Shown here piece after piece: positions 1-64,000 of a stretch of 64,000 nt of DNA. The translations under genes and the position numbers were made by a program. The DNA comes from Clostridia bacterium (GTDB lineage: Bacteria > Bacillota > Clostridia > Christensenellales > UBA1242): NCBI GenBank assembly GCA_045594425.1, contig JAZNYK010000007.1, positions 72,786 to 136,785 of the forward strand. The letters are read 5' to 3'. Below the pieces are notes generated by a model. That model did no database searches. It saw only the letters and a list, made by a program, of their open reading frames with translations, and was not told where the DNA came from. Numbering within the stretch: the first letter of the stretch is position 1; each line of letters opens with the position of its first letter.

Positions 1-186
1 CATAATTGTTGAGTCAATTCCTGTTAAAAAGAATGTTTCACCAATACTAACCAAAACAACTGCTGCAATAAACTTAAGTAGTGTTTCGGTTTCAAATTTA
101 TAGAAAAAAATGTGCACAAAAAGCACTATTACCAAAATCGGTAATAGTGCCAAAAATGTCTCACAAAATTTTCTAAAAAATTTCAT
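1..186 (-). CDS. Membrane protein, N-terminal part only (gene runs off window start); DUF1538-like
   Basis: ATG at 186-184 preceded by GGGTGA. The reverse translation MKFFRKFCETFLALLPILVIVLFVHIFFYKFETETLLKFIAAVVLVSIGETFFLTGIDSTIM stays open to position 1. The hydrophobic pattern resembles DUF1538 N-termini. Absent from the ORF track because no stop lies in the window. Confidence 0.5.
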   Translation of the reverse strand, partial: MKFFRKFCETFLALLPILVIVLFVHIFFYKFETETLLKFIAAVVLVSIGETFFLTGIDSTIM

Positions 187-195
187 CAATTCACC

Positions 196-2379
196 CTAGT
201 CAAAATTTATACCACCAATGATGTCGCTATCAATCTTTCTTCTTGGTGTTCTTGTATGAGAACGAGATGTTCTCCTTGTTGTAGTTTTCTTACGTGTGGT
301 TGTTTTCTTAACTGTCTTTTTAGGAGTTTCTTCAATCTCCTCAATAACTTCAACCTCCTCAACCTTTGCAGGTTTTGGCTCTTTAGATTTTTCTTCTTCA
401 ACAACTTCTTTTTGCAATTTAGATGCAACTTCCAAAAGTTTCTTATCCATTTCAAGATTAGAAATGTTAAGGTTGTTTTCAAGTTCCTTTTTAAGCATAA
501 CACCAATTTTAACACGTTCTGAAGAAATTTTTCCAGATTCAAGAATCTCTTCTTCACGCTTCTTAAATTTAGTTTCTGCTTTTTTCATCTTGATATCATG
601 TTTAAGTTTATCAAGGTAAGCCTGTTTCTTAAGTTCTTCATCACGCTTTCTAAATGACTCTTCAAGTTGTCTAAGTTTGGCCTCATATTGCTCAGCAACA
701 CGACTCTTTTCAAGTTCGGCTTGTCTTAATTTTTCAAGAGCCTCTGCATCTGCTCTCTTGTTTGCTTCCATCATTTCAAGAATCTTCGCTTGAAGTTCAA
801 CTTGTTGTTTTTGAATTTCATCATCTGGTGGCGGTGAAACATATCCAAATCCACCAACAATTGTTTGATTTGAACCAGGCACAATAGATGGTGTTGGAGT
901 TGTTGTGTTAATTGTGATGCCTTGGGCATATTCAGAAGGGTCAACCCCTCCAACAAATTCAAAGCCATCATCCAAAGAATCTAATGGGTCAGAAGTTCCA
1001 ACTACACCTGTTGGAACAACCTCTGGCTGTTCAGCGCCTTTCTTATACATTTCAGTAAACTTAGTCACAAGTTCATCTGTCATGGTTTTAAGGTCATCTT
1101 TAGTTAAAATATCGTCACGAGTAATTCGTGTTCCACTAACAAACTCACCAGCATCAATTCCTGTGTGTTGTTCAGAAACATCCAAACCAGTTTCATCTAC
1201 TGGTGATTCTTCACCAACTTTACTTTCAGTTCCATCAATTGGTGTTTCTGCTCCTGTATGTGTTTCTGAAACATCTCCAATTCCTGCAGTTTCTGAAACT
1301 TCATCAACACCAGTTTCTGAAACATCACCAGTTGCAACTTCATCTAATGGCTCTTCTGTTTCACTCAAAACATCTTCTTGCTCACCTAACACAGATGCAG
1401 TTTGTGGAGTTCTTGCTGGTGCCCCCGTTGGAGTTTTATTAATCTCAAAGAATCTCTTGTGGCTAACCTTTGGTGCGGTTTTATTGGCTTCATCTTCTTC
1501 TTGTTCACCAATAAGTTTTTTATTAATTTTTTCAATATCGTCAACTTCGATGTCTTCATCTTCTTCAACACCAAGTTTGCTTAAATCAAATTCGTCATTA
1601 TCTTCACTTCCACCCTTTGCAATAGTAGAAAGTTCGTTTCCTGAAATAACTTTTTCAGATTTAGCAGTTTCTTTTTCAATTTTATCAAGTCTAGTTCTAA
1701 CTTTATCAAGTTCAGATTTTTCAAAAGCAAATCTTTCACCACTAATATTTTCATCAAATGTAATATCTTCAACGTTAACTGCAGAAGACAATCCAAAGTT
1801 TTCATCTTGTGAAGAATCAGGAACGACTTTTTGTATATCATCACCAAGAGGTTCAAGCAAGTCATCATTAAGTTCAAACTTATCTTTAACTTTTGCTTGT
1901 TCTTCAAGTTTGTGCAAATAACTATCAAGTGAATATTTTTTGTATGTTGGGTCGTCAGTTGAAAGTTGTGTAATAGGTTTTTGTGTATCTGAAGTCATTT
2001 GGTCAGAATCATTATACATTTTTGATTCAGAGTTTTTGTTCATATAATCAGTAAGCGAGAACCTTGACTCTGTTTCAGCAGATTCACCAATCTTTTGTTC
2101 TGCTTCTCTAAAGTTTTTATTTTTCCATGAAGAAAAATTACCCATATCCACAGGAGTTGTTCTTTGTTTTCTAGGTCCAAAGAACTTACCAAATGGGCTT
2201 GGTTCAAACTTATTACTTAAATTTTTACGTGCAACAGGTGCTTCATCTTCTTTTTTAGATTCGTCAATCAAACTGCTATCAGTCGAAAGAATGTTAATGA
2301 TAACTGGTTCATCTTTTGTTGACTTAAGTGCTTTTCTAAACAAAGAATGGTCTTCACCCTTGAAGAAAAAATTAAACAT
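196..2379 (-). CDS. Large acidic, coiled-coil, low-complexity protein of unknown function with a basic Thr/Arg/Lys tail
   Basis: 727 aa ORF with SD AAGGGTG upstream. It has a central D/E/S/T-rich region with DVSET-type repeats, a long K/E coiled-coil segment, a TTTRKKTTTRRTSRSHTRTPRRK tail and ends DIIGGINFD. No recognisable family. Confidence 0.6.
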   Translation of the reverse strand: MFNFFFKGEDHSLFRKALKSTKDEPVIINILSTDSSLIDESKKEDEAPVARKNLSNKFEPSPFGKFFGPRKQRTTPVDMGNFSSWKNKNFREAEQKIGESAETESRFSLTDYMNKNSESKMYNDSDQMTSDTQKPITQLSTDDPTYKKYSLDSYLHKLEEQAKVKDKFELNDDLLEPLGDDIQKVVPDSSQDENFGLSSAVNVEDITFDENISGERFAFEKSELDKVRTRLDKIEKETAKSEKVISGNELSTIAKGGSEDNDEFDLSKLGVEEDEDIEVDDIEKINKKLIGEQEEDEANKTAPKVSHKRFFEINKTPTGAPARTPQTASVLGEQEDVLSETEEPLDEVATGDVSETGVDEVSETAGIGDVSETHTGAETPIDGTESKVGEESPVDETGLDVSEQHTGIDAGEFVSGTRITRDDILTKDDLKTMTDELVTKFTEMYKKGAEQPEVVPTGVVGTSDPLDSLDDGFEFVGGVDPSEYAQGITINTTTPTPSIVPGSNQTIVGGFGYVSPPPDDEIQKQQVELQAKILEMMEANKRADAEALEKLRQAELEKSRVAEQYEAKLRQLEESFRKRDEELKKQAYLDKLKHDIKMKKAETKFKKREEEILESGKISSERVKIGVMLKKELENNLNISNLEMDKKLLEVASKLQKEVVEEEKSKEPKPAKVEEVEVIEEIEETPKKTVKKTTTRKKTTTRRTSRSHTRTPRRKIDSDIIGGINFD

Positions 2380-2408
2380 ACTACACCCTTTTATAAAATA
2401 CTAATATT

Positions 2409-2437
2409 AGTATACAATACTTGCAAAATATTTACAA
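2409..2437 (-). promoter_or_regulatory. Candidate sigma-A promoter (TTGTAA-17-TATACT) for the 727-aa gene
   Basis: The minus strand reads TTGTAA (2437-2432), a 17 nt spacer, then TATACT (2414-2409), about 30 nt upstream of the ATG at 2379. Confidence 0.4.
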
Positions 2438-2464
2438 AACAAATTGGGCTTAAATCAACAAAAT

Positions 2465-2500
2465 AATAAAAAAAATTCGTTATAAAAAATATAACGAATC
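2465..2500 (-). terminator. Rho-independent terminator after ddl
   Basis: Perfect 10-bp stem ATTCGTTATA/TATAACGAAT (2476-2485 and 2491-2500) with a 5-nt loop, followed by a U-run on the minus strand. Confidence 0.7.
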
Positions 2501-2504
2501 TCAT

Positions 2505-3668
2505 TTAATCTAAAATATTAGTTACAAATTCTTTGTTTATTTTTGCCCTATCATTCCACGCAACTTCCGATATTTTCACAAGTCTTTCAACAAAATCATT
2601 CAAAACAATCTTTGTTCCCTCAAAAAAATAATATGCTAATGACCCAGGAACAGAATTAACCTCACAAACGTATAATTTGTTACTTTCTTCATTAAACAAA
2701 AAATCTATTCTAACCACGCCAACAAGTTTTAAGTTTTTAAATATTTTTGACGCAATTTTTTTAATTTGCCCTCTTAATTCATCGGAAATTTCCGCTGGAA
2801 ATCTACGCTTTTGTGAAGCCATTGAATTATCTGTTTCAGCAAGTTTTTTTGAGGATTTTTCTCCAGATAAATACTTATCTGCAAATGACAAAACTTCATT
2901 ATTTTTTATTGGTTCATCAATTTCTGAAACTTCAAATTTTTCACTTGTCCCAATAACAGCAACATTAAACTCTCTTGCATTTGGCACATATTTTTCAACA
3001 ATTAACTCATAATCAAACTCAAATGCTTCTTTTACCTTTGCATCAAAATCATCATATGATTCCGCAACAAACAAACCAATTGAACTTCCTCCATTGCATG
3101 GTTTTATAACCACAGGAAACCTCATAAATCGAAGGCGCAAAAACAATTTATTTTTATACTCATTTTGCAAATAATCTGATTTTAATAACTTAAATCCACT
3201 AACAACTGAAACGCTCATGCCCCTCATCGTTTGTTTAAATAAATATTTATTCATGCAAACAGTTAAGGCATCAAAATTTCCAGATGAACATTTTATTCCC
3301 ATGTTTTCAAACAATGAAATCAGTTTACCATTTTCACCGCAGCCACCATGACAAGCAATAATTGCATTTTCAATAAACAAACATTCTTTTAACCCAAAGA
3401 CACTTTTTTTAAATAATCTATTATTTTCACCGCTAACAAAAGCAACTTCTTTTAACTTTTTGTTTTTCGTCTTAAACCCATTTTGTGAAAAGTCTTTTAT
3501 ATCAAATACCTTGTTTTCATATAAAAACATTTTGTTTTCACGTGAAATATATAATGGTATTAATTTATATTTTTCACTTTTTGTTTTATTAAAAATTTGT
3601 GACGCAGTAACCACAGAAATATCATGTTCATAAGACATCCCACCAAAAACTAATAACACATTTTTCAT
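2505..3668 (-). CDS. ddl: D-alanine--D-alanine ligase
   Basis: MKNVLLVFGGMSYEHDISVVTA N-terminus and an ATP-grasp body typical of Ddl. Start moved to ATG 3668, which follows a GGGGGA SD. Confidence 0.9.
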   Translation of the reverse strand: MKNVLLVFGGMSYEHDISVVTASQIFNKTKSEKYKLIPLYISRENKMFLYENKVFDIKDFSQNGFKTKNKKLKEVAFVSGENNRLFKKSVFGLKECLFIENAIIACHGGCGENGKLISLFENMGIKCSSGNFDALTVCMNKYLFKQTMRGMSVSVVSGFKLLKSDYLQNEYKNKLFLRLRFMRFPVVIKPCNGGSSIGLFVAESYDDFDAKVKEAFEFDYELIVEKYVPNAREFNVAVIGTSEKFEVSEIDEPIKNNEVLSFADKYLSGEKSSKKLAETDNSMASQKRRFPAEISDELRGQIKKIASKIFKNLKLVGVVRIDFLFNEESNKLYVCEVNSVPGSLAYYFFEGTKIVLNDFVERLVKISEVAWNDRAKINKEFVTNILD

Positions 3669-3725
3669 TTTGTATCCCCCATATATAATATGAGATAACA
3701 AATAAAAACGTTATTAGTTATTCAA

Positions 3726-3760
3726 CAAAAAAAGAGCCAAAGATTTTAGGTTTGGCTCTT
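3726..3760 (-). terminator. Rho-independent terminator after murF
   Basis: Stem AGAGCCAAA/TTTGGCTCT (3733-3741 and 3751-3759) followed by a U-run on the minus strand. Confidence 0.65.
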
Positions 3761-3764
3761 AATT

Positions 3765-5414
3765 TTATGAATAGTTATCAGGCAAATCATTTTCAAACAA
3801 AACAACATCTTCAGAAGTTGCAAGTTTGTTAAGCATTTCAACTGCCTGCGTCAAATTTCCAACATGAATTATATTTTCTTCATTAAACCCAGCATAAATA
3901 AGCCCCGCCTTAATTGCTTCATGATTAATAGTGCAATCAATAATCACATAATCACAAACAGCAGCCATATCCCTACCAAATTCAAAATTACAATTAAATT
4001 GTTCTTCTCCAAGTTCTACAAGTCCTGGAGTTATAACAAATTTTTTCCCACCAAAATTTGAAAGAACCTCCAAACTTGCTTTGCTTCCTTCAACTGAACT
4101 ATTATATGCATCATCAATAATTGTGTATGTGCTAGATGATTTCACAATTTCAAGCCTGTGTGGAATTGTTCTTAATTTTTCAATAGCATTAGCAATTTCT
4201 TCTAGCGTTAATCCTAAAGATATTGCAACTCTGCTGGCGAGCAATATATTTGAAATATTATGTTTTCCAAGCAAAATAGTTTTGCACTTAACTGATTTAT
4301 TTTCATAAACCAGTTCAAATGAAGAGCCATCTTTTGTCGATTTTATGTTTTTTGCGTAGATACAAGATTTTTCTTCATCAACTGAAACCTTTATTGCAGT
4401 TTTAAAATCATCTGCAAGTTGTTTTGAAAGTTCATTGTCAACATTAACAAACAAATCGCCTTTGTTATCAAAAACATATTCAGCAAGTTCTGCTTTTGTT
4501 TTCACAAGATTTTCAATAGAACCAAAAGTTAACAAATGTTGATTTCCAACACCAGTGATAACTCCAATTTGTGGCTTAACCATCAAACATAATTCTTGAA
4601 TATCAAAACGCTGTTTTGCACCCATTTCTGCAATAAACACTTCGTCATCATCTGCAAGATTACAAAGTATTGTCTTTGCTATTCCTAGTGGTGTGTTATA
4701 ACTTGATGGACTTGCACAAACTTTATATTTTTCAGAAAGTATTGTGCCTAAAATGTTTTTCACAGTAGTTTTGCCATAAGAGCCTGTTACACCAATCACT
4801 TTCAAATCTTTTCTTAATTCAAGTTTCTTTTTTGCTTTTTTAATGTAAGAATTTGAAATCAACTTTTCAATTGGCCATGTGATAAAGTAAGCCAAAAACA
4901 CAAACAATGGCAACGTCACAGGAATTATTCCAATAAGACCAAATGAAAGATAAGGAACAAATTTATAACCTAAATATTGAACAATCCAAGTAAACACGCC
5001 AACCAAAATTGCAAAAACCACAACAAGTCTTGTCATTCTTTTTGTATACTTAAGTGGGGTTTTTTGTTTTGCTGTAAACAAGTTTGCGATAAACATAGAA
5101 CAAAACAGAATATAAAACAATATGCTGATATACGATAAAACCTTTTCAACAAAAAAATCTGAAAGCAAAACATTAGTAATAAGCATTGCGGCAAGCGATA
5201 AAAATGTGAGCATAAAAAGCCTAGAAACATAAGAATATTTTGTTTCTTTAAACCATTTTGCATATCCATTAAGTTTATATCCAGTTAGTTGCAACATCTG
5301 AAGAAGTTTGTAACCAACAAACACCATCAAAACAGTTGAAACAACTGCAAGAACTGCAAACATAACAAAATCTAATTTTCCGCTAAAAACAGCGCCAGCA
5401 ATAAAGTTTTTCAT
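3765..5414 (-). CDS. murF: UDP-MurNAc-tripeptide--D-Ala-D-Ala ligase (MurF) with an N-terminal polytopic membrane domain
   Basis: Mur ligase motifs GVTGSYGKTT, NTPLGIAKT, EMGA...GVGNQHL and IDDAYNSS. The first ~190 aa are hydrophobic helices. Start at ATG 5414, 5 nt after a GGTGG SD. Confidence 0.85.
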   Translation of the reverse strand: MKNFIAGAVFSGKLDFVMFAVLAVVSTVLMVFVGYKLLQMLQLTGYKLNGYAKWFKETKYSYVSRLFMLTFLSLAAMLITNVLLSDFFVEKVLSYISILFYILFCSMFIANLFTAKQKTPLKYTKRMTRLVVVFAILVGVFTWIVQYLGYKFVPYLSFGLIGIIPVTLPLFVFLAYFITWPIEKLISNSYIKKAKKKLELRKDLKVIGVTGSYGKTTVKNILGTILSEKYKVCASPSSYNTPLGIAKTILCNLADDDEVFIAEMGAKQRFDIQELCLMVKPQIGVITGVGNQHLLTFGSIENLVKTKAELAEYVFDNKGDLFVNVDNELSKQLADDFKTAIKVSVDEEKSCIYAKNIKSTKDGSSFELVYENKSVKCKTILLGKHNISNILLASRVAISLGLTLEEIANAIEKLRTIPHRLEIVKSSSTYTIIDDAYNSSVEGSKASLEVLSNFGGKKFVITPGLVELGEEQFNCNFEFGRDMAAVCDYVIIDCTINHEAIKAGLIYAGFNEENIIHVGNLTQAVEMLNKLATSEDVVLFENDLPDNYS

Positions 5415-5438
5415 GTAAACCACCTTATTTAAATTTTA

Positions 5439-6158
5439 TTAGTTTTTAACAAACCTGTCAAGAAGAAATAAAAATTCGTTTTGTCTATCCAAAAATGAAA
5501 AATGTCCAGCATTCTTCAAAATGTAAAGGTCGGATTTTTCAATCAACCTATGAAGTTTTTTTGCCATATACAACTTTGTGTCTTTATCTTTTTCTCCCCA
5601 AATTAAAAGCGTATCACATTTGATATTTTTTGCAAAAAGCGACAAATCTTCATTAACAACATTAACAAAAACCTTTTTCATGTTTTGTGACAAACACTTA
5701 TAATCTGATGAACCAAATGTTTTTAACTTTTCTCGATGCTTTTGTGACTTAACAGCCTTTCTCTTACACCTTTTATAAGCCAAAACATTAAGATAATATT
5801 TCAGCGTTCGCTTTGGCAAAATACCAGCAGAATCAACCAAACACAACCTAAACCTATCAAATTCGTTTTGAAATAAAAAAGCGAACTTAATTGCAACCCT
5901 TCCACCAAAAGAATGTCCAACAATCAAAAGTTCTTCAATTTCATATTCATCAAGAACGCACATAAGTTCATTTGCATAATCACTCACATGATATTCCACA
6001 GAAGGTTCTTCAGAATTTCCAAATCCAGGAAAATCAACAAACAAAAGTGAGTATTCATCAAAATAATCTTTGAGCCACAAAAACGATTTATGGTCTGCAC
6101 CCCAACCATGCAAAAAAACAATAAATTTTTTTGATGAACCAAATTTTAAATGAAACAT
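5439..6158 (-). CDS. Alpha/beta-fold hydrolase
   Basis: HGWG oxyanion motif and GHSFGG nucleophile elbow; 239 aa. Confidence 0.75.
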   Translation of the reverse strand: MFHLKFGSSKKFIVFLHGWGADHKSFLWLKDYFDEYSLLFVDFPGFGNSEEPSVEYHVSDYANELMCVLDEYEIEELLIVGHSFGGRVAIKFAFLFQNEFDRFRLCLVDSAGILPKRTLKYYLNVLAYKRCKRKAVKSQKHREKLKTFGSSDYKCLSQNMKKVFVNVVNEDLSLFAKNIKCDTLLIWGEKDKDTKLYMAKKLHRLIEKSDLYILKNAGHFSFLDRQNEFLFLLDRFVKN

Positions 6159-6171
6159 AAAATCATCATAA

Positions 6172-6609
6172 TCAAATTATATCCAACTTCATTAAAATGG
6201 CGTCATTGTTGCCATAATAATTTTTTCTTGTGCCATAGCAAACAAAACCATATTTTTCATAAAGTTTTATTGCCTTGTTATTTATACTATTCACTTCAAG
6301 CAAAATTGTGTCACAACTATTTTCTTTCACAAGATTCAAAAAATAGTCCATCAATATTTTTGAATAACCGTTTCCCTGCTTGTCTTTTTTTATTGCAATA
6401 TCAAAAAGTTCCGCTTCTGGAGCAATTATCGAACACTCAAAAAAACCAATAACATCATCACCTTCAATCAAAACATAATAAGCAAGTGTCTTGCTTTCAA
6501 GAGTCTTTTCAATTGTTTCAAAAGAGGCATTTCCAATCAGTTCTTTTTCTAGTTCATAAACTTTTTGAATATACTTTTCAGATAATTTTTCAATCACTAA
6601 ATTTTTCAT
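6172..6609 (-). CDS. rimI: GNAT acetyltransferase, RimI-like (ribosomal-protein-alanine N-acetyltransferase)
   Basis: GNAT core (QGNGYSKILM). Sits in the conserved position directly after tsaE-tsaB. Confidence 0.75.
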   Translation of the reverse strand: MKNLVIEKLSEKYIQKVYELEKELIGNASFETIEKTLESKTLAYYVLIEGDDVIGFFECSIIAPEAELFDIAIKKDKQGNGYSKILMDYFLNLVKENSCDTILLEVNSINNKAIKLYEKYGFVCYGTRKNYYGNNDAILMKLDII

Positions 6610-6613
6610 AAAC

Positions 6614-7267
6614 TTATTTACCAGTAGTTTGATTTAATTTTTTATTACGTTCAATTTCTGCTTGAGATGCTCTTAAATAAATTGGATTAATCTCGTTTAT
6701 ATTAATAAATAAATTATTCTCTATCTTGTATTTAAAGCATAAAATTGTGTTATTTTTTGCAATTTTAGATTCAATTTTTAATAATTCCAACTTTTGTTTA
6801 ACAACATCATTTTGTGCATATACATCAATATTTTTTAATTCATCAAAATATTCTTTAGCAAAATCATTAATATTCACACATTCATCAACTGTTTTTTCAC
6901 CAACAATTTTTCTAACATAAACAAACTCTGAAAATCCATCAAGAACAAACACAGCGTCACCAGTTATTCCATGTTGAATTATATCAAAATTAGACGCAAC
7001 CACCACTTTAACTTTAGATTCTACTGAAAGTCCTTTACAAATTGAAATTGCAACTCTTATTCCTGTAAAACTTCCAGGTCCTTCACAGACACCAACAACA
7101 TCCAAATCTTTAACTGTCAATCCAGCCTGCGTTAAAAGTTCATCAACACACAACAAAAGTTCATCAGTATGCTTTTTCTGATTTTCATCTATTTTTGAAA
7201 TAACATTTTCTCCAGCACACAAATAAACCTTCATGCCAGCAGAACAATCAATAATCAAACTATTCAT
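6614..7267 (-). CDS. tsaB: tRNA t6A biosynthesis protein TsaB
   Basis: MNSLIIDCSAG... and GPGSFTGIRVAIS motifs typical of TsaB/YeaZ. Start at ATG 7267 after an AAGGTGA SD. Confidence 0.85.
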   Translation of the reverse strand: MNSLIIDCSAGMKVYLCAGENVISKIDENQKKHTDELLLCVDELLTQAGLTVKDLDVVGVCEGPGSFTGIRVAISICKGLSVESKVKVVVASNFDIIQHGITGDAVFVLDGFSEFVYVRKIVGEKTVDECVNINDFAKEYFDELKNIDVYAQNDVVKQKLELLKIESKIAKNNTILCFKYKIENNLFININEINPIYLRASQAEIERNKKLNQTTGK

Positions 7268-7271
7268 AAAA

Positions 7272-7691
7272 TCACCTTTCAATAACAATCAATCTTTGTT
7301 CATCATTAACCTTTTTAATATTAACTTTTATAGCGTTTTTTGGAAAAACTTCAAATGCTCGTTCAGGCCACTCAACAATAGAAATTCCATTTGAATAAAA
7401 ATATTCTTCAGCCCCAATTGCATCAAGTTCAGACACATCCGAAATTCTATACAAATCAAAATGATACACCGCCGGTGTAGTGTCATAAACATTAACAATA
7501 ACAAATGTTGGTGACACCGCAGTAAGTTTTCCTTTAGAAAGTGCATTAACCACACCCTTTGTAAAAACTGTTTTTCCTGCACCCAAATCACCATCTAGCA
7601 AAACAATATCACCAGGTTTTAAAACATCTGCAAACTTTTTAGCAAATTTAAATGTATCTTGTTCATTCTTTGAAATATATTCTGTAATCAT
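7272..7691 (-). CDS. tsaE: tRNA t6A biosynthesis ATPase TsaE
   Basis: GDLGAGKT Walker A and SPTF motif. The second ATG (7691) has 6-nt spacing from the AGAGG SD; the first ATG abuts the SD. Confidence 0.85.
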   Translation of the reverse strand: MITEYISKNEQDTFKFAKKFADVLKPGDIVLLDGDLGAGKTVFTKGVVNALSKGKLTAVSPTFVIVNVYDTTPAVYHFDLYRISDVSELDAIGAEEYFYSNGISIVEWPERAFEVFPKNAIKVNIKKVNDEQRLIVIER

Positions 7692-7748
7692 AAACATCCT
7701 CTAATAACCACATGATTATAACACAACACACTCAAATTAACAAGCGTG

Positions 7749-8417
7749 TTAAATAATTCTACTAGTTCCAAGTCTATCCGCACCCAAATTTATAAGTTCA
7801 ATGGCTTGCTCTCTAGTTCTTATTCCACCAGAGGCTTTAACTTGACATTTTCCAGCAACAGTTTTTTTCATCAACGAAATGTGTTCAGGTGTTGCACCTC
7901 CAGTTCCAAAACCAGTTGAAGTTTTTACAAAATCAACCTTTGCTCTCATACACACTTTGCAAAGTTTTACAATTTCATTTTCATCCATATAGCAGGTTTC
8001 TAATATCGCTTTAACAATATGATTTTTTGCGACTTTTTTAATTTTTGTTAATTCATTTTTAACATATTCAAAATCACCATTTTTCGCCCTGCCAATATTA
8101 ACAACAACATCAATCTCATCCGCTCCATCTTGAATCGCTTGTTTTGTTTCAAAAACTTTTGCTTCTATGGTGCTTGCACCAAGCGGAAATCCAACAACAG
8201 AAGCAACCTTAAGTTCACCATTTAAATTTTTTGAAATATATCCAGAGACATACTCAACATTACATGGATTAACACAAACTGAATAATATTGATTTTTATA
8301 TGCAACATCACACAATTTTTCTAAATCAACAAAAGTCGCTCTGGCATCAAGCAACGTAAAATCAACCTTACCATTCACCCCAGCAAGTTCATTTTTTGTT
8401 TCGTTTTTACCCAACAT
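7749..8417 (-). CDS. deoC: Deoxyribose-phosphate aldolase
   Basis: DeoC class I aldolase pattern (VCVNP, VVGFPLG, KTSTGF with Schiff-base Lys). The ATG at 8417 follows a GAGGTG SD; the longer track ORF begins at a TTG. Confidence 0.9.
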   Translation of the reverse strand: MLGKNETKNELAGVNGKVDFTLLDARATFVDLEKLCDVAYKNQYYSVCVNPCNVEYVSGYISKNLNGELKVASVVGFPLGASTIEAKVFETKQAIQDGADEIDVVVNIGRAKNGDFEYVKNELTKIKKVAKNHIVKAILETCYMDENEIVKLCKVCMRAKVDFVKTSTGFGTGGATPEHISLMKKTVAGKCQVKASGGIRTREQAIELINLGADRLGTSRII

Positions 8418-8524
8418 AAAACACCTCAAATATTTGATTTTCTCAACTATATTTTAACACATTCGTCATAAAAATAAAAAACGCTTTTAGTAATAAAATT
8501 AAACAAGTTGGACATAGTCTATAT

Positions 8525-9340
8525 ATGACAAAAAGCAAGTTAGCGATATTATTTGACACTTTTGTAATTAGCATAATTTCATGTTTTGTTTTATTTTTGT
8601 GGATTCAAAGATATTTAAAAAACGCATTTTTGTCACTTTTTATATGCATTTTTATATCTGTTTTGTTATTTTATGCGATTTTTTTGCAACAAATAAAAAA
8701 CCATAATCTAAAAAGATTAAAATTTAAAGATGCAAAAATCGCTGAAAATTATTTCTCTTATTTAACCTTCTGTCAAAATAATAACTATGTTTCATTTTTT
8801 GAAAAACTCTTATCTTGCAAACATATCACTGGTTATATTTTTGAAAACACAAAATTTATTTTCTATATAAATTTAAAAACAACATTATCTGAAAAAGATT
8901 TTTTTATTGCAAATGAACATTATCTATCAAATAACAAAACCAAAAATTTAATATTTATCTCCGCCTCAAACAATGAACAATTTTTAAAACTCACAGAGTC
9001 CTCTCCCAACAAATCCCTGCTATACAATAAATCCGATTTGTTTGATATTATGAAAACATTAAACATTTTTCCAAAACAAACTAGCAATCAACCAATCAAA
9101 AAACCTTCATTAAAAATGAGAGCAAAAAAATTAAGTTTGTCATTAACCAGAAACAGATTTAAAGATTTTTTTGTTTCTGGATTATCTCTTTTAACAATTT
9201 CTTTATTTATCCCATACTCGTTATATTACTTAATTTTTGGAAGCATATTAATCACTTTGTCACTGGCTTGTTTATTAAATAAACACAAATCACCTTTACC
9301 AAAAAAACAAGAATCATTATTAACTCTCATAAAAAAATAG
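8525..9340 (+). CDS. Membrane protein of unknown function (2 N-terminal and 2 C-terminal TM helices around a soluble middle domain)
   Basis: 271 aa ORF on the minority strand with clear hydrophobic helices at both ends. No family recognised. Confidence 0.55.
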   Translation: MTKSKLAILFDTFVISIISCFVLFLWIQRYLKNAFLSLFICIFISVLLFYAIFLQQIKNHNLKRLKFKDAKIAENYFSYLTFCQNNNYVSFFEKLLSCKHITGYIFENTKFIFYINLKTTLSEKDFFIANEHYLSNNKTKNLIFISASNNEQFLKLTESSPNKSLLYNKSDLFDIMKTLNIFPKQTSNQPIKKPSLKMRAKKLSLSLTRNRFKDFFVSGLSLLTISLFIPYSLYYLIFGSILITLSLACLLNKHKSPLPKKQESLLTLIKK

Positions 9341-9366
9341 CGCCATATTGTTGGCACTATTTTTTA
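9331..9366. terminator. Bidirectional terminator between convergent genes
   Basis: Hairpin ATAGCGCCA/TGGCACTAT (one G-U) with a 6-nt loop, an A-run on the left and a T-run on the right. Confidence 0.55.
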
Positions 9367-9370
9367 TATT

Positions 9371-11746
9371 TTATCCTCTAACTTCCAAACCATTTTTTGT
9401 TACAAATTCAACAAGGTCTGTTCTAAATTTTTCAATTTCTTCACCTGTTAGAGTGTGGTCAAAACTTGAAAGATTAAATCTTAAAGTTACAGATTTTTTA
9501 TTTCCTAATGTTTCTTTATTTTCATAAATATCAACAAGTTCAAATCCTGATAAAATTCTTGATTTATATTTTGATAAAATCTTTGAAAGTTCTGCATACT
9601 TCATGTTTTCATCTACCAAAATATTATAATCAATTTCAACTGCTTGATATTTTGATACATTTTTAATCTTTTTAGCAAATGCTTTTGTATTTGCAAGTTT
9701 TTCATAATCAACTTCCAAAACAACAACATTAAATCTCTTATCAACCGCCTTTTTAACACTTGGATGAATCACACCCATATATCCATAATCAGCAATTCTT
9801 GACTTAATTCTAAATGAATTCACTGGGTGCAAATATGATGCAGTTTCACCTTCTGAAAGTTCAACATCAACACCAATAATATTTTTTGCAATGTCTGCAA
9901 TTGCTGTTTTCATCTCGGTAAAAAGTTCAAATTCTGATTTCTTTTGACTAGCAAACAAAACCGCTAATCTCTTTTCTTCAATCGAATGATTTTCTTCATC
10001 TAAACCTGAAACAACTCTACCAATTTCAAAAACTCTAACATTTTCATAATTATTTTTATTTTCTTCTAAAGTTCTCACAAGTGTAGGAATCAAAGCACTT
10101 CTAATTCCACTTTGACCAGCATTTGATGAATCTAAAAGTGAAACATAAGATTTCATTTCTATATTATGTTGTTTATTAAATTCTTCATAATTCCAAATAT
10201 AAGAATGAATTTCATTAGCATTGTATTTTTCAGCCAACAACAATTTTGTTGCATATTCATATTCAATTGCAGGTATTGCTTGTTGTGGTTCACAGTCAAA
10301 CATAAGTGTCTTTGGCTTAATGTTATCATAACCATAAAGTCTTGCAACTTCTTCAACCAAATCCTCTTTAATTGAAACATCTTTTGTTGCTCTAAATGAT
10401 GGAACTTCAGCAACAAGTTCACCATCTTTTTCTTTAATTCCAAATTCCAAAGCAGTCAAGGTTTTAACGATAAACTCTTTAGAAATGTCTTCACCAACAA
10501 TTCTTGAAATAAACTCTGGCTTGAAAGCAATTTCAATTTTATCATATTTTTTATGATAGCAGTCACTAAAGCATGATGTAACTTCTGCTTTTTTATCGAT
10601 TTGCTTTAATAAATACAAAATTCTTGAAAGCGCAACAGGTGTTTGTTCTGGGTCGAGTGATTTTTCATATCTTTGTGACGCATCAGTAATCAAACCAATT
10701 GTTCTTGCTGCTTTTCTAATTGTTGCATAATCAAACACAGCCGCTTCAAATAAAACTGAATCTGTATCATCAGAAATACCTGATTTTAAACCACCTTTAA
10801 TACCAGCAATTGCAACGGGGTCTTTATCTTTATCAGAAATAACAAGTGCACCTTCAGGAAGTTTATGTTCTTCACCTTCAAGTGTAAGCATCACTGTGTT
10901 TCCATCTGATTCAATAACATTAATTCCATCAACAATTTTATTATCAAAAGCATGCATTGGAAGACCCACATCAAGCATTACATAGTTAGTAAGGTCTGCA
11001 AGCAAATTAATATCTCTCATTCCTGCATAAATAAGTCTAATTGCCATTTCTCTTGGAGATTTTTTTGCTTCAATATTTTTAACAGAAATTGAAGAATAAC
11101 GATAACAATTATCTGTGTGAATAGCAACAGGAATCTTTGGCAAACTGTCATACTTGCTCAAATCATCAGTAGGCATTTTCTTAAGTTTTCTATCAAAAAT
11201 CGCTGCAAATTCACGAGCAATTCCATAATGACCCCAAAGGTCAGGTCTATTAGTAAGTGATTTGTTATCAATTTCTAAAACAACGTCATCAACTGGCCAA
11301 ACTTCTTTAATATCTTGACCAATCACAACTTCTTCTTTTATATCCATGATGCCTTCATCATCAGCACCAATTCCAAGTTCTGATTCTGCACAGCACATAC
11401 CATAAGACTCAACACCCGCAAGTTTTCCAACTTTAATCTTACCAGCACAAACACTTCCACCAACTTTACAAACCGCAGTAACCATTCCCTCATAAACATT
11501 TGGAGCACCACAAACAATTTGCAATTGTTCTGAACCAACATCAACTTTCAAAATATGCAAGTGATTTGATTCTGGATGATTTTTAACTTCTAAAACCTTT
11601 CCAAAAACAACATCTTTAATATCAGCACCTTTATATTCAACATCTTCAATTTCAGCAGTTGAAAGATTGAATCTCTTAACAAGTTCATCAACTTCAATGC
11701 CAGATAAATCAACGTAATCTTTTATCCAATTAATCGAAACTTTCAT
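9371..11746 (-). CDS. pheT: Phenylalanine--tRNA ligase beta subunit
   Basis: 791 aa with the MKVSINWIKDY N-terminus and tRNA-binding, B3/4, B5 and FDX-ACB order typical of PheT. GGAGAA SD. Confidence 0.95.
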   Translation of the reverse strand: MKVSINWIKDYVDLSGIEVDELVKRFNLSTAEIEDVEYKGADIKDVVFGKVLEVKNHPESNHLHILKVDVGSEQLQIVCGAPNVYEGMVTAVCKVGGSVCAGKIKVGKLAGVESYGMCCAESELGIGADDEGIMDIKEEVVIGQDIKEVWPVDDVVLEIDNKSLTNRPDLWGHYGIAREFAAIFDRKLKKMPTDDLSKYDSLPKIPVAIHTDNCYRYSSISVKNIEAKKSPREMAIRLIYAGMRDINLLADLTNYVMLDVGLPMHAFDNKIVDGINVIESDGNTVMLTLEGEEHKLPEGALVISDKDKDPVAIAGIKGGLKSGISDDTDSVLFEAAVFDYATIRKAARTIGLITDASQRYEKSLDPEQTPVALSRILYLLKQIDKKAEVTSCFSDCYHKKYDKIEIAFKPEFISRIVGEDISKEFIVKTLTALEFGIKEKDGELVAEVPSFRATKDVSIKEDLVEEVARLYGYDNIKPKTLMFDCEPQQAIPAIEYEYATKLLLAEKYNANEIHSYIWNYEEFNKQHNIEMKSYVSLLDSSNAGQSGIRSALIPTLVRTLEENKNNYENVRVFEIGRVVSGLDEENHSIEEKRLAVLFASQKKSEFELFTEMKTAIADIAKNIIGVDVELSEGETASYLHPVNSFRIKSRIADYGYMGVIHPSVKKAVDKRFNVVVLEVDYEKLANTKAFAKKIKNVSKYQAVEIDYNILVDENMKYAELSKILSKYKSRILSGFELVDIYENKETLGNKKSVTLRFNLSSFDHTLTGEEIEKFRTDLVEFVTKNGLEVRG

Positions 11747-11757
11747 CTTTCTTCTCC

Positions 11758-12792
11758 TTACATTTTAGTCTTAAATTGACTCATAACCTTTAAATTATTA
11801 CTGTTCAAATAACGAATGTCATCAAGTCCTGTTCTAATCATAACAAGTCTATCAAATCCAAGACCAAACGCAAAACCATTATATTCTTCTGGGTCAATAC
11901 CAGCCATTCTCAAAACGTTTGGATGAATCATACCACATGGGCAAAGTTCAATCCAACCAGACTTTCCACAAGTGTTGCAACCCTTTCCTCCACAGAATGG
12001 ACACTTTGCATCCATTTCATAACTTGGTTCTGTAAATGGGAAGAATCCAGGACGAAGTCTAACATCAATGTCTTTCTTAAAAAGTGCTTTAAGCATTGCT
12101 TTTTCAAAATAAATAAGGTTAGCAACTGTAATATTCTTTCCAACAACAACACCTTCAACTTGGAAGAATGTGTTTTCATGTCTTGCATCAAGTTGTTCAT
12201 TTCTAAAACATCTTCCTGGGAACAACACCTTGCAAACAGGTCCATATGTTCTAAGTATTCTGTTTTGAGCAGCAGATGTTTGAGTTTTTAAAACTTCGCC
12301 ATTGTCAAGCCAGAATGTATCTTGCATATCACGTGCTGGATGGTTTTTTGGAACGTTTACTGATTCAAAGTTATTATATTCTGTTTCAACTTCTCTGCCA
12401 TCTTCAATAACAAATCCCATATCTTTAAAAATATCAACAACTTGTTTTTGAATAATTGTTCTTGGGTTAAGCGAACCAGTTTTTGTGTCAATTGGAAGCG
12501 AATAGTCAAATTGTCTTGTAGCCTTAATTTCAGCATCAATTGCTTTTTGTGCAAGGTCTACTTTAATCTCATCAATAGATGCTTCAATTTTAGATTTTAA
12601 AGCATTTACCTTTTGACCAAACTCTTTCTTTTGTTCTGCTGGCACTTCTCTAAATTTTGACATTATGTCAGCAACCAAACCCTTTTTACCCAAATATTTC
12701 AATCTGAGCGATTCTAATTCTTGAAGATTAGAAACATTTTTCGAATCTTCATCATATTGTTTTTCAACATCACTAACAATACTTAATTCCAT
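11758..12792 (-). CDS. pheS: Phenylalanine--tRNA ligase alpha subunit
   Basis: Class II motifs (HPARDMQDTF, FPGRCFRNE, GFAFGLGFDRL). GGAGA SD. Confidence 0.95.
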   Translation of the reverse strand: MELSIVSDVEKQYDEDSKNVSNLQELESLRLKYLGKKGLVADIMSKFREVPAEQKKEFGQKVNALKSKIEASIDEIKVDLAQKAIDAEIKATRQFDYSLPIDTKTGSLNPRTIIQKQVVDIFKDMGFVIEDGREVETEYNNFESVNVPKNHPARDMQDTFWLDNGEVLKTQTSAAQNRILRTYGPVCKVLFPGRCFRNEQLDARHENTFFQVEGVVVGKNITVANLIYFEKAMLKALFKKDIDVRLRPGFFPFTEPSYEMDAKCPFCGGKGCNTCGKSGWIELCPCGMIHPNVLRMAGIDPEEYNGFAFGLGFDRLVMIRTGLDDIRYLNSNNLKVMSQFKTKM

Positions 12793-12852
12793 TTTTCTCT
12801 CCTAAATTTTATTTTTGTGCATTTTAAGGATTGTTGCAAAGTTTTTTATTTT

Positions 12853-13108
12853 AGAAAAGAAAAAGCCTTGCAGTCCTTAACTTAAGGACGCAAGACTTAC
12901 ATTTGCGTGGTACCACCTTAATTCATGAACAAATTTGTTCACCTTATTTTGCTTTAACGATAGCACAAATCGAGATATATTTCTACATCCTGCTCCAGTG
13001 CCGAAATTCATTTTTGCTTCCCAGTATTTTGCTCTCAGCCTACGGCAAAACTCTCTTTCACTTTTTCACAAAAACTACTAAATCACCTTCATAGCATTTA
13101 TAAAAACT
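12853..13108 (-). promoter_or_regulatory. T-box riboswitch leader of pheST (Phe-specific candidate)
   Basis: The minus strand reads AATTAAGGTGGTACCACGC (conserved T-box sequence, about 12905-12922). A terminator hairpin GUCUUGCGUCCUUAA/UUAAGGACUGCAAGGC plus U-run follows (12853-12898). An AGAGAG stem-I element lies near 13052-13057. The candidate UUC specifier is at 13003-13005. Confidence 0.85.
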
Positions 13109-13114
13109 GATTGT

Positions 13115-13143
13115 AGTCTAACACAATTAGAACCTTTTGTCAA
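13115..13143 (-). promoter_or_regulatory. Sigma-A promoter of the pheST T-box leader (TTGACA-17-TAGACT)
   Basis: The minus strand reads TTGACA (13143-13138), a 17-nt spacer, then TAGACT (13120-13115). Confidence 0.65.
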
Positions 13144-13166
13144 CAACTTTAAAAAAGTTAAAAGTC

Positions 13167-13460
13167 CTAAAATTCAATGTGTTTAATGCCTTGTTTGTTT
13201 GATTTTCTATAAAGCACAAACTTTCTTCCAATTGAACATACTTGTTCGGCTTTCAAGTTAAAACTTGCAATTTGCAAATATTCTTTTGCAGTTGAATCAG
13301 CGCCTTCTAAAACAGAAACTTTAACAAGTTCTCTTGCATTAAGTTCTCTATCAATTTGAGCAAGCACGGTTTCAGTTAAACCTTCTTTACCAACGATTGT
13401 TGTTGCATCAACATTACTTGCCAAACTTCTCAATTTTGCTCTTTGTTTAGAATTTAACAT
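13167..13460 (-). CDS. yhbY: YhbY/YqeI-type CRM-domain RNA-binding protein
   Basis: MLNSKQRAKLRSLA...ELVKVSVL matches the YhbY family. The second ATG (13460, GGAGAA SD) fits homolog N-termini. An upstream ATG at 13472 overlaps the obg stop. Confidence 0.8.
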   Translation of the reverse strand: MLNSKQRAKLRSLASNVDATTIVGKEGLTETVLAQIDRELNARELVKVSVLEGADSTAKEYLQIASFNLKAEQVCSIGRKFVLYRKSNKQGIKHIEF

Positions 13461-13471
13461 ATATTTCTCCA

Positions 13472-14746
13472 TTATTCCTTAATTTCAAATTCAATATCTT
13501 TAATTCTGATGGTTGAATTTTCATCTGCACCCATCTTTTTTAACTCTTTAATAATACCCTTGTCTTTAAGTGTTTTTTGGAAATATGAGAATGATTGAAA
13601 ATCACTCAACACAACACCACGAACAAGTTCATCAATAAATCCACCAACAACTTCATAAGCCCCATCTTCTGCAATGATAATTTCATATTTGTTTGGATTT
13701 GGTCTTTCATAAACAAATGGGTCAAACTCAAGTTTTTGTTTTGGTGGAAGTGTGTTTAATAAATCAATTGTCTTCTTTAAAAGTTCATCCAAATTATTAT
13801 TTGAAACAGCCGAAACTTCAACAACCTCATATTTCTTTTTAAGTTTTGAAAGTTTAGATTTAAAATTAGAAATTTTCTTTGGGTCATCAACCAAATCAAT
13901 TTTATTCAAAACAACAATTTGAGGTAGATTTTCAACTTCGTTACCATATTTTTTAAGTTCATTGTTAACAATCTTAAAATCTTCATAAGGGTCACGGTCT
14001 TCACTTCCAGACACATCAACAACGTGCAACAAAATTCTGGTTCTTTCAATATGTCTCAAGAAATAATGTCCCAAACCAACCCCTTCACTAGCACCTTCGA
14101 TAAGTCCTGGAATATCCGCCAAAACAAACGACTTGTCTGCAAATTTACAAACACCAATATTTGGAGCAAGCGTTGTAAAGTGATAGTTCGCAATCTTTGG
14201 TTTCGCATTTGTAAGCATAGACAAAATTGTGCTTTTTCCAACATTAGGAAACCCAATCAAACCAACATCCGCAATTGTTTTAAGTTCCAAAATAACTTCT
14301 TTTTCTTCACAAAGTTGACCTGTTTGTGAAAATGATGGACGTTGTCTTGTTGAAGATTTAAATCTAGCATTTCCAAGACCTCCAAGTCCACCCTTCAAAA
14401 CAACAATTTCACTTTTGTCTTCAAACATATCAGCAATAATGCGGTCAGTTTCATTGTCACGAATAACCGTTCCACATGGAACTTTTATAATAAGGTCTTG
14501 ACCATTTTTACCTCGCATACATTTACTTCCGCCATTGGTTCCATTTTCGGCTCTAAAGTGCTTTGTAAATCTAAAATCAACCAAACTATCAATTCCACGA
14601 TCAGCAACAAACACTATGTTTCCACCATGTCCACCATCACCACCGTCTGGTCCACCTTTCTCAACATATTTTTCTGTATGGAAACTGGTTTTACCATTAC
14701 CACCATCACCTGCTTTAATAAAAATTTTAACTCTATCTAAATACAT
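13472..14746 (-). CDS. obg: GTPase Obg/CgtA
   Basis: MYLDRVKIFIKAGDGGNG Obg fold, G-domain motifs GFPNVGKST and DIPGLIEGA, and a C-terminal OCT-like domain. Confidence 0.95.
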   Translation of the reverse strand: MYLDRVKIFIKAGDGGNGKTSFHTEKYVEKGGPDGGDGGHGGNIVFVADRGIDSLVDFRFTKHFRAENGTNGGSKCMRGKNGQDLIIKVPCGTVIRDNETDRIIADMFEDKSEIVVLKGGLGGLGNARFKSSTRQRPSFSQTGQLCEEKEVILELKTIADVGLIGFPNVGKSTILSMLTNAKPKIANYHFTTLAPNIGVCKFADKSFVLADIPGLIEGASEGVGLGHYFLRHIERTRILLHVVDVSGSEDRDPYEDFKIVNNELKKYGNEVENLPQIVVLNKIDLVDDPKKISNFKSKLSKLKKKYEVVEVSAVSNNNLDELLKKTIDLLNTLPPKQKLEFDPFVYERPNPNKYEIIIAEDGAYEVVGGFIDELVRGVVLSDFQSFSYFQKTLKDKGIIKELKKMGADENSTIRIKDIEFEIKE

Positions 14747-14754
14747 AATATCTC

Positions 14755-15384
14755 CTATTTTTTTGAGTTATAAAATTTGCAATATTCTTTAAGTTCACAA
14801 CCCTCACACAAAGGACGTTGTGCCTTGCAAACATATCTTCCATGAAGAACCAATGAATAATGAAATTTTATCCATTTATCTTTAGGCAAATTCTTTTCTA
14901 AGTTTTTTTGAGTTCCTTCCACTGTTTTGCTAGATGCAAGACCCAATCTGTTAGACACTCTAAAAACGTGAGTATCAACAGCAATGGCTGGTTCTCCAAA
15001 TGCTGTTGCCAAAACCACATTAGCAGTCTTTTCACCAACTCCAGCAAGTTTTTTTAGTTCAGTCTTTTTTGAAGGAATCTTTCCTTCATATTTTTCAACC
15101 AAATCTCTAGAACACTCCAAAATATGCTTTGCCTTATTATGAAAAAAGCCACAAGTACGAATCTTTTTTTCGAGTTCAACTTGTGACAAAGTAATCATCT
15201 TTTCTGGTGTGTTAAATTCTTTAAAAAGTTCCTTTGTTACAGCATTAACTCTTTTGTCTGTGCATTGAGCAGAAAGTATAACCGCAATCAAAAGTTCATA
15301 GTCAGAATTAAACACAAGTTCACATTTTGGATTAGGATAAAGTTCATCAACTTTTCTAATTATATCCAAAATATTTTTTTTCAT
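14755..15384 (-). CDS. nth: Endonuclease III
   Basis: HhH-GPD motif (LAGVGEKTANVVL...VDTHV) and a C-terminal CxxxxxxCxxCxxxxxC Fe-S cluster loop. Confidence 0.9.
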   Translation of the reverse strand: MKKNILDIIRKVDELYPNPKCELVFNSDYELLIAVILSAQCTDKRVNAVTKELFKEFNTPEKMITLSQVELEKKIRTCGFFHNKAKHILECSRDLVEKYEGKIPSKKTELKKLAGVGEKTANVVLATAFGEPAIAVDTHVFRVSNRLGLASSKTVEGTQKNLEKNLPKDKWIKFHYSLVLHGRYVCKAQRPLCEGCELKEYCKFYNSKK

Positions 15385-15797
15385 TATTTGCGTCCCAACC
15401 TTTCAGTCATTTTGTCGTAAACAATAGTTAATAATTTAAAAGACATTGCCTCTTCAAAATTTCTGATATTAAGCCCTGTAATTTTATGAATCTTCTCAAT
15501 TCTATAAAGCAACGTATTTCTATGCAAAAATGCATTACGGCTTGTTTCTGAAATATTAAGATTATTCTTAAAAAAGGCATTAATACACTCAATAAGTTCT
15601 TTATCTCTCATAACAGAAACAATTTCTGGAGTTAAAAATTTTTCAGAAATTGAAGCCTGTTCATCAGGGTTCAAGCAACCCATAACAGACTTGCAAAACG
15701 CTGAAAACAAAGAGTCCTTTGCATGAGATGTTTTTGACTTTTTTTCTTCTTTGCCATTTTGATTTAAGTTATTTTGTTTTCCTGATAGATAATCCAT
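15384..15797 (-). CDS. Small PucR-C-type helix-turn-helix protein
   Basis: The C-terminal NISETSRNAFLHRNTLLYRIEKIHKITGLN resembles the PucR/CdaR C-terminal HTH. AGGAG SD. Its stop overlaps the nth start (ATGA). Confidence 0.5.
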   Translation of the reverse strand: MDYLSGKQNNLNQNGKEEKKSKTSHAKDSLFSAFCKSVMGCLNPDEQASISEKFLTPEIVSVMRDKELIECINAFFKNNLNISETSRNAFLHRNTLLYRIEKIHKITGLNIRNFEEAMSFKLLTIVYDKMTERLGRK

Positions 15798-15882
15798 AGA
15801 AATCTCCTTACCTTATATCGGTGCTAATTATATCAAATATTTTTGAAGATTTCAATAACTTTGTGCATTTTGTCCAAAAATT

Positions 15883-16887
15883 TTAAATTACCCTGCTTCT
15901 ATCCACTGCAGAAAACAACCATAATGTCTTGTTTTTTAAGCGTTTGTTAAACTCCGCATTATTATCTTGGTCAAATGATTGATTTTTCTCAAAACACAAA
16001 AAAGCATCCTCTGTTTCATTATCAACAAGCGACATCATTGATAGTTTATCGTAAAACATTTTATCAAACTTAAGCATAACATTATTTTCACCAACATAAA
16101 AATACGAGCCATCTTGCCTTGCCACATAGCCAGACAAAATTTCATATTCATTTGAGAAACTTAAAACATCAAAATTTGTTTTCTTTTCAAAAAACTCATC
16201 AAAAGAATCATACTCATATGCTTTCGAAAATGACAAATAAACAATTTTGTTAAAACGCAAATCTTTAAAACCCTCATAGTTGTCTTTTATTGTTTTGTTT
16301 TCAGCAACCGCAATTACAACCAAATTTTCGTTAAAAAACAACTTATACAAAAGTTTAATATCATCAACCTCATTTTCATCAAGCCCAACAAACTGGTCAT
16401 CCAAAAACAACACTTCTGGTTTTTTTATCCAAGCACGAAGCATTGCTAATTTTCGTTTTTCACAAAGCGTTAATTTCTTTATTTTTTCGTCAATTTGCTT
16501 ATTTATCAAAAACTTATCAAGCAATTCTTTCTTTTTTTCTTGAGAAAATTTTTCAATTCCTTCAACTTCACATAAATAATCAATATTTTTATTTATTGTA
16601 GAGTCTAAAAGCACAGGCTCAGAAAACAAAACAGAAAATCTTTTTTCATTATCGCTATATTTTTTCAAATCTTTGCCCTTATAAAAAATCTGCCCAATAT
16701 ATGTTTCATCAAAAGACGATAACGCTTTTATCATCGTAGTCTTGCCAGACTCCTCAACTCCTAAAAGCAAAACTTTTTCATTTTCATAAACAACAAACGA
16801 AGCATCATTTATGCACAGTGGTTTTTTGTAATAAGCAAAGCATAAATTTCTAATATCCAATATCTTTTTTAAACGTTTCTTTTCCAT
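15883..16887 (-). CDS. Orphan ABC-type ATPase homolog with degenerate catalytic motifs and a C-terminal extra domain
   Basis: Walker A GVEESGKT. The signature position reads LTLCEKRK, Walker B reads LFLDDQ, and no H-loop His is seen. No permease is adjacent. Start taken at ATG 16887. Confidence 0.6.
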   Translation of the reverse strand: MEKKRLKKILDIRNLCFAYYKKPLCINDASFVVYENEKVLLLGVEESGKTTMIKALSSFDETYIGQIFYKGKDLKKYSDNEKRFSVLFSEPVLLDSTINKNIDYLCEVEGIEKFSQEKKKELLDKFLINKQIDEKIKKLTLCEKRKLAMLRAWIKKPEVLFLDDQFVGLDENEVDDIKLLYKLFFNENLVVIAVAENKTIKDNYEGFKDLRFNKIVYLSFSKAYEYDSFDEFFEKKTNFDVLSFSNEYEILSGYVARQDGSYFYVGENNVMLKFDKMFYDKLSMMSLVDNETEDAFLCFEKNQSFDQDNNAEFNKRLKNKTLWLFSAVDRSRVI

Positions 16888-16899
16888 AAACAAATTATA
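16887..16899 (-). promoter_or_regulatory. Extended -10 (TGtTATAAT) placed 6 nt from ATG: candidate leaderless start
   Basis: The minus strand reads TGTTATAAT-TTGTTT-ATG, with TATAAT at 16899-16894 and ATG at 16887. No SD. Confidence 0.45.
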
Positions 16900-16921
16900 A
16901 CATATCAAAAATAATATTCAA

Positions 16922-16951
16922 ATAAAAAAGACACACCTAAAAAGGCGTGCC
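16922..16951 (-). terminator. Rho-independent terminator after hpf
   Basis: Minus-strand hairpin GGCACGCCU/AGGUGUGUC (with G-U pairs) followed by UUUUUUAUUU. Confidence 0.55.
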
Positions 16952-16963
16952 TTAATTAACAAA

Positions 16964-17491
16964 TTATCTTGTTTTAATCAAACCGTAGTTACCATCATCT
17001 CTCTTGTAAAGAACATTAACAAGTCCAGTTTGATTATCTCTATAAATATAGAAATCATTTCCAATAAGTTCCAATTGGTCAATTGCTTGTTCTTCAGAAA
17101 TCAAATCAAGTTCAAAATCTTTAACTTTAACAATTTTAGCAGCCTCAATTTGTGGAACAGCATCAAAGAACAACAAATCCATTGGGTCAACACCTTTAAC
17201 ACTGTCTTTAACCTTTCCTGCAATTCTAACAATTTGTCTTTCAATTTTAGCAAGTGCAGTATCAAGGTTAGCATACATATTGTCAGATTCAACTTCACTT
17301 CTTACAAACAAATTTTTATCTTTAATAGAAATTTCCATCTTATATCTTTCTTGACTGCCAGATTTAGACAAAACAACTTTAGCGTTTGCACCAGCATCAA
17401 GATATTTTTCAAACCTAGTAACCTTTTTTTCAATAAGGTCAGTAAGTTTTTCCTTAGCAACATAATTTCTTTGAACAATTTCAATCTTCAT
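16964..17491 (-). CDS. hpf: Ribosome hibernation promoting factor, long form
   Basis: MKIEIVQRNY...KKVTRFEKYL N-domain plus a C-terminal dimerisation domain. ATG 17491 follows a GGAGGT SD. Confidence 0.9.
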   Translation of the reverse strand: MKIEIVQRNYVAKEKLTDLIEKKVTRFEKYLDAGANAKVVLSKSGSQERYKMEISIKDKNLFVRSEVESDNMYANLDTALAKIERQIVRIAGKVKDSVKGVDPMDLLFFDAVPQIEAAKIVKVKDFELDLISEEQAIDQLELIGNDFYIYRDNQTGLVNVLYKRDDGNYGLIKTR

Positions 17492-17559
17492 AACATTTAC
17501 CTCCATACTTGTTCTACTTAAATTATAAACTATGTTTAATAATTTTCAAAATGTTTTAA

Positions 17560-19992
17560 CTAACATAAAACTTCAAATTTAAATTTTCCACCAACAGCAT
17601 CAACACACACTGCAGAGTTATTCAAAAGTTCACCGCTAACAATCATATTTGCAAGAGGGTCACGAATCTCTTTATCAATAACCCTTTTTAATGGTCTTGC
17701 ACCATATGCTTCATCGTAGCCTTTTTCACAAATCAAAACTCGTGCTTCATCGGTCACTTGCAAGGTTATTTTTCTTGACCTATCCAAATTTTTCATAAGA
17801 GATTTAAGCATAAGCCCAGAAATTTTAAGCAAACTATCTTTTGAAAGCGTATCGAAAATAACAACCGAATCAATTCTATTCAAAAGTTCAGGTTTAAATT
17901 TATCACGAAGTTTATCCATCAAAAATTCATCGGTAGAAACCTTTGCTTCTTCAGGATGCATTTTTTCAAATTTTCTTCTAGCAACAAGGTCTTGAACGCC
18001 ATTGTTACTAGTCAAAATAATAAGCGTGTTTTTAAAGTTAACAAGTTTTCCAGAAGAATCTGTAAGTCTTCCTTCATCAAAAATTTGAAGCATTAAATTA
18101 AAGATATCTGGATGTGCTTTTTCAATCTCATCAAAAAGAACAATTGAATAAGGTTTCTTTCTAACAGCCTCAGTAAGTTCACCACCATCTTCATGACCAA
18201 CATATCCAGGAGGTGCACCAATAAGTCTAGATATTGAATGACTTTCCATAAATTCACTCATATCAAATCTAATGATTGAATCTTCGCTATCAAACAAAAC
18301 ATCTGCAATTGCTTTAGTAAGTTCAGTTTTACCAACACCAGTTGGGCCCAAAAACAAAAACGAACCAATTGGTCTGTTTGGGTCATTAATATCAGCCCTA
18401 GACCTTCTTATTGCACTTGAAACAACCGCAACTGCTTCCGGTTGCCCAATAACCCTATCACCAATAATTTCTTCCAAATTCATCAACTTTTCTTTTTCAG
18501 AAGATGACAACTTATTAACTGGAATTTTTGTCCAAGAAGACACAACCTCTCTAATGTTTTCTGAAGTAATTTCTCCAAAAGCATTTCCAGTTTTTGAATA
18601 TAACGAATTTTTAATTTCATCGATTTTTGCAAGCAAACCTTTTTTTCGCTCATTAATTTCATTAGCCATAATAAAGTCTTGATTTTGCCTGCAAATTTCT
18701 TTTTGCCTATCAAGTTCAGCAATTTGCATATTTAATTCTTTAACTTCTTTTGGAACAGCCGAACTTCCCACCCTAACTTTACTGCAAGCCTCATCAATCA
18801 AGTCAATCGCTTTGTCTGGCAAAAATCTGTTTGTTATATATCTTATTGAAAGTGTAACAGCAGCCTCTATCGCAGCATCGGATATTTGAACATTATGAAA
18901 ATTTTCAAACGATGTTCGAATCCCTTTCAAAATATTAATTGCATCTTCTGCCGTTGGTTCTTCAACATTCACAGGTTGAAAACGTCTTTCTAGTGCAGGG
19001 TCTTTTTCAATATATTTTTTATATTCGTCCAAAGTTGTCGCACCAATACAATGAAGTTCGCCACGTGCAAGATATGGCTTCAATATATCCGATGGTGAAA
19101 TCTCTCCATCTTTTCCACCAGCCTCTGCAAGCATATGGATTTCATCAATAAACACAATAATGTTATCATTTTCTTGGATAGCAGAAATGGCATTTTTCAA
19201 TTTTTGTTCCATGCTTCCTCGGAACTTTGTGCCCGCCATTAGAGATGCTAAATCAAGAGAAAAAATAATTTTATCACTCAACAATTCAGGAACATCACCT
19301 GCATTTATTCTTTGTGCCAAGCCTTCAACAACCGAAGATTTTCCAACACCAGGCTCACCAATAAGCACCGGATTATTTTTTGTTTTTCTACACAAAATTT
19401 CAATCACACGCTCTGTTTCTTCATCACGTCCAATGATTTTTGCTAGTGCCTTTTCTGAAACTTTTTTTGTTAAATCAATACCTAATCCTTTTAAATCTTC
19501 AGGAAGTTCTTGATAAGTTTTCTTTGATTTTGAAACTTTAAGTTGAACTGGTTTTTCATCTTCAACCTGCAAATTTTCAAGCAACCTTTTTTGCAAAACT
19601 TTTACATCAATCTTATAAAAATTTGTAAGAATTTTTGTTGCTTTGAATTCAGTCCCATTAAGTAATAAATGCAAAATATATTCAATTTCTTGCGTTTTTA
19701 ACCCATTTTTTTGCATAAAATCGTTAGTTTTTGCGAAAATTGTTGCCACATTTTTTGATGGAGCAACATTTGTCGCAGGTTTTATATCTCTATTTTTTAG
19801 TGATGAAATTATAACTTTTTTATAACCATCTTTTTCAATACCAAAACCATTAAGCAATTTCTGTGCATAGGTTCCATTTGCTGACAAAACACCAAAAAGC
19901 AAGTGTTCTGTTTCAATTTTTGACGAACCCAAAACACTTGCAAATTTTGCTGACACATTAGCAAGTTGTTGTAAAGAATTTGAAACCGCCAT
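17560..19992 (-). CDS. clpC: ATP-dependent Clp protease ATP-binding subunit ClpC
   Basis: Clp_N repeats and two AAA+ modules (GEPGVGKS/FIDEIH; GPTGVGKT/VLFDEIEKAH). Located in the ctsR operon. Confidence 0.95.
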   Translation of the reverse strand: MAVSNSLQQLANVSAKFASVLGSSKIETEHLLFGVLSANGTYAQKLLNGFGIEKDGYKKVIISSLKNRDIKPATNVAPSKNVATIFAKTNDFMQKNGLKTQEIEYILHLLLNGTEFKATKILTNFYKIDVKVLQKRLLENLQVEDEKPVQLKVSKSKKTYQELPEDLKGLGIDLTKKVSEKALAKIIGRDEETERVIEILCRKTKNNPVLIGEPGVGKSSVVEGLAQRINAGDVPELLSDKIIFSLDLASLMAGTKFRGSMEQKLKNAISAIQENDNIIVFIDEIHMLAEAGGKDGEISPSDILKPYLARGELHCIGATTLDEYKKYIEKDPALERRFQPVNVEEPTAEDAINILKGIRTSFENFHNVQISDAAIEAAVTLSIRYITNRFLPDKAIDLIDEACSKVRVGSSAVPKEVKELNMQIAELDRQKEICRQNQDFIMANEINERKKGLLAKIDEIKNSLYSKTGNAFGEITSENIREVVSSWTKIPVNKLSSSEKEKLMNLEEIIGDRVIGQPEAVAVVSSAIRRSRADINDPNRPIGSFLFLGPTGVGKTELTKAIADVLFDSEDSIIRFDMSEFMESHSISRLIGAPPGYVGHEDGGELTEAVRKKPYSIVLFDEIEKAHPDIFNLMLQIFDEGRLTDSSGKLVNFKNTLIILTSNNGVQDLVARRKFEKMHPEEAKVSTDEFLMDKLRDKFKPELLNRIDSVVIFDTLSKDSLLKISGLMLKSLMKNLDRSRKITLQVTDEARVLICEKGYDEAYGARPLKRVIDKEIRDPLANMIVSGELLNNSAVCVDAVGGKFKFEVLC

Positions 19993-20001
19993 AACTCTCT
20001 C

Positions 20002-21012
20002 CTATTTTATTCTTTTTGTTTTTAGCACACTTGCTAAAAATTTTGCTCTATATTTATCAAGTTCAGATATTGTTACTTTTGAATCTGAAATTTTTGTTAA
20101 TGAATAAGGCAATACATCAACCATCAAGTTTTCAATAAAATCAACATCTTTAAACCTGACAAGGTCTAACGCAACCCCCATCTTTAATTCACCTAAAAGT
20201 TGGGTTGCTTCAAACACACCAATCTTAAAGCAATTTGTAAGCACTCCCCATGCCCTATAAATTTTATCTTTTACATCATCCAAATAAGCAACAGTCAAAA
20301 GTTCATTTCTTGCTCTAATTTCCATCTCACAGATTTTTATTGCAAGTTCTGTAACTTTAACAACATAATCAGTTTCTCTTTTTCCAATTGTTTGATTATT
20401 TGAAATTGTGTATGTGTATGCTTGATTATCCATTTCATCATTTGAAAATGCAGAAAAATCAAATCCTTGGTTTGATAGGTTTGATGCAATTTCTTTAATC
20501 TTTCCAGCAAAAGAAAGTGCCGGCAAAAACAATGTTATACTTGCTTTTAATCCCGTTCCAATGCTAGCAATATTTGACGTTAAAAATCCTAGTGAATCAT
20601 CAAACGCAACATCTAATTTTGATAAAATTTGATTATCAATAACATTTAATTTGTCATAGGCTGAAATCAAACTCAACCCTTTCATTGTGCATTGTTCACA
20701 CAAATGGTCTGTTTCATTTATCATAATAGAAATTTGTTCATCACTTGAAAGAACAACTGCACCATAAAGGTCAGACTCAACAAGCCTGCTTGTGATTAAC
20801 TTTTTCTCATGCATAATGTTAACATCAAGTTCAGGCAAAGTTTTCACTTTATAGAGTTTAAAATCACTATCAATTTTTAATATCACATCAGCCAATTTAT
20901 TTAAAACTTTAACACCTTCATCACCAACAAAAGTTGATGGAAATTGAAACCCATTCAAATTTCTCAAAAGTCGAACCTTGCTTTGAACAACTATCGAACT
21001 ATAATCTTTCAT
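20002..21012 (-). CDS. mcsB: Protein arginine kinase McsB
   Basis: Guanidino-kinase-like domain (NETDHL, GTGLKAS) in the conserved position between mcsA and clpC. Confidence 0.9.
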   Translation of the reverse strand: MKDYSSIVVQSKVRLLRNLNGFQFPSTFVGDEGVKVLNKLADVILKIDSDFKLYKVKTLPELDVNIMHEKKLITSRLVESDLYGAVVLSSDEQISIMINETDHLCEQCTMKGLSLISAYDKLNVIDNQILSKLDVAFDDSLGFLTSNIASIGTGLKASITLFLPALSFAGKIKEIASNLSNQGFDFSAFSNDEMDNQAYTYTISNNQTIGKRETDYVVKVTELAIKICEMEIRARNELLTVAYLDDVKDKIYRAWGVLTNCFKIGVFEATQLLGELKMGVALDLVRFKDVDFIENLMVDVLPYSLTKISDSKVTISELDKYRAKFLASVLKTKRIK

Positions 21013-21013
21013 A

Positions 21014-21376
21014 TCAAAGTTCTCCTTTTAATTTTTCTATTTTATTTTTAAGGTCTTCTGCCAAAATATAATTTTCTTCTTCAGCGGCTTGTTCTTTTTG
21101 TTTTTCAAGTTCAGCAATCATTTCTTTAGTTTTTTGCTTCGAAGAATGTTTCAATGACACTTTTCCAACATGATTGATTGAGCCTTGTTTTTTAAGCAAA
21201 TTAGTTCTCACTTCAGATTCAAACACTTTATAACAATTTGCGCAACCAACAACACCAGTTCTCAAAAACTCAACTAAACTGGTGCCACATTTTTGGCAAA
21301 ACTTATCTTGAACATAACTTCCATCATCACCAAAACCATTAAACATTATATTTGTGTTTTCATTAAATTCAAACAT
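21014..21376 (-). CDS. mcsA: McsA (UVR-motif, CxxC zinc-finger activator of McsB)
   Basis: CQKCG...CANCY Cys pairs, a C-terminal UVR-like coiled coil, and operon context. Confidence 0.8.
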   Translation of the reverse strand: MFEFNENTNIMFNGFGDDGSYVQDKFCQKCGTSLVEFLRTGVVGCANCYKVFESEVRTNLLKKQGSINHVGKVSLKHSSKQKTKEMIAELEKQKEQAAEEENYILAEDLKNKIEKLKGEL

Positions 21377-21386
21377 AAACTGCCCT

Positions 21387-21845
21387 CTATTTTGTCATTA
21401 ATTTAAGCAAAACATTCTTAAAAGCCTTTGCTCTAACCTTGTCTTTAATTGTAAACGGCATAGCAAGCGAATCATCTGAAAGTGCCGTTTCAAGCATCAT
21501 TTGCTCTGTTCTAGAAAGAATTTCATCTGAAACTAGTTTATCGCAAATTTGATTCATTCTTTTTGCAGACAATTCATCACCAATGCTTTCAATAACCAGA
21601 CTGTTCAAATATGCATTATCGTCAGTGTTTTTTAGTCTAGAAATCTTAATAAATCCACTTCCACCACGTTTGCTTTCTTTCACAAACCCCCTATCAACAG
21701 TAAATCTTGTGTCAAGCACATAATTTATCTGACTTGGTGCACAAGAAAAATAATCTGCTAGTGAATTTCTCGAGATATCCACCGAGTCATTATCACCCAT
21801 TGTTGCAATAATAAATTGTTCAATTGATTCAGAAATATTAGCCAT
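21387..21845 (-). CDS. ctsR: Class III stress-gene repressor CtsR
   Basis: MANISESIEQFI...ESKRGGSGFIKI matches CtsR. GGAGG SD. Confidence 0.9.
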   Translation of the reverse strand: MANISESIEQFIIATMGDNDSVDISRNSLADYFSCAPSQINYVLDTRFTVDRGFVKESKRGGSGFIKISRLKNTDDNAYLNSLVIESIGDELSAKRMNQICDKLVSDEILSRTEQMMLETALSDDSLAMPFTIKDKVRAKAFKNVLLKLMTK

Positions 21846-21867
21846 AAATCCTCCTAAAGACCAATTT

Positions 21868-21884
21868 AGTCAAAGATGGTCAAA
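21868..21884. promoter_or_regulatory. CtsR operator (AGTCAAAGATGGTCAAA)
   Basis: Direct heptad repeat matching the consensus (A/G)GTCAAA-NAN-(A/G)GTCAAA. It lies just downstream of an extended -10 (TGCTATAAT, 21910-21902, minus strand) in the ctsR upstream region. Confidence 0.75.
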
Positions 21885-21979
21885 ACACAATTTTATGATA
21901 CATTATAGCACCTCTTTAAGTCAAATAAAAAAACAAACAACAGCAAAATAAAAAGAGGTTTAAAACCTCTTTTCAATCA

Positions 21980-22834
21980 TTATTTTTTTATAAAAATAAT
22001 TCCAGTTGTTCCAGGTCCAGCATGTGCGCCAATAACAGGTCCAACAAAAAGCCTTCTTATTGAAACCTTCTTTCCTGTAAGTCTAATCTTTTCAGCAAGG
22101 TCATCACCAACTTCTTTGTTATCTGCATCCAAAATAAACACTTCATATTTATCATCTTCCAAATATTCAGAGTCAAATTTATTCAGCATAAAGTCAATGG
22201 CTTTCTTTGTTCCTTTAACTGTTGTAAGTTTTTCAAGTTTGCCTTCATTAATTGTTAAAATAGGTTTAATATTCAGCATTGTTCCAAACACAGCAGATAT
22301 TGTTGAAACCCTTCCACCTCTTTTTAAATATTGCAAACTATCAACATAAAAATAAACGGCAACTTTATCTTTAAATTCTTTTAAAAACTCAATAACTTCT
22401 TCATCACTTGCACCAGCATTATGCAATTTGCAAGCCTCAATTGCTTGAATTCCCGCACCAACACATATGTTTTTAGTATCAAAACAAGTAATTTTTCTAT
22501 CTGGATACTTTGCAAGCAATTCATCAATAGCAATTTTCATATGATTAAAAGTTCCAGAAAGTTCTGATGAAAAATGTACATACAAAATATCTTCACCCGC
22601 AGCAAGCACTGGTTCAAAATAATTGATATAATCTTGCGAGTTTAACGCTGAAGTTGTAACAACTTCACCATTTCTCATTTCAGTATAAAATTGTTTAATA
22701 TCAATATTCCTACCGAAATCATACACATATTCTTGACCTTTCAAAGTATAAGGCATTCCAATAACTTTCATACCTAAACTATCAGAATCTGTATAATACA
22801 TTTCACAATCTGTATCTGTAAAAAACACGCTCAT
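21980..22834 (-). CDS. DegV-family fatty-acid-binding protein
   Basis: DegV pattern (TDSDS/TDTDCE N-terminus, TSALN, GGRVS). ATG 22834 lies 6 nt after a GGAGGT SD. Confidence 0.85.
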   Translation of the reverse strand: MSVFFTDTDCEMYYTDSDSLGMKVIGMPYTLKGQEYVYDFGRNIDIKQFYTEMRNGEVVTTSALNSQDYINYFEPVLAAGEDILYVHFSSELSGTFNHMKIAIDELLAKYPDRKITCFDTKNICVGAGIQAIEACKLHNAGASDEEVIEFLKEFKDKVAVYFYVDSLQYLKRGGRVSTISAVFGTMLNIKPILTINEGKLEKLTTVKGTKKAIDFMLNKFDSEYLEDDKYEVFILDADNKEVGDDLAEKIRLTGKKVSIRRLFVGPVIGAHAGPGTTGIIFIKK

Positions 22835-22858
22835 AATCAAACCTCCAAGCCTAGCATT

Positions 22859-23665
22859 TTATTGAATTTCATATTCGTTAAATGCTTCTTCATAAAGTTT
22901 TCTATCAAAGTCATTATAAACACAAAAAACAACCTTAATAGGATAATTTTTTTCAACCAGCCAATCTTTAACTGTTTTCACGGCAATCTTTGAAGCAAGT
23001 TCACGTGGGAATTTAAAAGTTCCAGTTGAAATGCAGCAAAACGCAATTGTTTTAAAGCCATTTTCAACAGCAAGTGACAAGCATGACTTATAGCAGTTCA
23101 TTAAATCAATTTTATCATGATAAGAAACCCTGTCAACAATCATTGGCCCAACAGTATGAATTATGTAACTCGCTGGCAAATTATACCCTTTTGTAAGTTT
23201 TGCTTTTCCATTTGGTTCGGGATGTCCTTGTCTAGACATCAAAAAATTCAATTCTTGTCTAATTTGCAATCCACCCGCCGACATAATAACATTATCAATC
23301 GAAGGGTCACAAGGAACAAAACTTCCAAGCATCATAGAATTTCCCGCATTAACAATAGCATCAACTTTAAGTGTGGTTATATCCCCTTGAAATATTGCCA
23401 TGTTTTTTGCATATGCAAGTTTATTCACATCAACAATTAGTTTATGTGCTCGTTCATAAGACAAAATCTCATCCTGCAAACGCATAAATTCAGAACTTAA
23501 TGGTTTCGGAAGTCTTTGATTAGAAAGACCCCTAAAAATAACTCTTTTTTCACCAATATCAAGTTTGTCAAGATTAAATTTGTTTACATCAACATTTTCA
23601 TCCTCACACAAAATATGAATGAGCCTATTAAGTTTTTTATCTAATTCGTCAATCGTGTATTCCAT
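22859..23665 (-). CDS. Macrodomain protein-ADP-ribose hydrolase (SirTM-operon type, with helical N-terminal extension)
   Basis: GDITTLKVDAIVNAGNS, YIIHTVGP and FCCISTGTFKFP align well with the staphylococcal and streptococcal SirTM-linked macrodomain. Confidence 0.85.
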   Translation of the reverse strand: MEYTIDELDKKLNRLIHILCEDENVDVNKFNLDKLDIGEKRVIFRGLSNQRLPKPLSSEFMRLQDEILSYERAHKLIVDVNKLAYAKNMAIFQGDITTLKVDAIVNAGNSMMLGSFVPCDPSIDNVIMSAGGLQIRQELNFLMSRQGHPEPNGKAKLTKGYNLPASYIIHTVGPMIVDRVSYHDKIDLMNCYKSCLSLAVENGFKTIAFCCISTGTFKFPRELASKIAVKTVKDWLVEKNYPIKVVFCVYNDFDRKLYEEAFNEYEIQ

Positions 23666-23722
23666 AAATTCACCTAATAAGAGTATACCACTTAAAAACT
23701 CGTTTCACCAAACAAATCATGA

Positions 23723-24100
23723 TTAAAATTCTTTTGTTGATGATGTTTTTTTCTTTTTCTTTTGAATAACCTTAACCCCGTCAGTTTCCGCCAAAATCTC
23801 TTTAACATAAACTTCTTTTTCAGCGCTATTGTTTTCTTCACGCAAATTAACTACTTCAGATGAAAGTTGTTCACCAGCATCAGCATGTGCAATTTTTTCA
23901 ATCTCATGAGCAACACGCTCATACTCTTCAAAAAGTTTTCTTGCCTTTTCAACTTTTTTTATGTATGACTTTAGTTGCGACTTAACAACTTGCTTTTTTG
24001 CATCTTCAGCAAAAGAAATATCTTCTACTTTTAATGTTTCAACAAGTTCACTTTCAAGTTTTTTAAATTTTTCAATTAATGCACTTTCATTTTTACTCAT
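23723..24100 (-). CDS. Small coiled-coil protein of unknown function
   Basis: K/E-rich heptad-like sequence. ATG 24100 follows a GGAG SD that sits inside the stop region of the upstream peptidase gene. Confidence 0.5.
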   Translation of the reverse strand: MSKNESALIEKFKKLESELVETLKVEDISFAEDAKKQVVKSQLKSYIKKVEKARKLFEEYERVAHEIEKIAHADAGEQLSSEVVNLREENNSAEKEVYVKEILAETDGVKVIQKKKKKTSSTKEF

Positions 24101-24104
24101 ATCA

Positions 24105-25415
24105 TTACTCCGCAATCAAAAAATTTTCAACAAAATATTTTTGTGTTGGCACATCTTTCTTTTCAGCATTGCCCAAAACAGTAACAAACATTTCATTGTT
24201 CTTATTAAAAATTTCTTTTGCAACTTCAAGCACACCATCTGGTGTAACCCCTTTTCGAAGCGCTTTCTTTTGTTTTTTTGAAAGTTGGAACAACTTTCCA
24301 TAATTCATATAATCCATCAAATTAACGTGACATTTTGCAGTCATTCTTGCAGGCATTTTTTCATCCGCAAAATATTCAAGATTCTTTCGATATTCCAAAA
24401 TCAAATTTTCATCAATTTTTTCTGTCACAACTTTTTTTATTTCATCTTTAATAACATCAACTGTTTGTTTTATTTTTTCTTTTGAAGTTTCAAACAAAAT
24501 ATTAAATAAAGATGTGTTTTTAAAGGTAGAAATATCCGAATTCAATCTATATATCAACCCTTGATTTCTAAGTTTTAAAAACAAATCACCTTGTGACCCA
24601 GACAAATATCTTCCTAAAAATGTATAGTTATAGTTCTTGCCAAAAATATCAAGTTCATTTGCATTTATTTTAAATGTCATCAAAACAGTAGATTTTTCTT
24701 GGTTTTGCGGATAAAGTTTCAAAGATGTTTTCTTATCAACATCCGTCATATCATAGTGTTTTTTTGGTTTTTTATGGTTTTGCGCATAGGCAATTTTCGA
24801 TGTAAAACATTTGTCAACCAATCTCTTAGTTTTCAAATATGGCATAGAGGTTGCAATTGAGATTATAAAATTGTTTCCAACAAAATAATCTTCTTTAAAT
24901 TTTTTAATATCTTCAAATGTGATGCTATCAATATTTTCCTCTGAAACCCCAACAATATCAGATGAAAATTTCGGTTTTGTTATTGCTTGTTTAAAGTTTT
25001 TTAAATACACATCTCTGTGTTCATCATCTAAACACATTTTAAGTTCTTCTTTAATCACACCTTTTTCAGATTCAATATATTCATCATCAATAACCGAATT
25101 CATCAAAACATCTTCAGCAAAATTCATCGACTGCTCAATGAGTTTGTTTGTTCGATAAAACTTCATCACCAAATAATCCATTCCGGTGGATGCGTTCAAA
25201 AAAGTGATTTTGTTTCTATCTCTATCAACTTCAGCATTAGTTCTTGTTTTTGTCTTTTTAAAAAGCGTATGCTCCAAAAAATGAGCAGTTCCCATTTTTT
25301 TATCACATTCAGCCCCAGCACAAAAACCAACCTCAACAGCAGAACTATTGTTCTGTTTATTTCTAGAATAAATCATTATTCCGCCATTCTTTAGTTTTAC
25401 AATCTTATCTTTCAT
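24105..25415 (-). CDS. M16-family (pitrilysin/insulinase) zinc peptidase
   Basis: Inverted zinc motif HFLEHTLFK (HxxEH) near the N-terminus; 436 aa. Confidence 0.8.
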   Translation of the reverse strand: MKDKIVKLKNGGIMIYSRNKQNNSSAVEVGFCAGAECDKKMGTAHFLEHTLFKKTKTRTNAEVDRDRNKITFLNASTGMDYLVMKFYRTNKLIEQSMNFAEDVLMNSVIDDEYIESEKGVIKEELKMCLDDEHRDVYLKNFKQAITKPKFSSDIVGVSEENIDSITFEDIKKFKEDYFVGNNFIISIATSMPYLKTKRLVDKCFTSKIAYAQNHKKPKKHYDMTDVDKKTSLKLYPQNQEKSTVLMTFKINANELDIFGKNYNYTFLGRYLSGSQGDLFLKLRNQGLIYRLNSDISTFKNTSLFNILFETSKEKIKQTVDVIKDEIKKVVTEKIDENLILEYRKNLEYFADEKMPARMTAKCHVNLMDYMNYGKLFQLSKKQKKALRKGVTPDGVLEVAKEIFNKNNEMFVTVLGNAEKKDVPTQKYFVENFLIAE

Positions 25416-25433
25416 TAATTCACTCCAATAAAA

Positions 25434-27026
25434 TTATGCCAATTCAATTTTATAAACATCTATTTCATAAACAGTATACCATTGTTGTTCAATAACAAAT
25501 GAAGTATCCAAAACACATTTTAATCCACCTGCTTCCAATATTGAAAAATCGTCAAACCTTCCAACAAAATAAACATTCTTGCCTTCAGCAGTATAATTTT
25601 TGATTTGTTCTGTTGAAAGTTTCGGATGATTCACTCCAGTAATATTTTCCCACCAACTAACATCACAACCATCAAGTCCATAAATAAAATGCTGTGTTTG
25701 ATATTCAATTGGATGTTGAACCGCGCCATGGTCAGCAACCACAATATCATCATTTATCGAATTAAAATACGCCACCATGTGCTCATAGTTAGAATTTATA
25801 TACTTTTCGTGTTTGTTAACTTCAACCATATTAATCACAGCGTAAATAGAAAGCACACAAACAACTGCTATTTGAACACAAATATTCAGCCATTTGCAAA
25901 CTTTATTTGCTTTTTCAGTTTTATTTTTTAACAACTTAACAATAAAGTCTTTCAGGCAATATTTAATAAGCAAATAGAAATTATAAACAACGCAAAGATA
26001 AAAAATAAATATACATGGAAGTGTGTATCTCTCAACAAAAATTGGTGTAAGCACAACCGATATCAAAAGCCCCATTCCAATAACAAAGAACATAACAAAT
26101 GGTCCAGATAAAGCAATCCATTTTTGTTTTGTCTGAATTTTTTTGTTAAACAAATTAACAAATAACACAAACAAATACAAACACATCAAAACAATTGACA
26201 TTCCAATGTTATCAAAACAATCAATCAATTTAATTGAAAACACATAATTAAAAATTGCAGCAACGCTATTTGTTGAAATTGTTGGAATCCAATAACCATA
26301 ACTCGATAAATATGCAAACTGACAGCACAAAACTACAAGCCAAGGCAAATAACTAATAACAGCGTAAACAGCATACTTATAGAATGTTAAAAAATACTCT
26401 CTTTCACAAACAAGTGAATACAAAATCATAAACAAAAGTAGTCCTGCAACTGCCATGAGCGCAAAATAATGTGTTAATGCTGCTAGCACAAAATATAACA
26501 CAAACCATCTAAAATCACGAGGTTGCTTATATCTAATTATTTGAATTGAATAATAGAAACATAAAAACACAAAAAGCATTGCAAAGCCATACATTCGAAT
26601 TGTTATGGCATATTCAGAAAATGAACCAAAACAAAATAAAGTTAAAAGTGCAATTCCAACAACAACTCTTGGAAGTGTTTTTGATGCTTTAAATACAACA
26701 AAATAAAACAAAATTGCAAGCCCACAAAAACTAATAACTTTTGACAAAATAACAACGTTGATTGATGGCAACAAAAATGTGAAAATATCCACAAAAAACT
26801 TAATTATAAAATAAAACATTGGAGGATGAACATCCAAAACAGTGTTTATAATAATGTCTAAATAACTGCCATCAATAATATAAAGTGTAAACACTTCGTC
26901 TGATATAACCGACTCAAAAAAGCATTGCCAAAGAGCCACACACATCAAACAAAATGAAACACCCACACACAAATAATAAATAATATTTTCCAGCGTAAGT
27001 TTCTTCTTAATATCGCAAAAATTCAT
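25434..27026 (-). CDS. Polytopic membrane protein, GT-C fold glycosyltransferase candidate (family 39/83, PMT/ArnT-like) with a C-terminal extracytoplasmic domain
   Basis: More than 10 predicted TM helices. The first loop SDEVFTL...DVHPPMFYF resembles the DE...HPP signature of GT39/GT83 enzymes. GAGGG SD. Confidence 0.55.
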   Translation of the reverse strand: MNFCDIKKKLTLENIIYYLCVGVSFCLMCVALWQCFFESVISDEVFTLYIIDGSYLDIIINTVLDVHPPMFYFIIKFFVDIFTFLLPSINVVILSKVISFCGLAILFYFVVFKASKTLPRVVVGIALLTLFCFGSFSEYAITIRMYGFAMLFVFLCFYYSIQIIRYKQPRDFRWFVLYFVLAALTHYFALMAVAGLLLFMILYSLVCEREYFLTFYKYAVYAVISYLPWLVVLCCQFAYLSSYGYWIPTISTNSVAAIFNYVFSIKLIDCFDNIGMSIVLMCLYLFVLFVNLFNKKIQTKQKWIALSGPFVMFFVIGMGLLISVVLTPIFVERYTLPCIFIFYLCVVYNFYLLIKYCLKDFIVKLLKNKTEKANKVCKWLNICVQIAVVCVLSIYAVINMVEVNKHEKYINSNYEHMVAYFNSINDDIVVADHGAVQHPIEYQTQHFIYGLDGCDVSWWENITGVNHPKLSTEQIKNYTAEGKNVYFVGRFDDFSILEAGGLKCVLDTSFVIEQQWYTVYEIDVYKIELA

Positions 27027-27038
27027 TATAACCCTCTT

Positions 27039-28463
27039 TTAGTCTTGTTTTATTGTTTTCATATATCTATTTTTGAACTCAATAAGCAATAGCAAACAGG
27101 CAGTCACTCCAGATGCAACACCTATCACCGACACAATCGCCGATAAAAATCCCTGAATATAATTATAATATATCAAAAACATCATAAAGTATAGAGCATT
27201 TTGAATTAAAGTTGGAATAATCTTTGAAAAACAACCCTTATCAACACAGAAATAAACAACACTAAGCCCCATTGATATAAAATAAAACCTATCAAGCATT
27301 TTTGGCATAAAAAACACCATCACAAATGCAAACAACATTCCAATAAAAACAAAATCATTTTTTGTAAACACATGATTTTTACTAAATTTCAAAACAACAT
27401 ACAAAATAAAAGCCAAAACTGTTAATGTTAAAATAACAAATGAAACTGTAAAAATTTTGCTAATAATTTCCAATGTTTCTGCCGAACAACTTAACACATC
27501 CACAAGCAAAACATTCACTGGATATAACAAATTTGCACATTTTGCAGACAAACCATAATTTGTTGTCGTTTGTCTAAAAAAGACTAAAAGCACATCCAAA
27601 ACAGGTCTTCCTGCAAACACTGGCAACAAATTAACAAAATACATAAGTGGTGCAATCCAAATATCTTTCCACTTTAAGTAATGCTTTCCCTCTTCATCTT
27701 TAACAATAAGCATAACAAACAAAACTGGAACAATAAACAAAAATTGCATTTTAAACGCAAAACTTAAGCCAATAAACATAAATGAAAGTTTTGATTTCTT
27801 TTTTAACGCAAACAAAAATGCTAAAAGTGCAAATGATGTATAAATTGCATCACATTGCCCCCAAGAAGAATATTCCATCAAAAGCACTGGCAAAACCAAA
27901 ATTATCGAAAATCTAACAATAGAAAACTTCTCGTCTTTTATATGTGAAATAATCTTTTCCACAATAAAAGCAAAGAGAATCGAAAACAATAGTGTTAAAT
28001 ATTTAATTGAATAAAGTGCATTCAACCCAGTTTTTGCAAAAAATATCAAAAAGTAATTATACGCTGGCGTATAGTCACTAACATCAACAATACTATAAAG
28101 CGCTTGTGATACAGACGATTTTTCGTATGATTCATACCAAACTTTTAAATAAGTCAAATAATCAAAAGATTCATAATCCATCAACAAAACACAAACCAAA
28201 AAACCACAAAGCAAAGCCAAACAAAGCATCACTCTTTTAATGACACGTTTTTCATCTGTTTTTTTTACAAAAAAGCATCCTGCAACACCTACTAGAGAAA
28301 ACGTTGCAAGCAAAACAAAAAAGTAAGTAATCCCATCACCCGCAAGCCTAACTGGCATAAAAAAGAACGACAAACAAGTCAAGACTGCAACAACCGCAAT
28401 CTCAACCATCAAAAATACATTATTTGCCAAATCTTTTTTTAAATTTTGAATAAATTGTTTCAT
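27039..28463 (-). CDS. Polytopic membrane protein, GT-C candidate (PIG-V/Gpi18/GT87-like), paralog A
   Basis: Shares the blocks DYLTYLK, DVSDYTPAYNY, WGQCDAIYTSFA and KKKSKLSFMFIG..KMQFLFIVP with the 28923-30341 gene. ATG 28463 overlaps the upstream stop (TAATG) and follows a GGGGA SD. Confidence 0.6.
   Translation of the reverse strand: MKQFIQNLKKDLANNVFLMVEIAVVAVLTCLSFFFMPVRLAGDGITYFFVLLATFSLVGVAGCFFVKKTDEKRVIKRVMLCLALLCGFLVCVLLMDYESFDYLTYLKVWYESYEKSSVSQALYSIVDVSDYTPAYNYFLIFFAKTGLNALYSIKYLTLLFSILFAFIVEKIISHIKDEKFSIVRFSIILVLPVLLMEYSSWGQCDAIYTSFALLAFLFALKKKSKLSFMFIGLSFAFKMQFLFIVPVLFVMLIVKDEEGKHYLKWKDIWIAPLMYFVNLLPVFAGRPVLDVLLVFFRQTTTNYGLSAKCANLLYPVNVLLVDVLSCSAETLEIISKIFTVSFVILTLTVLAFILYVVLKFSKNHVFTKNDFVFIGMLFAFVMVFFMPKMLDRFYFISMGLSVVYFCVDKGCFSKIIPTLIQNALYFMMFLIYYNYIQGFLSAIVSVIGVASGVTACLLLLIEFKNRYMKTIKQD
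27296..27343. repeat. 48-nt perfect direct repeat, copy 1
   Basis: GCATTTTTGGCATAAAAAACACCATCACAAATGCAAACAACATTCCAA is identical to 29207-29254. Confidence 0.9.
27592..27865. repeat. High-identity direct repeat, copy 1 (inside GT-C paralog A)
   Basis: Aligns base-for-base at an offset of 1890 nt with 29482-29755 and has only scattered mismatches. Includes a perfect 38-nt run, CCAATAAACATAAATGAAAGTTTTGATTTCTTTTTTAA. Confidence 0.85.
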
Positions 28464-28930
28464 TAAATCCCCGCTTTTGCACACAAATAATTTAACCTTT
28501 CAATTTGTCCAGACTTAATCATTTCAAGTCTATTTAACATCTTTTTTAGTTCAGCCAAATATTCTTTTAATGCATTAAACTCATCAACTAAAAACTCTTC
28601 CGATTCCCCTTCAAATTTCGTGAGTTTAAAATATTCATGAGTAAAATAGTTTCGTTTTTCCAAAAGTGATTTTAGTTTGTTAATTTCATCAAAACTCAAA
28701 CTCTTTGATTCATAAACAACACCAATAAGCGCACCAAATGTCATAGTTTGCATTTTTTCTTTCAAATATTCTGCATCACTAACCACCTGACTGTAAGCAT
28801 CAAGTGTAATTTTTTGATGTCTTCCAAATTCTTTTATAATTTCACTTTTTTCACAAATCTCACCAAGGTCAACTTCAATGTTTTGTGTAACCTCAACAAT
28901 TTTTCCGATAGCACAATAAATCCTATTCAT
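28463..28930 (-). CDS. Small helical cytoplasmic protein with Abi_2/HEPN-like motifs
   Basis: 155 aa, containing MTFGALIGVVY and KRNYFTHEYF (R-x4-H). Start and stop overlap both flanking GT-C genes. Confidence 0.45.
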   Translation of the reverse strand: MNRIYCAIGKIVEVTQNIEVDLGEICEKSEIIKEFGRHQKITLDAYSQVVSDAEYLKEKMQTMTFGALIGVVYESKSLSFDEINKLKSLLEKRNYFTHEYFKLTKFEGESEEFLVDEFNALKEYLAELKKMLNRLEMIKSGQIERLNYLCAKAGI

Positions 28931-30341
28931 TTTCTAATTCCTTTTTATTTTGTTTTACAAAAACATCTTTTGCATATTCAGTCCAGAATTGCCATGCCAA
29001 AATTGCAATATTTGCAAATGCAGAAACAACTCCAACCACCGAAACAAACACAGACACAAATGTCGTTAAATAAATATAGAAATGCAAATACATCATAAAG
29101 AACAATGTGTTACAGCAAAGCACAATGTTAAGCAAAGTTTTTGAAGATTTGTTAACACAGAAATAAACCCAAGTTAAACACATTGAAATATAATAAAATC
29201 TGTCGAGCATTTTTGGCATAAAAAACACCATCACAAATGCAAACAACATTCCAAAAAACAACAAATCTTTTTTATTCAACACTTGCATTTTGTTTCTTTT
29301 AAATATAACAAACAAAATAACAGCCATAATGCAAAGTGTTAAAACCACTTGAAATGCAACAAGCACATTAAACACAGTTGTTCCATGAACAACACCAAGC
29401 AAGTGATAAATATAACATAAATTTCCACAACATCCAGAAATTCTGTCATCACCAACTGTCTGTTTCAAATAAACCATCAATACATCCAAAATTGGTCTTC
29501 CTGCAAGCACAGGCACTAAATTCACCACATACATAAGTGGTGCAATCCAAATGTCTTTCCATTTCAAATAATGCTCTCCATTTTCGTCTTTAACAATAAG
29601 CATAACAAACAAAATTGGAACAATAAACAAAAATTGCATTTTAACAGCAAAACTAAAACCAATAAACATAAATGAAAGTTTTGATTTCTTTTTTAATGCG
29701 AATAATAGTGCAAGCATTGCAAATGATGTATAAATTGCATCACATTGTCCCCAAGCACCAAACTCAATAAACACTGGAGGCAAAACCAAAAACACAACAA
29801 ATCTTAAAAAGTTAAACTTGCTGTTTCTAATATGACAAATAATTTTTTCCAAAACAATACCAAGCAAAATTGAAAACAATAAAGTAACATACTTTATTGC
29901 ATAAAGCGAATTAAAACCCATTTTCGCAATAAAAATCAAAATGTAATTATAAAAAGGAGTGTAATTGCTAACATCAACGATGCTATAAAGTGCATCTTTA
30001 ACCGACCCTTTTGTATAGTTTCCGCACCAGCCTTTCAAAAAAGTCAAATAGTCACAAGTTTCAAAACTTGAATGCAAAAACACAAACAACAGAATTGAAA
30101 CCAAAATAGCATAAAACGAAACAATTTTAAAAGCAGATTCTTTTTTTAAAGCAACCCCACCAAAAACTCCAATTACAGCCAGCGGCACAAAAACCAAAAG
30201 CATATAAACAAGCAAATCTAAATCATATGTGTGCACAGGATAAAAGAAAGATAGTTGCACATTTAAAGCAAAAACCAAAATCAAACTCACAGCAAACACA
30301 ACATAAGACCATTTATTAAAAGTTGCTTTCTTAATTTCCAT
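28923..30341 (-). CDS. Polytopic membrane protein, GT-C candidate (PIG-V/Gpi18/GT87-like), paralog B
   Basis: See paralog A. AGAGG SD; 472 aa. Confidence 0.6.
   Translation of the reverse strand: MEIKKATFNKWSYVVFAVSLILVFALNVQLSFFYPVHTYDLDLLVYMLLVFVPLAVIGVFGGVALKKESAFKIVSFYAILVSILLFVFLHSSFETCDYLTFLKGWCGNYTKGSVKDALYSIVDVSNYTPFYNYILIFIAKMGFNSLYAIKYVTLLFSILLGIVLEKIICHIRNSKFNFLRFVVFLVLPPVFIEFGAWGQCDAIYTSFAMLALLFALKKKSKLSFMFIGFSFAVKMQFLFIVPILFVMLIVKDENGEHYLKWKDIWIAPLMYVVNLVPVLAGRPILDVLMVYLKQTVGDDRISGCCGNLCYIYHLLGVVHGTTVFNVLVAFQVVLTLCIMAVILFVIFKRNKMQVLNKKDLLFFGMLFAFVMVFFMPKMLDRFYYISMCLTWVYFCVNKSSKTLLNIVLCCNTLFFMMYLHFYIYLTTFVSVFVSVVGVVSAFANIAILAWQFWTEYAKDVFVKQNKKELENE
29207..29254. repeat. 48-nt perfect direct repeat, copy 2
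   Basis: Identical to 27296-27343. Confidence 0.9.
29482..29755. repeat. High-identity direct repeat, copy 2 (inside GT-C paralog B)
   Basis: Partner of 27592-27865. Confidence 0.85.
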
Positions 30342-30471
30342 AAAAACCTCTATTTTATCTAATACTTAAATTTTAAATAAATAACCAAACCCTGTCAACA
30401 AACTTGCCATAAACACAGCATTTATGTTCACAAAACACAATAAAAAAACAACTATTAAATAGTCGTTTTTT

Positions 30472-30840
30472 TTATTTTGATACAATCAAATCATCAATAT
30501 AATACAAAAATTCACGATAATCTTTTTCTGGCAATCCATTTGAAGTGTGAACAAAATAATCATCAATTTCAACTTTGTCTAAAGATGACACAAAAACTAT
30601 AGTCGTGTTCCAACCAGAATTAACCCCACCTCTTACTCTGTTTTTGCAAATTTCATTTTCATCAAAAACATACGCCGCATAAAAATCATCGTTTTCCATA
30701 AACCCTTCTGAAACCTCAAAAGGAGTAAATTCTGGATAACTGTCAACGTTTGTCAAATAGTTTCTTAACTCACTAAATTCAAAAATTTTTTGAACTTTAT
30801 ATTTTTCATCTATTTTATTCTCAAAATCAATAATCTTCAT
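30472..30840 (-). CDS. Hypothetical cytoplasmic protein
   Basis: 122 aa from ATG 30840, with a GAGGT SD 8 nt upstream. No family recognised. Confidence 0.5.
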   Translation of the reverse strand: MKIIDFENKIDEKYKVQKIFEFSELRNYLTNVDSYPEFTPFEVSEGFMENDDFYAAYVFDENEICKNRVRGGVNSGWNTTIVFVSSLDKVEIDDYFVHTSNGLPEKDYREFLYYIDDLIVSK

Positions 30841-30900
30841 AAACACTAACCTCAACAACATTATATAACATTACGACACAAACAAAAACAAATTTTAGCA

Positions 30901-30933
30901 AAAAAAGACTTATGATTTCTCATAAGTCTTTTT
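30901..30933. terminator. Terminator closing the tRNA operon (bidirectional shape)
   Basis: Perfect 11-bp stem AAGACTTATGA/TCATAAGTCTT (30905-30915 and 30920-30930) with a 4-nt loop, flanked by A and T runs. Confidence 0.75.
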
Positions 30934-31017
30934 GGTGGGCAGAGATGGATTCGAACCATCGAAGACGAAGTCGACGGATTTACAGTCCGTTGCATTTGGC
31001 CGCTCTGCAATCTACCC
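30933..31017 (-). tRNA. tRNA-Tyr (GUA), long variable arm
   Basis: Manual fold: acceptor GGGTAGA/TCTGCCC, anticodon loop CTGTAAA, T-loop TTCGAAT, encoded CCA; 85 nt. Confidence 0.9.
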
Positions 31018-31028
31018 ATATAAAAAAA

Positions 31029-31103
31029 TGGAGCTGGTGGTCGGAATCGAACCAACAACCGTCTGATTACAAGTCAGATGCTCTACCATTGAGCCACACC
31101 AGC
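31029..31103 (-). tRNA. tRNA-Thr (UGU)
   Basis: Acceptor GCTGGTG/CACCAGC, anticodon loop CTTGTAA, T-loop TTCGATT, encoded CCA. Confidence 0.9.
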
Positions 31104-31135
31104 ATATTAAGTTTTAGCCTCGAAGATTAGAAAAT

Positions 31136-31211
31136 TGGTGCCGCGGGGCGGAATCGAACCACCGACACAGAGATTTTCAGTCTCTTGCTCTACCGACTGA
31201 GCTACCGAGGC
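31136..31211 (-). tRNA. tRNA-Phe (GAA)
   Basis: GCCTCGGTAGCTCAGTCGGTAGAGC..., anticodon loop CTGAAAA, encoded CCA. One acceptor-stem mismatch (U4-C69) by my fold. Confidence 0.9.
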
Positions 31212-31248
31212 ATATACTTATTTTTTTCTAAAAATAAGTAAAAACAAT

Positions 31249-31325
31249 TGGCGACCCGAAACGGGCTCGAACCGTCGACCTCCAGCGTGACAGGCTGGCG
31301 CTCTAACCAACTGAGCTATCGGGCC
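31249..31325 (-). tRNA. tRNA-Asp (GUC)
   Basis: GGCCCGATAGCTCAGTTGGTTAGAGC..., anticodon loop CTGTCAC, encoded CCA. Confidence 0.9.
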
Positions 31326-31350
31326 AAATCATTGATTTGGTTAAAATTTT

Positions 31351-31427
31351 TGGTGGGCCTTCTTGGACTTGAACCAAGGACCAACCGGTTATGAGCCGGT
31401 CGCTCTAACCAACTGAGCTAAAGGCCC
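31351..31427 (-). tRNA. tRNA with CAU anticodon: probably tRNA-Ile2 (lysidine), alternatively elongator tRNA-Met
   Basis: Anticodon loop CTCATAA. The G1-C72 pair and lack of a GGG/CCC anticodon stem exclude the initiator. The TTGGTC variable region and GGTTCAAGTCC T-arm resemble ileX-type tRNAs. Confidence 0.85.
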
Positions 31428-31447
31428 AATTAAGTTTATAACAACTA

Positions 31448-31524
31448 TGGTCGGGGTGGCGAGACTCGAACTCACGACCTCACGGACCCAAACCGCGCGC
31501 GCTACCAAACTGCGCCACACCCCG
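31448..31524 (-). tRNA. tRNA-Pro (UGG)
   Basis: CGGGGTGTGGCGCAGTTTGGTAGCGC..., anticodon loop TTTGGGT, encoded CCA. Confidence 0.9.
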
Positions 31525-31552
31525 GTAACCGTTGCAACAAACTAACGAGATA

Positions 31553-31581
31553 AATATACACTATTAAGAAAGGTTTGTCAA
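31553..31581 (-). promoter_or_regulatory. Sigma-A promoter of the tRNA operon (TTGACA-17-TATATT)
   Basis: The minus strand reads TTGACA (31581-31576), a 17-nt spacer ending in TG, then TATATT (31558-31553), about 30 nt upstream of tRNA-Pro. Confidence 0.7.
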
Positions 31582-31667
31582 CAAAAAAATAAAAATTTTC
31601 TACATTTTTTATTTTATGCGGAGCCATGCATATTTTGCACAGCCCCACCTAAAATTTTAACAACAAA

Positions 31668-33239
31668 TTAATCTAATCCTAAATAGTTATTATAGGTTGT
31701 TTCTTTATCATAAACTTTTGTTTTGTCGATTTCAATAATTCTGTTAGCAACAGTTTGCAACAATTGATGGTCTTGACTGGTAAACAAAATTGGTGACTTA
31801 AAGTTAATCATACCCTTGTTAAGTGATGTGATGCTTTCAAGGTCAAGATGGTTAACAGGTTCGTCAAAAATAAGAACGTTTGCACCAGAAAGCATTGCTC
31901 GTGCAAGCATACATCTAACCTTTTCACCACCCGAAATGCAGTTTGCTTTCTTTTGAGCCTCTTCACCAGAGAATAACATTCTGCCAAGCCAACTTCTTAG
32001 GAATGTTTGGTCTTTTTCTTGAGAATATTGCGCAAGCCAGTCAACAAGTGACAAACCACAATCTTTAAAGAATGCATCATTATTTTCAGGCAAATAGTTT
32101 GCTGTTACGGTTGAACCCCAATCAAAAGTTCCACCATCAGCAGAATCTTCACCCATCAAAATCTTAAATAACATTGTGATAACATTTGCATTTTGTGAAA
32201 TAAATGCAATCTTATCGTTTTTGTGAACAGTAAATGAAACGTTTTCAAAGAAACCATTTTTTGTAAGATTTGTAACTGTCAAAATTTCATTTCCAACTTC
32301 TCTATTTGGCTTAAAGTCAACGTATGGATATTTTCTCATAGATGGCTTAATATCAACAAATTCAAGTTTTTCAAGTTCTTTCTTTCTGCTTGTTGCTTGT
32401 TTAGATTTAGAAGCATTAGCCGCAAATCTTGCAATAAACTCTTTAAGTTCTTTTGCACGTTGTTCACTCTTTTTGTTTTGTTCTTTTGCTTGTCTTTGCA
32501 ACAATTGGCTAGTTTCATACCAGAAATCATAGTTACCAACAAACATTTCAATCTTGCCATAATCAATATCACAAATATGTGTGCAAATCTTATTCAAGAA
32601 ATAACGGTTGTGTGAAACAACAATAACCAAGTTTTCAAAATCAATCAAAAAGTTTTCAAGCCAGTTAACTGTTTTTGCGTCAAGGTTGTTTGTAGGTTCG
32701 TCCAAAATCAAAATATCAGGAGTTTTAAAGAGTGCTTTTGCAAGCAAAACTTTAACTTTAATTTTTGGGTCAACATCTCTCATCAAAACATCAAAAAATT
32801 CTTCGCCGATTCCAAGTTCATTCAAAAGGTTTTGCGCTTCACTTTCTGCTTCCCATCCGCCAATTTCCATAAACTCATTTTCAAGTTCGCCTGCTCTAAT
32901 TCCATCCGCTTCAGAAAAATCTGGTTTTGCATAAAGTTCATCTTTTTCTTTCATAATAGCCATAAGTCTTTCATAACCATGCATAACAGTTGAAAGAACA
33001 GTATAGTCATCCCAAGCCTTTTGGTCTTGTTGCAAAACAGAAAGTCTTTTGCCTCTATCAATAACAACGTCACCAGAACTTGGTTCGATTTGTTTTGTAA
33101 TGAGTTTCAAAAATGTAGACTTACCTGCACCGTTTGCACCAATAATGCCATAACAGTTGCCTGTGTCAAACTTCAAATTAACATCTTCAAACAAAACTCG
33201 ACCGCCAAATTGCAATCTTAAATTATTAACATTAATCAT
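31668..33239 (-). CDS. ABC-F family ATPase (YbiT-like, two ABC domains, no TM domain)
   Basis: Two Walker A sites (GANGAGKST present), two signature and Walker B sets, and an inter-domain linker. Near-colinear with E. coli YbiT by eye. Confidence 0.9.
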   Translation of the reverse strand: MINVNNLRLQFGGRVLFEDVNLKFDTGNCYGIIGANGAGKSTFLKLITKQIEPSSGDVVIDRGKRLSVLQQDQKAWDDYTVLSTVMHGYERLMAIMKEKDELYAKPDFSEADGIRAGELENEFMEIGGWEAESEAQNLLNELGIGEEFFDVLMRDVDPKIKVKVLLAKALFKTPDILILDEPTNNLDAKTVNWLENFLIDFENLVIVVSHNRYFLNKICTHICDIDYGKIEMFVGNYDFWYETSQLLQRQAKEQNKKSEQRAKELKEFIARFAANASKSKQATSRKKELEKLEFVDIKPSMRKYPYVDFKPNREVGNEILTVTNLTKNGFFENVSFTVHKNDKIAFISQNANVITMLFKILMGEDSADGGTFDWGSTVTANYLPENNDAFFKDCGLSLVDWLAQYSQEKDQTFLRSWLGRMLFSGEEAQKKANCISGGEKVRCMLARAMLSGANVLIFDEPVNHLDLESITSLNKGMINFKSPILFTSQDHQLLQTVANRIIEIDKTKVYDKETTYNNYLGLD

Positions 33240-33368
33240 TTCAAATCTTCCTTTTATATACTACGGCTTATTATAACCAATTTGAGCAAATTTTGTCAAT
33301 GTTTTAAAATGAATAACCACAAGTATAATTTTTTTAATTTAGTAAAAACTTTTTATAGGAGCAATATC

Positions 33369-33974
33369 ATGAATCAAGAAAATAAAAAATCATCCATAAA
33401 TTCTCAAAACAAAAAATCATCAACTCAAACAAAACAAAATCAAACATCCACTGATGTTCACGAACAATCCAAAGACACTTCTCATTCATGGCTTATGGTC
33501 AAACACGTATGGTGGATTGACGCACTACTTTTCATTGGTGGAACAATTTTACTCGGTGGGCTTGCAACACTTTTAGGCGGACCAATGTTCCATTTTGAAG
33601 GCTATCAAATGCCACCAGCAACTGTTCCAAAAATAGTGTTTCCAATTGCTTGGGCAATCATATATATTGCAATAGGCGTTTCAACATTTTTAATGTGGCG
33701 TGACAAAGAAATAAAATCTGACGGCAGAAAACTAAACTTGATTTTATATTTTATCCATATGTTTTTTAATGTTTTATGGCCACTATTTTTCTTCCGCCTA
33801 GACCTGGCAATTTTTGCAACAGTTTGGCTTGTGTTCACACTTGCCTCCGCAATCATTGTAATGTATCGTTATTTCGTAACAAATCTTCCTGCAGGAATTA
33901 TTTTTACAATATATTGCGTGTGGCTTTTATACGCACTATATCTAAACCTTGGAATAGTTTTAATTAACTTCTAA
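33369..33974 (+). CDS. tspO: TspO/MBR family tryptophan-rich membrane protein with a ~45-aa low-complexity N-terminal extension
   Basis: Five-TM body with IVFPIAWAIIYIAIG and NVLWPLFFF motifs. ATG 33369 follows an AGGAG SD (33357-33361). Confidence 0.8.
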   Translation: MNQENKKSSINSQNKKSSTQTKQNQTSTDVHEQSKDTSHSWLMVKHVWWIDALLFIGGTILLGGLATLLGGPMFHFEGYQMPPATVPKIVFPIAWAIIYIAIGVSTFLMWRDKEIKSDGRKLNLILYFIHMFFNVLWPLFFFRLDLAIFATVWLVFTLASAIIVMYRYFVTNLPAGIIFTIYCVWLLYALYLNLGIVLINF

Positions 33975-34024
33975 AAAACGCAAAATATTGAAATTTTTAT
34001 TAAAAAACAATAAAAAAACAAAAT

Positions 34025-34051
34025 ACTCACACAAAAATGTGTGAGTTTTTA
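34025..34051. terminator. Bidirectional terminator between tspO and metG
   Basis: Stem ACTCACAC/GTGTGAGT around an A-rich loop, with T-runs on both strands. Confidence 0.7.
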
Positions 34052-34053
34052 AT

Positions 34054-36129
34054 TTATGCATTTGCTTCAAATTGACTAGGATGTTTTTTGAAAAAGTCAA
34101 ACTTTGCTTCAATATATTTTGGAGTATGTCCTTTTTTATTATCAAACCAATTATAAATTGGTTCATTAATTCTATCCCAACTAAACACAGAGTTATCCAC
34201 ACCAAAATATTCAGCAACATTTTCAGTTCCTTTTGGAGCAACCGAATGAAGCATAACCATCGCAACCTTGCAATAATGCAATGTGTTAACAATGCATTTT
34301 GCTTCTAACTCTTTATCTTCTTGATTAAAATTCTTTGTCCAATATTTATTAATATTTCTAAGGAAACTATCTAGTTCATACATACACATATGGAACTTAT
34401 TTTCCATCATACATTTTTCAAATTTCAAAATACTCATTTCACATTCAAGCAAAACTTCTTCATCAATTTCACCGTATGGAATTTTTCCATCAAAATCTTT
34501 TTGCCAAGTATAGAACAATGTTCGAAGTGACCTGTTAAACACATTTGTCAAAAGATTGCCATCCTTAACAACTGGGTCAACCTCATTAGGGTCAGCATCT
34601 GGATTATAAACCTTTGGATTAAATGAAGATGATGTATTTCCAACATTAAGTGCCAAAAAGTGTGCACGAAGTTGTTCATGAGTATAGTGGTTCAAAAGTT
34701 CATCCGCCATTGGTGGTTTGATTTGTCCTGAAGAACTTGCTTTATTTCCCATAAACAAAGAATGTTTGTTTACAATAAGTTGGCTTATTTGCAAGTTACC
34801 ACTTGGAGCATCAACCTTTGGCTCACCATCTTGAGTTGCAAGCCACATTGCGTGTTGTGCTGGACCATAGAAATAAACATTATCTTCACCAAGCACTTGA
34901 TAAACTTTTGCGTCTTTTTCGCACCAATATTTCTTCCATTCATCATCTGGCTTTCCAAGATGTTTTAAATATGTTCTTGTAAAAGAAATTGGAGCCCAAA
35001 GCGATTCTGGCCAAACATAAAATGTAAGCCCATCAAGTCCGTCCTTTTCTGGAACTGGAACCCCCCAAGACACATTTCCTGAAAGTCTAAATGGAACAAG
35101 AGTTTTTCCTGTTCTATACCTAATGCTACCTGCTTGAGTTGGTTCAATTTTGTCTTCTGGAGCAACTTCACTCTTTTCCCAAGAACCAAGTGCTTTTCCT
35201 GATAAAATTTCACACGCTTTTTCACGGTCTGTTAAATTTTCAAAAATAATAACAAAACTTGCTTTGCTTTTGTCTTCAACTTGAGTAAATGGAGGCAAAC
35301 TTGAAGCAACCTTTTCAAACTCATCCATAAGGTCTTTCTTGATATAAATTTCTGGTTTTTTCAAAAACTCTTTAATTTCTTTAGTAACAAAATCACGTGT
35401 AGGAGTTTCTTTTTCAAGTTTTTCAATCCATTCTTTTAATAGTTCAGTATAGTTTTGCAAATTAAAATACCAGTTTTCAATCTTTTTAAGTTCTGGCTTT
35501 GTTCCAGTAAGTGAAGACACTGGGTCTATAAGTTGTTCAGGAAGATATTGATGTCCAAGGTCACACTCATCAGCATATCCTTTTTCACTCTTACATCCAT
35601 CAATCGGGCACTTTCCAATAACTTGTCTGCCATTCAAAAAGCAATTTGCTTTAGCATCAAAAAATTGATATGTAGACATTTTTGAAAGTGTTCCATTTTT
35701 ATATAACTTTTCAAAAATCTCTTCGCTCACCTTTTTATGCATTTCGGCAGATTCACCAATAGCAGAACCTTGAAACCAATCTAAACCAATTTCATATTCT
35801 TTTAATGTGTTAATGTGTTTTTGGTTAAATTCGGCAACCATATCCTCAATGGTTCCAGTATAGCCACTTGCAACCTTTTTTCTATGTGTTTCAATTGATG
35901 GCGAGCCATAGCAATCAGTTCCTGAAACAAAAATAACATTATCCTTTCCAAGTTTGTCTTTTAAAAACCTAGCAAAAAAGTCTGCGTAAACAAACATGCC
36001 ACAAACGTGACCATAATGAAGTTCCTTATTACCATAAGGCATACCTGCAGTCACAACTGCACGTTTTGGAAATTTTGGTCTATTAGCCTTCATTCTCTCT
36101 AAAACTTCTTTCATTTTAGCAATATCCAT
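34054..36129 (-). CDS. metG: Methionine--tRNA ligase (long form, atypical KMSKS loop)
   Basis: Class I Rossmann N-terminus PYGNKELHYGH (HIGH-type), a zinc knuckle CPIDGCKSEKGYADECD, and a KMSKS-position loop reading GNKASSSG. ATG 36129 follows an AAGGAG SD. Confidence 0.85.
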   Translation of the reverse strand: MDIAKMKEVLERMKANRPKFPKRAVVTAGMPYGNKELHYGHVCGMFVYADFFARFLKDKLGKDNVIFVSGTDCYGSPSIETHRKKVASGYTGTIEDMVAEFNQKHINTLKEYEIGLDWFQGSAIGESAEMHKKVSEEIFEKLYKNGTLSKMSTYQFFDAKANCFLNGRQVIGKCPIDGCKSEKGYADECDLGHQYLPEQLIDPVSSLTGTKPELKKIENWYFNLQNYTELLKEWIEKLEKETPTRDFVTKEIKEFLKKPEIYIKKDLMDEFEKVASSLPPFTQVEDKSKASFVIIFENLTDREKACEILSGKALGSWEKSEVAPEDKIEPTQAGSIRYRTGKTLVPFRLSGNVSWGVPVPEKDGLDGLTFYVWPESLWAPISFTRTYLKHLGKPDDEWKKYWCEKDAKVYQVLGEDNVYFYGPAQHAMWLATQDGEPKVDAPSGNLQISQLIVNKHSLFMGNKASSSGQIKPPMADELLNHYTHEQLRAHFLALNVGNTSSSFNPKVYNPDADPNEVDPVVKDGNLLTNVFNRSLRTLFYTWQKDFDGKIPYGEIDEEVLLECEMSILKFEKCMMENKFHMCMYELDSFLRNINKYWTKNFNQEDKELEAKCIVNTLHYCKVAMVMLHSVAPKGTENVAEYFGVDNSVFSWDRINEPIYNWFDNKKGHTPKYIEAKFDFFKKHPSQFEANA

Positions 36130-36141
36130 AAAACTCTCCTT

Positions 36142-36179
36142 AAAACAAAAAAACATCAAGCGTTTGTTGCTTGATGTTT
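36142..36179 (-). terminator. Intrinsic terminator inside the metG 5' leader (attenuator)
   Basis: Minus-strand stem AAACATCAAGC-aacaaac-GCTTGATGTTT followed by TTTTTGTTTT, ending about 12 nt before the SD. Confidence 0.65.
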
Positions 36180-36206
36180 AAGTAAATTCACAAGCAACAA
36201 AAATGC

Positions 36207-36226
36207 CTGTGTGAAATTTCACACAG
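36207..36226. promoter_or_regulatory. Perfect 20-bp palindrome / upstream hairpin in the metG leader
   Basis: CTGTGTGAAATTTCACACAG: an 8-bp stem with a 4-nt loop as RNA, followed by GCAUUUUUG. Confidence 0.6.
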
Positions 36227-36228
36227 AA

Positions 36229-36267
36229 TTATCTTTGTTGTTGTCCTTTTACAAAAATATTTTTCAT
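36229..36267 (-). CDS. Candidate leaderless leader peptide MKNIFVKGQQQR in the metG leader
   Basis: ATG 36267 lies 6 nt after the -10 TAGAAT. The 12-codon ORF ends at a TAA (36231-36229) 2 nt before the palindrome hairpin. Speculative. Confidence 0.3.
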   Translation of the reverse strand: MKNIFVKGQQQR

Positions 36268-36273
36268 GGCTTT

Positions 36274-36303
36274 ATTCTACTCCACAGAACTAAACAATGT
36301 CAA
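36274..36303 (-). promoter_or_regulatory. Sigma-A promoter of metG (TTGACA-18-TAGAAT)
   Basis: The minus strand reads TTGACA (36303-36298), an 18-nt spacer, then TAGAAT (36279-36274). Confidence 0.6.
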
Positions 36304-36312
36304 TAATTTTTC

Positions 36313-37266
36313 TTAAATTTCCACAATATCAGCAATTTGCCTTGAATTAACCAACACAAGCAACTCTTCAGTTATGCCCTGAATCTTTTTTTCAATATTT
36401 GTTGATTGTTTCAAATATTCATGCACACCATCAAGTTTTTTCAATATTGATTGAATACTCTCTTGAACCGAAGAATTATAAATTGAAAGATTCTCCACTC
36501 TGTTAACAACAACATTTCCTGAAGAATTAAACATCATTGATTTATATTTTTCCACAATTCTTGGAGTCAATGAATTTGCATCGTTAATATTTTGAATTTC
36601 AGAAGTTCTTTTAAATGTGTTTGTTAAAAATTGACCATTGCTATACTCAAACATCATATAGGTTGCCGTTGAATCATCTTCATCAAACCCAACATTATTT
36701 CTAGACCTTTCAATAATCATATTAACCCAAACTGATTCAATCGCTGGATAATATTTAATTTCATAATAATACAAATCAAAAGTTTTTTCGTAACTGGCAC
36801 CAGTCATTCCGTTTATATCAAACAACGCATAAATCATATATGCATCATAATTTGTATATTCCTGTTTATCCACATAAAACTTTGAAAGTTTTTCTGCATA
36901 ACCAGATTTTCCATCCAAAACAACCTTGTCACTATAACACCATTTTTTCACTTCAAAATCAGATATTTTTGAAAAAACATCCAACATTTTCATTCCAGCA
37001 TAAACATAAGTATCATATTCTTCATAAAGATAATCATTTGTTTCTTCATCAACACTTGAATATGGCAAATTATTTAAACTTTGCTTTTTTGAGTGTTTAT
37101 CAAAATCATCAAAAGCAAACGCCAACACTTCGGCATCAGTTTTTTTAGTAGTTCCACCAGAACCGCCACCTGAACCATTTTCACTTTCATTGTTTTTGCA
37201 AGCAACAAAAATAAACGCAAATGGAATAATCAACATCATGCACAATACTTTTTTCAAAATTTTCAT
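36313..37266 (-). CDS. Lipoprotein of unknown function
   Basis: Signal peptide with lipobox (FIFVAC at Cys23) followed by a Gly/Ser linker. AGGAGA SD. Confidence 0.6.
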   Translation of the reverse strand: MKILKKVLCMMLIIPFAFIFVACKNNESENGSGGGSGGTTKKTDAEVLAFAFDDFDKHSKKQSLNNLPYSSVDEETNDYLYEEYDTYVYAGMKMLDVFSKISDFEVKKWCYSDKVVLDGKSGYAEKLSKFYVDKQEYTNYDAYMIYALFDINGMTGASYEKTFDLYYYEIKYYPAIESVWVNMIIERSRNNVGFDEDDSTATYMMFEYSNGQFLTNTFKRTSEIQNINDANSLTPRIVEKYKSMMFNSSGNVVVNRVENLSIYNSSVQESIQSILKKLDGVHEYLKQSTNIEKKIQGITEELLVLVNSRQIADIVEI

Positions 37267-37327
37267 AATATCTCCTAGTTGGCAACATTATACATCATTT
37301 ACCAAAAGACTAAAACAATTTAACACT

Positions 37328-37846
37328 CTATTCTTTTTCAAATATATCAAGCAACTTATCAGATAAATATTCACCTTCAAAAAGTTCAATTTTAAAAGCA
37401 GGTCTTTCATCTGTAACACTTTGCTCATAAAACTCATCAATCGGGTCAAGCATTGACGCAATATAATTATCTTGATTTCCACGATTTTTCATACGTTGTC
37501 TATATTCTTCAACACAAGATTTTGAATGATAAACCAAACAATATGGAATCCCCGCATTAAATAACATTTCAACCATCAAAGGGTTTGGTGCAAATAACAA
37601 AATTTTATCAGTTTCATTTAAAAACTTATGAGTTAGTGTTCGCATATACTCTGTCGAACCTTCTCTAACTGCCTTTCCTCTATTTCCTTTCAAATATTCC
37701 ATTTCTTCTACCGAAGCATCTTCAAGAGCATACTTAAATCTGGCTTTCATATCATCAAGGTCAACAAATCTGTCGTCAATTTTTGCTAGATATGATTTTC
37801 CCACTCCAGGGACACACACAAAAACTCTAATATCTTTTAATTCCAT
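37328..37846 (-). CDS. Small P-loop NTPase/kinase-like protein
   Basis: Walker A VPGVGKSY near the N-terminus; 172 aa. Family not resolved. Confidence 0.5.
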   Translation of the reverse strand: MELKDIRVFVCVPGVGKSYLAKIDDRFVDLDDMKARFKYALEDASVEEMEYLKGNRGKAVREGSTEYMRTLTHKFLNETDKILLFAPNPLMVEMLFNAGIPYCLVYHSKSCVEEYRQRMKNRGNQDNYIASMLDPIDEFYEQSVTDERPAFKIELFEGEYLSDKLLDIFEKE

Positions 37847-37856
37847 TTTGTCATCC

Positions 37857-38429
37857 TTACAATAAAATTTTCTCTATATCAGCCCAACTATCAACCCTTA
37901 TGGCACCTTCTTTTTTCAATGTTTCATCTGAAACATTTTTATTGTGATAAGCCGAAAACATCAACTTTAAACCAACATCGCCTTGCATATTGCTCAATTT
38001 ATCATCAATCTGAACATCCGCTCTAAAAAGATTTTTTGCACTAGTAAAAATAAATTTATTTGGGTCCAGAAATGGAAAGTTGTTTATCAAAAAATCATAT
38101 TTGTGCTTAAAAAATATCCCACTATCTTTTGGCATACAAAACATAACACAGGCCGAACAAATATAAATATCATAAACTTTGCTAAGTTTCTTTAAAACTG
38201 TTTTTGCACCCCTAAATATTCTTGAATTAGCATACATATCCTTGTTTTTTATCGATTCATAAAATCTTGCTTTGTTTGTTTCAGAACCAAGAACATCATC
38301 AATATAATATTCAGTAAAATCTTCCATTTTATAACTAGTTTTCAAAAAAGCATTAACTTCATCCAAAAAAGTTGGCTCACTAATAACTTCATCAACATCT
38401 ATAAGCAATGTTTTCTTAATTTTTTCCAT
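37857..38429 (-). CDS. HAD-superfamily 5'(3')-deoxyribonucleotidase (YorS/NT5C-like)
   Basis: DVDEV (DxDxV) motif. KYDFLINNFPFLDPNKFIFTSAKNLFRADVQIDD is colinear with B. subtilis YorS. Confidence 0.65.
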   Translation of the reverse strand: MEKIKKTLLIDVDEVISEPTFLDEVNAFLKTSYKMEDFTEYYIDDVLGSETNKARFYESIKNKDMYANSRIFRGAKTVLKKLSKVYDIYICSACVMFCMPKDSGIFFKHKYDFLINNFPFLDPNKFIFTSAKNLFRADVQIDDKLSNMQGDVGLKLMFSAYHNKNVSDETLKKEGAIRVDSWADIEKILL

Positions 38430-38432
38430 AAT

Positions 38433-39284
38433 CTATTCTTCCTTTAAACTTTCCCAAGTTTTTATATGATGCACACTTAAAACATAATCAATATCAACAA
38501 GTTCATCAAGTTTGCTTATTTCTGAATATAACACTTGTTTGCTTTCTTCTTGAAAGGACACCTTGTCACCTTCATTACTTGTCATCTCAACACCAAGAGC
38601 AATTGTTTTGTTATTATTTTTCGCATACACAAGTTCTTCTTTTGCAATATCAACAATCTGCTCTGCTGTATCCCTATAACTCATAACAAATGCACGGTTT
38701 GCATTATCTATCACATGAGCATAAACTGGCTTTGTTTTTCCGTCAACTTCAACAATATCATGTGCCCAAAACGGAATATCAAAATCAAATTTAACGCCTT
38801 CATTTTCCGACACAACCAAAGTCACAAACTCAACATATTTTTTCATAATTTCTGGTCTATCATCATCAAATTCATCAAGTTGATGAGGTTCAACATCCAA
38901 ATGCACACCCTCAAATGCAGCGGCTGGATAATTTTGTTGATACTCTTCATATTTATTCATAAGTCTGTCAAATCCAGATTTATCCAAAACCCACTCACAC
39001 TCACCCCAAAGAGCAAAAACCTTCATACCCTTTTGCTTTGCTTTTTCAACAAACTTTGAGGTATCTTTGTCCATTGAATAATCACAGTAATAAATTTCAT
39101 CAACACCATTATTTTTAGCAAATTCCAAATATCTGTCATCTGCTTTATCATCCCACCACCAAACACCAACAGTAGCATCTGTTTTAAGTGTTAATGCCTT
39201 GTTTTTAGGAATCAAAAAATAAACACCAATTCCTAGTGCCAAAACAAAAATACTAATAACAATAATAATTATTGTCTTTTTCAT
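38433..39284 (-). CDS. Membrane-anchored extracytoplasmic protein, TIM-barrel glycoside-hydrolase-like (tentative)
   Basis: An N-terminal TM anchor, then alternating beta/alpha-like segments with GVHLDVEP (a D-x-E motif as in GH18-like folds). Start at ATG 39284. Confidence 0.45.
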   Translation of the reverse strand: MKKTIIIIVISIFVLALGIGVYFLIPKNKALTLKTDATVGVWWWDDKADDRYLEFAKNNGVDEIYYCDYSMDKDTSKFVEKAKQKGMKVFALWGECEWVLDKSGFDRLMNKYEEYQQNYPAAAFEGVHLDVEPHQLDEFDDDRPEIMKKYVEFVTLVVSENEGVKFDFDIPFWAHDIVEVDGKTKPVYAHVIDNANRAFVMSYRDTAEQIVDIAKEELVYAKNNNKTIALGVEMTSNEGDKVSFQEESKQVLYSEISKLDELVDIDYVLSVHHIKTWESLKEE

Positions 39285-39296
39285 AATCACATTATA
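39284..39296 (-). promoter_or_regulatory. Extended -10 (TGaTATAAT) placed 6 nt from ATG: candidate leaderless start
   Basis: The minus strand reads TGATATAAT-GTGATT-ATG, with TATAAT at 39296-39291 and ATG at 39284. No SD. Confidence 0.45.
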
Positions 39297-39337
39297 TCAA
39301 AAATCAATTTTATACAAAACAAAAAACTATCATAAAG

Positions 39338-39372
39338 CAAAAAAAAGACACCTAAATTGGTGTCTTTTCTTT
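39338..39372 (-). terminator. Rho-independent terminator after tRNA-Leu
   Basis: Stem AAAGACACC/GGTGTCTTT (39344-39352 and 39359-39367) with a 6-nt loop and a U-run on the minus strand. Confidence 0.7.
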
Positions 39373-39456
39373 TGGTGCGAGGAAAGGGGGTCGAACCCTC
39401 ACTACTTTCGTAAGCCGCCCCTTAAACGACCGCGTCTGCCATTCCGCCATCCTCGC
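39373..39456 (-). tRNA. tRNA-Leu, type II, anticodon AAG by manual fold
   Basis: GCGAGGATGGCGGAATGGCAGACGC-G-GTCGT-TTAAGGG-GCGGC-TTACGAAAGTAGT-GAGGG-TTCGACC-CCCTT-TCCTCGC-A-CCA. A73 and the long variable arm indicate Leu. The only consistent anticodon stem gives the loop UUAAGGG. Confidence 0.8.
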
Positions 39457-39570
39457 AAAGGGAGTTGTAATTTTTTCAAATTACGACACTAGTATAATCT
39501 CAAAAATTAAATTTGTCTAGTATTTTTTCAAAAAAATTTAATTTTCTATAATTTCCCTAACGATTATTTA

Positions 39571-39942
39571 TTACACAAGTTTAAAAACAACAGCCATAAT
39601 GCCGTATTTTTCAATAACTTCAAAGTTTTCATTAGACAAAAAGATATCTGATGCTTTTTCAACTGTGGCACTTGGTTTAAAACCACACTTCTCTTTTCCA
39701 AGAGTTTCAACTGCTTCTTTAACATCAGTAAAATAAAGCAAGTTTTCAATTTCAACCTTTTGAGTTTCCTTTTCATCATTAACATCTGCAGTTTCCTCAA
39801 GTTTTTTAACAAATGTCAATTGATTGCCAACAGCATAATCTTTGTGTTTTTTGTCATTAATAACAAGTTGAATTGTTTTTTTGCCAGCAATAACCTTTTC
39901 AAAAACATCACTTTCAACGACAAATTTATAAATATCTTCCAT
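39571..39942 (-). CDS. ASCH (PUA-like) domain protein
   Basis: The N-terminal FEKVIAGKKTIQL...VGNQLTF pattern and 123-aa size are typical of ASCH domains. Confidence 0.55.
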   Translation of the reverse strand: MEDIYKFVVESDVFEKVIAGKKTIQLVINDKKHKDYAVGNQLTFVKKLEETADVNDEKETQKVEIENLLYFTDVKEAVETLGKEKCGFKPSATVEKASDIFLSNENFEVIEKYGIMAVVFKLV

Positions 39943-40020
39943 ATAAAACCTATCCTTATAATTCTCTACTTCTTCATTATAAAAACAAATTATTATATTG
40001 TCAAGAAAGTGTTTTAAACA

Positions 40021-40554
40021 CTAGACACAAATTTCATGAATTTTATACACCCTCCAAAAACCCCTTACTCTTTTTAAATATTTTTTTGTTTCTGAATACG
40101 CAATTTTTGATTCATTTAATTTTCCACTTTCATCAAGCCAGCCTCTAACAACCGTTTCACCTGCATTGTATGCACAAATCACAGCATCAATATCAGAAAA
40201 TTTTTGTTTTAAATAGTTCAAATAAAAACAACCAAACTCAACGTTTGTTTTAGGGTCATACAATTCATCAAGAACAAACGCATCTTTTCCAAGTTCTTTT
40301 GCTATCCACTTTCCGGTTGATGGCAAAATTTGCATTAAACCAATTGCACCAGAACTTGAAATAGCAGCATCATCAAAATCACTTTCTGCTTTAATAACAG
40401 CATAAACAAGTGCTCTATCAATATCATATTTTTCCGCACTATGCAAAACATATCCATCATACTTTGTTGGATAAATTAAAAAATTAAACACAACAAAAAA
40501 TATTACAGAAAAAATACATATAACAGAAAAGAGAATCAAAACTTTTTTTCTCAT
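40021..40554 (-). CDS. Membrane-anchored lytic transglycosylase (SLT domain)
   Basis: AVIKAESDFDDAAISSSGAIGLMQILPSTG with the catalytic Glu-Ser and a downstream AYNAG motif. N-terminal TM helix. Confidence 0.85.
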   Translation of the reverse strand: MRKKVLILFSVICIFSVIFFVVFNFLIYPTKYDGYVLHSAEKYDIDRALVYAVIKAESDFDDAAISSSGAIGLMQILPSTGKWIAKELGKDAFVLDELYDPKTNVEFGCFYLNYLKQKFSDIDAVICAYNAGETVVRGWLDESGKLNESKIAYSETKKYLKRVRGFWRVYKIHEICV

Positions 40555-40566
40555 AATTCTATTATA
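40554..40566 (-). promoter_or_regulatory. TATAAT placed 6 nt from ATG: candidate leaderless start of the SLT gene
   Basis: The minus strand reads TATAAT-AGAATT-ATG, with TATAAT at 40566-40561 and ATG at 40554. No SD. The -35 region would lie in the polA 3' end and is weak. Confidence 0.35.
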
Positions 40567-40588
40567 TGCATTTTCTTAGTTTTTAAAA

Positions 40589-43126
40589 TTAATGTCCATC
40601 ACTCCATCTATAACTAGCCACACAATCAACTTCAAGAGGAACATCAAGTTTACAAGCATTTTCCATCTCACGCTTCAAAAGTTTGCAAACATCATCTTTT
40701 TCTTCTAGCGGACAATCTATTATAAGTTCATCATGAACCTGCATAATAAGTTTTGCTTTAAACCCACCTTTTTCAAGTGCTTCAAAAGTGTTAACCATTG
40801 CAATTTTAATAATATCAGCAGCAGTCCCTTGAAGTGGCATATTTTGACTCGCTCTTTCTGCCCTGCTTCTAACCATGAAATTAGACGCATTAATATCAAA
40901 CATCTTTCTAGTTCTTCCAAAAAGCGTTGTTGCTTTTCCTGTTTCCTTTGCTTTTAAAATAGCATTATTCATGAACTCGCCAACTGCAGGATGGTTATCA
41001 TAATAATTTTTAATATACACTCTAGCATCTCTTGGAGATATTTTTAGGTCCTCTGCAAGACCATATTCACTAATTCCATAAATAACACCAAAGTTAACAA
41101 CTTTTGCCATACGGCGCATATCTTTTGTCACAAGTTCTTCAGGAACACCAAACACAGAACTTGCTGTTTTTGTATGAATATCAACATTATTATTAAAAGC
41201 CTCAACAAACATAGGGTCTTTGCTAAAGTGTGCAAGAAGTCGAAGTTCTATTTGCGAATAATCTGCATCAATCAAAACATGATTTTTGCTAGACGCAACA
41301 AACATACTTCTAATTTCTTTACTTTCTTCTGACCTTATTGGAATGTTTTGCAAATTTGGTTCAGTTGAAGACAATCTTCCAGTTGTTGTAAATGTCTGTT
41401 TAAAATATGTATGAACAAAACCATTTTTATCAATGTGTGGATAAATCCCATCAATATAAGTGCTCAAAAATTTTGCCACTTTTCTATAACGCAAAACAAA
41501 CCCAACAATCTCATGGTCATTTTGAATTTCTTGCAAGTGGTCTGCACTTGTAGATTGTTTTTTGTTATGTGAAAGTCCAAGTTTTCCATACAAAATATTT
41601 GCAAGTTGTTTTGGCGAATTAATATTAAACTCTTCACCAGCAAGTTGATAAATTTGTTTTTCTAATGTTTTAAGTTCAAGTCCATACTTTTCTTTTAGGG
41701 CTGTTAAAATTTCATAATCAATCTTAAATCCGCATTTTTCCATGCAAAATAACACTTTTGATAACTTATTTTCAACATTTTTAAATAAAAATTGCAGTTT
41801 TTCATTTTCAATTTTTTCAGCATACTCTTGTTTAAACTTAAACAATTTAGTTGCAACATATCTCACATCATCATCAAAGAAAACATCTTTTACTGCATCA
41901 ACTGGAACTCCATCCACCAAATATTTTGCAACCGCAGAGTCAAAGTATCCATTAAGTTCAATTCCATATTGTTTTAAATAATACATATCTTGTTTTGAAT
42001 CAAAACAAATTTTTTCAATAGATTCATTTTCAAAAACATCTTTTAATAATCCAAAAAATTCATTATCATTAACACCCATTCCAAGCAAATCATTTGAAAC
42101 ATTAAAAACAATTTCCTCTTCACCAAATGAAAAATGAATTTCTTTTTGATTAAAATAAACAGCAAATAAATTTTCTTGTTCAATACGTTTTATAACTCTT
42201 TGCAAATCTTCTATTGTTGAATAGTTAACAACTTCATAAACATCTTCACTCTTTTCACCTTTTGATAAATCAAAGTAAGAATCATTTTTTAATAACGTCT
42301 TAAATTCATAATATTTAAAAAAGTCTTTAACTGGAGCACTGAACGGATAATCAAATTCACAATCTTTAAGCGTTACATCAATTTCACCTTTTGTTACAAT
42401 TGTTGCAAGTTTCTGTGAAAGGTATGCCATGTCTTTTCCTTCAACAAGTTTTTCTTTTAGTTTTCCAGAAATTTCATCAATATGTTCATACACACCATCA
42501 ATTGAACCATATTTTAAAATTAAATCAGTTGCAGTTTTAGGTCCAACACCAGCAACACCAGGGATATTATCAGCAGTGTCACCTTGAAGCCCTTTCAAAT
42601 CAATAAATTGTTTTGGTGTAACACCATACTCCGCCTTAAGTTCCTTAACACCCATAATCTTAACATCACTGGTTCCTTTTTTTGTAAAATAAACCGATGT
42701 CATATCATCAACCAATTGAAAAGAATCTCTATCTCCAGTAACAATAATTGTTTCAGTATCTAAAAACTTTTTGGAAATTATACCAATAATATCATCACCC
42801 TCAAGACCTTCTTGTTCAGCAATTTTTATCCCCATCAACTTAAGCATTTTTTTCAATGGTTCAATTTGACTTCTAAGTTCATCCGGCATTGGTTTTCTTG
42901 TTGCCTTATATCCATCAAACAAATCATTTCTAAATGTATGTTTAGACACATCAAAAGCAACAACCATATACTTTGGCTTGATATTATTTATAATATTCAA
43001 AATCTGTATAGCAAAACCATAAACAGCATTTGAATATTCACCATTAGAATTCGAAAGTAATGGAAGAGCATAAAACGAACGATAAAAAATACTATTTCCA
43101 TCAATGATAACCAGTTTATTTGCCAT
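40589..43126 (-). CDS. polA: DNA polymerase I
   Basis: 5' nuclease N-terminus (LVIIDGNS..., GDRD), family-A polymerase motifs (DYSQIELR, RRMAKVVNFGVIYG, QVHDEL). ATG 43126 follows an AAGGTGA SD. Confidence 0.95.
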   Translation of the reverse strand: MANKLVIIDGNSIFYRSFYALPLLSNSNGEYSNAVYGFAIQILNIINNIKPKYMVVAFDVSKHTFRNDLFDGYKATRKPMPDELRSQIEPLKKMLKLMGIKIAEQEGLEGDDIIGIISKKFLDTETIIVTGDRDSFQLVDDMTSVYFTKKGTSDVKIMGVKELKAEYGVTPKQFIDLKGLQGDTADNIPGVAGVGPKTATDLILKYGSIDGVYEHIDEISGKLKEKLVEGKDMAYLSQKLATIVTKGEIDVTLKDCEFDYPFSAPVKDFFKYYEFKTLLKNDSYFDLSKGEKSEDVYEVVNYSTIEDLQRVIKRIEQENLFAVYFNQKEIHFSFGEEEIVFNVSNDLLGMGVNDNEFFGLLKDVFENESIEKICFDSKQDMYYLKQYGIELNGYFDSAVAKYLVDGVPVDAVKDVFFDDDVRYVATKLFKFKQEYAEKIENEKLQFLFKNVENKLSKVLFCMEKCGFKIDYEILTALKEKYGLELKTLEKQIYQLAGEEFNINSPKQLANILYGKLGLSHNKKQSTSADHLQEIQNDHEIVGFVLRYRKVAKFLSTYIDGIYPHIDKNGFVHTYFKQTFTTTGRLSSTEPNLQNIPIRSEESKEIRSMFVASSKNHVLIDADYSQIELRLLAHFSKDPMFVEAFNNNVDIHTKTASSVFGVPEELVTKDMRRMAKVVNFGVIYGISEYGLAEDLKISPRDARVYIKNYYDNHPAVGEFMNNAILKAKETGKATTLFGRTRKMFDINASNFMVRSRAERASQNMPLQGTAADIIKIAMVNTFEALEKGGFKAKLIMQVHDELIIDCPLEEKDDVCKLLKREMENACKLDVPLEVDCVASYRWSDGH

Positions 43127-43220
43127 AAAAATCACCTTTTCCTTATTAATATAAGTATACCAATTTTTTAATAAAAACAAAATAAAAAAGAGAAACAAAA
43201 TTTCTCTTTTTTATTTTAAA

Positions 43221-43778
43221 TTATTCAGCAGTTGCAGTTGCAAGTGTGGCATTAATTTTTAAAGAAATTACACTTTCAGTATCATCAGTATAAACAGTTG
43301 TCAAAGTATACTCTTTGGTGTTAGCAGATAAAATTAAATACGTAAACGCATCTTCTCCCGATTCATTATCCAAAAGGTCAGTTAATGTTCCAGCATAATT
43401 TTCTTTGCTATCATCATCGCTAAATACTTTTGTTATATTTCCTTTTATTTCAAAACTAGAAAGTGTCCTCTCCTTATCAAACATAAACTTTACAACTGCA
43501 ACATGGGTCACATCTTCAACACCATAAGCACTCTTTTGTGAATCAGACATCGCGTCAATCGTTCCAGAAATTGTAACAGTTCCACAATCTTGTTTTAGTT
43601 CAACCTCATCAGAATTTTCAAATTCAACCTCACCAAGCATTGTTTTTCCAAGTTCAACTTTTTCAGCAACTGAACATTCTTTTCCGCCTTCACCGCCACT
43701 TTTTCCACAAGCAACAAGTGAAAATGTTATTAAAAATGCAAATGCAAGCACAAATGAAAATTTTAGTATTTTTCTCAT
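43221..43778 (-). CDS. Lipoprotein of unknown function (paralog of 43843-44328)
   Basis: Lipobox LVAC. Shares ISG(T/S), DVTHV(A/V)(V/A)VK and (F/Y)TY(L/I)IL blocks with the neighbouring gene. Confidence 0.6.
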   Translation of the reverse strand: MRKILKFSFVLAFAFLITFSLVACGKSGGEGGKECSVAEKVELGKTMLGEVEFENSDEVELKQDCGTVTISGTIDAMSDSQKSAYGVEDVTHVAVVKFMFDKERTLSSFEIKGNITKVFSDDDSKENYAGTLTDLLDNESGEDAFTYLILSANTKEYTLTTVYTDDTESVISLKINATLATATAE

Positions 43779-43842
43779 AAAATCACCTTCCTTAATTGTA
43801 ATATGTGTGGTTTTTAATTAATTTATACATTTTTTGCGTTTT

Positions 43843-44328
43843 TTATTTTAACAACAAATCTTCATTAAATTTAACCTTATAAATTTTTTCTTCATCTTTT
43901 TCATTCCATTTCACACTTATAACAACTTCATCTGACGGAATAGCCTCTAATATAATATATGTATAATTATCCCCGTTCAAATGTTCTGCATCATAAGCCC
44001 TTGTTCCATTCACATTAATCTCAACTTCATCTTCAACAACCTCACTTTCAATAGCAGTCAATTTCACAGCAACAACATGTGTTACATCATCAGCAATTTC
44101 AAATTCATTTTTAACAGTTTTATTATTCAGTGCATACACACTACCAGAAATCAAATAATCATCACCATCTTTTGTTAACACCACACCTTCATTCGCAAAT
44201 GTGTAACTATCATGAATTTTATCACCTGCACCCATCAATTCAACTGCATTCGTTTTTTCATTTTTTGCACACGCAACACACACTCCACTTATCAAAATCA
44301 TAACTAAAAACAAAATTGACTTTTTCAT
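43843..44328 (-). CDS. Lipoprotein of unknown function (paralog of 43221-43778)
   Basis: ATG 44328 follows an AAGGAG SD. Signal peptide with lipobox CVAC. Confidence 0.6.
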   Translation of the reverse strand: MKKSILFLVMILISGVCVACAKNEKTNAVELMGAGDKIHDSYTFANEGVVLTKDGDDYLISGSVYALNNKTVKNEFEIADDVTHVVAVKLTAIESEVVEDEVEINVNGTRAYDAEHLNGDNYTYIILEAIPSDEVVISVKWNEKDEEKIYKVKFNEDLLLK

Positions 44329-44415
44329 AAAAACTCCTTTTGTTATATTTTGTTCAACAAATTGATTTTTTATGTAAGCACAAAAAAACACGCTATATAG
44401 CGTGTTTTAATATTT

Positions 44416-44949
44416 TTAATATTCACCAAATTCTTTATCAAAAGCCTCAATACATTCTTCAACAGTTGCAATCGCTTCACGTCTGCCACTAATGCTTTCA
44501 ATTCTAACTGGCTTTTGTTCAAGTTGTTTGTATACTGTTAAGAAATGAATAAGTTCATCAAAAATATGTTTTGGCAACTCAGATATATCTGTATAGTTAT
44601 TGTTTTGAGGGTCACCAAATGGAATTGCAATAATTTTTTGGTCCATTTCATTTCCATCAATCATTTTGATAACACCAATAGGATAACATCTAACCAAACT
44701 CATTTTTTCTATTGGTTGGCTACACATAACGAACACATCCAATGGGTCATTATCTTCACTCAATGTTCTTGGAATAAATCCATAGTTCATTGGATAATAT
44801 GTTGCTGTAAACAAACATCTATCAAGAATAATCAAAGATGTTTCTTTATCAAGTTCATATTTATTTTTGCCACCTTGTTCAATTTCAATAAAACAAACAA
44901 AGTCATCACTTTTTATTCTTTCTTTATTAAACTCTTTCCAAATGTCCAT
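44416..44949 (-). CDS. ppa: Inorganic pyrophosphatase, family I
   Basis: YPMNYGFIPRTLSEDNDPLDVFV matches the family I PPase active-site region. Confidence 0.9.
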   Translation of the reverse strand: MDIWKEFNKERIKSDDFVCFIEIEQGGKNKYELDKETSLIILDRCLFTATYYPMNYGFIPRTLSEDNDPLDVFVMCSQPIEKMSLVRCYPIGVIKMIDGNEMDQKIIAIPFGDPQNNNYTDISELPKHIFDELIHFLTVYKQLEQKPVRIESISGRREAIATVEECIEAFDKEFGEY

Positions 44950-45018
44950 AATATCTCCTAAAACAGTTCATTCTAGACATCAAATATACCACTGCCACCA
45001 CAAAATTGTCAACTTATA

Positions 45019-46005
45019 TTATCTTTTCTTTCTACCTTTTCGTTTTAAGAGTGCATCCACAACAACAATATTTTTCGGACTTAAGTCAATATCATTCTTA
45101 ACTCGTTCAGCAAACTCTTCATTAAAATCATCTTGATGAATTTCATCTTGTGGTGTCATCAATTTCGAAAGTTCTGCACGCTTTCTATCTTCTAACCATT
45201 CACGCATAAATGCCTTATCATTTCTAAGTTGTTCCACAGGAACATCATGTTTTTCATCATCAACCAAAACTTTAACATCACCATTACTTAAGGTTTTTAA
45301 TGCCCTTTCATAAAGCCTTTCCTCAAAGTCACTAGTCAAACTTAAATGTCTGCCTGAATTAAAGTTTAAGTATTTTTCAGAAATATGTGCTTGAAGCATA
45401 TCATCAAATGAATCATCTTGAATCATTTTTGATAATCTTCTGCTATGGTCAAAATGTCTAGCACTAGTATCTTGACAAATTTCACAAGGTTCATTATTTT
45501 CTTCTGCATAAAATTCATCTTGAACCATAGCCTCCATGGCTTGAACTTCATCTTCAACAATATCTGACCATCCAACAAATTTAGAAACTTTGTTAGATGA
45601 CTTCACAAATTGTGCTCTTTTTTCCAAATTGTCAAGTCTAGATTCTTCTTCCAAAACGTGTGCAGGCTTTTCAGAACCACCTTCAATTATTGATGTTGTT
45701 CTTTTGTAAACCTGTGTAACTTCAGGCTTTTGCGAACTCTTGTGAACTTTCTTTTTTTTCTTTATTTCAGTTGTTTGCCCATCAACAGAATCTGTTTCTT
45801 TCACTTCATCTGGCACAACAACTTTAGATTCATCTTTTGTATTTTCTTCAACTTTATCAGTTGAAACTTTCTCATGTTTTTCTTTTTTGTCTGTTGTTTT
45901 TTTCTTTTTTTTGCCTGGCTTAACAAAAATAAACATCAAAACAAAAACAATCACAACCCCCACAATGAGCACCAAAAATGGTCTTTCATTTAAATATTCA
46001 AACAT
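45019..46005 (-). CDS. Membrane-anchored, highly charged protein of unknown function
   Basis: One N-terminal TM helix, a K/E/T-rich linker and an acidic C-terminal domain. Lies immediately downstream of floA. Confidence 0.5.
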   Translation of the reverse strand: MFEYLNERPFLVLIVGVVIVFVLMFIFVKPGKKKKKTTDKKEKHEKVSTDKVEENTKDESKVVVPDEVKETDSVDGQTTEIKKKKKVHKSSQKPEVTQVYKRTTSIIEGGSEKPAHVLEEESRLDNLEKRAQFVKSSNKVSKFVGWSDIVEDEVQAMEAMVQDEFYAEENNEPCEICQDTSARHFDHSRRLSKMIQDDSFDDMLQAHISEKYLNFNSGRHLSLTSDFEERLYERALKTLSNGDVKVLVDDEKHDVPVEQLRNDKAFMREWLEDRKRAELSKLMTPQDEIHQDDFNEEFAERVKNDIDLSPKNIVVVDALLKRKGRKKR

Positions 46006-46013
46006 TCAAACAC

Positions 46014-47201
46014 CTATTTATTTTCATCATCAGTGTTATTATTTGCTCGTTTTTGAGCCGCCGCTAATGATGCAAATCTTGCCGCTAGTGGATTCATTTG
46101 TGGGTTAAATCCACCACCAGGGTTAAATCCTGTATTTTGAATTGGTGGTTTTGGTGCATAAGAAGGAGTTTCTTTTCGTGTTGAAACATTTGACAATTTT
46201 TCAACTTTTTCTTCTTCAGCCTTACTTAATGAATTTCTCATAGCAGTATCCGCTTGAATATTTTGCATTTCATAATAATCATTAACTGAAATCTTTCCAG
46301 CAGAAAGTGCTTTAGCCAATGCTTTTGGAACTTCCGCTTCCGCCCTAATAACTTCAGCACGCATTTCCTGAACCCTTGCCTTCATTTCATTTTCAGCAGC
46401 AATCGCCATACTCTTACGCTCTTCTGCTTTTGCTTGAGCAATTCTTTTTTCCGCCTCCGCTTTAGCAATATTAAGTTCAGCATCAATATTTCTTCCTACA
46501 TCAATATCCGCAATGTCTAATGATGAAATATAATAAGCAGTTCCTCTATCCAGTCCTTTTTCCAAAACAGTTGATGAAATAAGTTCAGGACTCTCCAAAA
46601 TCATTTTATGTGAATCAGTTGAACCAACAGTGGTTACAATACCTTCACCAACACGAGCAATAATTGTATCTTCACCAGCACCTGAAATTTGCATAAGCAT
46701 ATTTGAAACCACGGTAACTTTTGCTTTTACAATAAGTTCAATACCATCTTTTGCAACAGCAGAAATTTCTGGAGTTTCAATAATCTTTGGAACAACAGTA
46801 TTTTTTACAGCCTCATAAACATCACGACCAGCAAGGTCAATAGCCTTTGCTTTTTGTGCCGTCAAATCAATATTCGCTGAATATGCAGCAACAAGCGCCT
46901 TTACAACATTTTCAACATTTCCACCAGCCATAACGTGGGTTTCAAGTTCATCAACTGAAATTTTCAAACCCGCTTTTCTTGCAGTGATATAGTTTAGTGT
47001 GATTAATTGACAATCAACTTTTCGAAGTTTCATACCAATAAGTTTAAACATTGATATATAAGCAGATGACACAAAAGCCCTAAACCATAGTTTAAATGGA
47101 ACCAATGTCAAAACAATAATTATTCCTGCAAGCAAAATAATGCCGGCTATAGCAATGCCAGCAATCCAACCTGCACTTAAATTTATTCCACATAGAAGCA
47201 T
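46014..47201 (-). CDS. floA: Flotillin-like protein FloA (UPF0365/YqfA) with C-terminal extension
   Basis: Colinear with B. subtilis FloA (GMKLRKV, AGGNVENVVKALVAA, IDLAGRD, AQAKAEERKSMA). ATG 47201 follows a GGAGGTG SD. Confidence 0.9.
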   Translation of the reverse strand: MLLCGINLSAGWIAGIAIAGIILLAGIIIVLTLVPFKLWFRAFVSSAYISMFKLIGMKLRKVDCQLITLNYITARKAGLKISVDELETHVMAGGNVENVVKALVAAYSANIDLTAQKAKAIDLAGRDVYEAVKNTVVPKIIETPEISAVAKDGIELIVKAKVTVVSNMLMQISGAGEDTIIARVGEGIVTTVGSTDSHKMILESPELISSTVLEKGLDRGTAYYISSLDIADIDVGRNIDAELNIAKAEAEKRIAQAKAEERKSMAIAAENEMKARVQEMRAEVIRAEAEVPKALAKALSAGKISVNDYYEMQNIQADTAMRNSLSKAEEEKVEKLSNVSTRKETPSYAPKPPIQNTGFNPGGGFNPQMNPLAARFASLAAAQKRANNNTDDENK

Positions 47202-47368
47202 ACGCACACCTCCATAACTTACGAAAATTATACCATATATACAACTAAAAATCAATACTACCTTAAAAAATAATTATAAAAATATAACACTATAACAAAT
47301 TCGCAAATCATTAATTATTAAAATAAAAAACGCAAAAAGTAAAACTTTCTGCGTTATTTTTTGAAAAA

Positions 47369-47974
47369 TTACATCATATCTTTTGATTTCTTTTTAATAT
47401 TACTCTCAATTTTAAACTTGTATAACCATCCATATTCTTTGCGTGCTTCATCATCTGCATTATCATATCTATATGTCACCGCATTAAATGTGTTAACCCA
47501 ATCTTCTTCATGCTTGTATTTGCCAGCATATTTCTTTAAAAATTTGATTGAATATTTTTGAGCGTCACGTTCAATAGATTGATTGTTATACATAACATTG
47601 TCTGTGCTTGAAGAAAAATATCCCATCCAATTTCTCTTCCACCTCTTTGCCGTAAACTCATACCATTTCAAATCTCTATCAACCACATTAAATTGATAAG
47701 CATGTCTTGTTTCATGAGCAATAGTTTCCATGGCATGAAAACGATATCTTGTATCCTCAATAAGTTTTGAACTCAACACAATTTTTTTATTGCCATTAGT
47801 AACCGTAAAAGCACCAAAACAATTCCAATCATCATATCGAAGTTCAAGTTTCAAAGGTTCAATTTTAAGTTTTTTTGCAACCCTCTTTTCAAGTTCAACA
47901 AAACACTTAAACCTTGTGTCATAAGACAATTTTTTCCATTTTTTTAATTTAAATTTTGAAAATAAAAACCACAT
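47369..47974 (-). CDS. Hypothetical protein with HExxH motif (putative zinc metallopeptidase)
   Basis: IAHETRHAYQ in a 201-aa basic protein. GGTGA SD. Family unresolved. Confidence 0.45.
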   Translation of the reverse strand: MWFLFSKFKLKKWKKLSYDTRFKCFVELEKRVAKKLKIEPLKLELRYDDWNCFGAFTVTNGNKKIVLSSKLIEDTRYRFHAMETIAHETRHAYQFNVVDRDLKWYEFTAKRWKRNWMGYFSSSTDNVMYNNQSIERDAQKYSIKFLKKYAGKYKHEEDWVNTFNAVTYRYDNADDEARKEYGWLYKFKIESNIKKKSKDMM

Positions 47975-48030
47975 AATTTGTCACCTAAATTAATATTATC
48001 ATAAACCAAAAATTTTAACAACAAAATAAT

Positions 48031-48059
48031 TTGCTTTAACAAGATTTGATTTGTATAAT
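48031..48059 (+). promoter_or_regulatory. Promoter TTGCTT-17-TATAAT ending 6 nt before the ogg ATG: candidate leaderless start
   Basis: TTGCTT at 48031-48036, TATAAT at 48054-48059, ATG at 48066. No SD. Confidence 0.45.
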
Positions 48060-48065
48060 AAAATC

Positions 48066-48902
48066 ATGATATATGAAATTAAAAATAACATAATTTATGT
48101 CTATGACAAATCACAATTTAATCCAAAACACATTTTAGAATGCGGACAGGTTTTTAGATTTGGCACCGATACAAACGGAAACTATTTTGTAATATCAAAA
48201 GATAAAAAAGCAACAATCATTGACTGTAACACCCATTATGAAATTCATTCAAATGATGCTGAATATTTTGCCAATTACTTTGATTTAAACACAGACTATA
48301 ACGCCATAAAACAAACCTTAAAAAACAATCCGATTCTTTCACCTATGATTGACTATGGCTGCGGCATAAGAATATTAAACGCAGACCCTCTTGAAATGAT
48401 TTTTTCTTTCACCATTTCACAAAACAACAATATTAAAAGAATTCAAAAAATCATTGAAAACCTTTGTGCAATCGGAACTTCCATAAATAATGAATATAAC
48501 GCTTTCCCAACAATAAATCAACTCGAAAAAGAACCCCTTGAGTTCTACCAATCTCTTGGTGCTGGATATCGCGACAAGTTCTTAAAAGAACTTTCAACCA
48601 CATTAAATAATATAGATTTATCTGAAATTCAAAAACTTCCAACTGATGAACTTTATAACTTTTTATTATCTTTAAAAGGCGTAGGTCCAAAAGTTGCAAG
48701 TTGCATTCTTCTATTTGGTTTTGGTCGCAAAAACAAATTTCCTGTAGATACTTGGATTGAACAAGTTTATTACAACCACTTCTCATCAAAACAACTTTCA
48801 AGGTCACAAATACAGGCTTATTTTGAAAATGAATTTAAAGATAATTCAGGCATTGCTCAACAATATTTATTTTATTATGAACGTGAAAAAAACAAGGACT
48901 AA
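48066..48902 (+). CDS. ogg: 8-oxoguanine DNA glycosylase / AP lyase (Ogg, HhH-GPD superfamily)
   Basis: OGG_N-like ILECGQVFRF and the HhH-GPD motif LKGVGPKVASCILLFGFGRKNKFPVDTW. Confidence 0.8.
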   Translation: MIYEIKNNIIYVYDKSQFNPKHILECGQVFRFGTDTNGNYFVISKDKKATIIDCNTHYEIHSNDAEYFANYFDLNTDYNAIKQTLKNNPILSPMIDYGCGIRILNADPLEMIFSFTISQNNNIKRIQKIIENLCAIGTSINNEYNAFPTINQLEKEPLEFYQSLGAGYRDKFLKELSTTLNNIDLSEIQKLPTDELYNFLLSLKGVGPKVASCILLFGFGRKNKFPVDTWIEQVYYNHFSSKQLSRSQIQAYFENEFKDNSGIAQQYLFYYEREKNKD

Positions 48903-48952
48903 TATCCTTGTTTTTTACTTAAAGAAAGCCGCCCAAAACTTGGGTGTTTTTT

Positions 48953-49360
48953 TTAACAAATAATTTCAGGTTCACTGTGAACAGAATGAATTTCTGCAGA
49001 CATATTACTTAAATAGAACACATACAAAATCTTGTCATCTTCTGTATATTTGCTACGAAGTTCTGGATTTGCATCAAGCATAGCCTTTTTAACTTCAGGT
49101 CTATAATCATACTCAACCTTTCCATTAACACGAAGCCATCTGTCTTCACCAATCATAGCACAAACCTCAATGAAAGGATTTGTTTCAATTTGCTTGAACG
49201 CATGAGTTCTGTTGTTTGTGTAAAAATAAACTTTGTCATCAAATTCAACAACTGCGTTATATGGTCTAACATATGGTCTTTTGCCATCGGTTGTTGCAAA
49301 ATAGAAATCTTTTGAACTTTTTAAAATTGTAGCAATTCTTGTTACTGCTGGTTTATTCAT
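48953..49360 (-). CDS. Pyridoxamine 5'-phosphate oxidase-family FMN-binding protein
   Basis: Split-barrel pattern (FYFATTDGKRPYVRP...VYFYTNN...NPFIEVCAM). AAGGAGA SD. Confidence 0.7.
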   Translation of the reverse strand: MNKPAVTRIATILKSSKDFYFATTDGKRPYVRPYNAVVEFDDKVYFYTNNRTHAFKQIETNPFIEVCAMIGEDRWLRVNGKVEYDYRPEVKKAMLDANPELRSKYTEDDKILYVFYLSNMSAEIHSVHSEPEIIC

Positions 49361-49457
49361 AATTTTATCTCCTTATTACTCTATAAGAATAACAAACTTT
49401 AAGAAAAATCACAACTAAATTAAACAAAAAAAGATGACCGAAGCCATCTTTTTAAAA

Positions 49458-49748
49458 TTATTTATTTTCTGCTGGAATAACACATACTCTCTTTTTGTCT
49501 TTGCCAAATTTTTCAAATTTAACAACGCCATCAATTTTTGCATAGAGTGTGTCATCATCACCGATACCAACATTTTCACCTGGGTGAACATTTGTTCCTC
49601 TTTGACGAACAATGATGTTTCCACCTTTAACTGTTTCACCAGAATATTTCTTAACGCCAAGTCTTTGAGCGTTTGAATCACGACCGTTCTTTGTAGAACC
49701 GCCACCTTTGTGGTGCGCAAAAAGTTGGATATTCATAAACATTGTCAT
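49458..49748 (-). CDS. rpmA: 50S ribosomal protein L27 with N-terminal propeptide
   Basis: ...[20 protein letters not shown]...: the mature L27 core preceded by a Firmicute-type extension. The start overlaps the prp stop (ATGA). Confidence 0.9.
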
Positions 49749-50080
49749 ATGCTTTTAACCTCCAATTCAATATAATCAGAAAAACTTTCATACAAATCAG
49801 AAATTCCACAAAGCATAGTATCCAAAATGGCACTTGCTTGAATTTCTTGCGTTGCATCCAAGTTCTCTGGTAAGGTGAATTTTAAATAACCCATTTCATC
49901 ATCTCTCTTCATTTTAAGTTCAATCATAACAATCATGAGAAGTCCCAAAACTGCTGTTTGAACAATGCTTGAAAGCGATGCGCAAACGATATCTTCACCT
50001 TTTTCTCCGTAGTTAGTGTGACCATCACACTCAACTTCGAAAATCTTATCATTTTTTTTACTTATTGTTACTTTTGTCAT
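49745..50080 (-). CDS. prp: Ribosomal-processing cysteine protease Prp
   Basis: [20 protein letters not shown] (His/Cys dyad context), located between rplU and rpmA. Confidence 0.85.
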
Positions 50081-50098
50081 TTAACTAACTCACAAAAT

Positions 50099-50407
50099 TT
50101 ATTTTTCAATTGAAACAACTTTAAGTTTTGTGAATGGTTGACGATGACCTTGTTTCTTGCGAACATTCTTTTTTGCTTTGTATTTGTAAACAACAACTTT
50201 CTTTTCTTTACCAAATTCCAAAACTTCGCAAACGGCTTTAGCCTTTTTGCCTGTAGAAGTAGCAATTTCAACTTTGTCACCATCAGCAACAAGCAAACAT
50301 GGAAGTTCAACTTTGTCACCAACATTAGCATCAATTTTTTCAGCCTTAAAATAAGTGTTTGGCTCAACTTTGTATTGTTTGCCACCAACTTCAACAATTG
50401 CGTACAT
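50099..50407 (-). CDS. rplU: 50S ribosomal protein L21
   Basis: MYAIVEVGGKQYKV N-terminus. ATG 50407 follows a GGAGAGAGGAGG SD region. Confidence 0.9.
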   Translation of the reverse strand: MYAIVEVGGKQYKVEPNTYFKAEKIDANVGDKVELPCLLVADGDKVEIATSTGKKAKAVCEVLEFGKEKKVVVYKYKAKKNVRKKQGHRQPFTKLKVVSIEK

Positions 50408-50512
50408 AACTTTTCCTCCTCTCTCCAGTCTCACTGCGAAGGTGCACAAAATGTGTTTGTGTCTTCAATTTTTTCACAACAAAAAAATACCTTTTGCAAG
50501 TGGCACGCTAAT

Positions 50513-50541
50513 AATTTAACACTTAAGTCCCAATTTGTCAA
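50513..50541 (-). promoter_or_regulatory. Sigma-A promoter of rplU-prp-rpmA (TTGACA-17-TAAATT) with a ~100-nt leader
   Basis: The minus strand reads TTGACA (50541-50536), a 17-nt spacer, then TAAATT (50518-50513). Confidence 0.55.
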
Positions 50542-50576
50542 GGTATTTTTCGCATTTTATATAAATATATAAAAAC

Positions 50577-51431
50577 CTACAGCAAATCGTTTTCCCTAAA
50601 AAACTCAACTTCATTCATCGTTTTTATTTCATTTAAATTTTTATCTAAAAAAACAAACTTAACAAAATGATAATCATCAATAAACTTAAACAGTGAATAA
50701 TTCTTTTCATTTTCACTGACATAAATTGTTCTTTCAATCAAACCCTTTCTTAAACGCATAAACTTTTTTCTTGCAAACAACTGCCTTTTATAAGATGTAT
50801 CCTTGCTGTTTGATAGCATTAAACACGCAAGATTAACACACACAAACCCAAGCGAAAAATCATACTCAAAAAACACTGTAAACAAAAACAAAATAAACAT
50901 AGCCATTAAAAATAAAAATGAAATCTTTTTTGTTTTTTCAAGAGCATCTTTTCTAGAATATTTTTTACTAAAAATTGCAAGCAAAAACCTTCCTAAATCA
51001 AGTGGATAAATTGGCAAAAAATTAAACAAAAATATAGACCAATTTGCAAGCAAAATATCATTTAAAAAATTATAACTTTCTGGATAAAACCAAAACATCA
51101 AATAACAAAAAATAATAACACATAAATTAAAAATTGGACCCGCCAAAACAATTTTAATTTCATCTTCCAAAACAAAATCATCACTACCTTCAAGTGATGC
51201 CCCAAAAAATGTTAAATGGATTTTTTTAGGATAATAGCCAAGTTTTTTTGCAACAAGAAAATGTGTTAATTCATGCAAAACAGTAAATATTGCAAAATAA
51301 AAATAAACCAAAATTTCATCAAGCAAAAAAGCAATAACAAATATCAAAAAGAATGAAAAATCAAACTTAAATAATTTTGCAAAATCAAATATTTTTCGCA
51401 TTTTTTTGCCGTTTTGACGTAAATATTGCAT
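50577..51431 (-). CDS. M50-family site-2 metalloprotease (SpoIVFB-like)
   Basis: HELTHFLVAKKLG (HExxH in a TM helix), a second motif FNFLPIYPLDLG, and multiple TM helices. Start uncertain: 51431 or the internal ATG at 51401. Confidence 0.75.
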   Translation of the reverse strand: MQYLRQNGKKMRKIFDFAKLFKFDFSFFLIFVIAFLLDEILVYFYFAIFTVLHELTHFLVAKKLGYYPKKIHLTFFGASLEGSDDFVLEDEIKIVLAGPIFNLCVIIFCYLMFWFYPESYNFLNDILLANWSIFLFNFLPIYPLDLGRFLLAIFSKKYSRKDALEKTKKISFLFLMAMFILFLFTVFFEYDFSLGFVCVNLACLMLSNSKDTSYKRQLFARKKFMRLRKGLIERTIYVSENEKNYSLFKFIDDYHFVKFVFLDKNLNEIKTMNEVEFFRENDLL

Positions 51432-51460
51432 ATGTTTTTAAATTATATGCAATAAAAGTG

Positions 51461-51703
51461 CTAAAAATCACTAATTTCAAAAATCTCATCAATAACAACA
51501 TCCAGCCTAAAAATCAATCTCAAATCAGACAACTCCTTCACATTAATAAAAACATTTTTATCCAAAAACATACAATACTTTTTCAAAACCTCAAGTAAGT
51601 CATATCTAATATTTTTAAACACACTCGAACTTATTTCCATGTCTTCATAAAAAATTTTTTCATTAACTTCTCTCTCTAGTTTTTTCTTATTCAAACTGTT
51701 CAT
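51461..51703 (-). CDS. minE: MinE-like topological specificity factor
   Basis: FKNIRYDLLEVLKKYCMFLDKNVFINVKE..LRLIFRLDV parallels the E. coli MinE segment [34 protein letters not shown]. ATG 51703 follows an AGGAGA SD and overlaps the minD-like 3' end. Confidence 0.6.
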   Translation of the reverse strand: MNSLNKKKLEREVNEKIFYEDMEISSSVFKNIRYDLLEVLKKYCMFLDKNVFINVKELSDLRLIFRLDVVIDEIFEISDF

Positions 51704-52460
51704 GCAATTTTCTCCTAATAAATCCAAAGAATCCTAAATAGTTTTTATTCATATTATTTTGAACCCTCTTGTTTGTTATGAAAGCATTACAAAAATTCAT
51801 CATTATTTTTGTTTGATTTATTGTTGTGTTTTTATAACTAAAATAATTTCGTTTAAAAAATTTTGGAATAACAAACAGCACTTCAACTTTTAGCAAATTT
51901 TCAATTTCTTCTTGAGTGAAATTTTTTCCATAAATTTGACCTATTAAATCGGCTTTGTTAACCACAACGTTAAACAGATTAATATTGTTATAAAATAAAA
52001 ACTTTTTCCTCAACCTATGAAGTTTCAAAACAGATTCTTTATCATCACCGGTTAACACGCAAATTTCATTTAAAGCCAAAACGATTTCATGACTTTTCTT
52101 GTCCCCCTCATTATAATCAATCAATACATAGTCAAAATTTTCTGATATTTTTTCTATATAAGATTTTATTAATTTAATATGCCGAAAATAATCAAACTGA
52201 AAAATATTAGTTTTCACAAAACTCAATTTGGAAGACACTTTATTTAAAATATACTCTTCATCAAAATCTCCCACTATCCATTCTTTTAAATCCTTTGGAT
52301 GTTTTGTGTTAAACTTTAACGAAAGACTATTATTATTAAAACAGCCATCAAATGCACACACTTTATACCCTTTCATCGACAGTCTAATTGCAAGGTCATA
52401 AACAATAGATGTTTTACCTATTCCACCCGATGTTCCAACAAAACCAATCACTCTGCTCAT
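51687..52460 (-). CDS. minD: MinD/ParA-family ATPase homolog with altered deviant Walker A
   Basis: GTSGGIGKTS aligns with SGKGGVGKTT (signature Lys replaced by Ser). The C-terminal YLGFFGFIRRKL resembles the MinD amphipathic membrane-targeting helix. Confidence 0.7.
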   Translation of the reverse strand: MSRVIGFVGTSGGIGKTSIVYDLAIRLSMKGYKVCAFDGCFNNNSLSLKFNTKHPKDLKEWIVGDFDEEYILNKVSSKLSFVKTNIFQFDYFRHIKLIKSYIEKISENFDYVLIDYNEGDKKSHEIVLALNEICVLTGDDKESVLKLHRLRKKFLFYNNINLFNVVVNKADLIGQIYGKNFTQEEIENLLKVEVLFVIPKFFKRNYFSYKNTTINQTKIMMNFCNAFITNKRVQNNMNKNYLGFFGFIRRKLHEQFE

Positions 52461-52603
52461 ATTAAAATAATATAACGTTTATATGCTCTCACAAATGCTA
52501 ATTTTGACTCATATTGTTTAAAATTGATTAAAATTAAACATTTTATGTTTTTAGTTTGTATCTTCTCGGCAAAATAATATATAATTGTATTAGGAGTGAT
52601 ATT

Positions 52604-53611
52604 ATGTCAACTTTTTATATCGGTATAAAACTTGGTTCAACAACCACTTGCATTTATAAATCAGAAAATGGTCTTGTTTTAAAAGAAGCAAGCCTTATTG
52701 CTATGCCAACAAACTTAAAATCTCGTGAAGTTAAGGCACTTGGCAACGATGCAAAAAGATTAATTGGAAGAGTTCCTGCAAACATCACTATTGTTTCACC
52801 TATTTCAAATGGTGTTATTCAATATGAAGACTTAGCGGTTCTTATGCTTAAAGGCTTTTTGAAAAAAGTTTTCCCATCAAAATCTATCGGTCAAAACATC
52901 AAAGCCATTGTAACAACACCAATTGGTCTTTCACCTGCTGAAAAAAAGCAATATGAAACAATGTGCTACAAAGCAGGCATAGCAGATGTTTTTCTTGTTC
53001 CTGATGTTATTTCATACGCCGTTGGAAATGGAATTGATATTCAAAGTGAGATTTCTAATTTAATTGTAAATATTGGTGGCGACACAACAAACATTGCAAC
53101 AATTTCAAATTATTCAATAATAAACGGCTACACACTTTCAATCGGCGGAAATATCATAAATGTTGCAATCGCAAAATATATTGAAGAAACATATAATATT
53201 TTTATAAGCACTGAACAAGCCGAGCATTTAAAATATGAAATATGTTCATTGTTTGAAACTTATTCAATTGACTATGATATCATTGGTTTAAACAAATCAA
53301 CCCAACTTAAAGAAACAATAACAATTAATTCTTCTGAAATTTACCCTATCGTTAAACACTATTATCAAAAAATAGCCGAAGCAATTAACTCAATAATTCA
53401 ATCAAGCGACCCTGAAGTTATATCAGATATTTCAAAAAATGGAATTTATTTTTACGGAAGCGGTTCTGCAATGATTGGTCTTGAAAAATTCATGGCTGAA
53501 CAAACTTCTTTCAAAATAAATTCACCAGACACAAGCAGGTCAAATATGCTCGGAACAGGAGTTCTTATCAAGTATCCTCAACTGCTAAAAAAGATACTCA
53601 AAAACACATAA
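52604..53611 (+). CDS. mreB: MreB-like actin-fold protein with substituted nucleotide-binding motifs
   Basis: Colinear with MreB (ALGNDAKRLIGRVPANITIVSPISNGVI). Phosphate-1 reads IGIKLGSTTT, phosphate-2 reads NIGGDTTN and the adenosine motif reads YGSGSAMIG. ATG 52604 follows an AGGAG SD. Confidence 0.8.
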   Translation: MSTFYIGIKLGSTTTCIYKSENGLVLKEASLIAMPTNLKSREVKALGNDAKRLIGRVPANITIVSPISNGVIQYEDLAVLMLKGFLKKVFPSKSIGQNIKAIVTTPIGLSPAEKKQYETMCYKAGIADVFLVPDVISYAVGNGIDIQSEISNLIVNIGGDTTNIATISNYSIINGYTLSIGGNIINVAIAKYIEETYNIFISTEQAEHLKYEICSLFETYSIDYDIIGLNKSTQLKETITINSSEIYPIVKHYYQKIAEAINSIIQSSDPEVISDISKNGIYFYGSGSAMIGLEKFMAEQTSFKINSPDTSRSNMLGTGVLIKYPQLLKKILKNT

Positions 53612-53643
53612 GACTAAACATATCCCTTAAAAATCAAGAGGTA

Positions 53644-53672
53644 TTGACAAAATCATCATTTTTTGTTATAAT
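53644..53672 (+). promoter_or_regulatory. Consensus sigma-A promoter (TTGACA-17-TATAAT with TGn extension)
   Basis: TTGACA at 53644-53649, TGT at 53664-53666, TATAAT at 53667-53672. Confidence 0.75.
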
Positions 53673-53696
53673 AGCCTCGCAAATAAAACTAAAATT

Positions 53697-53744
53697 AGCA
53701 AAAATATGATTACAACCATAATTTATATTTTTGCTGTTTTTATT
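53697..53744 (+). terminator. Terminator-like hairpin within the leader downstream of the consensus promoter
   Basis: 11-bp stem AGCAAAAATAT/ATATTTTTGCT (53697-53707 and 53725-53735) with a 17-nt loop, followed by GTTTTTATT. Lies 28 nt before the ATG at 53772. Confidence 0.5.
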
Positions 53745-53771
53745 GAAAAGATTCTTTAAGGGAGTTGTATA

Positions 53772-54500
53772 ATGGAATCTAAAAGCAAGAAAAAAACCAT
53801 ATTAACAATCACTTTAGTTGCTGTTATTGCTATTGTGGCAGTTATCGCGGTGTTTATTGTTGCAAAAAATATCAAATCAAAATCATCTTCAAATGATTCA
53901 GCAACAAATGTTTCATCTAGCATTGAAGACAGATTATTTCAAGCAAACATAGACATTATTGAAGGAAAAATTCCTCACAACTATGACGGAAACTACAAAT
54001 TTAAATACGTTAGTTCAATCACCTTCAATGATAAATTGACTTCAAACCAAATTAAAGACATCGCAAAACAACACGGAACAAAAGACCCAAATGGTTTAAC
54101 TAGCATCATTGAAAGAAAGAAACTTAATGAAGTAAATAATAGCAATGAAGTAATTGTTTTAAAGAATGGAGTTTACACAAGAAGCACTAAAACCGTTATT
54201 GAAAAAGGCGAATTCGTTGGAAACGATGACCTCGCAGAAGTTAGAGTTTATAAACGTGGCGGAAAAATTTTAAACACACCTGAAAAATTTGAAATGTCAA
54301 AAACTTGTATCAAAGGTGAACAAATTTCAGAGCCAACATCAGATACTGCAAACCCACTTCGCACACACATCTATCTTTACAAAAATTATTGTAGCAGTGC
54401 AGACCCAAATCTTGTGCTTTTTACAATTACATATGTCTATGAATTGTTGCCAGACACAACATTAGAAATTCCTAATTCAAAACTTGAAGTTGACCTTTAA
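53772..54500 (+). CDS. Membrane-anchored secreted protein of unknown function
   Basis: GGGAG SD, an N-terminal TM/signal-anchor helix (ILTITLVAVIAIVAVIAVFIV) and an S-rich linker. Confidence 0.55.
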   Translation: MESKSKKKTILTITLVAVIAIVAVIAVFIVAKNIKSKSSSNDSATNVSSSIEDRLFQANIDIIEGKIPHNYDGNYKFKYVSSITFNDKLTSNQIKDIAKQHGTKDPNGLTSIIERKKLNEVNNSNEVIVLKNGVYTRSTKTVIEKGEFVGNDDLAEVRVYKRGGKILNTPEKFEMSKTCIKGEQISEPTSDTANPLRTHIYLYKNYCSSADPNLVLFTITYVYELLPDTTLEIPNSKLEVDL

Positions 54501-54516
54501 TAAAGGAGATTTAATT

Positions 54517-55551
54517 ATGAAAACATTTATAAAATCTTTAACAAAAGCATTAGCAGTTGTATTTATTATTTCATTCACCATTCTTCCATTTTCTGGATGT
54601 TCAAATAAATCTGCAAACAAAACAGCAAACAACACAACAATTGAAAATATTGCAGATACAGACCAAAACGAAGAAACCGCTGAAAACGTTTCAGACAAAG
54701 AAAAAGAAGAAACACCTGAACATGAATCAGTTGAACTTAACGGAATTTATAAACTTGCAAGACCAATGACTTATAAAGACACTTGGTATGAAAACGAAGA
54801 AGAAGTTATTAAATTTTTTGAAACAAGAGATATTAATGGCGTTTATAATTTCTTAAGAAAATTAAACTTTGAAGAAAACGTGAACAACGTTCACAAAGAA
54901 ATTAATGAAACACCTTATGAAATTATGGCTCGTTTTAACAAAACAATCATTTCAAAACTTTTAAATAAAGAAAACACTTCAACTTATGTGCATACAGGTG
55001 AAAATTTTGTTATAGACAACAAATCAATTTGGGTTGAAGTTGATGAAGACGGAAACACTTTCCTTTATTCTCAATTCACATACGTAAATGATAGCAACCA
55101 AATTGTTCTCACCCCACTTTATGTTAAATATCCAATGACAAAAGTTGCTGGTTCTGAAAACATTTTCACAGGCTATACATACATCTACAAAGCCGAAACT
55201 GCAAAAATTGTTATTGATGGAACAAACAACATTTCTAAAGATGATGCAACAAAACTTGTTTCAGAAATGTTTGACATTGATAGCGAAGTTGAAAACAAAA
55301 CAGATGCTGTTGTTGAGATTTTAAAAGACTGGAAATTTATGATTTCTACAGACCTTTCAAAAATCACAATCTTAAATTCAGATGGTTCATTCACATACAC
55401 AAACCTTGAAAACAATGCTTACACGGTTAATGGAATCACATTTGAACTTTCACATAGAGTTATTGATTTGGAAACAAACACAGAAAAAATAGTGTTTGTT
55501 ATCGAAGTTGATGGTGACATCATCTTTACATTCTCATTTGTGGCACTTTAA
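54517..55551 (+). CDS. Lipoprotein of unknown function
   Basis: ATG 54517 follows an AAGGAG SD. Signal peptide with lipobox PFSGC. Confidence 0.6.
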   Translation: MKTFIKSLTKALAVVFIISFTILPFSGCSNKSANKTANNTTIENIADTDQNEETAENVSDKEKEETPEHESVELNGIYKLARPMTYKDTWYENEEEVIKFFETRDINGVYNFLRKLNFEENVNNVHKEINETPYEIMARFNKTIISKLLNKENTSTYVHTGENFVIDNKSIWVEVDEDGNTFLYSQFTYVNDSNQIVLTPLYVKYPMTKVAGSENIFTGYTYIYKAETAKIVIDGTNNISKDDATKLVSEMFDIDSEVENKTDAVVEILKDWKFMISTDLSKITILNSDGSFTYTNLENNAYTVNGITFELSHRVIDLETNTEKIVFVIEVDGDIIFTFSFVAL

Positions 55552-55557
55552 TAAAAT

Positions 55558-55588
55558 AAAAACACTAGAATTTCTAGTGTTTTTATTT
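55558..55588 (+). terminator. Rho-independent terminator
   Basis: AAAAACACTAG-aattt-CTAGTGTTTTT followed by a T-run. Confidence 0.75.
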
Positions 55589-55744
55589 TGTAGAAAATAT
55601 CCCCTTCTTAACAATTAACCCCGCCCCTTTCGCTACGCTAATTATAGCATATTATTTTTGAGTTTGCATAAATGCGTGCCAAAATAATGCTAGTTGTTTT
55701 AATTTAATTTATAGTTATGATTTTATAATTTATTTTTATCAAGT

Positions 55745-55777
55745 AAAATAAAAAAAGAACTCCTTTTGGAGTTCTTT
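55745..55777 (-). terminator. Rho-independent terminator after ppx
   Basis: AAAGAACTCC-tttt-GGAGTTCTTT overlapping the ppx stop codon, with a U-run on the minus strand. Confidence 0.75.
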
Positions 55778-57297
55778 TATAAAATTTCAAGTTTCTTTTT
55801 AAATGTTTTTTCAAAATCTCTGCCAACATCCATACCTCTCTGAATTTCAAAAGTGGCATCTGCAACAGTGACTGTTTTCATGATAACTGAATCGCCCAAG
55901 ATATCACAATTTATGTCAACGATTACACTATTTTTTGTTCTGTCAAAACACTCTGCAAGTCTTAAAATCACGCCTAATTTCTTTGTTGCGTCAATATCCT
56001 CTACTGTAAGAATACCTGTGTATCTAGCCCAGTCAGACATCTTAATATCACCGCCAGAGTGAAGTGAAGCAACAAAACTAGCAAGGATAAGTTCTCTGTG
56101 TGTCAAACCATAGATTTCACTGTTTAAAACAACTTCAAATGAATGACTTGCGTGTTTGTGATAACTGATACGTTTTCCAACGTCATGCATATATGACGCA
56201 ACTCTCAAAACTTTTACATACCCTCTTGGAAGTTTATGTAAAACTCTGAGTTGTTTAAACAATAACATTGACAAGTTATAAACTTGTTCATTATGCTTTG
56301 TTGCACCTGATTCAAACTCTGATGTTTGAGCCATAACTGAAAAACCAACAATATCTGAATTTGGCTTTTCTAAAGTGCTTGGAGTTACAGAGTTAAACAA
56401 CAAACCTTCAACTAAAGACCTTGTTGTGATTGTTGCTGTTTCTCTTGGAATTTCTTCAAAAATTGTTTTGATTATTTGAACAGCATATGCAAATATGTCC
56501 GCTCTGGTTTCATGCAAACCTTTCAATCTTTTATTTTCATTGAGTTCTAATGCTTTTAATTGATTTAAAATATGGTCTGCATTAGCAGTTTTTAATACAT
56601 ATCCATCATCCTTATCAAGAGGATATTTAGTGTAGATTCTATCCATGCTAGACAAATCTTCAAAATATGTTCCATTTCCAACAAGGGTGAATTCTGGTTC
56701 GATATTGTTAAGCCATTCAAAGTCTGAAAGTTGTGATTTGATGTATTTTGCAACTTTTTCAAAAACTTCTTCTTTGCTGAATTTTTTCAAAGAATACATA
56801 TCAACCAATGTTTTTGGACCAACTGGAATATACGCTTGGTTTAAGATATTTCTTCTGTTATAGTGAATCAAATGAATGTTATCTGCACCAATGTTAACAA
56901 TGACACCCTTTGGAATGTCATAACTATTCATAACACCTGTATAGATTGCAGCATTTTGTTCTTCTGGTGACAATAGTGAAAATCTGAAACCACAAGTAAC
57001 AAACACTTCATCAAAGAAACTATAAATATTCATAGGCTTTGAATCTTTAATAAAACTTGCAATCGCAATAGTTTTTGAAACAGAAAACATATCACAAATT
57101 TTTCTGAAGTTTTTGAGTGTGCTAATGATTGATGAAATTTGATTTTTCTTTAAGAAATGGTCATCATCCATTTCAAGACCAAACTTGATAGGTTCAACCT
57201 CTACATCACAAATTGAAAAATAATTATCTTGAACAACATTCGCAATTACCAATTTTGCAGAATAGGTTTCAACAACAACAACAGCAATTTTATCCAC
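55777..57297 (-). CDS. ppx: Ppx/GppA-family phosphatase with C-terminal HD domain (exopolyphosphatase)
   Basis: An actin-like ATPase-fold N-half, then an HD-domain C-half (YMHDVGKRISYHKHASHS). GTG start at 57297 with a GGAGAG SD. Confidence 0.85.
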   Translation of the reverse strand: MDKIAVVVVETYSAKLVIANVVQDNYFSICDVEVEPIKFGLEMDDDHFLKKNQISSIISTLKNFRKICDMFSVSKTIAIASFIKDSKPMNIYSFFDEVFVTCGFRFSLLSPEEQNAAIYTGVMNSYDIPKGVIVNIGADNIHLIHYNRRNILNQAYIPVGPKTLVDMYSLKKFSKEEVFEKVAKYIKSQLSDFEWLNNIEPEFTLVGNGTYFEDLSSMDRIYTKYPLDKDDGYVLKTANADHILNQLKALELNENKRLKGLHETRADIFAYAVQIIKTIFEEIPRETATITTRSLVEGLLFNSVTPSTLEKPNSDIVGFSVMAQTSEFESGATKHNEQVYNLSMLLFKQLRVLHKLPRGYVKVLRVASYMHDVGKRISYHKHASHSFEVVLNSEIYGLTHRELILASFVASLHSGGDIKMSDWARYTGILTVEDIDATKKLGVILRLAECFDRTKNSVIVDINCDILGDSVIMKTVTVADATFEIQRGMDVGRDFEKTFKKKLEIL

Positions 57298-57469
57298 TAT
57301 TTATACTCTCCTATCAAACTTATTTTACACAATAAATTATATCATAAACTTGTCAAAATGTATATGAATATAAAGATATTTTTTAATTCAATTTAAAATA
57401 TATTAAAAACTTATATTAGAAAAAAATTTATCAAAAACGTTTGACATTTCTGATAAATTTTAAACTAAA

Positions 57470-58252
57470 TTATAACCTTGAAATAACGTGTGATGGACAC
57501 GCTGCAACGCATTTGCCACACTTTATACACTTGTCTGTATCAATTTTAGGAAGACCACCAACCATTTTGATTGCATTTGATGGACAAGCAACCACACACG
57601 CTTCACAATGTGTGCAAGAAACTGAACAATTTCTAGTTACAACAGAGTCTGATGAGTTGTTTTTGCACACAACTTCAACAAACTTTTTTGATGGAATAAG
57701 TGATATTAAGTTATTTGGGCAAACAGCAACACATTCACCACAACCAACGCACTTTTCCTTATCTACAATCGCACAACCTTTTGGTGAAATTGAAATTGCA
57801 CCATATACACAAGATTTAACACAATCGCCACAGCCAAGACAAGCAAATGGACAGAACTTATCACCACTATGTTGTAAGTTTTTACTTGCACAAGTATTGT
57901 CACCTACATATTTGAACTTGTTTTTACAATCAGAACCACCTTTGCAAGCAACAAATGCAACATTATCAAAACGAACTTTTCTTTCCTTTTTCATAATTTG
58001 TCTGCATTTAAGATAATTTTTGCCTGTCAAAAATGAACAAGTGCTCATTGTTGTTTTTCCTTTAGCCATATCTTGTGCAAATTGTGCGCAAGTTGTTCTG
58101 CCACACTTGCCACAATCAAGCCCTGGAAGCAATTCTCTTAAAACTTCAGATGTTTTGTCGAGTTTTTTGTGTTTGTTTGTAACAACAACCATAACAATAA
58201 CGTTGAGTAAAACAAGCATAACTGTCACGACATATAAAACAATTTTTACCAT
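57470..58252 (-). CDS. rnfB: RnfB-like polyferredoxin subunit
   Basis: An N-terminal TM helix, LDCGKCGRTTCAQFA, then several CxxCxxCxxxC(P) motifs (CVGCGECVAVCP, CTHCEACVVACP, CIKCGKCVAACP). Confidence 0.8.
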   Translation of the reverse strand: MVKIVLYVVTVMLVLLNVIVMVVVTNKHKKLDKTSEVLRELLPGLDCGKCGRTTCAQFAQDMAKGKTTMSTCSFLTGKNYLKCRQIMKKERKVRFDNVAFVACKGGSDCKNKFKYVGDNTCASKNLQHSGDKFCPFACLGCGDCVKSCVYGAISISPKGCAIVDKEKCVGCGECVAVCPNNLISLIPSKKFVEVVCKNNSSDSVVTRNCSVSCTHCEACVVACPSNAIKMVGGLPKIDTDKCIKCGKCVAACPSHVISRL

Positions 58253-58261
58253 AACAACTCC

Positions 58262-58840
58262 TTAAACCACCAATATTCCCACATAATATAAAATTATTGA
58301 AAAGATTGCAAGCAAGAATAGTCTTGAAGGAACGTGCCTGAAATTTTTGTTAATATATGATTTGTTGAATGATTCAACAAAAAATCCAACAAAAACATTC
58401 ATAACAAGCACAACCAAAGCAACGGCTATTAAAGACATTGCAAAATTTGCAATAGACACACTCATATCAAGTGTGAAAATAATTGAAAGAGTGTATGCAA
58501 AGTCCATAACGTAAGAATAGGATGTTTCATACAAATAGTGTTTAAAACTAGAAATCTTTGTCCAAATAAATGCAACTAAAAGGTTGTAAATCCCAACAAA
58601 TAAAACGTTTACACTAGTTGCAATATAATACAAATCAAATTTAGAATAAACATAAGTATGCAAAACGTATGCAATAAACGAGCAAACAACAATCCCCAAA
58701 ATTAAAAACAGTGCACTGATGTATCTGAAAGACCTATACATCTTTTCTCTTTGAAATTGAATAGCCCCAGTTCCATTCATTACCAAAACGTTACTTTGAA
58801 CACCATAGAGGATAATATAAGACAATAAAACTTCTAACAT
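58262..58840 (-). CDS. rnfA: RnfA-like membrane subunit, highly divergent
   Basis: Six-TM protein of RnfA size at the RnfA position. The C-terminal region NFRHVPSRLFLLAIFSIILYY parallels canonical PFRGNAIALITAGLMSLAF. The canonical LGLCP motif is absent. Confidence 0.55.
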   Translation of the reverse strand: MLEVLLSYIILYGVQSNVLVMNGTGAIQFQREKMYRSFRYISALFLILGIVVCSFIAYVLHTYVYSKFDLYYIATSVNVLFVGIYNLLVAFIWTKISSFKHYLYETSYSYVMDFAYTLSIIFTLDMSVSIANFAMSLIAVALVVLVMNVFVGFFVESFNKSYINKNFRHVPSRLFLLAIFSIILYYVGILVV

Positions 58841-59733
58841 TATTTACCCTCCTTCTTCTGTCTATCGTAAACCTTTTCAACTTTTGTTTCTTTTGAGAAT
58901 TTAAGACGTCTATTTTTCTTTTTCTTCTTTGGAACTGAACTTGCAGTTGTTTCTTGTGTTTCTTCAGATTCTTCAACTTCAACAAGTTCATTTTCGCTTT
59001 CTTTTTCTTTGATTTCTTCAATTTTTTCACCATCAATTTTGTTGGTGTTAATTTCAGAAATAAGCAATTTTTGTCTTCTTAAATTATCATATTGGAACAC
59101 TTTTTCATTTCTAATCTTTTTAACAAACTTTTGATAAGTGATTTTCTTTTCATCAAGTTTCTTTGTAACAAATCTGAAAATGTATTCTGAAACAAAACAA
59201 AGTAATCCAAGCCACAAAAGTTCAAATGTAATTGAATCGAAAAATTCATAGCCATTATACTTAAAGATTTTCTTGTCAAAAATTGTGCCGTATGCCAAAA
59301 ATTCTTTGACAATTGCAAACAATAAAGTGATTATAATATAAACCAAAACAGTTCTAATCAAACTGATAAAGAAGTTTTTTGTCAATGCTTTGCTTTCAAG
59401 ATAAACAGCATCCGCACTTAAAATAACTGTTGTTATAACCACAAAAAAACTATTATCTTGTTTTGTGAGCCCCAATATTGAATAATTTGAAACTGCATAA
59501 TCAATGATTGTTACTAGAAGTGACGACAACAATGCAACAATAAAAATCTTGAGGCTATTGTTTAAGTGTCTGTTAAACACCCAACAAACAAAAGATGAAA
59601 TCAAATAACAAACGCTTGTTGCAAGCACATAATACAACGCTTGATTAGCGTTAGACATAACCAACAATAGCGGACATATTGCAAGCACCACAATGTGGAT
59701 AAAACTCATTTCAACATTAGTTCTTATATGCAT
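58840..59733 (-). CDS. rnfE: RnfE-like membrane subunit, divergent, with ~95-aa charged C-terminal tail
   Basis: LAICPLLLVMSNANQALYYVLATS parallels canonical [30 protein letters not shown] SD 7 nt upstream of ATG 59733. Confidence 0.6.
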   Translation of the reverse strand: MHIRTNVEMSFIHIVVLAICPLLLVMSNANQALYYVLATSVCYLISSFVCWVFNRHLNNSLKIFIVALLSSLLVTIIDYAVSNYSILGLTKQDNSFFVVITTVILSADAVYLESKALTKNFFISLIRTVLVYIIITLLFAIVKEFLAYGTIFDKKIFKYNGYEFFDSITFELLWLGLLCFVSEYIFRFVTKKLDEKKITYQKFVKKIRNEKVFQYDNLRRQKLLISEINTNKIDGEKIEEIKEKESENELVEVEESEETQETTASSVPKKKKKNRRLKFSKETKVEKVYDRQKKEGK

Positions 59734-60649
59734 TTCTAAATCCTCCTAAAGAGAGTGGTTTCCACATAAAGTATCTGTCCATAAATGGAACAAGTGTGTT
59801 TACAATAAGAGCAACGAAAAATACTGTGTTTTCACCAAGCGTTCCTATCTTCCAGAAAATGGCTGACAACGCACCAAATAACACAGAATAAACAACTTTG
59901 CCAATGAATGTGTTTGGTGATGTGTTTGGGTCGGTCATCATAAACACGCTAACAAATATAAATGACCCAGAAAATAGATTAATAACAGTTGTTTCCAAAC
60001 TATTAAGCATTAATCCAACAACAAAGTATGTTAAAATTGAAATAATTGGAATTTTTAAATCTAGAACACTTGTGTATGCCAAAACAATTGCGCAAACAAC
60101 AATAACAGCAATGCAAGTGGTTCCAATTCCACCAACACCCCTGCCAAAAATCAAGTCTGAAATAGAATTTGCTCCGCCAAGTGCAACAGAAATATATTCC
60201 TCACCATTTAATGTGAGTTTATATAGTTCAGAAGCAAAGCCTGTTGAAACAACACCAGCAAAACATCTTCCAACAAGTGCTGGATTAAACTTGTTTCTTC
60301 CAAGACCACCAAATGCCATTTTCACAATAAAAATTGAAACAAATGCTGATGCAATCACAATGTAAAATGGTGCTTTATATGGCATGGTTAACGCCAAAAT
60401 TAAAGCGGTTACAAAAAATGACAAGTTATCAACAGAAAATTTCTTTCTAGAAATTAAATTGAACAAACATTCAAATATAAAACATGATGCAATGCTCACC
60501 AAAATTGGAACCAAACTTATGATTCCAAAAAACATAACACCATAAATCGCAGGAACCATCAAAGCAATCGACAAATACAAAAACATTTTGTTAATGTCAT
60601 TGTTACTGCGGATAAATGGTGCATTTGAAACAACAAAATTACTTTCCAT
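59717..60649 (-). CDS. rnfD: RnfD-like membrane subunit
   Basis: SNAPFIRS N-terminus and the FMMTDPNTSP motif typical of RnfD/NqrB. The start overlaps the rnfC stop (TAATG). Confidence 0.8.
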   Translation of the reverse strand: MESNFVVSNAPFIRSNNDINKMFLYLSIALMVPAIYGVMFFGIISLVPILVSIASCFIFECLFNLISRKKFSVDNLSFFVTALILALTMPYKAPFYIVIASAFVSIFIVKMAFGGLGRNKFNPALVGRCFAGVVSTGFASELYKLTLNGEEYISVALGGANSISDLIFGRGVGGIGTTCIAVIVVCAIVLAYTSVLDLKIPIISILTYFVVGLMLNSLETTVINLFSGSFIFVSVFMMTDPNTSPNTFIGKVVYSVLFGALSAIFWKIGTLGENTVFFVALIVNTLVPFMDRYFMWKPLSLGGFRNAYKN

Positions 60650-61962
60650 TATTCAGCACCCCTGTTCTTTTTATCTACATATTGAGCAGTTGCAATTCTT
60701 TGTGTTAAAAATCTCTTTGCTGGACACACATAAGAGCAACAACCACATTTTATACATGAATGAACCTTGTTTTTTGCAAGTTGGTCATAATTTTCAGTTA
60801 AATATAATTGGTCTAACTTTTGAGGATTCAAAAGCACAGGACAAACCGAAGAGCATTTTCCACATGAAATGCATGGATATTCTTTTTTGTTTGAAAGCAC
60901 ATCATATTTTGTTAAAAGCAATGTGTTTGTAACGAGCGAGATTGAAATATCTCTGTTGTATTGAGCAGTTCCTGATAAAATTGAACCATCAATAAGTTGA
61001 GATTCAACCGCACCATCTTGAATGCCAACAAAATCTAACACCTTGTCATAAGATGTTCCGCTTGGAATGATATAGTTTCCTTTTCTAACAATGTTGTCAC
61101 CATCAATGGTTACAACTTTGCTTGTTAGTGGTTTGTTAAATTCAACTGCACGACAAAAATTGTAGCATGATTCTGCATACTCAATAGAAATACCTTCATC
61201 CAAGAACGAATTTTTTTGATTAATTGTTTTCTTGCACAAAAGTTTTGCCAAAATATATGGATTGTCAAACGGATATTTATTTGGAATGAACTTAATTTTA
61301 AAGTCGTAATTCTTTTTTGTATCTTGAATATGCTTTTTAAGTTTGTTTGCAAGTTTGTAGTTTGCTTCAGTAAACACAAATGTGATTGTTGATGCGCTTG
61401 TGATGTTCATGAAATATTTTGCACCATTAACAACTTCTTCCATTCGATATTCAGTTAATGTTTGGTTGATTGAATTGTTTGGGTCAGTGCTGTCAAGCAA
61501 AACAATCAAGGTTTTGTAAGACCTTGCACCAACGTAAGCATATTTTAAGTATGTTGGCATACCAGAAATTGTATCGATAATACCCGCTTCTTTTAAACGA
61601 TTAATCAAACTAACGTCATTAATTGATTCAATTGCTGGCAAATCTTCAACATCACCTTTGTTGTCATTCATGATTAAAACGTGTTTTGAATAATCTCCAT
61701 AAGAGTTCATTTTTTCAAAAATATTCAAAACCTTTCCGCTTACAGGAGAAAAAATGTTGATACCAAATTTCCCAGAAGGCTTTGCTATCAAAGACCCTTG
61801 TTTAACAGTATCACCAATGTGAACAACTGGTTCAGACTCTGCAATAGATTTAACTTTTAATGGAACATTATAAAAATCCACTGGGCGCATTTGAACAATG
61901 TCAACACCAATGCTCATCTTTTTTACATATGGATAAATCCCTCTAAAACTAATCAATCCCAC
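60649..61962 (-). CDS. rnfC: RnfC-like subunit with intact 2x[4Fe-4S] motifs but a degenerate NADH/FMN-binding region
   Basis: RnfC_N-like barrel (HIGDTVKQGSLIA...PVSGKV), CISCGKCSSVCP and CIKCGCCSYVCP. GTG start at 61962 with a GAGAGG SD. Confidence 0.75.
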   Translation of the reverse strand: MGLISFRGIYPYVKKMSIGVDIVQMRPVDFYNVPLKVKSIAESEPVVHIGDTVKQGSLIAKPSGKFGINIFSPVSGKVLNIFEKMNSYGDYSKHVLIMNDNKGDVEDLPAIESINDVSLINRLKEAGIIDTISGMPTYLKYAYVGARSYKTLIVLLDSTDPNNSINQTLTEYRMEEVVNGAKYFMNITSASTITFVFTEANYKLANKLKKHIQDTKKNYDFKIKFIPNKYPFDNPYILAKLLCKKTINQKNSFLDEGISIEYAESCYNFCRAVEFNKPLTSKVVTIDGDNIVRKGNYIIPSGTSYDKVLDFVGIQDGAVESQLIDGSILSGTAQYNRDISISLVTNTLLLTKYDVLSNKKEYPCISCGKCSSVCPVLLNPQKLDQLYLTENYDQLAKNKVHSCIKCGCCSYVCPAKRFLTQRIATAQYVDKKNRGAE

Positions 61963-62046
61963 AATAAACCTCTCTATATATACATAATATATTTTATCAA
62001 AAAAGAGATTTATTGTAAAACAAAATCAAGCCATTGCAAAAATTAC

Positions 62047-62424
62047 TCAATTTTTCTTTTTCATCAAAATTATTGTTTTTACAAAGTAAAAAATACCAAC
62101 CAAAATTATAAAACTTGCAAACAGAATTTGAAGCAAATTTGAGTTCGTTTTTAAAGCAAACAAACTTGCAAAAATTGCCACCGCAGTAGATGGCACAGCA
62201 ACACAAAAAAACGACTTGAAATCAATGAGTTTATTTTTTATATAAATCACAAAACAAATAGTTGCCAAAACAACAAAGCAAACAACATTTGTAGACTGAC
62301 AAATTATCTGTTCGATTCCAAAAAACAAACTTAAAAGTGGTATTAAAAAAGTTCCACCACCCATGCCCATTCCAGCAAATATTCCAGAAAAACTTGAGAT
62401 TAATATAAATAGAAAAAATCGCAT
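62047..62424 (-). CDS. TSUP (TauE/SafE) family half-size membrane protein, C-terminal-half equivalent
   Basis: 125 aa, 4 TM helices, with GMGGGTFLIPLL in TM1. Confidence 0.7.
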   Translation of the reverse strand: MRFFLFILISSFSGIFAGMGMGGGTFLIPLLSLFFGIEQIICQSTNVVCFVVLATICFVIYIKNKLIDFKSFFCVAVPSTAVAIFASLFALKTNSNLLQILFASFIILVGIFYFVKTIILMKKKN

Positions 62425-62489
62425 TATTTTTACCCTTTTATTAATTATTTAATGCATTTTGACAATATTTTTAATGCTTTTTGCGTTTT

Positions 62490-62870
62490 TTAAAAGATTA
62501 TCATACAAACACCCGCTATCACAAGCACGACTGAAAAGATTAAATCAATGATATTGTTTTTTAATTTTTTTAAAAGTTTTGTTCCAACCAAACTTCCTAT
62601 CACACTGCCTATTCCGCAAAATAATATCAGCATATAATCAACCTGTTTTTTTACTATATAAATAACTGAACTTGAGATGCACATAAAAAGCACACAAGCA
62701 AGTGTTGTTGCGTGAGCAACCTTTGATTCAACCTTTTGAGTTAACCCTATCATAGGAACAAGCAACAACCCTCCGCCTGCTCCAAAAAATCCATTTATAA
62801 AACCAGACGCTAAACCAATGCCAATAAGCAGGGCTATATTTAAAACTTTTCTTTTTAATTCATTTTTCAC
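62490..62870 (-). CDS. TSUP (TauE/SafE) family half-size membrane protein, N-terminal-half equivalent
   Basis: 126 aa, 4 TM helices, with GAGGGLLLVPMI in TM1. GTG start. Confidence 0.7.
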   Translation of the reverse strand: MKNELKRKVLNIALLIGIGLASGFINGFFGAGGGLLLVPMIGLTQKVESKVAHATTLACVLFMCISSSVIYIVKKQVDYMLILFCGIGSVIGSLVGTKLLKKLKNNIIDLIFSVVLVIAGVCMIIF

Positions 62871-62987
62871 ATAATTAGTATTCTTGTTTTTGGCAATAAT
62901 TATAAGTGTTATTTATATCTTATTAGAAAAGCCAGTATTTGCCAGCAAATATCTACATTTTTGGACGGAAATTTTTCAAAGAAAAGG

Positions 62988-63016
62988 TTGATTTTTCTCA
63001 AGAAATATACTAAAAT
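62988..63016 (+). promoter_or_regulatory. Candidate promoter TTGATT-17-TAAAAT
   Basis: TTGATT at 62988-62993 and TAAAAT at 63011-63016, about 40 nt upstream of the ATG at 63059. Confidence 0.45.
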
Positions 63017-63058
63017 TAATTTGGTTATTTTTATCAATAATTATATAGGACGGTTTAT

Positions 63059-64000
63059 ATGAACAAAATTACTAAAACTTTAAAAAGAAACAAAAAGTCA
63101 ATTTTAAGCCTTGCTCTTGCATTCATCTTAACATTGTCTTTTAACTACTCACCAATAACCTTACTTTCAAATTGGGTAAAATCTGCCAGTGCTTACAAAT
63201 CAAAAACACTCACAGAATATTATCCAAACACAACCACTTCAAGTGAGTCAAAAATAGGTTCGGCAAATTATCCAACAGAACTTAAAGAATATTTTGAAAA
63301 AAGTAATGCTAACTTTAACATTCTTTCTTATTATAATGAAAGATTCAGTGATATCTTCTCTGAAAATGTTCACAACTACCTTTCAAACCCTTCTGCCGGA
63401 AACGCTGAATATAGACTTGCATATTTGAAGTTCTTGGAAGTTAAAGGAAACTACAACAATTTGTATGATTATTACGAAGAAGATTCTGTTTACATCAAAA
63501 CAACCTATGGATGTGAAACATTCATTTCTTATGTTGAATATTTCATCCACAACAAAACAGAATGGTCTCTTTCATCTGACAACAACGGTGCAGTTGAAGC
63601 ATTGTTCACTTCTTCTAACTATCGTTCAGAATTCTATTGTGCTCTTGCTAACTTTATGACTGATGAAATGCAAAGTGTTCAAACAATTGGTGACCTTTAT
63701 GATGCACTCCCTGCAGACATTAAAGATTCTGAATTTTATGAATATAGCCATTCATACAGCCGTGTTAAAAAATATATCGATGCAATTATTGTTAAAACAG
63801 TTGCTATCTATTCTTATGATGGAACAACTCAAAACAACAACGTTGCAGGCATTTTAGCCAACGAAGCACCTCTTACATCTTCATTCTATTATGAAGATTC
63901 TAAATATGAAATGGAAAATATTCCACTTGTTTCATATAAACAAAAATCACATACTAGCAACAATGTAACTGTTACAAAAACAGAAATCTTCTATTTTGGA
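63059..64000 (+). CDS. Secreted/surface protein, 5' part only (runs off window end)
   Basis: My own translation from ATG 63059 is open for 314 codons to the window end. It begins MNKITKTLKRNKKSILSLALAFILTL... (signal peptide) and is N/S/T/Y-rich afterwards. Absent from the ORF track because no stop lies in the window. Confidence 0.6.
   Translation, partial: MNKITKTLKRNKKSILSLALAFILTLSFNYSPITLLSNWVKSASAYKSKTLTEYYPNTTTSSESKIGSANYPTELKEYFEKSNANFNILSYYNERFSDIFSENVHNYLSNPSAGNAEYRLAYLKFLEVKGNYNNLYDYYEEDSVYIKTTYGCETFISYVEYFIHNKTEWSLSSDNNGAVEALFTSSNYRSEFYCALANFMTDEMQSVQTIGDLYDALPADIKDSEFYEYSHSYSRVKKYIDAIIVKTVAIYSYDGTTQNNNVAGILANEAPLTSSFYYEDSKYEMENIPLVSYKQKSHTSNNVTVTKTEIFYFG

Follow-up and report, generated by a model that had tools for sequence, protein, structure and literature searches.

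The pairing of MinD with MinE is the textbook case of ATP-driven protein patterning, and to our knowledge all described roles of MinD need ATP-dependent dimerisation and MinE-stimulated hydrolysis. Elsewhere in the superfamily, TadZ has an atypical Walker A motif and dimerises independently of nucleotide. TadZ/CpaE proteins of Tad pili are thought to serve as a localisation hub within the MinD/ParA superfamily rather than as a patterning motor (PMC11407121); McdA, a carboxysome-positioning ParA-type ATPase, lacks the signature lysine, and its K151 takes over the trans contact (PMC6582323); and in Bacillus subtilis the membrane is bound by monomeric MinD, with ATP required mainly for fast detachment (PMC13246001).

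A gene pair resembling minD and minE lies in a window (the whole stretch of DNA analysed, 64 kb) from an uncultured gut Clostridia bacterium. The MinD-like protein is best read as a MinD-derived pseudo-ATPase, or at least as a MinD that does not cycle, and the evidence suggests a pair that functions today with no ATP cycle. With a probability of roughly 55%, the pair descends from minD-minE, its MinD part being no longer an ATP-driven switch and acting as a static membrane scaffold together with the MinE-like partner.

Identity and ancestry of the MinD-like protein

The MinD-like gene (51687–52460, minus strand) encodes 257 residues beginning with MSRVIGFVGTSGGIGKTS, matches the Pfam models AAA_31/CbiA and yields an AF2 model of high confidence (pLDDT 90.7) with the MinD/ParA fold and a degenerate nucleotide site. 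The top Foldseek match of this model is Aquifex MinD (4v02; E 1e-12, TM 0.76–0.80), with E. coli MinD at TM 0.74, and a PDB sequence search likewise places Aquifex MinD first (E 2e-13). Scores against the NCBIfam models fall below the curated thresholds, at 32.5 bits for minD_bact (cut-off 212.9) and 47.1 bits for minD_arch (cut-off 201.75). Assignment to FlhG, BcsQ, ParA or MipZ was rejected, as both sequence and fold match MinD best and the locus shows minD synteny; the gene is the positional orthologue of the canonical MinD of its relatives, and the protein falls in no other ParA subfamily.

The family around the protein is small and has no name; its members, which come from uncultured Clostridia and have intact lengths of 244–271 residues, fall into approximately 33 clusters when grouped at 50% identity. 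In a neighbour-joining tree calculated with P-loop columns removed and without support values, the family forms one clade beside canonical MinDs, and those adjoining it carry the same tail, KKY.G..G.IRR. Profile scans with the clade alignment returned no further family loci, finding one unrelated match in genome contigs (a Woesearchaeota MinD-like protein) and one in metagenome contigs (a fragment at 26% identity); the alignment, of 29 sequences, holds too much diversity for pattern scanning. A family of this kind was not found described in the literature, an absence that is weak evidence since ‘MinD’ also retrieves ‘mind’. Recoding of TGA was suspected at one stage, as no ORF of at least 200 residues ends in this codon and one orthologue is called through it; it was rejected, with prp and several other genes ending in TGA, and reading TGA as sense extending no real genes.

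Erosion of the nucleotide site

Motif counts compare 42 full-length family members with 22 canonical relatives, and residue numbers such as D40 follow what we take to be the E. coli sequence. The degenerate Walker A motif (residues 9–18, GTSGGIGKTS; 52407–52436, minus strand) was identified by alignment with canonical MinDs, which puts Ser11 in the signature-Lys column, as the initial annotation had read it, and Thr10 in place of the first Walker A Gly; the P-loop Lys16 is retained, giving T10-S11-GGIGKT-S where the deviant Walker A pattern would read [G]KGGxGK[ST]. The signature Lys (K11) is present in 9 of the 42 family members and the P-loop Lys (K16) in 28, compared with all 22 canonical relatives in each case; a complete KGGxGK[ST] occurs in about one-fifth of the family, the GGxGK[ST] core is intact in the window protein and in 22/42 members, and in approximately ten of the 42, P0036, P0037, P0025 and P0026 among them, the whole P-loop is past recognition. 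Column entropy across the P-loop reaches 1.80 bits in the family versus 0.17 bits in canonical relatives, and parsimony requires at least 9–10 independent state changes each for K11, K16 and the GGxGK[ST] core.

Switch I of the window protein (residues 36–47, AFDGCFNNNSLS; 52320–52355, minus strand) aligns with DxDxGLNNLD of canonical relatives, its FDGC replacing the IDFD of MinD as previously noted: the first Asp, D38, is kept here and in all 42 members, and the second, the catalytic D40, is Cys. D40 survives in a single family member (1/42) compared with 21/22 canonical relatives; the two Aquifex structures are themselves unlike at this position (DAAIG in 4v02, DADIG in 4v03). Switch II of the window protein reads LIDYNEGD, preserving the Walker B Asp and replacing PAG by N-E-G (family consensus N-x-F), with PAG found in none of the 42 members and its residues in 21 (P), 20 (A) and 22 (G) of the 22 canonical relatives. 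In helix 7, D152 is likewise absent from the entire family (0/42 versus 22/22), and the R151 position is Leu in the window protein. Loss of the signature Lys, the anomaly first reported, is therefore real and incomplete as a description, since D40, PAG and the P-loop Lys have also been lost across the family. Loss of D40 and switch II at the family root, of the P-loop Lys in one-third of members and of the entire P-loop in about ten argues that the ATP cycle has been abandoned, and the earlier idea of a different cycle falls short in that the family-wide losses speak against any ATP cycle.

It is unlikely that the protein has remained an ATP switch, in which GGIGKT binds ATP, K141 replaces the signature Lys in the sandwich dimer, membrane cycling is slow and the MinE-like protein acts as regulator. 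D38, N44, D115 and N168 are conserved despite the motif losses and the window P-loop retains GGIGKT, so the window protein may bind ATP and perhaps hydrolyse it slowly by an unconventional route; the core, intact in the window protein and in 22/42 members, and the invariance of D38 both speak for a switch. The alignment contains no family-wide conserved lysine. Within the window's subclade, the candidate substitute is Lys141 (codon at 52038–52040, minus strand), which lies in the N-terminal turn of the helix-7 equivalent, at the start of an AF2 helix spanning residues 141–154, and is Lys in 10/10 subclade members; it is absent elsewhere in the family, where Glu predominates. McdA provides a precedent, in that the N-terminal lysine of a distant helix can replace the signature Lys (PMC6582323), and K141 lies roughly where that residue, K151, is found. 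Four of the ten K141 carriers, however, lack the P-loop Lys (P0004 with Thr, P0187 with Gln, P0015 and P0189 with Val), making an ATP contact an unlikely explanation for the conservation of K141, and the absence of D40 in 41/42 members and of PAG in all contrasts with McdA, which has both the Walker A Lys and the catalytic Asp. The search for an alternative lysine thus yields a subclade-specific residue and no general replacement.

MinE-like partner, tail and gene neighbourhood

The overlapping 80-residue ORF to which a MinE pattern had been ascribed (51461–51703, minus strand) is supported as a homologue of MinE. Its start is best taken as the ATG at 51703, with an AGGAG Shine-Dalgarno sequence 8 nt upstream (a TTG-extended version would have 88 residues). 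The MinE-like protein of the window scores below model cut-offs, at 18.1 bits for Pfam MinE (PF03776; E 0.0027, cut-off 25) and 17.9 bits for TIGR01215 (cut-off 49.3), and 8/9 of its orthologues match Pfam MinE independently; all four best matches in a PDB sequence search are MinE, a profile search reaches PF03776-annotated proteins (E 1e-9 to 1e-8), and hhalign pairs it with E. coli MinE at E 2.4e-4. The AF2 core (pLDDT ~90) has a helix at residues 26–40 and strands at 51–57 and 63–69, the conserved helix and beta-hairpin of the C-terminal topological-specificity domain, and superposes on 1ev0 with a target TM of 0.65 at a Foldseek E-value that is not significant; the Foldseek search with the 80-residue model gave no significant match, with MinE entries at ranks 19, 21 and 28. 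The variable N-terminus, MNSLNKKKLEREVNEK, is polar and charged, with no hydrophobic membrane-targeting helix found in it, and aligns after the MALLDFFL segment of E. coli MinE. The AKERL-type MinD-contact and activation motif (AKE.L) takes the form AKEIL or VKEAL in L004 and L008, both canonical relatives, whereas the family alignment shows no conservation of it, and AF2 confidence there is 48–61.

The two genes share 17 nt (51687–51703), and the AGGAG (51712–51716) sits within Arg-Arg codons of the MinD-like tail; this element (51687–51716, minus strand) points to translational coupling of the two genes. The same 17-nt overlap is found at L001, L005, L006, L007 and L009, compared with 1–4 nt in canonical relatives. 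The tail itself (residues 241–257, YLGFFGFIRRKLHEQFE; 51690–51740, minus strand) was noted initially as an amphipathic C-terminal segment, a description that holds as an AF2-predicted helix at residues 243–254 within NYLGFFGFIRRKLHEQFE; its hydrophobic moment of 0.53 (0.38 for the E. coli MinD tail) is, for so short a peptide, no better than that of shuffles (p=0.46). The prediction is consistent with a membrane-targeting helix like that of MinD. The motif Y.G..G..RR is common to the family and its canonical relatives, and the terminus [YH]E[KQ][FY]E is family-specific, although the conservation of YEKFE is ambiguous because the same DNA also encodes the start of the MinE-like protein.

Downstream, 29 nt after the MinE-like gene, lies a 284-residue M50 intramembrane metalloprotease (50577–51431, minus strand; Pfam Peptidase_M50, 41 bits), a neighbour in all family loci, followed on the same strand (49458–50404) by rplU (50099–50404), prp (49745–50080) and rpmA (49458–49748), identified by the Pfam models L21, Prp and L27, and a terminator-like hairpin after rpmA (49428–49453). 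These neighbours are as initially annotated, except that ‘SpoIVFB-like’ rests on gene order and not on family assignment, as the protease matches the general Peptidase_M50 model only. On the other side is a divergently transcribed MreB-like gene (52604–53611, plus strand; 335 residues from an ATG preceded by AGGAG), which matches Pfam MreB_Mbl at 233 bits and falls below NCBIfam cut-offs; promoter-like matches in the 143-bp intergenic region (52461–52603) are weak and no more frequent than in shuffles. Among the 66 non-overlapping ORFs of at least 70 residues in the window there is no match to MinC or DivIVA, which bears out the report of no flanking MinC-like ORF.

Synteny is identical and a MinE-like partner ORF is present in 7/7 family loci, even those of P0036 and P0037, in which no P-loop can be recognised. 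The closest canonical MinDs, with all motifs kept, occupy the same slot (mreB <-> minD-minE-(M23)-M50), as at L004, where the order is mreB <-> minD-81aa-M23-M50, and an adjacent minC is also absent at L004, L008 and L010; minC, if present, would therefore be unlinked throughout the lineage. Gene order supports placing the window pair in the ancestral MRE/MIN-spoIVF-rplU neighbourhood, and with it the initial proposal of a Min remnant, in the sense of a pair derived from MinD and MinE with no adjacent minC.

An improbable alternative is that the pair is a canonical-style Min accessory to a MinC encoded elsewhere or to a second MinD, for example as a dominant membrane anchor or a sporulation variant linked to the M50 protease. 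In its favour, the analysis covered 64 kb of a contig at least 249 kb long, so that minC or another minD may lie elsewhere; the canonical relatives at L004, L008 and L010 share the lack of an adjacent minC, and the ancestral neighbourhood ties min to spoIVFA/B, with SpoIVA near the L010 locus. The gene nevertheless fills the minD slot itself, as expected of a positional orthologue but not of an additional copy; the helix-7 residues that bind MinC and MinE are changed (no D152 in the family, Leu for R151 in the window), and the window holds no match to MinC or DivIVA.

The MinD-like gene is under purifying selection and is not decaying, as its dN/dS of 0.10 (against L009, at a dS of 0.89 that is near saturation), its high-confidence model, the invariant synteny and the constant presence of its partner indicate; corresponding values are 0.34 for the MinE-like gene, 0.035 for MreB and ~0.12 for M50. 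That the pair is a functionless remnant, with Min lost in the lineage and both ORFs eroding, is very improbable: degenerate ATPase motifs, the lack of minC nearby and a divergence far faster than that of the flanks (26% and 17% identity to L004 for the MinD-like and MinE-like proteins versus 45% for MreB and 40% for M50) would fit decay, but the dN/dS of both genes, the intact lengths across ~33 clusters, the fold model, the family-specific invariant residues Y91, F89, K200, N205 and N230, the conserved overlap and Shine-Dalgarno site, and the partner at every locus do not. The P-loop has been eroded repeatedly and independently; the remaining sequence, the length and tail of the protein, and the MinE-like partner stay under purifying selection.

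A proposed static complex and its relation to known systems

With the static scaffold as the preferred reading, loss of the catalytic Asp and of switch II at the family root would have put an end to ATP hydrolysis and so to the release from the membrane that MinE stimulates; nucleotide binding would then have become dispensable. The window protein (T10, S11, C40, no PAG, K16 kept) may bind nucleotide and would be unable to run the MinD cycle. It would sit on the membrane by means of its amphipathic tail, an arrangement that fits the finding on monomeric MinD in B. subtilis (PMC13246001), and there form a stable complex with a dimeric MinE-like protein, the proportion of the two perhaps being fixed by the 17-nt overlap and a ribosome-binding site that lies within codons of the tail. 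Such a complex, neither oscillating nor forming a gradient, could serve envelope growth or division as a static scaffold or adaptor at the membrane. This role and its target we purely infer; the target might be MreB or the M50 protease, FtsZ reached by way of a MinC encoded elsewhere, or none of these. That the locus represents a Min system without ATP, in which a stable complex sits on the membrane independently of nucleotide and has taken on a new cell-envelope role in uncultured gut Clostridia, is put forward tentatively, the odds falling slightly short of even.

If correct, this would be the first MinD-MinE module to persist as a static scaffold, and catalytic residues lost once, followed by some ten independent P-loop erosions, would constitute a natural experiment in pseudoenzyme evolution. 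Were the nucleotide site dispensable, MinD and MinE would have an ATP-independent function worth keeping, these natural ‘dead’ variants would separate the scaffold from the switch roles of MinD, and the pseudo-ATPases of the ParA/MinD superfamily, so far few, would increase in number. The family also carries a warning for annotation, being caught by the generic AAA_31/CbiA models or by none, with the result that its members would be labelled ‘MinD’ or ‘hypothetical’.

Bacterial MinD (TIGR01968; E. coli 3Q9L, Aquifex 4V02/4V03) shares with the window protein its fold (TM 0.74–0.80) and length; the N-terminal M-x-R-I-I beta-strand, D38, N44, the Walker B Asp and the N of the VNK/VNR strand; the C-terminal amphipathic tail, here predicted; and a slot beside mre, upstream of minE and spoIVF-rplU. 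The window protein differs in its replaced signature Lys, first Walker A Gly, Asp40, PAG and D152, in its sub-threshold model score (32.5 versus 212.9 bits), in having relatives without a P-loop, and in the lack of an adjacent MinC. MinE (PF03776; E. coli 1EV0/3R9J, N. gonorrhoeae 2KXO) resembles the partner in its C-terminal helix and beta-hairpin core, its length of about 80 residues and its position directly downstream of minD, the core aligning with the topological-specificity domain (a stretch from L. to ..ID, with 12 letters not shown, versus FKNIRYDLLEVLKKY); the partner differs in its Pfam score (18 versus 25 bits), in having no hydrophobic N-terminal helix, and in an activation-helix motif that is not conserved.

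McdA is alike in having Ser/Thr at the signature-Lys position and in the N-terminal lysine of its distant helix, whose placement is comparable with that of the candidate K141 of the window's subclade. It differs in retaining the Walker A Lys, the catalytic Asp and ATPase activity, whereas the window protein, with K16 and the Walker B Asp present, has lost the catalytic Asp and switch II, and its relatives can dispense with the P-loop Lys; McdA is, moreover, nucleoid-bound, with a partner, McdB, unrelated to MinE. TadZ/CpaE, which the window protein does not preferentially match, is set apart by an extra N-terminal receiver-like domain, its location in tad loci, and the absence of a MinE-like partner and of a MinD-type tail.

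The nearest relatives are the Christensenellales-type MinD-MinE pairs (P0006 at L004, P0195 at L008, and L010 of GCA_051889995.1). Unlike the window pair, these retain SGKGGVGKTT, DxDxGLNNLD, DCPAG and the helix-7 RD, together with AKE.L in MinE, have an M23 (SpoIVFA-like) gene between minE and the M50 gene, and overlap by only 1–4 nt. Common to both are the absence of an adjacent minC, a MinE of 75–81 residues with no obvious N-terminal membrane helix, the KKY.G..G.IRR tail and the gene order mreB <-> minD-minE-...-M50.

Degenerate nucleotide site in a MinD-like family

On sequence comparison, the 257-aa MinD-like ORF (51687-52460, minus strand) appears to belong to an undescribed MinD/MinE subfamily in which the ATPase site has been abandoned and the proteins persist. 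An AF2 model generated with 29 family sequences as input (pLDDT 90.7) has as its top structural matches Aquifex MinD (TM 0.76-0.80), archaeal MinD, FlhG and E. coli MinD, with Aquifex MinD also the best PDB match by sequence. The Walker A motif reads GTSGGIGKTS, and alignment with canonical MinDs places Ser11 in the signature-Lys column, as the initial annotation had it, and Thr10 in that of the first Gly; the FDGC reading of switch I is likewise borne out, with the first Asp retained and the catalytic second Asp replaced by Cys. The C-terminal tail YLGFFGFIRRKLHEQFE, likened at the outset to the MinD membrane-targeting helix, is helical in the prediction, with an amphipathic profile equal to or above that of the E. 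coli MinD tail, a comparison that is statistically weak for so short a peptide.

Exhaustive profile searching across 1.84 billion representatives identified 33 clusters at E ≤1e-30, with a sharp score gap between these and canonical MinDs (E ~5e-30 to 4e-23). Motif positions are given in E. coli numbering (reference sequences used for numbering only, and in agreement with PDB alignments) for 42 full-length family members, in shallow alignments, and for 22 canonical relatives. The signature Lys (K11) is kept in 9/42 family proteins versus 22/22 canonical relatives, the P-loop Lys (K16) in 28/42 versus 22/22, the catalytic Asp (D40) in 1/42 versus 21/22, and D152 of helix 7 in none versus all 22; switch II P-A-G is absent from all 42, mostly reading N-x-F, versus P in 21, A in 20 and G in 22 relatives. 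The GGxGK[ST] core, counted separately for the family only, is intact in 22/42. Proposed initially as a possible Min remnant lacking one lysine, the protein fits the first part of that description, but the anomaly extends family-wide to the catalytic Asp, switch II and D152. In ~10 members the P-loop can no longer be recognised (GVGKNCDVEN, SVDDFYEKSK and SNDNCW--RE are examples), and P-loop column entropy across the family is 1.80 bits, approximately that of the average family column, versus 0.17 bits in canonical relatives. On a neighbour-joining tree calculated without P-loop columns and carrying no support values, the family forms one clade through which members with intact KGGxGK[ST] are dispersed, and parsimony requires at least 9-10 independent changes each for K11, K16 and the P-loop core. 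The simplest history is a single loss of the catalytic residues at the family root, leaving the P-loop free to drift.

A substitute for the signature lysine, also raised initially, is a live but minority alternative. The family alignment contains no universally conserved lysine; K141 (GDDKES; codon 52038-52040, minus strand) is invariant in the ten-member subclade of the window protein and is Glu in other subclades. It occupies the N-terminal turn of the helix that corresponds to MinD helix 7, a position suggestively resembling that of K151 of McdA, another protein without the signature Lys, which makes its trans contact from the helix 8 N-terminus (PMC6582323), although 4/10 subclade proteins that keep K141 are missing the P-loop Lys.

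A MinE-like partner in an overlapping frame

The small ORF (51461-51727, minus strand), for which the ATG at 51703 is the preferred start (80 aa), scores 18 bits against Pfam MinE, below the cut-off of 25; its designation as MinE-like nevertheless holds at the family level, with 8/9 orthologues matching Pfam MinE independently, the four best PDB sequence matches of the orthologue profile all being MinE, and a profile search reaching PF03776-annotated proteins (E 1e-9 to 1e-8). The AF2 model has a confident core of helix plus hairpin, superposing best by TM-score on the MinE topological-specificity domain (1ev0, 0.65), with a Foldseek E-value that is not significant.

The MinE-like start codon (ATG) falls 17 nt within the MinD-like gene, with an AGGAG Shine-Dalgarno sequence within the Arg-Arg codons of the tail (51687-51716, minus strand); the same 17-nt overlap is found in five further loci with the degenerate pair (L001, L005, L006, L007 and L009), versus 1-4 nt in canonical relatives. 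The MinD-like terminus [YH]E[KQ][FY]E and the MinE-like start M[KN]SLN (YEKFE and MKSLN in the window) are thus encoded by the same bases, and because of this dual coding their conservation is not assignable to one protein. In E. coli, the MinE region of the AKE.L-type motif contacts and activates MinD, and the motif is retained in MinE of canonical relatives; family MinE-like proteins have a polar N-terminal portion of low conservation and a retained C-terminal domain, a pattern that would be expected if ATPase activation no longer mattered but binding or dimerisation did.

Window ORFs of ≥200 aa terminate in TAA (33) or TAG (9) and never TGA, but TGA does terminate prp and other shorter genes; the standard genetic code therefore applies and TGA recoding is rejected. 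The L005 MinE-like gene (10761-11024, 87 aa), called across an in-frame TGA, looks like a gene-caller artefact.

Maintenance of the pair and a possible role

Relative to the 82%-identical orthologue on L009, at near-saturated dS, dN/dS is 0.10 for the MinD-like gene, 0.34 for the MinE-like gene, 0.035 for MreB and about 0.12 for M50. Length, tail and family-specific residues (invariant Y91; also F89, K200, N205 and N230) are conserved in the MinD-like protein, and gene order is identical in 7/7 family loci examined, rnf-ppx-two unknown genes-mreB <-> MinD-like-MinE-like-M50-rplU, including two whose MinD-like proteins have no Pfam match at all. The MinD-like gene is maintained despite its degenerate nucleotide site.

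The product may be a MinD derivative that no longer cycles. Monomeric variants of MinD bind the membrane in B. subtilis, where ATP binding serves mainly for fast detachment (PMC13246001), from which a protein with the tail and no working ATP cycle would be expected to be a long-lived membrane resident; together with a dimeric MinE-like partner produced at a constant ratio, it could form a static scaffold. Leads, but not evidence, as to a target are the conserved divergent arrangement with mreB, the M50 neighbour and the disappearance of a SpoIVFA-like M23 peptidase gene precisely from those loci that carry the degenerate pair (absent in 7/7). This gene lies between minE and M50 in L004 (7452-8072), L010 (10271-10858) and L011 (676-1296); the corresponding window gap is only 29 nt (51432-51460). 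The MreB-like gene (52604-53611, plus strand; 228 bits, below the NCBIfam cut-off of 293) is followed in every family locus by two conserved genes without a Pfam family (53772-54500 and 54484-55551, plus strand), which are not mreC/mreD; one product has a membrane anchor at its N-terminus, the other a lipoprotein-like signal with a final Cys.

Gene neighbourhood and orthology with minDE

Downstream of the pair on the minus strand lie the M50 metalloprotease gene (50577-51431), rplU (50099-50404), prp (49745-50080) and rpmA (49458-49748), after which a terminator scan places a terminator-like hairpin. The reported lack of minC at the locus is confirmed, with 0/66 non-overlapping window ORFs matching MinC or DivIVA, permissive thresholds included for unannotated ones. 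The window has a G+C content of ~30%, and its ABC-F protein shares ≥90% identity with NCBI MAG proteins labelled 'Clostridia bacterium'. The ctsR-mcsA-mcsB-clpC operon, T-box, Prp and FloA are all consistent with Bacillota, and the codes WILK20, XIEF21 and TONG22 on related contigs presumably denote samples from ruminant-gut studies. The T-box leader (105 bits; 12881-13101, minus strand) lies upstream of pheS-pheT (11758-12792, 9371-11746). Five consecutive ORFs without Pfam matches (25434-30861, minus strand; 530, 481, 155, 472 and 129 aa), just upstream of a six-tRNA cluster (30933-31524), have a marked positive AT skew (+0.26, +0.15) unlike the remaining window. A 201-aa protein (47369-47974, minus strand) with the HExxH-like motif AHETRHAYQ and a weak SprT-like match (E 1.5e-4) is encoded beside an OGG glycosylase gene, an arrangement kept in family loci.

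The nearest canonical proteins from the profile search (P0006, P0041 and following, P0193-196) have complete ATPase motifs and share with the family the unusual tail KKY.G..G.IRR. Canonical minD occurs in the order mreB <-> minD-81aa-M23-M50 on rumen contig L004, and as minD-75aa-M23-M50, with SpoIVA nearby, in the Christensenellales MAG locus L010; minC adjoining minD is absent from the canonical relatives' loci also. About 900 bp upstream of L010 minD, a stretch with no ORF >61 aa (8300-9213) could be a non-coding RNA or long leader. Given the MinD fold and sequence matches, common tail and gene order shared with L004 and L010, the pair is an orthologue of minDE, evolving much faster than its neighbours, as identities between window and L004 are 26% for MinD and 17% for MinE versus 45% for flanking MreB and 40% for M50. 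The B. subtilis gene order is minCD-spoIVFA-spoIVFB-rplU-ysxB-rpmA. The window order agrees with this, and also with the ancestral Firmicutes MRE/MIN cluster (PMC8136486).

Follow-up and report, generated by a model that had tools for sequence, protein, structure and literature searches.

The window, that is, the whole 64-kb stretch of DNA that was analysed, carries at positions 57470-61962 of the (-) strand a translationally coupled operon with the gene order rnfC-D-E-A-B. The genes and features at and around it are as follows:

60649-61962, (-) strand: rnfC-like gene, 437 aa, GTG start
59717-60649, (-) strand: rnfD-like gene, 310 aa
58840-59733, (-) strand: rnfE-like gene, 297 aa
58262-58840, (-) strand: rnfA-like gene, 192 aa
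57470-58252, (-) strand: rnfB, 260 aa
61991-62019, (-) strand: promoter-like site TTTACA-17-TAAAAT with TG, in the 84-nt gap 5' of rnfC (consensus match only)
62047-62870, (-) strand: two half-size TauE/TSUP membrane proteins (62490-62870 and 62047-62424), immediately upstream
55753-57297, (-) strand: Ppx/GppA-family gene (55777-57297) and strong terminator-like hairpin (55753-55778), downstream

The open reading frame coordinates agree with the original prediction of five co-directional, tightly coupled genes, including its junction details: rnfC and rnfD share one base (TAATG), rnfD and rnfE overlap by 17 nt, rnfE and rnfA again share one base (TAATG), and a gap of 9 nt separates rnfA from rnfB. 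All motifs quoted in that prediction were likewise found where it had placed them. Among the conserved neighbours, the Ppx/GppA-family gene has a promoter-like site of its own and is probably outside the complex, and it is uncertain whether the TauE/TSUP pair, found beside the operon in all three lineages that share this gene arrangement, is part of the system, since the wider synteny is conserved as well and a functional link is therefore not demonstrated.

The gene for RnfG lies between rnfD and rnfE in four of four canonical clostridial operons compared, and the coupling of these two genes here leaves no room for it. The window and nine related loci (~200 kb), translated in six frames, gave no match to an HMM of the four canonical RnfG sequences, the best E-value being 0.1 as against 1e-82 for the positive controls, and ApbE was likewise absent from this ~200 kb. 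A Pfam scan of ~60 open reading frames of the window gave neither FMN_bind nor ApbE. The proposed lack of space for RnfG and of any FMN_bind frame in the window holds. The regions read comprise 64 kb of the source genome and, for each related locus, a stretch of 7-21 kb with the operon, and an rnfG/apbE pair elsewhere in the genome is consequently not excluded. The absence of ApbE nearby says little, because the four canonical loci, too, have no apbE gene next to the rnf operon.

Cofactor sites of the cytoplasmic and membrane subunits

The reference set with which the subunits were compared consists of solved Rnf structures, the four canonical clostridial operons, 120 homologues of RnfC and another 120 of RnfD. 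The RnfC-like protein matches TIGR01945 with an E-value of 3.6e-71 and 240 bits, slightly below the cut-off of 245.95, as well as chain 7zc6_C (phmmer, 2.5e-47), and its AF2 model (pLDDT 87; TM 0.89-0.91 to RnfC chains versus 0.67 to NqrA) indicates a full RnfC fold with a remodelled NuoF-like domain. Its features are:

61543-61578, (-) strand: IDTISGMPTYLK in place of the FMN-phosphate loop VG(L/M)GGA(T/G)FPTHVK (alignment)
61465-61503, (-) strand: VLLDSTDPNNSIN in place of (V/I)N(A/G)AECEPY(L/I)T.D (alignment)
61249-61278, (-) strand: KYPFDNPYIL in place of KYPQG(A/G)EKQL (alignment)
61153-61167, (-) strand: new invariant CxxxC pair, C266 and C270, in the helix after the former N-V-x-T flavin-contact segment
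60838-60873, (-) strand: first [4Fe-4S] motif CISCGKCSSVCP, four Cys in 120/120
60721-60756, (-) strand: second [4Fe-4S] motif CIKCGCCSYVCP, four ligand Cys in 120/120, with the extra near-invariant Cys408

The FMN/NADH motifs are replaced in all 120 sequences, by family-wide swaps of GGA(T/G)FPT for D-TISxMPT, AECEPY for DSTDPN and YPQGAEK for YPFDNPY. At the FMN-phosphate loop both glycines are gone in 120/120, with Pro and Lys retained, and these two plus one acidic residue are what persists of the old motifs; ILMDSTDPN at the AECEPY site is a new consensus that is itself conserved. The cysteines C266 and C270 (the model has a helix at residues 263-274) occur in 120/120 variants and, as a pair, not in canonical sequences, and Cys408 is present in 118 of 120, at a column occupied by A, S or T in canonical sequences. 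The eight cluster cysteines are conserved throughout, and conservation within the protein is highest in the NuoF-like domain (57 of 180 columns at 95% or above). Both the anticipated loss of the NADH/flavin entry and the retention of the RnfC ferredoxin motifs are thus supported; the protein could, in a manner not seen in canonical RnfC, bind a flavin or some other nucleotide.

RnfB is recognised by NF041836 (E 9e-46), PF04060 and several Fer4 families, and consists of an N-terminal transmembrane helix, an FdI domain and a polyferredoxin, all of its Cys columns being common to the four canonical RnfB sequences in the alignment. Together with the RnfC cysteines, this agrees with the view that the RnfB Fe-S motifs and the cytoplasmic Fe-S modules are intact. 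The cluster motif of its mobile domain is of a type described previously (PMC9588780):

58037-58117, (-) strand: FdI cluster motif CGKCGRTTC...C, PF04060 E 1.1e-10

In canonical Rnf, RnfC holds the FdII+III domain of RnfB, and the NAD+ cleft is built from RnfC domains together with parts of RnfB (PMC9588780). The NuoF-like domain of canonical RnfC sits in the cleft common to both subunits.

The RnfD-like protein is assigned by PF03116 (E 6.1e-64) and by phmmer against 7zc6_D (1.3e-35), and scores 142.9 bits against TIGR01946, for which the cut-off is 207. Three segments concern its flavins:

60275-60313, (-) strand: core RnfD/NqrB motif FGGLGRNKFNPAL including the riboflavin-pocket Asn; G, G, G, N, N and P in 120/120
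60164-60208, (-) strand: outer loop NGEEYISVALGGANS, shortened, where canonical RnfD has the flavinylation site D-x-V-T-(S/T)-A-T-P-L (alignment)
59915-59938, (-) strand: MTDPNTSP with the strictly conserved Asp (Asp248/D249), Asp in 117/120

The conserved Asn (Asn124 in C. tetanomorphum, N123 in A. woodii) has a role in the riboflavin pocket, and Asp248/D249 belongs to a riboflavin or proposed Na+ site (PMC9588780, PMC11889175). The [ST]GA[TS] flavinylation motif, searched for anywhere in the sequence, was found in none of the 120 RnfD family members; its predicted absence therefore stands, but its expected position at LGGANS does not, since the canonical flavinylated Thr (Thr153 of C. tetanomorphum) aligns within NGEEYISVA, a few residues upstream. 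The column of this Thr holds T in 58, A in 35 and S in 25 of the 120 sequences, the outer loop falls short of the canonical one by 7 residues or more, and the residues lining FMN-D are replaced (Glu185 by Thr, Ser284 by Val/Ile, and Asn90 also). The loop contains one invariant Ser, which could conceivably be a non-canonical modification site.

In the RnfE-like protein (PF02508 E 7.8e-12; 7xk3_D 2.9e-6; 7zc6_E 1.2e-5; 34 bits against TIGR01948, cut-off 213), the alignment gives the following:

59665-59685, (-) strand: LAICPLL, with the sole retained one of the four RnfA/E metal-site cysteines
59416-59439, (-) strand: VITTVILS at the second RnfE ligand site (VVNCIIL), Cys replaced by Thr or Val
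58843-59163, (-) strand: C-terminal extension of ~105 aa, conserved basic stretch YQKFVKKIRNEK.FQYD.LRR.KLL and then a Lys/Glu-rich tail

One of the two RnfE cysteines is accordingly left, in agreement with the earlier reading of ICP as kept and of TTV at the second motif. The extension, for which Pfam gives no match, is taken as cytoplasmic because the RnfE termini are cytoplasmic. Searches against Pfam, NCBIfam and PDB sequences, a profile search included, gave no match for the rnfA-like gene, and an exhaustive search with its profile gave only 28 matches at E<=1e-3 among 1.84 billion representatives. The best match of its AlphaFold model (pLDDT 79) is RnfA of 7ZC6 (TM 0.72), followed only by RnfA, NqrE, RnfE and NqrD chains; on this structural evidence the protein keeps the RnfA fold with an unrecognisable sequence. 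No conserved Cys was found among 28 diverse members. Three of the four RnfA/E cysteines, which are described as invariant across Rnf and Nqr (Vitt et al. 2022, PMC9588780), are thus gone, and with the findings on RnfG, the RnfD flavinylation motif and the FMN-D pocket this substantiates the proposed loss of the trans-membrane path.

Relatives, selection and functional interpretation

The five-gene architecture, for which a survey of related genomes had been suggested, is present in three deep lineages, the two others (L017 and L023) having 33-35% identity over RnfC plus RnfD, and these form one clade in a neighbour-joining tree. Its carriers are a clade of uncultured low-GC gut Clostridia, and no description of a five-gene Rnf operon without RnfG was found in the literature. 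Identity to canonical Rnf is 25-32%, as compared with 42-51% for canonical Rnf across clostridial orders. The RnfE extension is kept in all relatives of the window type and absent in L017 and L023 (RnfE of 216 and 223 aa). L023 has lost the ICP Cys and keeps the other RnfE Cys, whereas the single RnfE Cys kept by L017 is a different one, which shows that their ancestor already had a dead metal site.

Purifying selection acts on all five genes, with dN/dS (NG86) of 0.05-0.26 and the lowest values in rnfB and rnfC, and the five frames are intact and translationally coupled at every locus seen. These ratios, together with the new consensus of the NuoF-like domain, in which RnfC is best conserved, indicate a system that is remodelled and not decayed, and fit the original prediction of a repurposed rather than standard complex. 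The operon is a vertically inherited, selection-maintained descendant of clostridial rnfCDGEAB, from which the outward-facing half of the redox loop (RnfG and its covalent FMN, the FMN bound covalently to RnfD, and the [2Fe-2S] site of RnfA/E) has been removed, as has the FMN/NAD(H) site of RnfC, and in which the cytoplasm-facing parts (the RnfB polyferredoxin, which accepts electrons from ferredoxin, with its mobile FdI, both [4Fe-4S] clusters of RnfC, and the residues of the riboflavin pocket in RnfD) are kept.

Na+ pumping by canonical Rnf needs reduction of the A/E cluster and electron transfer via FMN-G and FMN-D, and NAD+ reduction requires FMN-C. With RnfG, the ligands for flavin attachment and for the membrane Fe-S site, and the NADH site lost, the complex almost certainly does not act as a textbook ferredoxin:NAD+ pump and must have another role, although no experiment addresses function. 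Our best guess, to which we assign a probability of about 60%, is a membrane-anchored, ferredoxin-linked electron module on the cytoplasmic side with a new acceptor site, the acceptor being inferred. RnfB would most likely still take electrons from reduced ferredoxin, and these would be handled wholly on the cytoplasmic face, passing to the di-cluster module of RnfC and possibly to the riboflavin pocket of RnfD, with a newly acquired acceptor site as their putative endpoint, inside the remodelled NuoF-like domain, which has the new invariant cysteines. RnfD, RnfE and RnfA would serve mainly as a membrane scaffold, similar to the cofactor-free NqrA in Na+-NQR, although the purifying selection on these three subunits hints at more than a passive scaffold. 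On such a route, either the mobile FdI domain or some new centre would have to span the distance between RnfB and RnfC, because their nearest carriers in canonical Rnf are 25 Å apart, too far for direct transfer.

That same selection on all three membrane subunits can also be read as the sign of a redox-regulated or redox-independent membrane transporter or channel, in which RnfD and the RnfA/E pair would conduct ions or solutes and RnfB and RnfC, as Fe-S sensors, would monitor the ferredoxin pool instead of passing electrons through. Transporter-like folds of RnfD and the RnfA/E-like pair, the invariant RnfD core motifs with their Asp and Asn, and the inward/outward rocker switch of RnfA/E and NqrD/E (PMC11889175) are in line with this idea, which we nevertheless regard as unlikely: RnfA-like proteins of the window type lack an equivalent of the acidic RnfA residue E88, which belongs to a Na+-gating ion-pair network, the six clusters of the polyferredoxin and a di-cluster domain are much electron wiring for a sensor, and conservation peaks in the cytoplasmic NuoF-like domain and not in the membrane part. 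The half-size TSUP/TauE genes directly upstream in all three lineages would suit a transporter, but their linkage is inseparable from general genome collinearity.

It is distinctly improbable that the complex remains a canonical Na+/H+-translocating ferredoxin:NAD+ oxidoreductase, with RnfG and a flavin transferase encoded elsewhere and non-standard ligands as substitutes. This is left room by the reading of only the 64-kb window of the genome, by the non-adjacent ApbE genes of the four canonical loci, and by the invariant Ser of the RnfD loop and the RnfE Cys that is retained; however, four independent cofactor sites are affected (A/E Cys, FMN-D, FMN-C/NADH and RnfG), the surviving A/E Cys varies between lineages, Ala occupies the flavinylated-Thr column in 35 of 120 RnfD, every NCBIfam Rnf model is below cut-off or without match, and rnfD and rnfE overlap where canonical operons have rnfG. 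A decaying, non-functional remnant heading for loss in a reduced genome, as the many lost catalytic residues and the strong divergence from canonical Rnf might imply, is effectively refuted by the dN/dS values, and also disfavoured by the intact coupled frames, the new invariant residues where motifs were lost, and an architecture that persists across lineages with only ~33% identity.

Comparison with known systems

With the clostridial Rnf complex RnfCDGEAB (7ZC6 of C. tetanomorphum, 9ERI of A. woodii), the present system has in common the gene order C-D-(G)-E-A-B, the fold of RnfC (TM 0.9) and those of RnfD, RnfE and RnfA, an RnfB with transmembrane helix, FdI motif and polyferredoxin, an RnfC with two [4Fe-4S] motifs, and the RnfD core motifs with the riboflavin-pocket Asn and Asp. 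It differs in the absence of RnfG, of the RnfD flavinylation motif, of the FMN-D lining residues and of three of four RnfA/E cysteines, in the RnfC FMN/NADH motifs being exchanged for another conserved consensus with new invariant cysteines, in the ~105-aa RnfE tail and in the unrecognisable RnfA sequence.

NqrA of Na+-NQR is likewise an RnfC-type subunit without FMN/NAD(H) function that is nevertheless obligatory, conserved and bound to the RnfD/NqrB homologue. However, NqrA has lost both [4Fe-4S] clusters, which the present RnfC-like protein strictly keeps, the model of the latter is far closer to RnfC (TM 0.9) than to NqrA (0.67), and Na+-NQR retains the membrane redox loop (NqrC, NqrB-FMN and the NqrD/E cluster) that is lost here.

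An RnfC-D-G-E-A variant with a lipoprotein FMN_bind and without RnfB (biogas MAG GCA_012799205.1, locus L011) also has RnfA cysteines replaced by Tyr and Ser, and its RnfA is the most distant match of the RnfA-like profile. In contrast to the present system, it has a canonical RnfC (GMGGAAFPT, CECEPY), an RnfD with the DGLSTATPL flavinylation motif, and RnfG plus a second secreted flavinylatable protein.

The two-subunit Nqr/Rnf-like complexes are similarly an evolutionary offshoot with only part of the Rnf/Nqr loop, and their RnfD/NqrB subunit lacks the flavinylation site and keeps the non-covalent pocket (PMC8238504, PMC11334425). These complexes retain a flavinylated extracytosolic RnfG/NqrC-like subunit and have an NAD-binding domain fused to the RnfD-like protein, and they lack RnfB, RnfC, RnfE and RnfA (Méheust et al. 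2021, PMC8238504; Huang et al. 2024, PMC11334425). The reverse is seen in the present system, where the Fe-S subunits of the cytoplasmic side are retained and the extracytosolic flavoprotein is missing.

Operon layout and subunit assignment

The operon lies in a window with a G+C content of about 31% whose genes are typical of the Bacillota, including CtsR-McsA-McsB-ClpC, a T-box leader ahead of pheST, L21-Prp, MreB, Obg, PolA and a cluster of six tRNA genes. Because TAA (45), TAG (12) and TGA (5) all serve as stops here, the standard bacterial code applies. The nearest public genomes are uncultured gut MAGs of human (including Hadza) and mouse origin, which NCBI labels 'uncultured Clostridia/Eubacteriales/Lachnospiraceae bacterium'. 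The sequence considered comprised 64 kb of the source genome and, for its relatives, at most 10 kb on either side of the operon. It had been proposed that five tightly coupled genes form an Rnf-derived operon, and this arrangement was confirmed: C and D as well as E and A overlap by 1 nt (TAATG), D and E overlap by 17 nt, and A and B are separated by 9 nt.

Genes of the operon, with scores of their products against the curated NCBIfam models
60649-61962, minus strand: rnfC-like gene, 437 aa; score 240, cut-off 245.95
59717-60649, minus strand: rnfD-like gene, 310 aa; score 142.9, cut-off 207.05
58840-59733, minus strand: rnfE-like gene, 297 aa; score 34.3, cut-off 213.4
58262-58840, minus strand: rnfA-like gene, 192 aa; no NCBIfam match
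57470-58252, minus strand: rnfB, 260 aa; score 63.2, cut-off 68.7 (TIGR01944); score 155.2, cut-off 252 (NF005503)

Rnf families recognise the products of the C, D, E and B genes at E-values between 1e-71 and 1e-12, and none of the five subunits reaches the cut-off of its curated NCBIfam rnfA-E model. A promoter-like site is located within the 84-nt gap 5' of rnfC, and a strong terminator-like hairpin follows ppx/gppA, the next gene downstream of the operon. Public names are uneven: RnfC appears as '4Fe-4S dicluster domain-containing protein' at NCBI and as RnfC at JGI, RnfA is hypothetical, and automated pipelines give the clade's RnfD the name 'RnfABCDGE type electron transport complex subunit D'. 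A public cluster depicting a TauE-RnfC fusion (P0086, 591 aa, 100% identical over RnfC) was rejected as a gene-calling artefact. The TauE-like gene stops at a TGA that is followed by a second in-frame TGA (62026-62049), with an 84-nt in-frame spacer to rnfC, and since TGA is a stop in the window, the apparent fusion results from reading TGA as sense (code 4) in a low-GC contig.

The fourth gene required a different kind of evidence. Its product has no sequence match in Pfam, NCBIfam or, by phmmer, the PDB, a 28-sequence profile likewise found nothing in the PDB, and hhalign against four canonical RnfA proteins gave a weak global alignment only (probability 3%, E 0.0045). Its AlphaFold2 model (pLDDT 79) is best matched by RnfA of 7ZC6, the Clostridium tetanomorphum Rnf structure (TM 0.72), and the next 16 matches are all RnfA, NqrE, RnfE or NqrD chains. 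As proof at the sequence level failed, the RnfA assignment rests on fold, operon position and a recognisable C-terminal motif. These RnfA-like proteins constitute a tight and isolated family of 85 clusters at 90% identity, none of which bears a Pfam domain. A profile searched exhaustively against 1.84 billion representatives returned only 28 matches at E<=1e-3. A scan of metagenome contigs with this profile yielded only two short loci and hence did not amount to a broad survey.

Elsewhere in the window, positions 25434-30341 contain four consecutive ORFs (530, 481, 155 and 472 aa) without a Pfam match. Two of these (27039-28484 and 28923-30341) encode paralogous polytopic membrane proteins sharing long identical stretches, e.g. 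QCDAIYTSFA...KKKSKLSFMFIG. The AT skew of these positions is strongly positive (0.15-0.26), which sets them apart from the remainder of the window.

Cofactor sites lost and retained

In the canonical complex, it has been established that electrons pass from ferredoxin through the RnfB clusters and the mobile FdI domain to the [2Fe-2S] centre of RnfA/E and on to FMN-G, and from there through FMN-D, riboflavin, the two RnfC clusters and FMN-C to NAD+ (PMC9588780, PMC11889175, PMC12174285). The first component missing here is RnfG, whose FMN_bind domain lies outside the cytoplasm and binds FMN covalently. As had been anticipated, the overlap of D and E leaves no room for rnfG, which in all four canonical comparison operons (Vescimonas, Monoglobus, Subdoligranulum and Acetoanaerobium; order C-D-G-E-A-B) stands between them, and no FMN_bind (PF04205) ORF was found among the approximately 60 window ORFs scanned with Pfam. 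An RnfG HMM built from the four canonical proteins, which recovered its positive controls at about 1e-82, gave a best E-value of 0.1 when run against the window and nine related loci translated in all six frames (approximately 200 kb).

It remains possible that genes elsewhere in the genome complete a canonical Rnf. No ApbE domain was detected by Pfam among the same 60 or so window ORFs, E. coli ApbE as query gave no match near the operon loci, and the window ORFs contain only three [ST]GA[TS] tetrapeptides, by chance. However, ApbE is not encoded beside the canonical rnf operons either, so its local absence says nothing of what the remaining genome encodes. One 317-aa ORF without a Pfam match (36313-37266) bears such a tetrapeptide (NGMTGASYEK) and is also the best, insignificant, match to E. 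coli ApbE (E 2.3); both features are probably due to chance. In the remaining subunits, losses were judged against solved structures, the four canonical operons and 120 cluster representatives each of variant RnfC and RnfD.

The predicted absence of the RnfD flavinylation motif is borne out, [ST]GA[TS] being found in none of 120 family members, which are cluster representatives. The segment D-x-V-T-(S/T)-A-T-P-L, whose flavinylated residue is Thr153 in C. tetanomorphum (PMC9588780), is replaced by a shorter N-G-E-x-Y-x-S-L-x loop, and the column of that Thr reads T58/A35/S25. Within this loop (60164-60208, residues 148-162) a Ser adjoining the flavinylated-Thr column is present in 120/120 sequences (N-G-E-x-Y-x-S). 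The residues described around FMN-D, Glu185, Ser284 and Asn90 (Vitt et al., PMC9588780), are replaced by Thr (119/120), by Val/Ile/Leu and by Thr, respectively, and window-type RnfD has Phe or Tyr where the N-terminal SPHI motif of canonical RnfD has His. On the other hand, the RnfD/NqrB core is retained (PF03116, 216.7 bits), its motifs K-x-x-F-G-G-L-G-x-N-x-F-N-P-A and T-D-P-x-T-S-P being invariant or almost so in the 120 sequences. This core includes the Asn and Asp of the cytoplasm-facing riboflavin pocket (Asn124/Asp248 in C. tetanomorphum, N123/D249 in A. woodii), which flank or hydrogen-bond riboflavin (PMC9588780, PMC11889175).

The intramembrane Fe-S site, whose Cys residues are invariant across Rnf and Nqr (RnfA Cys25/Cys113, RnfE Cys26/Cys109; Vitt et al., PMC9588780), has been dismantled, in line with the erosion originally read from the sequence. 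RnfE keeps ICP only (LAICPL), its second Cys site reading TTV, and no conserved Cys was found among 28 diverse RnfA-like members, so that three of the four Cys are missing. Replacement of the lost centres by heme or another His-based group was considered and rejected, as neither RnfA-like nor RnfE-like proteins have a conserved His pair. RnfB was expected to keep its Fe-S modules and does so: every Cys column common to four canonical RnfB proteins is present, including those of the mobile FdI, within an architecture of N-terminal TM helix, FdI CxxCx4Cx16C and [4Fe-4S] modules (PF04060 and several Fer4 families).

RnfC combines both patterns. Its NADH/flavin motifs GGxGFPT and ECEPY, thought from the outset to be gone, and likewise YPQGxEK read TISxMPT, DSTDPN and YPFDNPY in a separate set of 120 representatives, with the following replacements.

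Replaced motifs in RnfC
FMN-phosphate loop: VG(L/M)GGA(T/G)FPTHVK to (V/I)D-TISxMPTYLK
NxAECEPY to LMDSTDPN
KYPQGxEKQL to KYPFDNPYIL
GGPMMG to GN(I/L/V)LSG

Both ferredoxin motifs of the C-terminal 2x[4Fe-4S] domain are intact, as had also been noted, with 8/8 Cys in 120/120 sequences. The NuoF-like domain, formerly the site of NADH and FMN, is the best-conserved region of the protein, with a mean major-residue frequency of 0.79 versus 0.71 in the ferredoxin domain and 57/180 columns at least 95% conserved. It has gained C266 and C270 (120/120), which form a CxxxC pair on the helix immediately following the former N-V-x-T segment that contacts flavin. C408 (118/120) has been gained within the second cluster motif, where it is flanked by two of the ligands. 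An AlphaFold2 model (pLDDT 87, pTM 0.86) places C266/C270 on helix 263-274 and superposes with TM 0.89-0.91 on RnfC chains versus 0.67 on NqrA. We infer from the NuoF/RnfC fold, without a measured distance, that C266/C270 line the old flavin pocket.

Lacking the A/E centre, RnfG, FMN-D and FMN-C, the complex can neither run the transmembrane loop nor pass hydride to NAD+. Thus, the proposed loss of the trans-membrane path stands as regards RnfG near the operon, the RnfD flavin site and the A/E Cys, and it is well supported that the complex is not a canonical Rnf, even if rnfG or apbE elsewhere in the genome is not excluded.

Distribution and history of the operon

The survey of relatives supports the five-gene architecture as a shared one, as five species-level gut MAG loci have the synteny TauE-TauE-C-D-E-A-B-Ppx with RnfD identities of 56-64%. 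Two deep sister lineages, L017 and L023 (GCA_045534555.1), carry the G-less operon behind a TauE pair, L017 also with Ppx downstream, and are 33-35% identical to the window over RnfC+D. They are less derived, retaining T-D-Y or partial E..P.Y motifs and an RnfE without the C-terminal tail of the window type. L017 retains only the first RnfE Cys and L023 only the second, which indicates that the metal site was non-functional already in the ancestor and that the leftover Cys are drifting. Neighbour joining of RnfC+D (732 columns) groups all G-less lineages in one clade, and identity between G-less and canonical Rnf is 25-32%, compared with 42-51% for canonical Rnf across clostridial orders. This suggests that the loss was a single, old event, after which change accelerated.

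The two half-size TauE/TSUP genes (62047-62870) adjoin rnfC on its upstream side in 3/3 deep G-less lineages (window type, L017 and L023). In the window, PF01925 is matched over its C-terminal half by the first of them, which lies farther from rnfC, and over its N-terminal half by the one next to rnfC. MreB, L21-Prp-L27, PNPOx and OGG are syntenic as well, and a functional link of TauE or Ppx/GppA to the operon therefore cannot be separated from collinearity. Divergently oriented ORFs of 2000-2170 aa, rich in Asn/Ser/Thr/Tyr, lie upstream of the TauE pair in the relatives L004 (1580-7606), L005 (324-6824) and L014 (1-4895); they have an N-terminal signal-like helix, a C-terminal TM anchor and no Pfam domain on record, and the window stops short of the equivalent position. 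Another Rnf variant was observed at the biogas MAG locus L011 (GCA_012799205.1, 325-4834; also L012 and L013), where RnfC-D-G-E-A is followed by a small FMN_bind lipoprotein with a flavinylation motif (MITGATGS) and RnfB is lacking. Its RnfC, RnfD (DGLSTATPL) and RnfG (ITGATKS) look canonical, its RnfA Cys are Tyr and Ser, and this variant may route electrons outward instead of from ferredoxin.

Possible functions and relation to known systems

In the canonical structure, RnfC holds the FdII+III domain of RnfB, and RnfC domains together with parts of RnfB wall the NAD+ cleft (PMC9588780). Guided by this and by the fact that the retained parts face the cytoplasm, the most economical model would be a membrane-anchored electron module fed by ferredoxin, with output at the remodelled NuoF-like domain of RnfC and possibly at the riboflavin pocket, whereas RnfD, RnfE and RnfA would serve largely as scaffold, like the cofactor-free NqrA in NQR. 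What mainly stands against this model is the gap between the carriers of RnfB and RnfC, 25 Å at its shortest in 7ZC6 (PMC9588780), which would have to be bridged by the mobile FdI or by a new C266/C270/C408 centre. A bolder version, to which we would assign roughly one chance in eight, holds that an inferred Cys-based or new metal centre (C266-x3-C270 and C408) replaces FMN-C, making the complex a membrane-anchored, ferredoxin-driven reductase of a non-nicotinamide substrate. C266-x3-C270 at the old flavin pocket and C408 beside a cluster ligand would then form, in the cleft shared with RnfB, a substitute for the one-electron/two-electron converter. The substrate might be a disulfide, an organosulfur compound or another molecule, and the TauE/TSUP transporters might cooperate. 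Its logic would resemble that of ferredoxin:thioredoxin reductase or heterodisulfide reductase, and this reading, if true, would mean that the Rnf scaffold has been put to a new enzymatic use.

An alternative to the electron-module model that still stands is a redox-sensing transporter or channel. Simple decay is excluded by selection on all five genes, Nei-Gojobori dN/dS being 0.05-0.26 in eight pairwise comparisons, lowest for rnfB and rnfC, and these values are upper bounds given saturation of synonymous sites in distant pairs. Nor is the pattern that of random erosion, since the losses fall on the NAD(H) end and the outward part of the loop, whereas the cytoplasm-facing cofactor sites were kept.

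When Rnf is encoded in the genome of an anaerobe, this is taken as dependable evidence of ferredoxin-dependent energy conservation and redox balancing. Through automated naming of RnfD, metabolic reconstructions would credit these gut Clostridia with a Na+-pumping Fd:NAD+ oxidoreductase, an activity that, judging from the sequence, these abundant, uncultured organisms cannot have. The operon also amounts to a natural dissection of Rnf, in which evolution has taken away the NADH site and the outward part of the electron loop and the ferredoxin-side wiring and riboflavin pocket are kept under strong selection. It provides a tractable system for exploring what the membrane scaffold and Fe-S arms can do without flavin-coupled ion pumping.

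No description of a G-less, five-gene, degenerate or Cys-less Rnf was found in the literature, most subscription journals being outside the search, and flavinylation surveys, which start from FMN_bind/ApbE genes, would miss such a system by design. Among known systems, the clostridial RnfCDGEAB comes closest, and the G-less operon is a derived variant of it; as five defining Rnf features were tested and found lacking, the operon is not filed as a functional member of the Rnf family. An RnfD-type subunit that lacks a flavinylation site has a precedent in the two-subunit Nqr/Rnf-like complexes (PMC8238504, PMC11334425), although these keep the flavinylated extracytosolic partner that the G-less system has dropped. 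Na+-NQR differs in its entry subunit, which is NqrF (FAD/[2Fe-2S]/NADH) instead of an RnfB-type protein, and in possessing NqrC, whereas no NqrC/RnfG was present in the approximately 200 kb searched. Its NqrA is cofactor-free, while the variant RnfC keeps two clusters and is modelled closer to RnfC than to NqrA. NqrA nevertheless sets the precedent of an RnfC-type subunit that has lost its cofactors, and the G-less operon is a second, independent instance of such a subunit being re-tooled.
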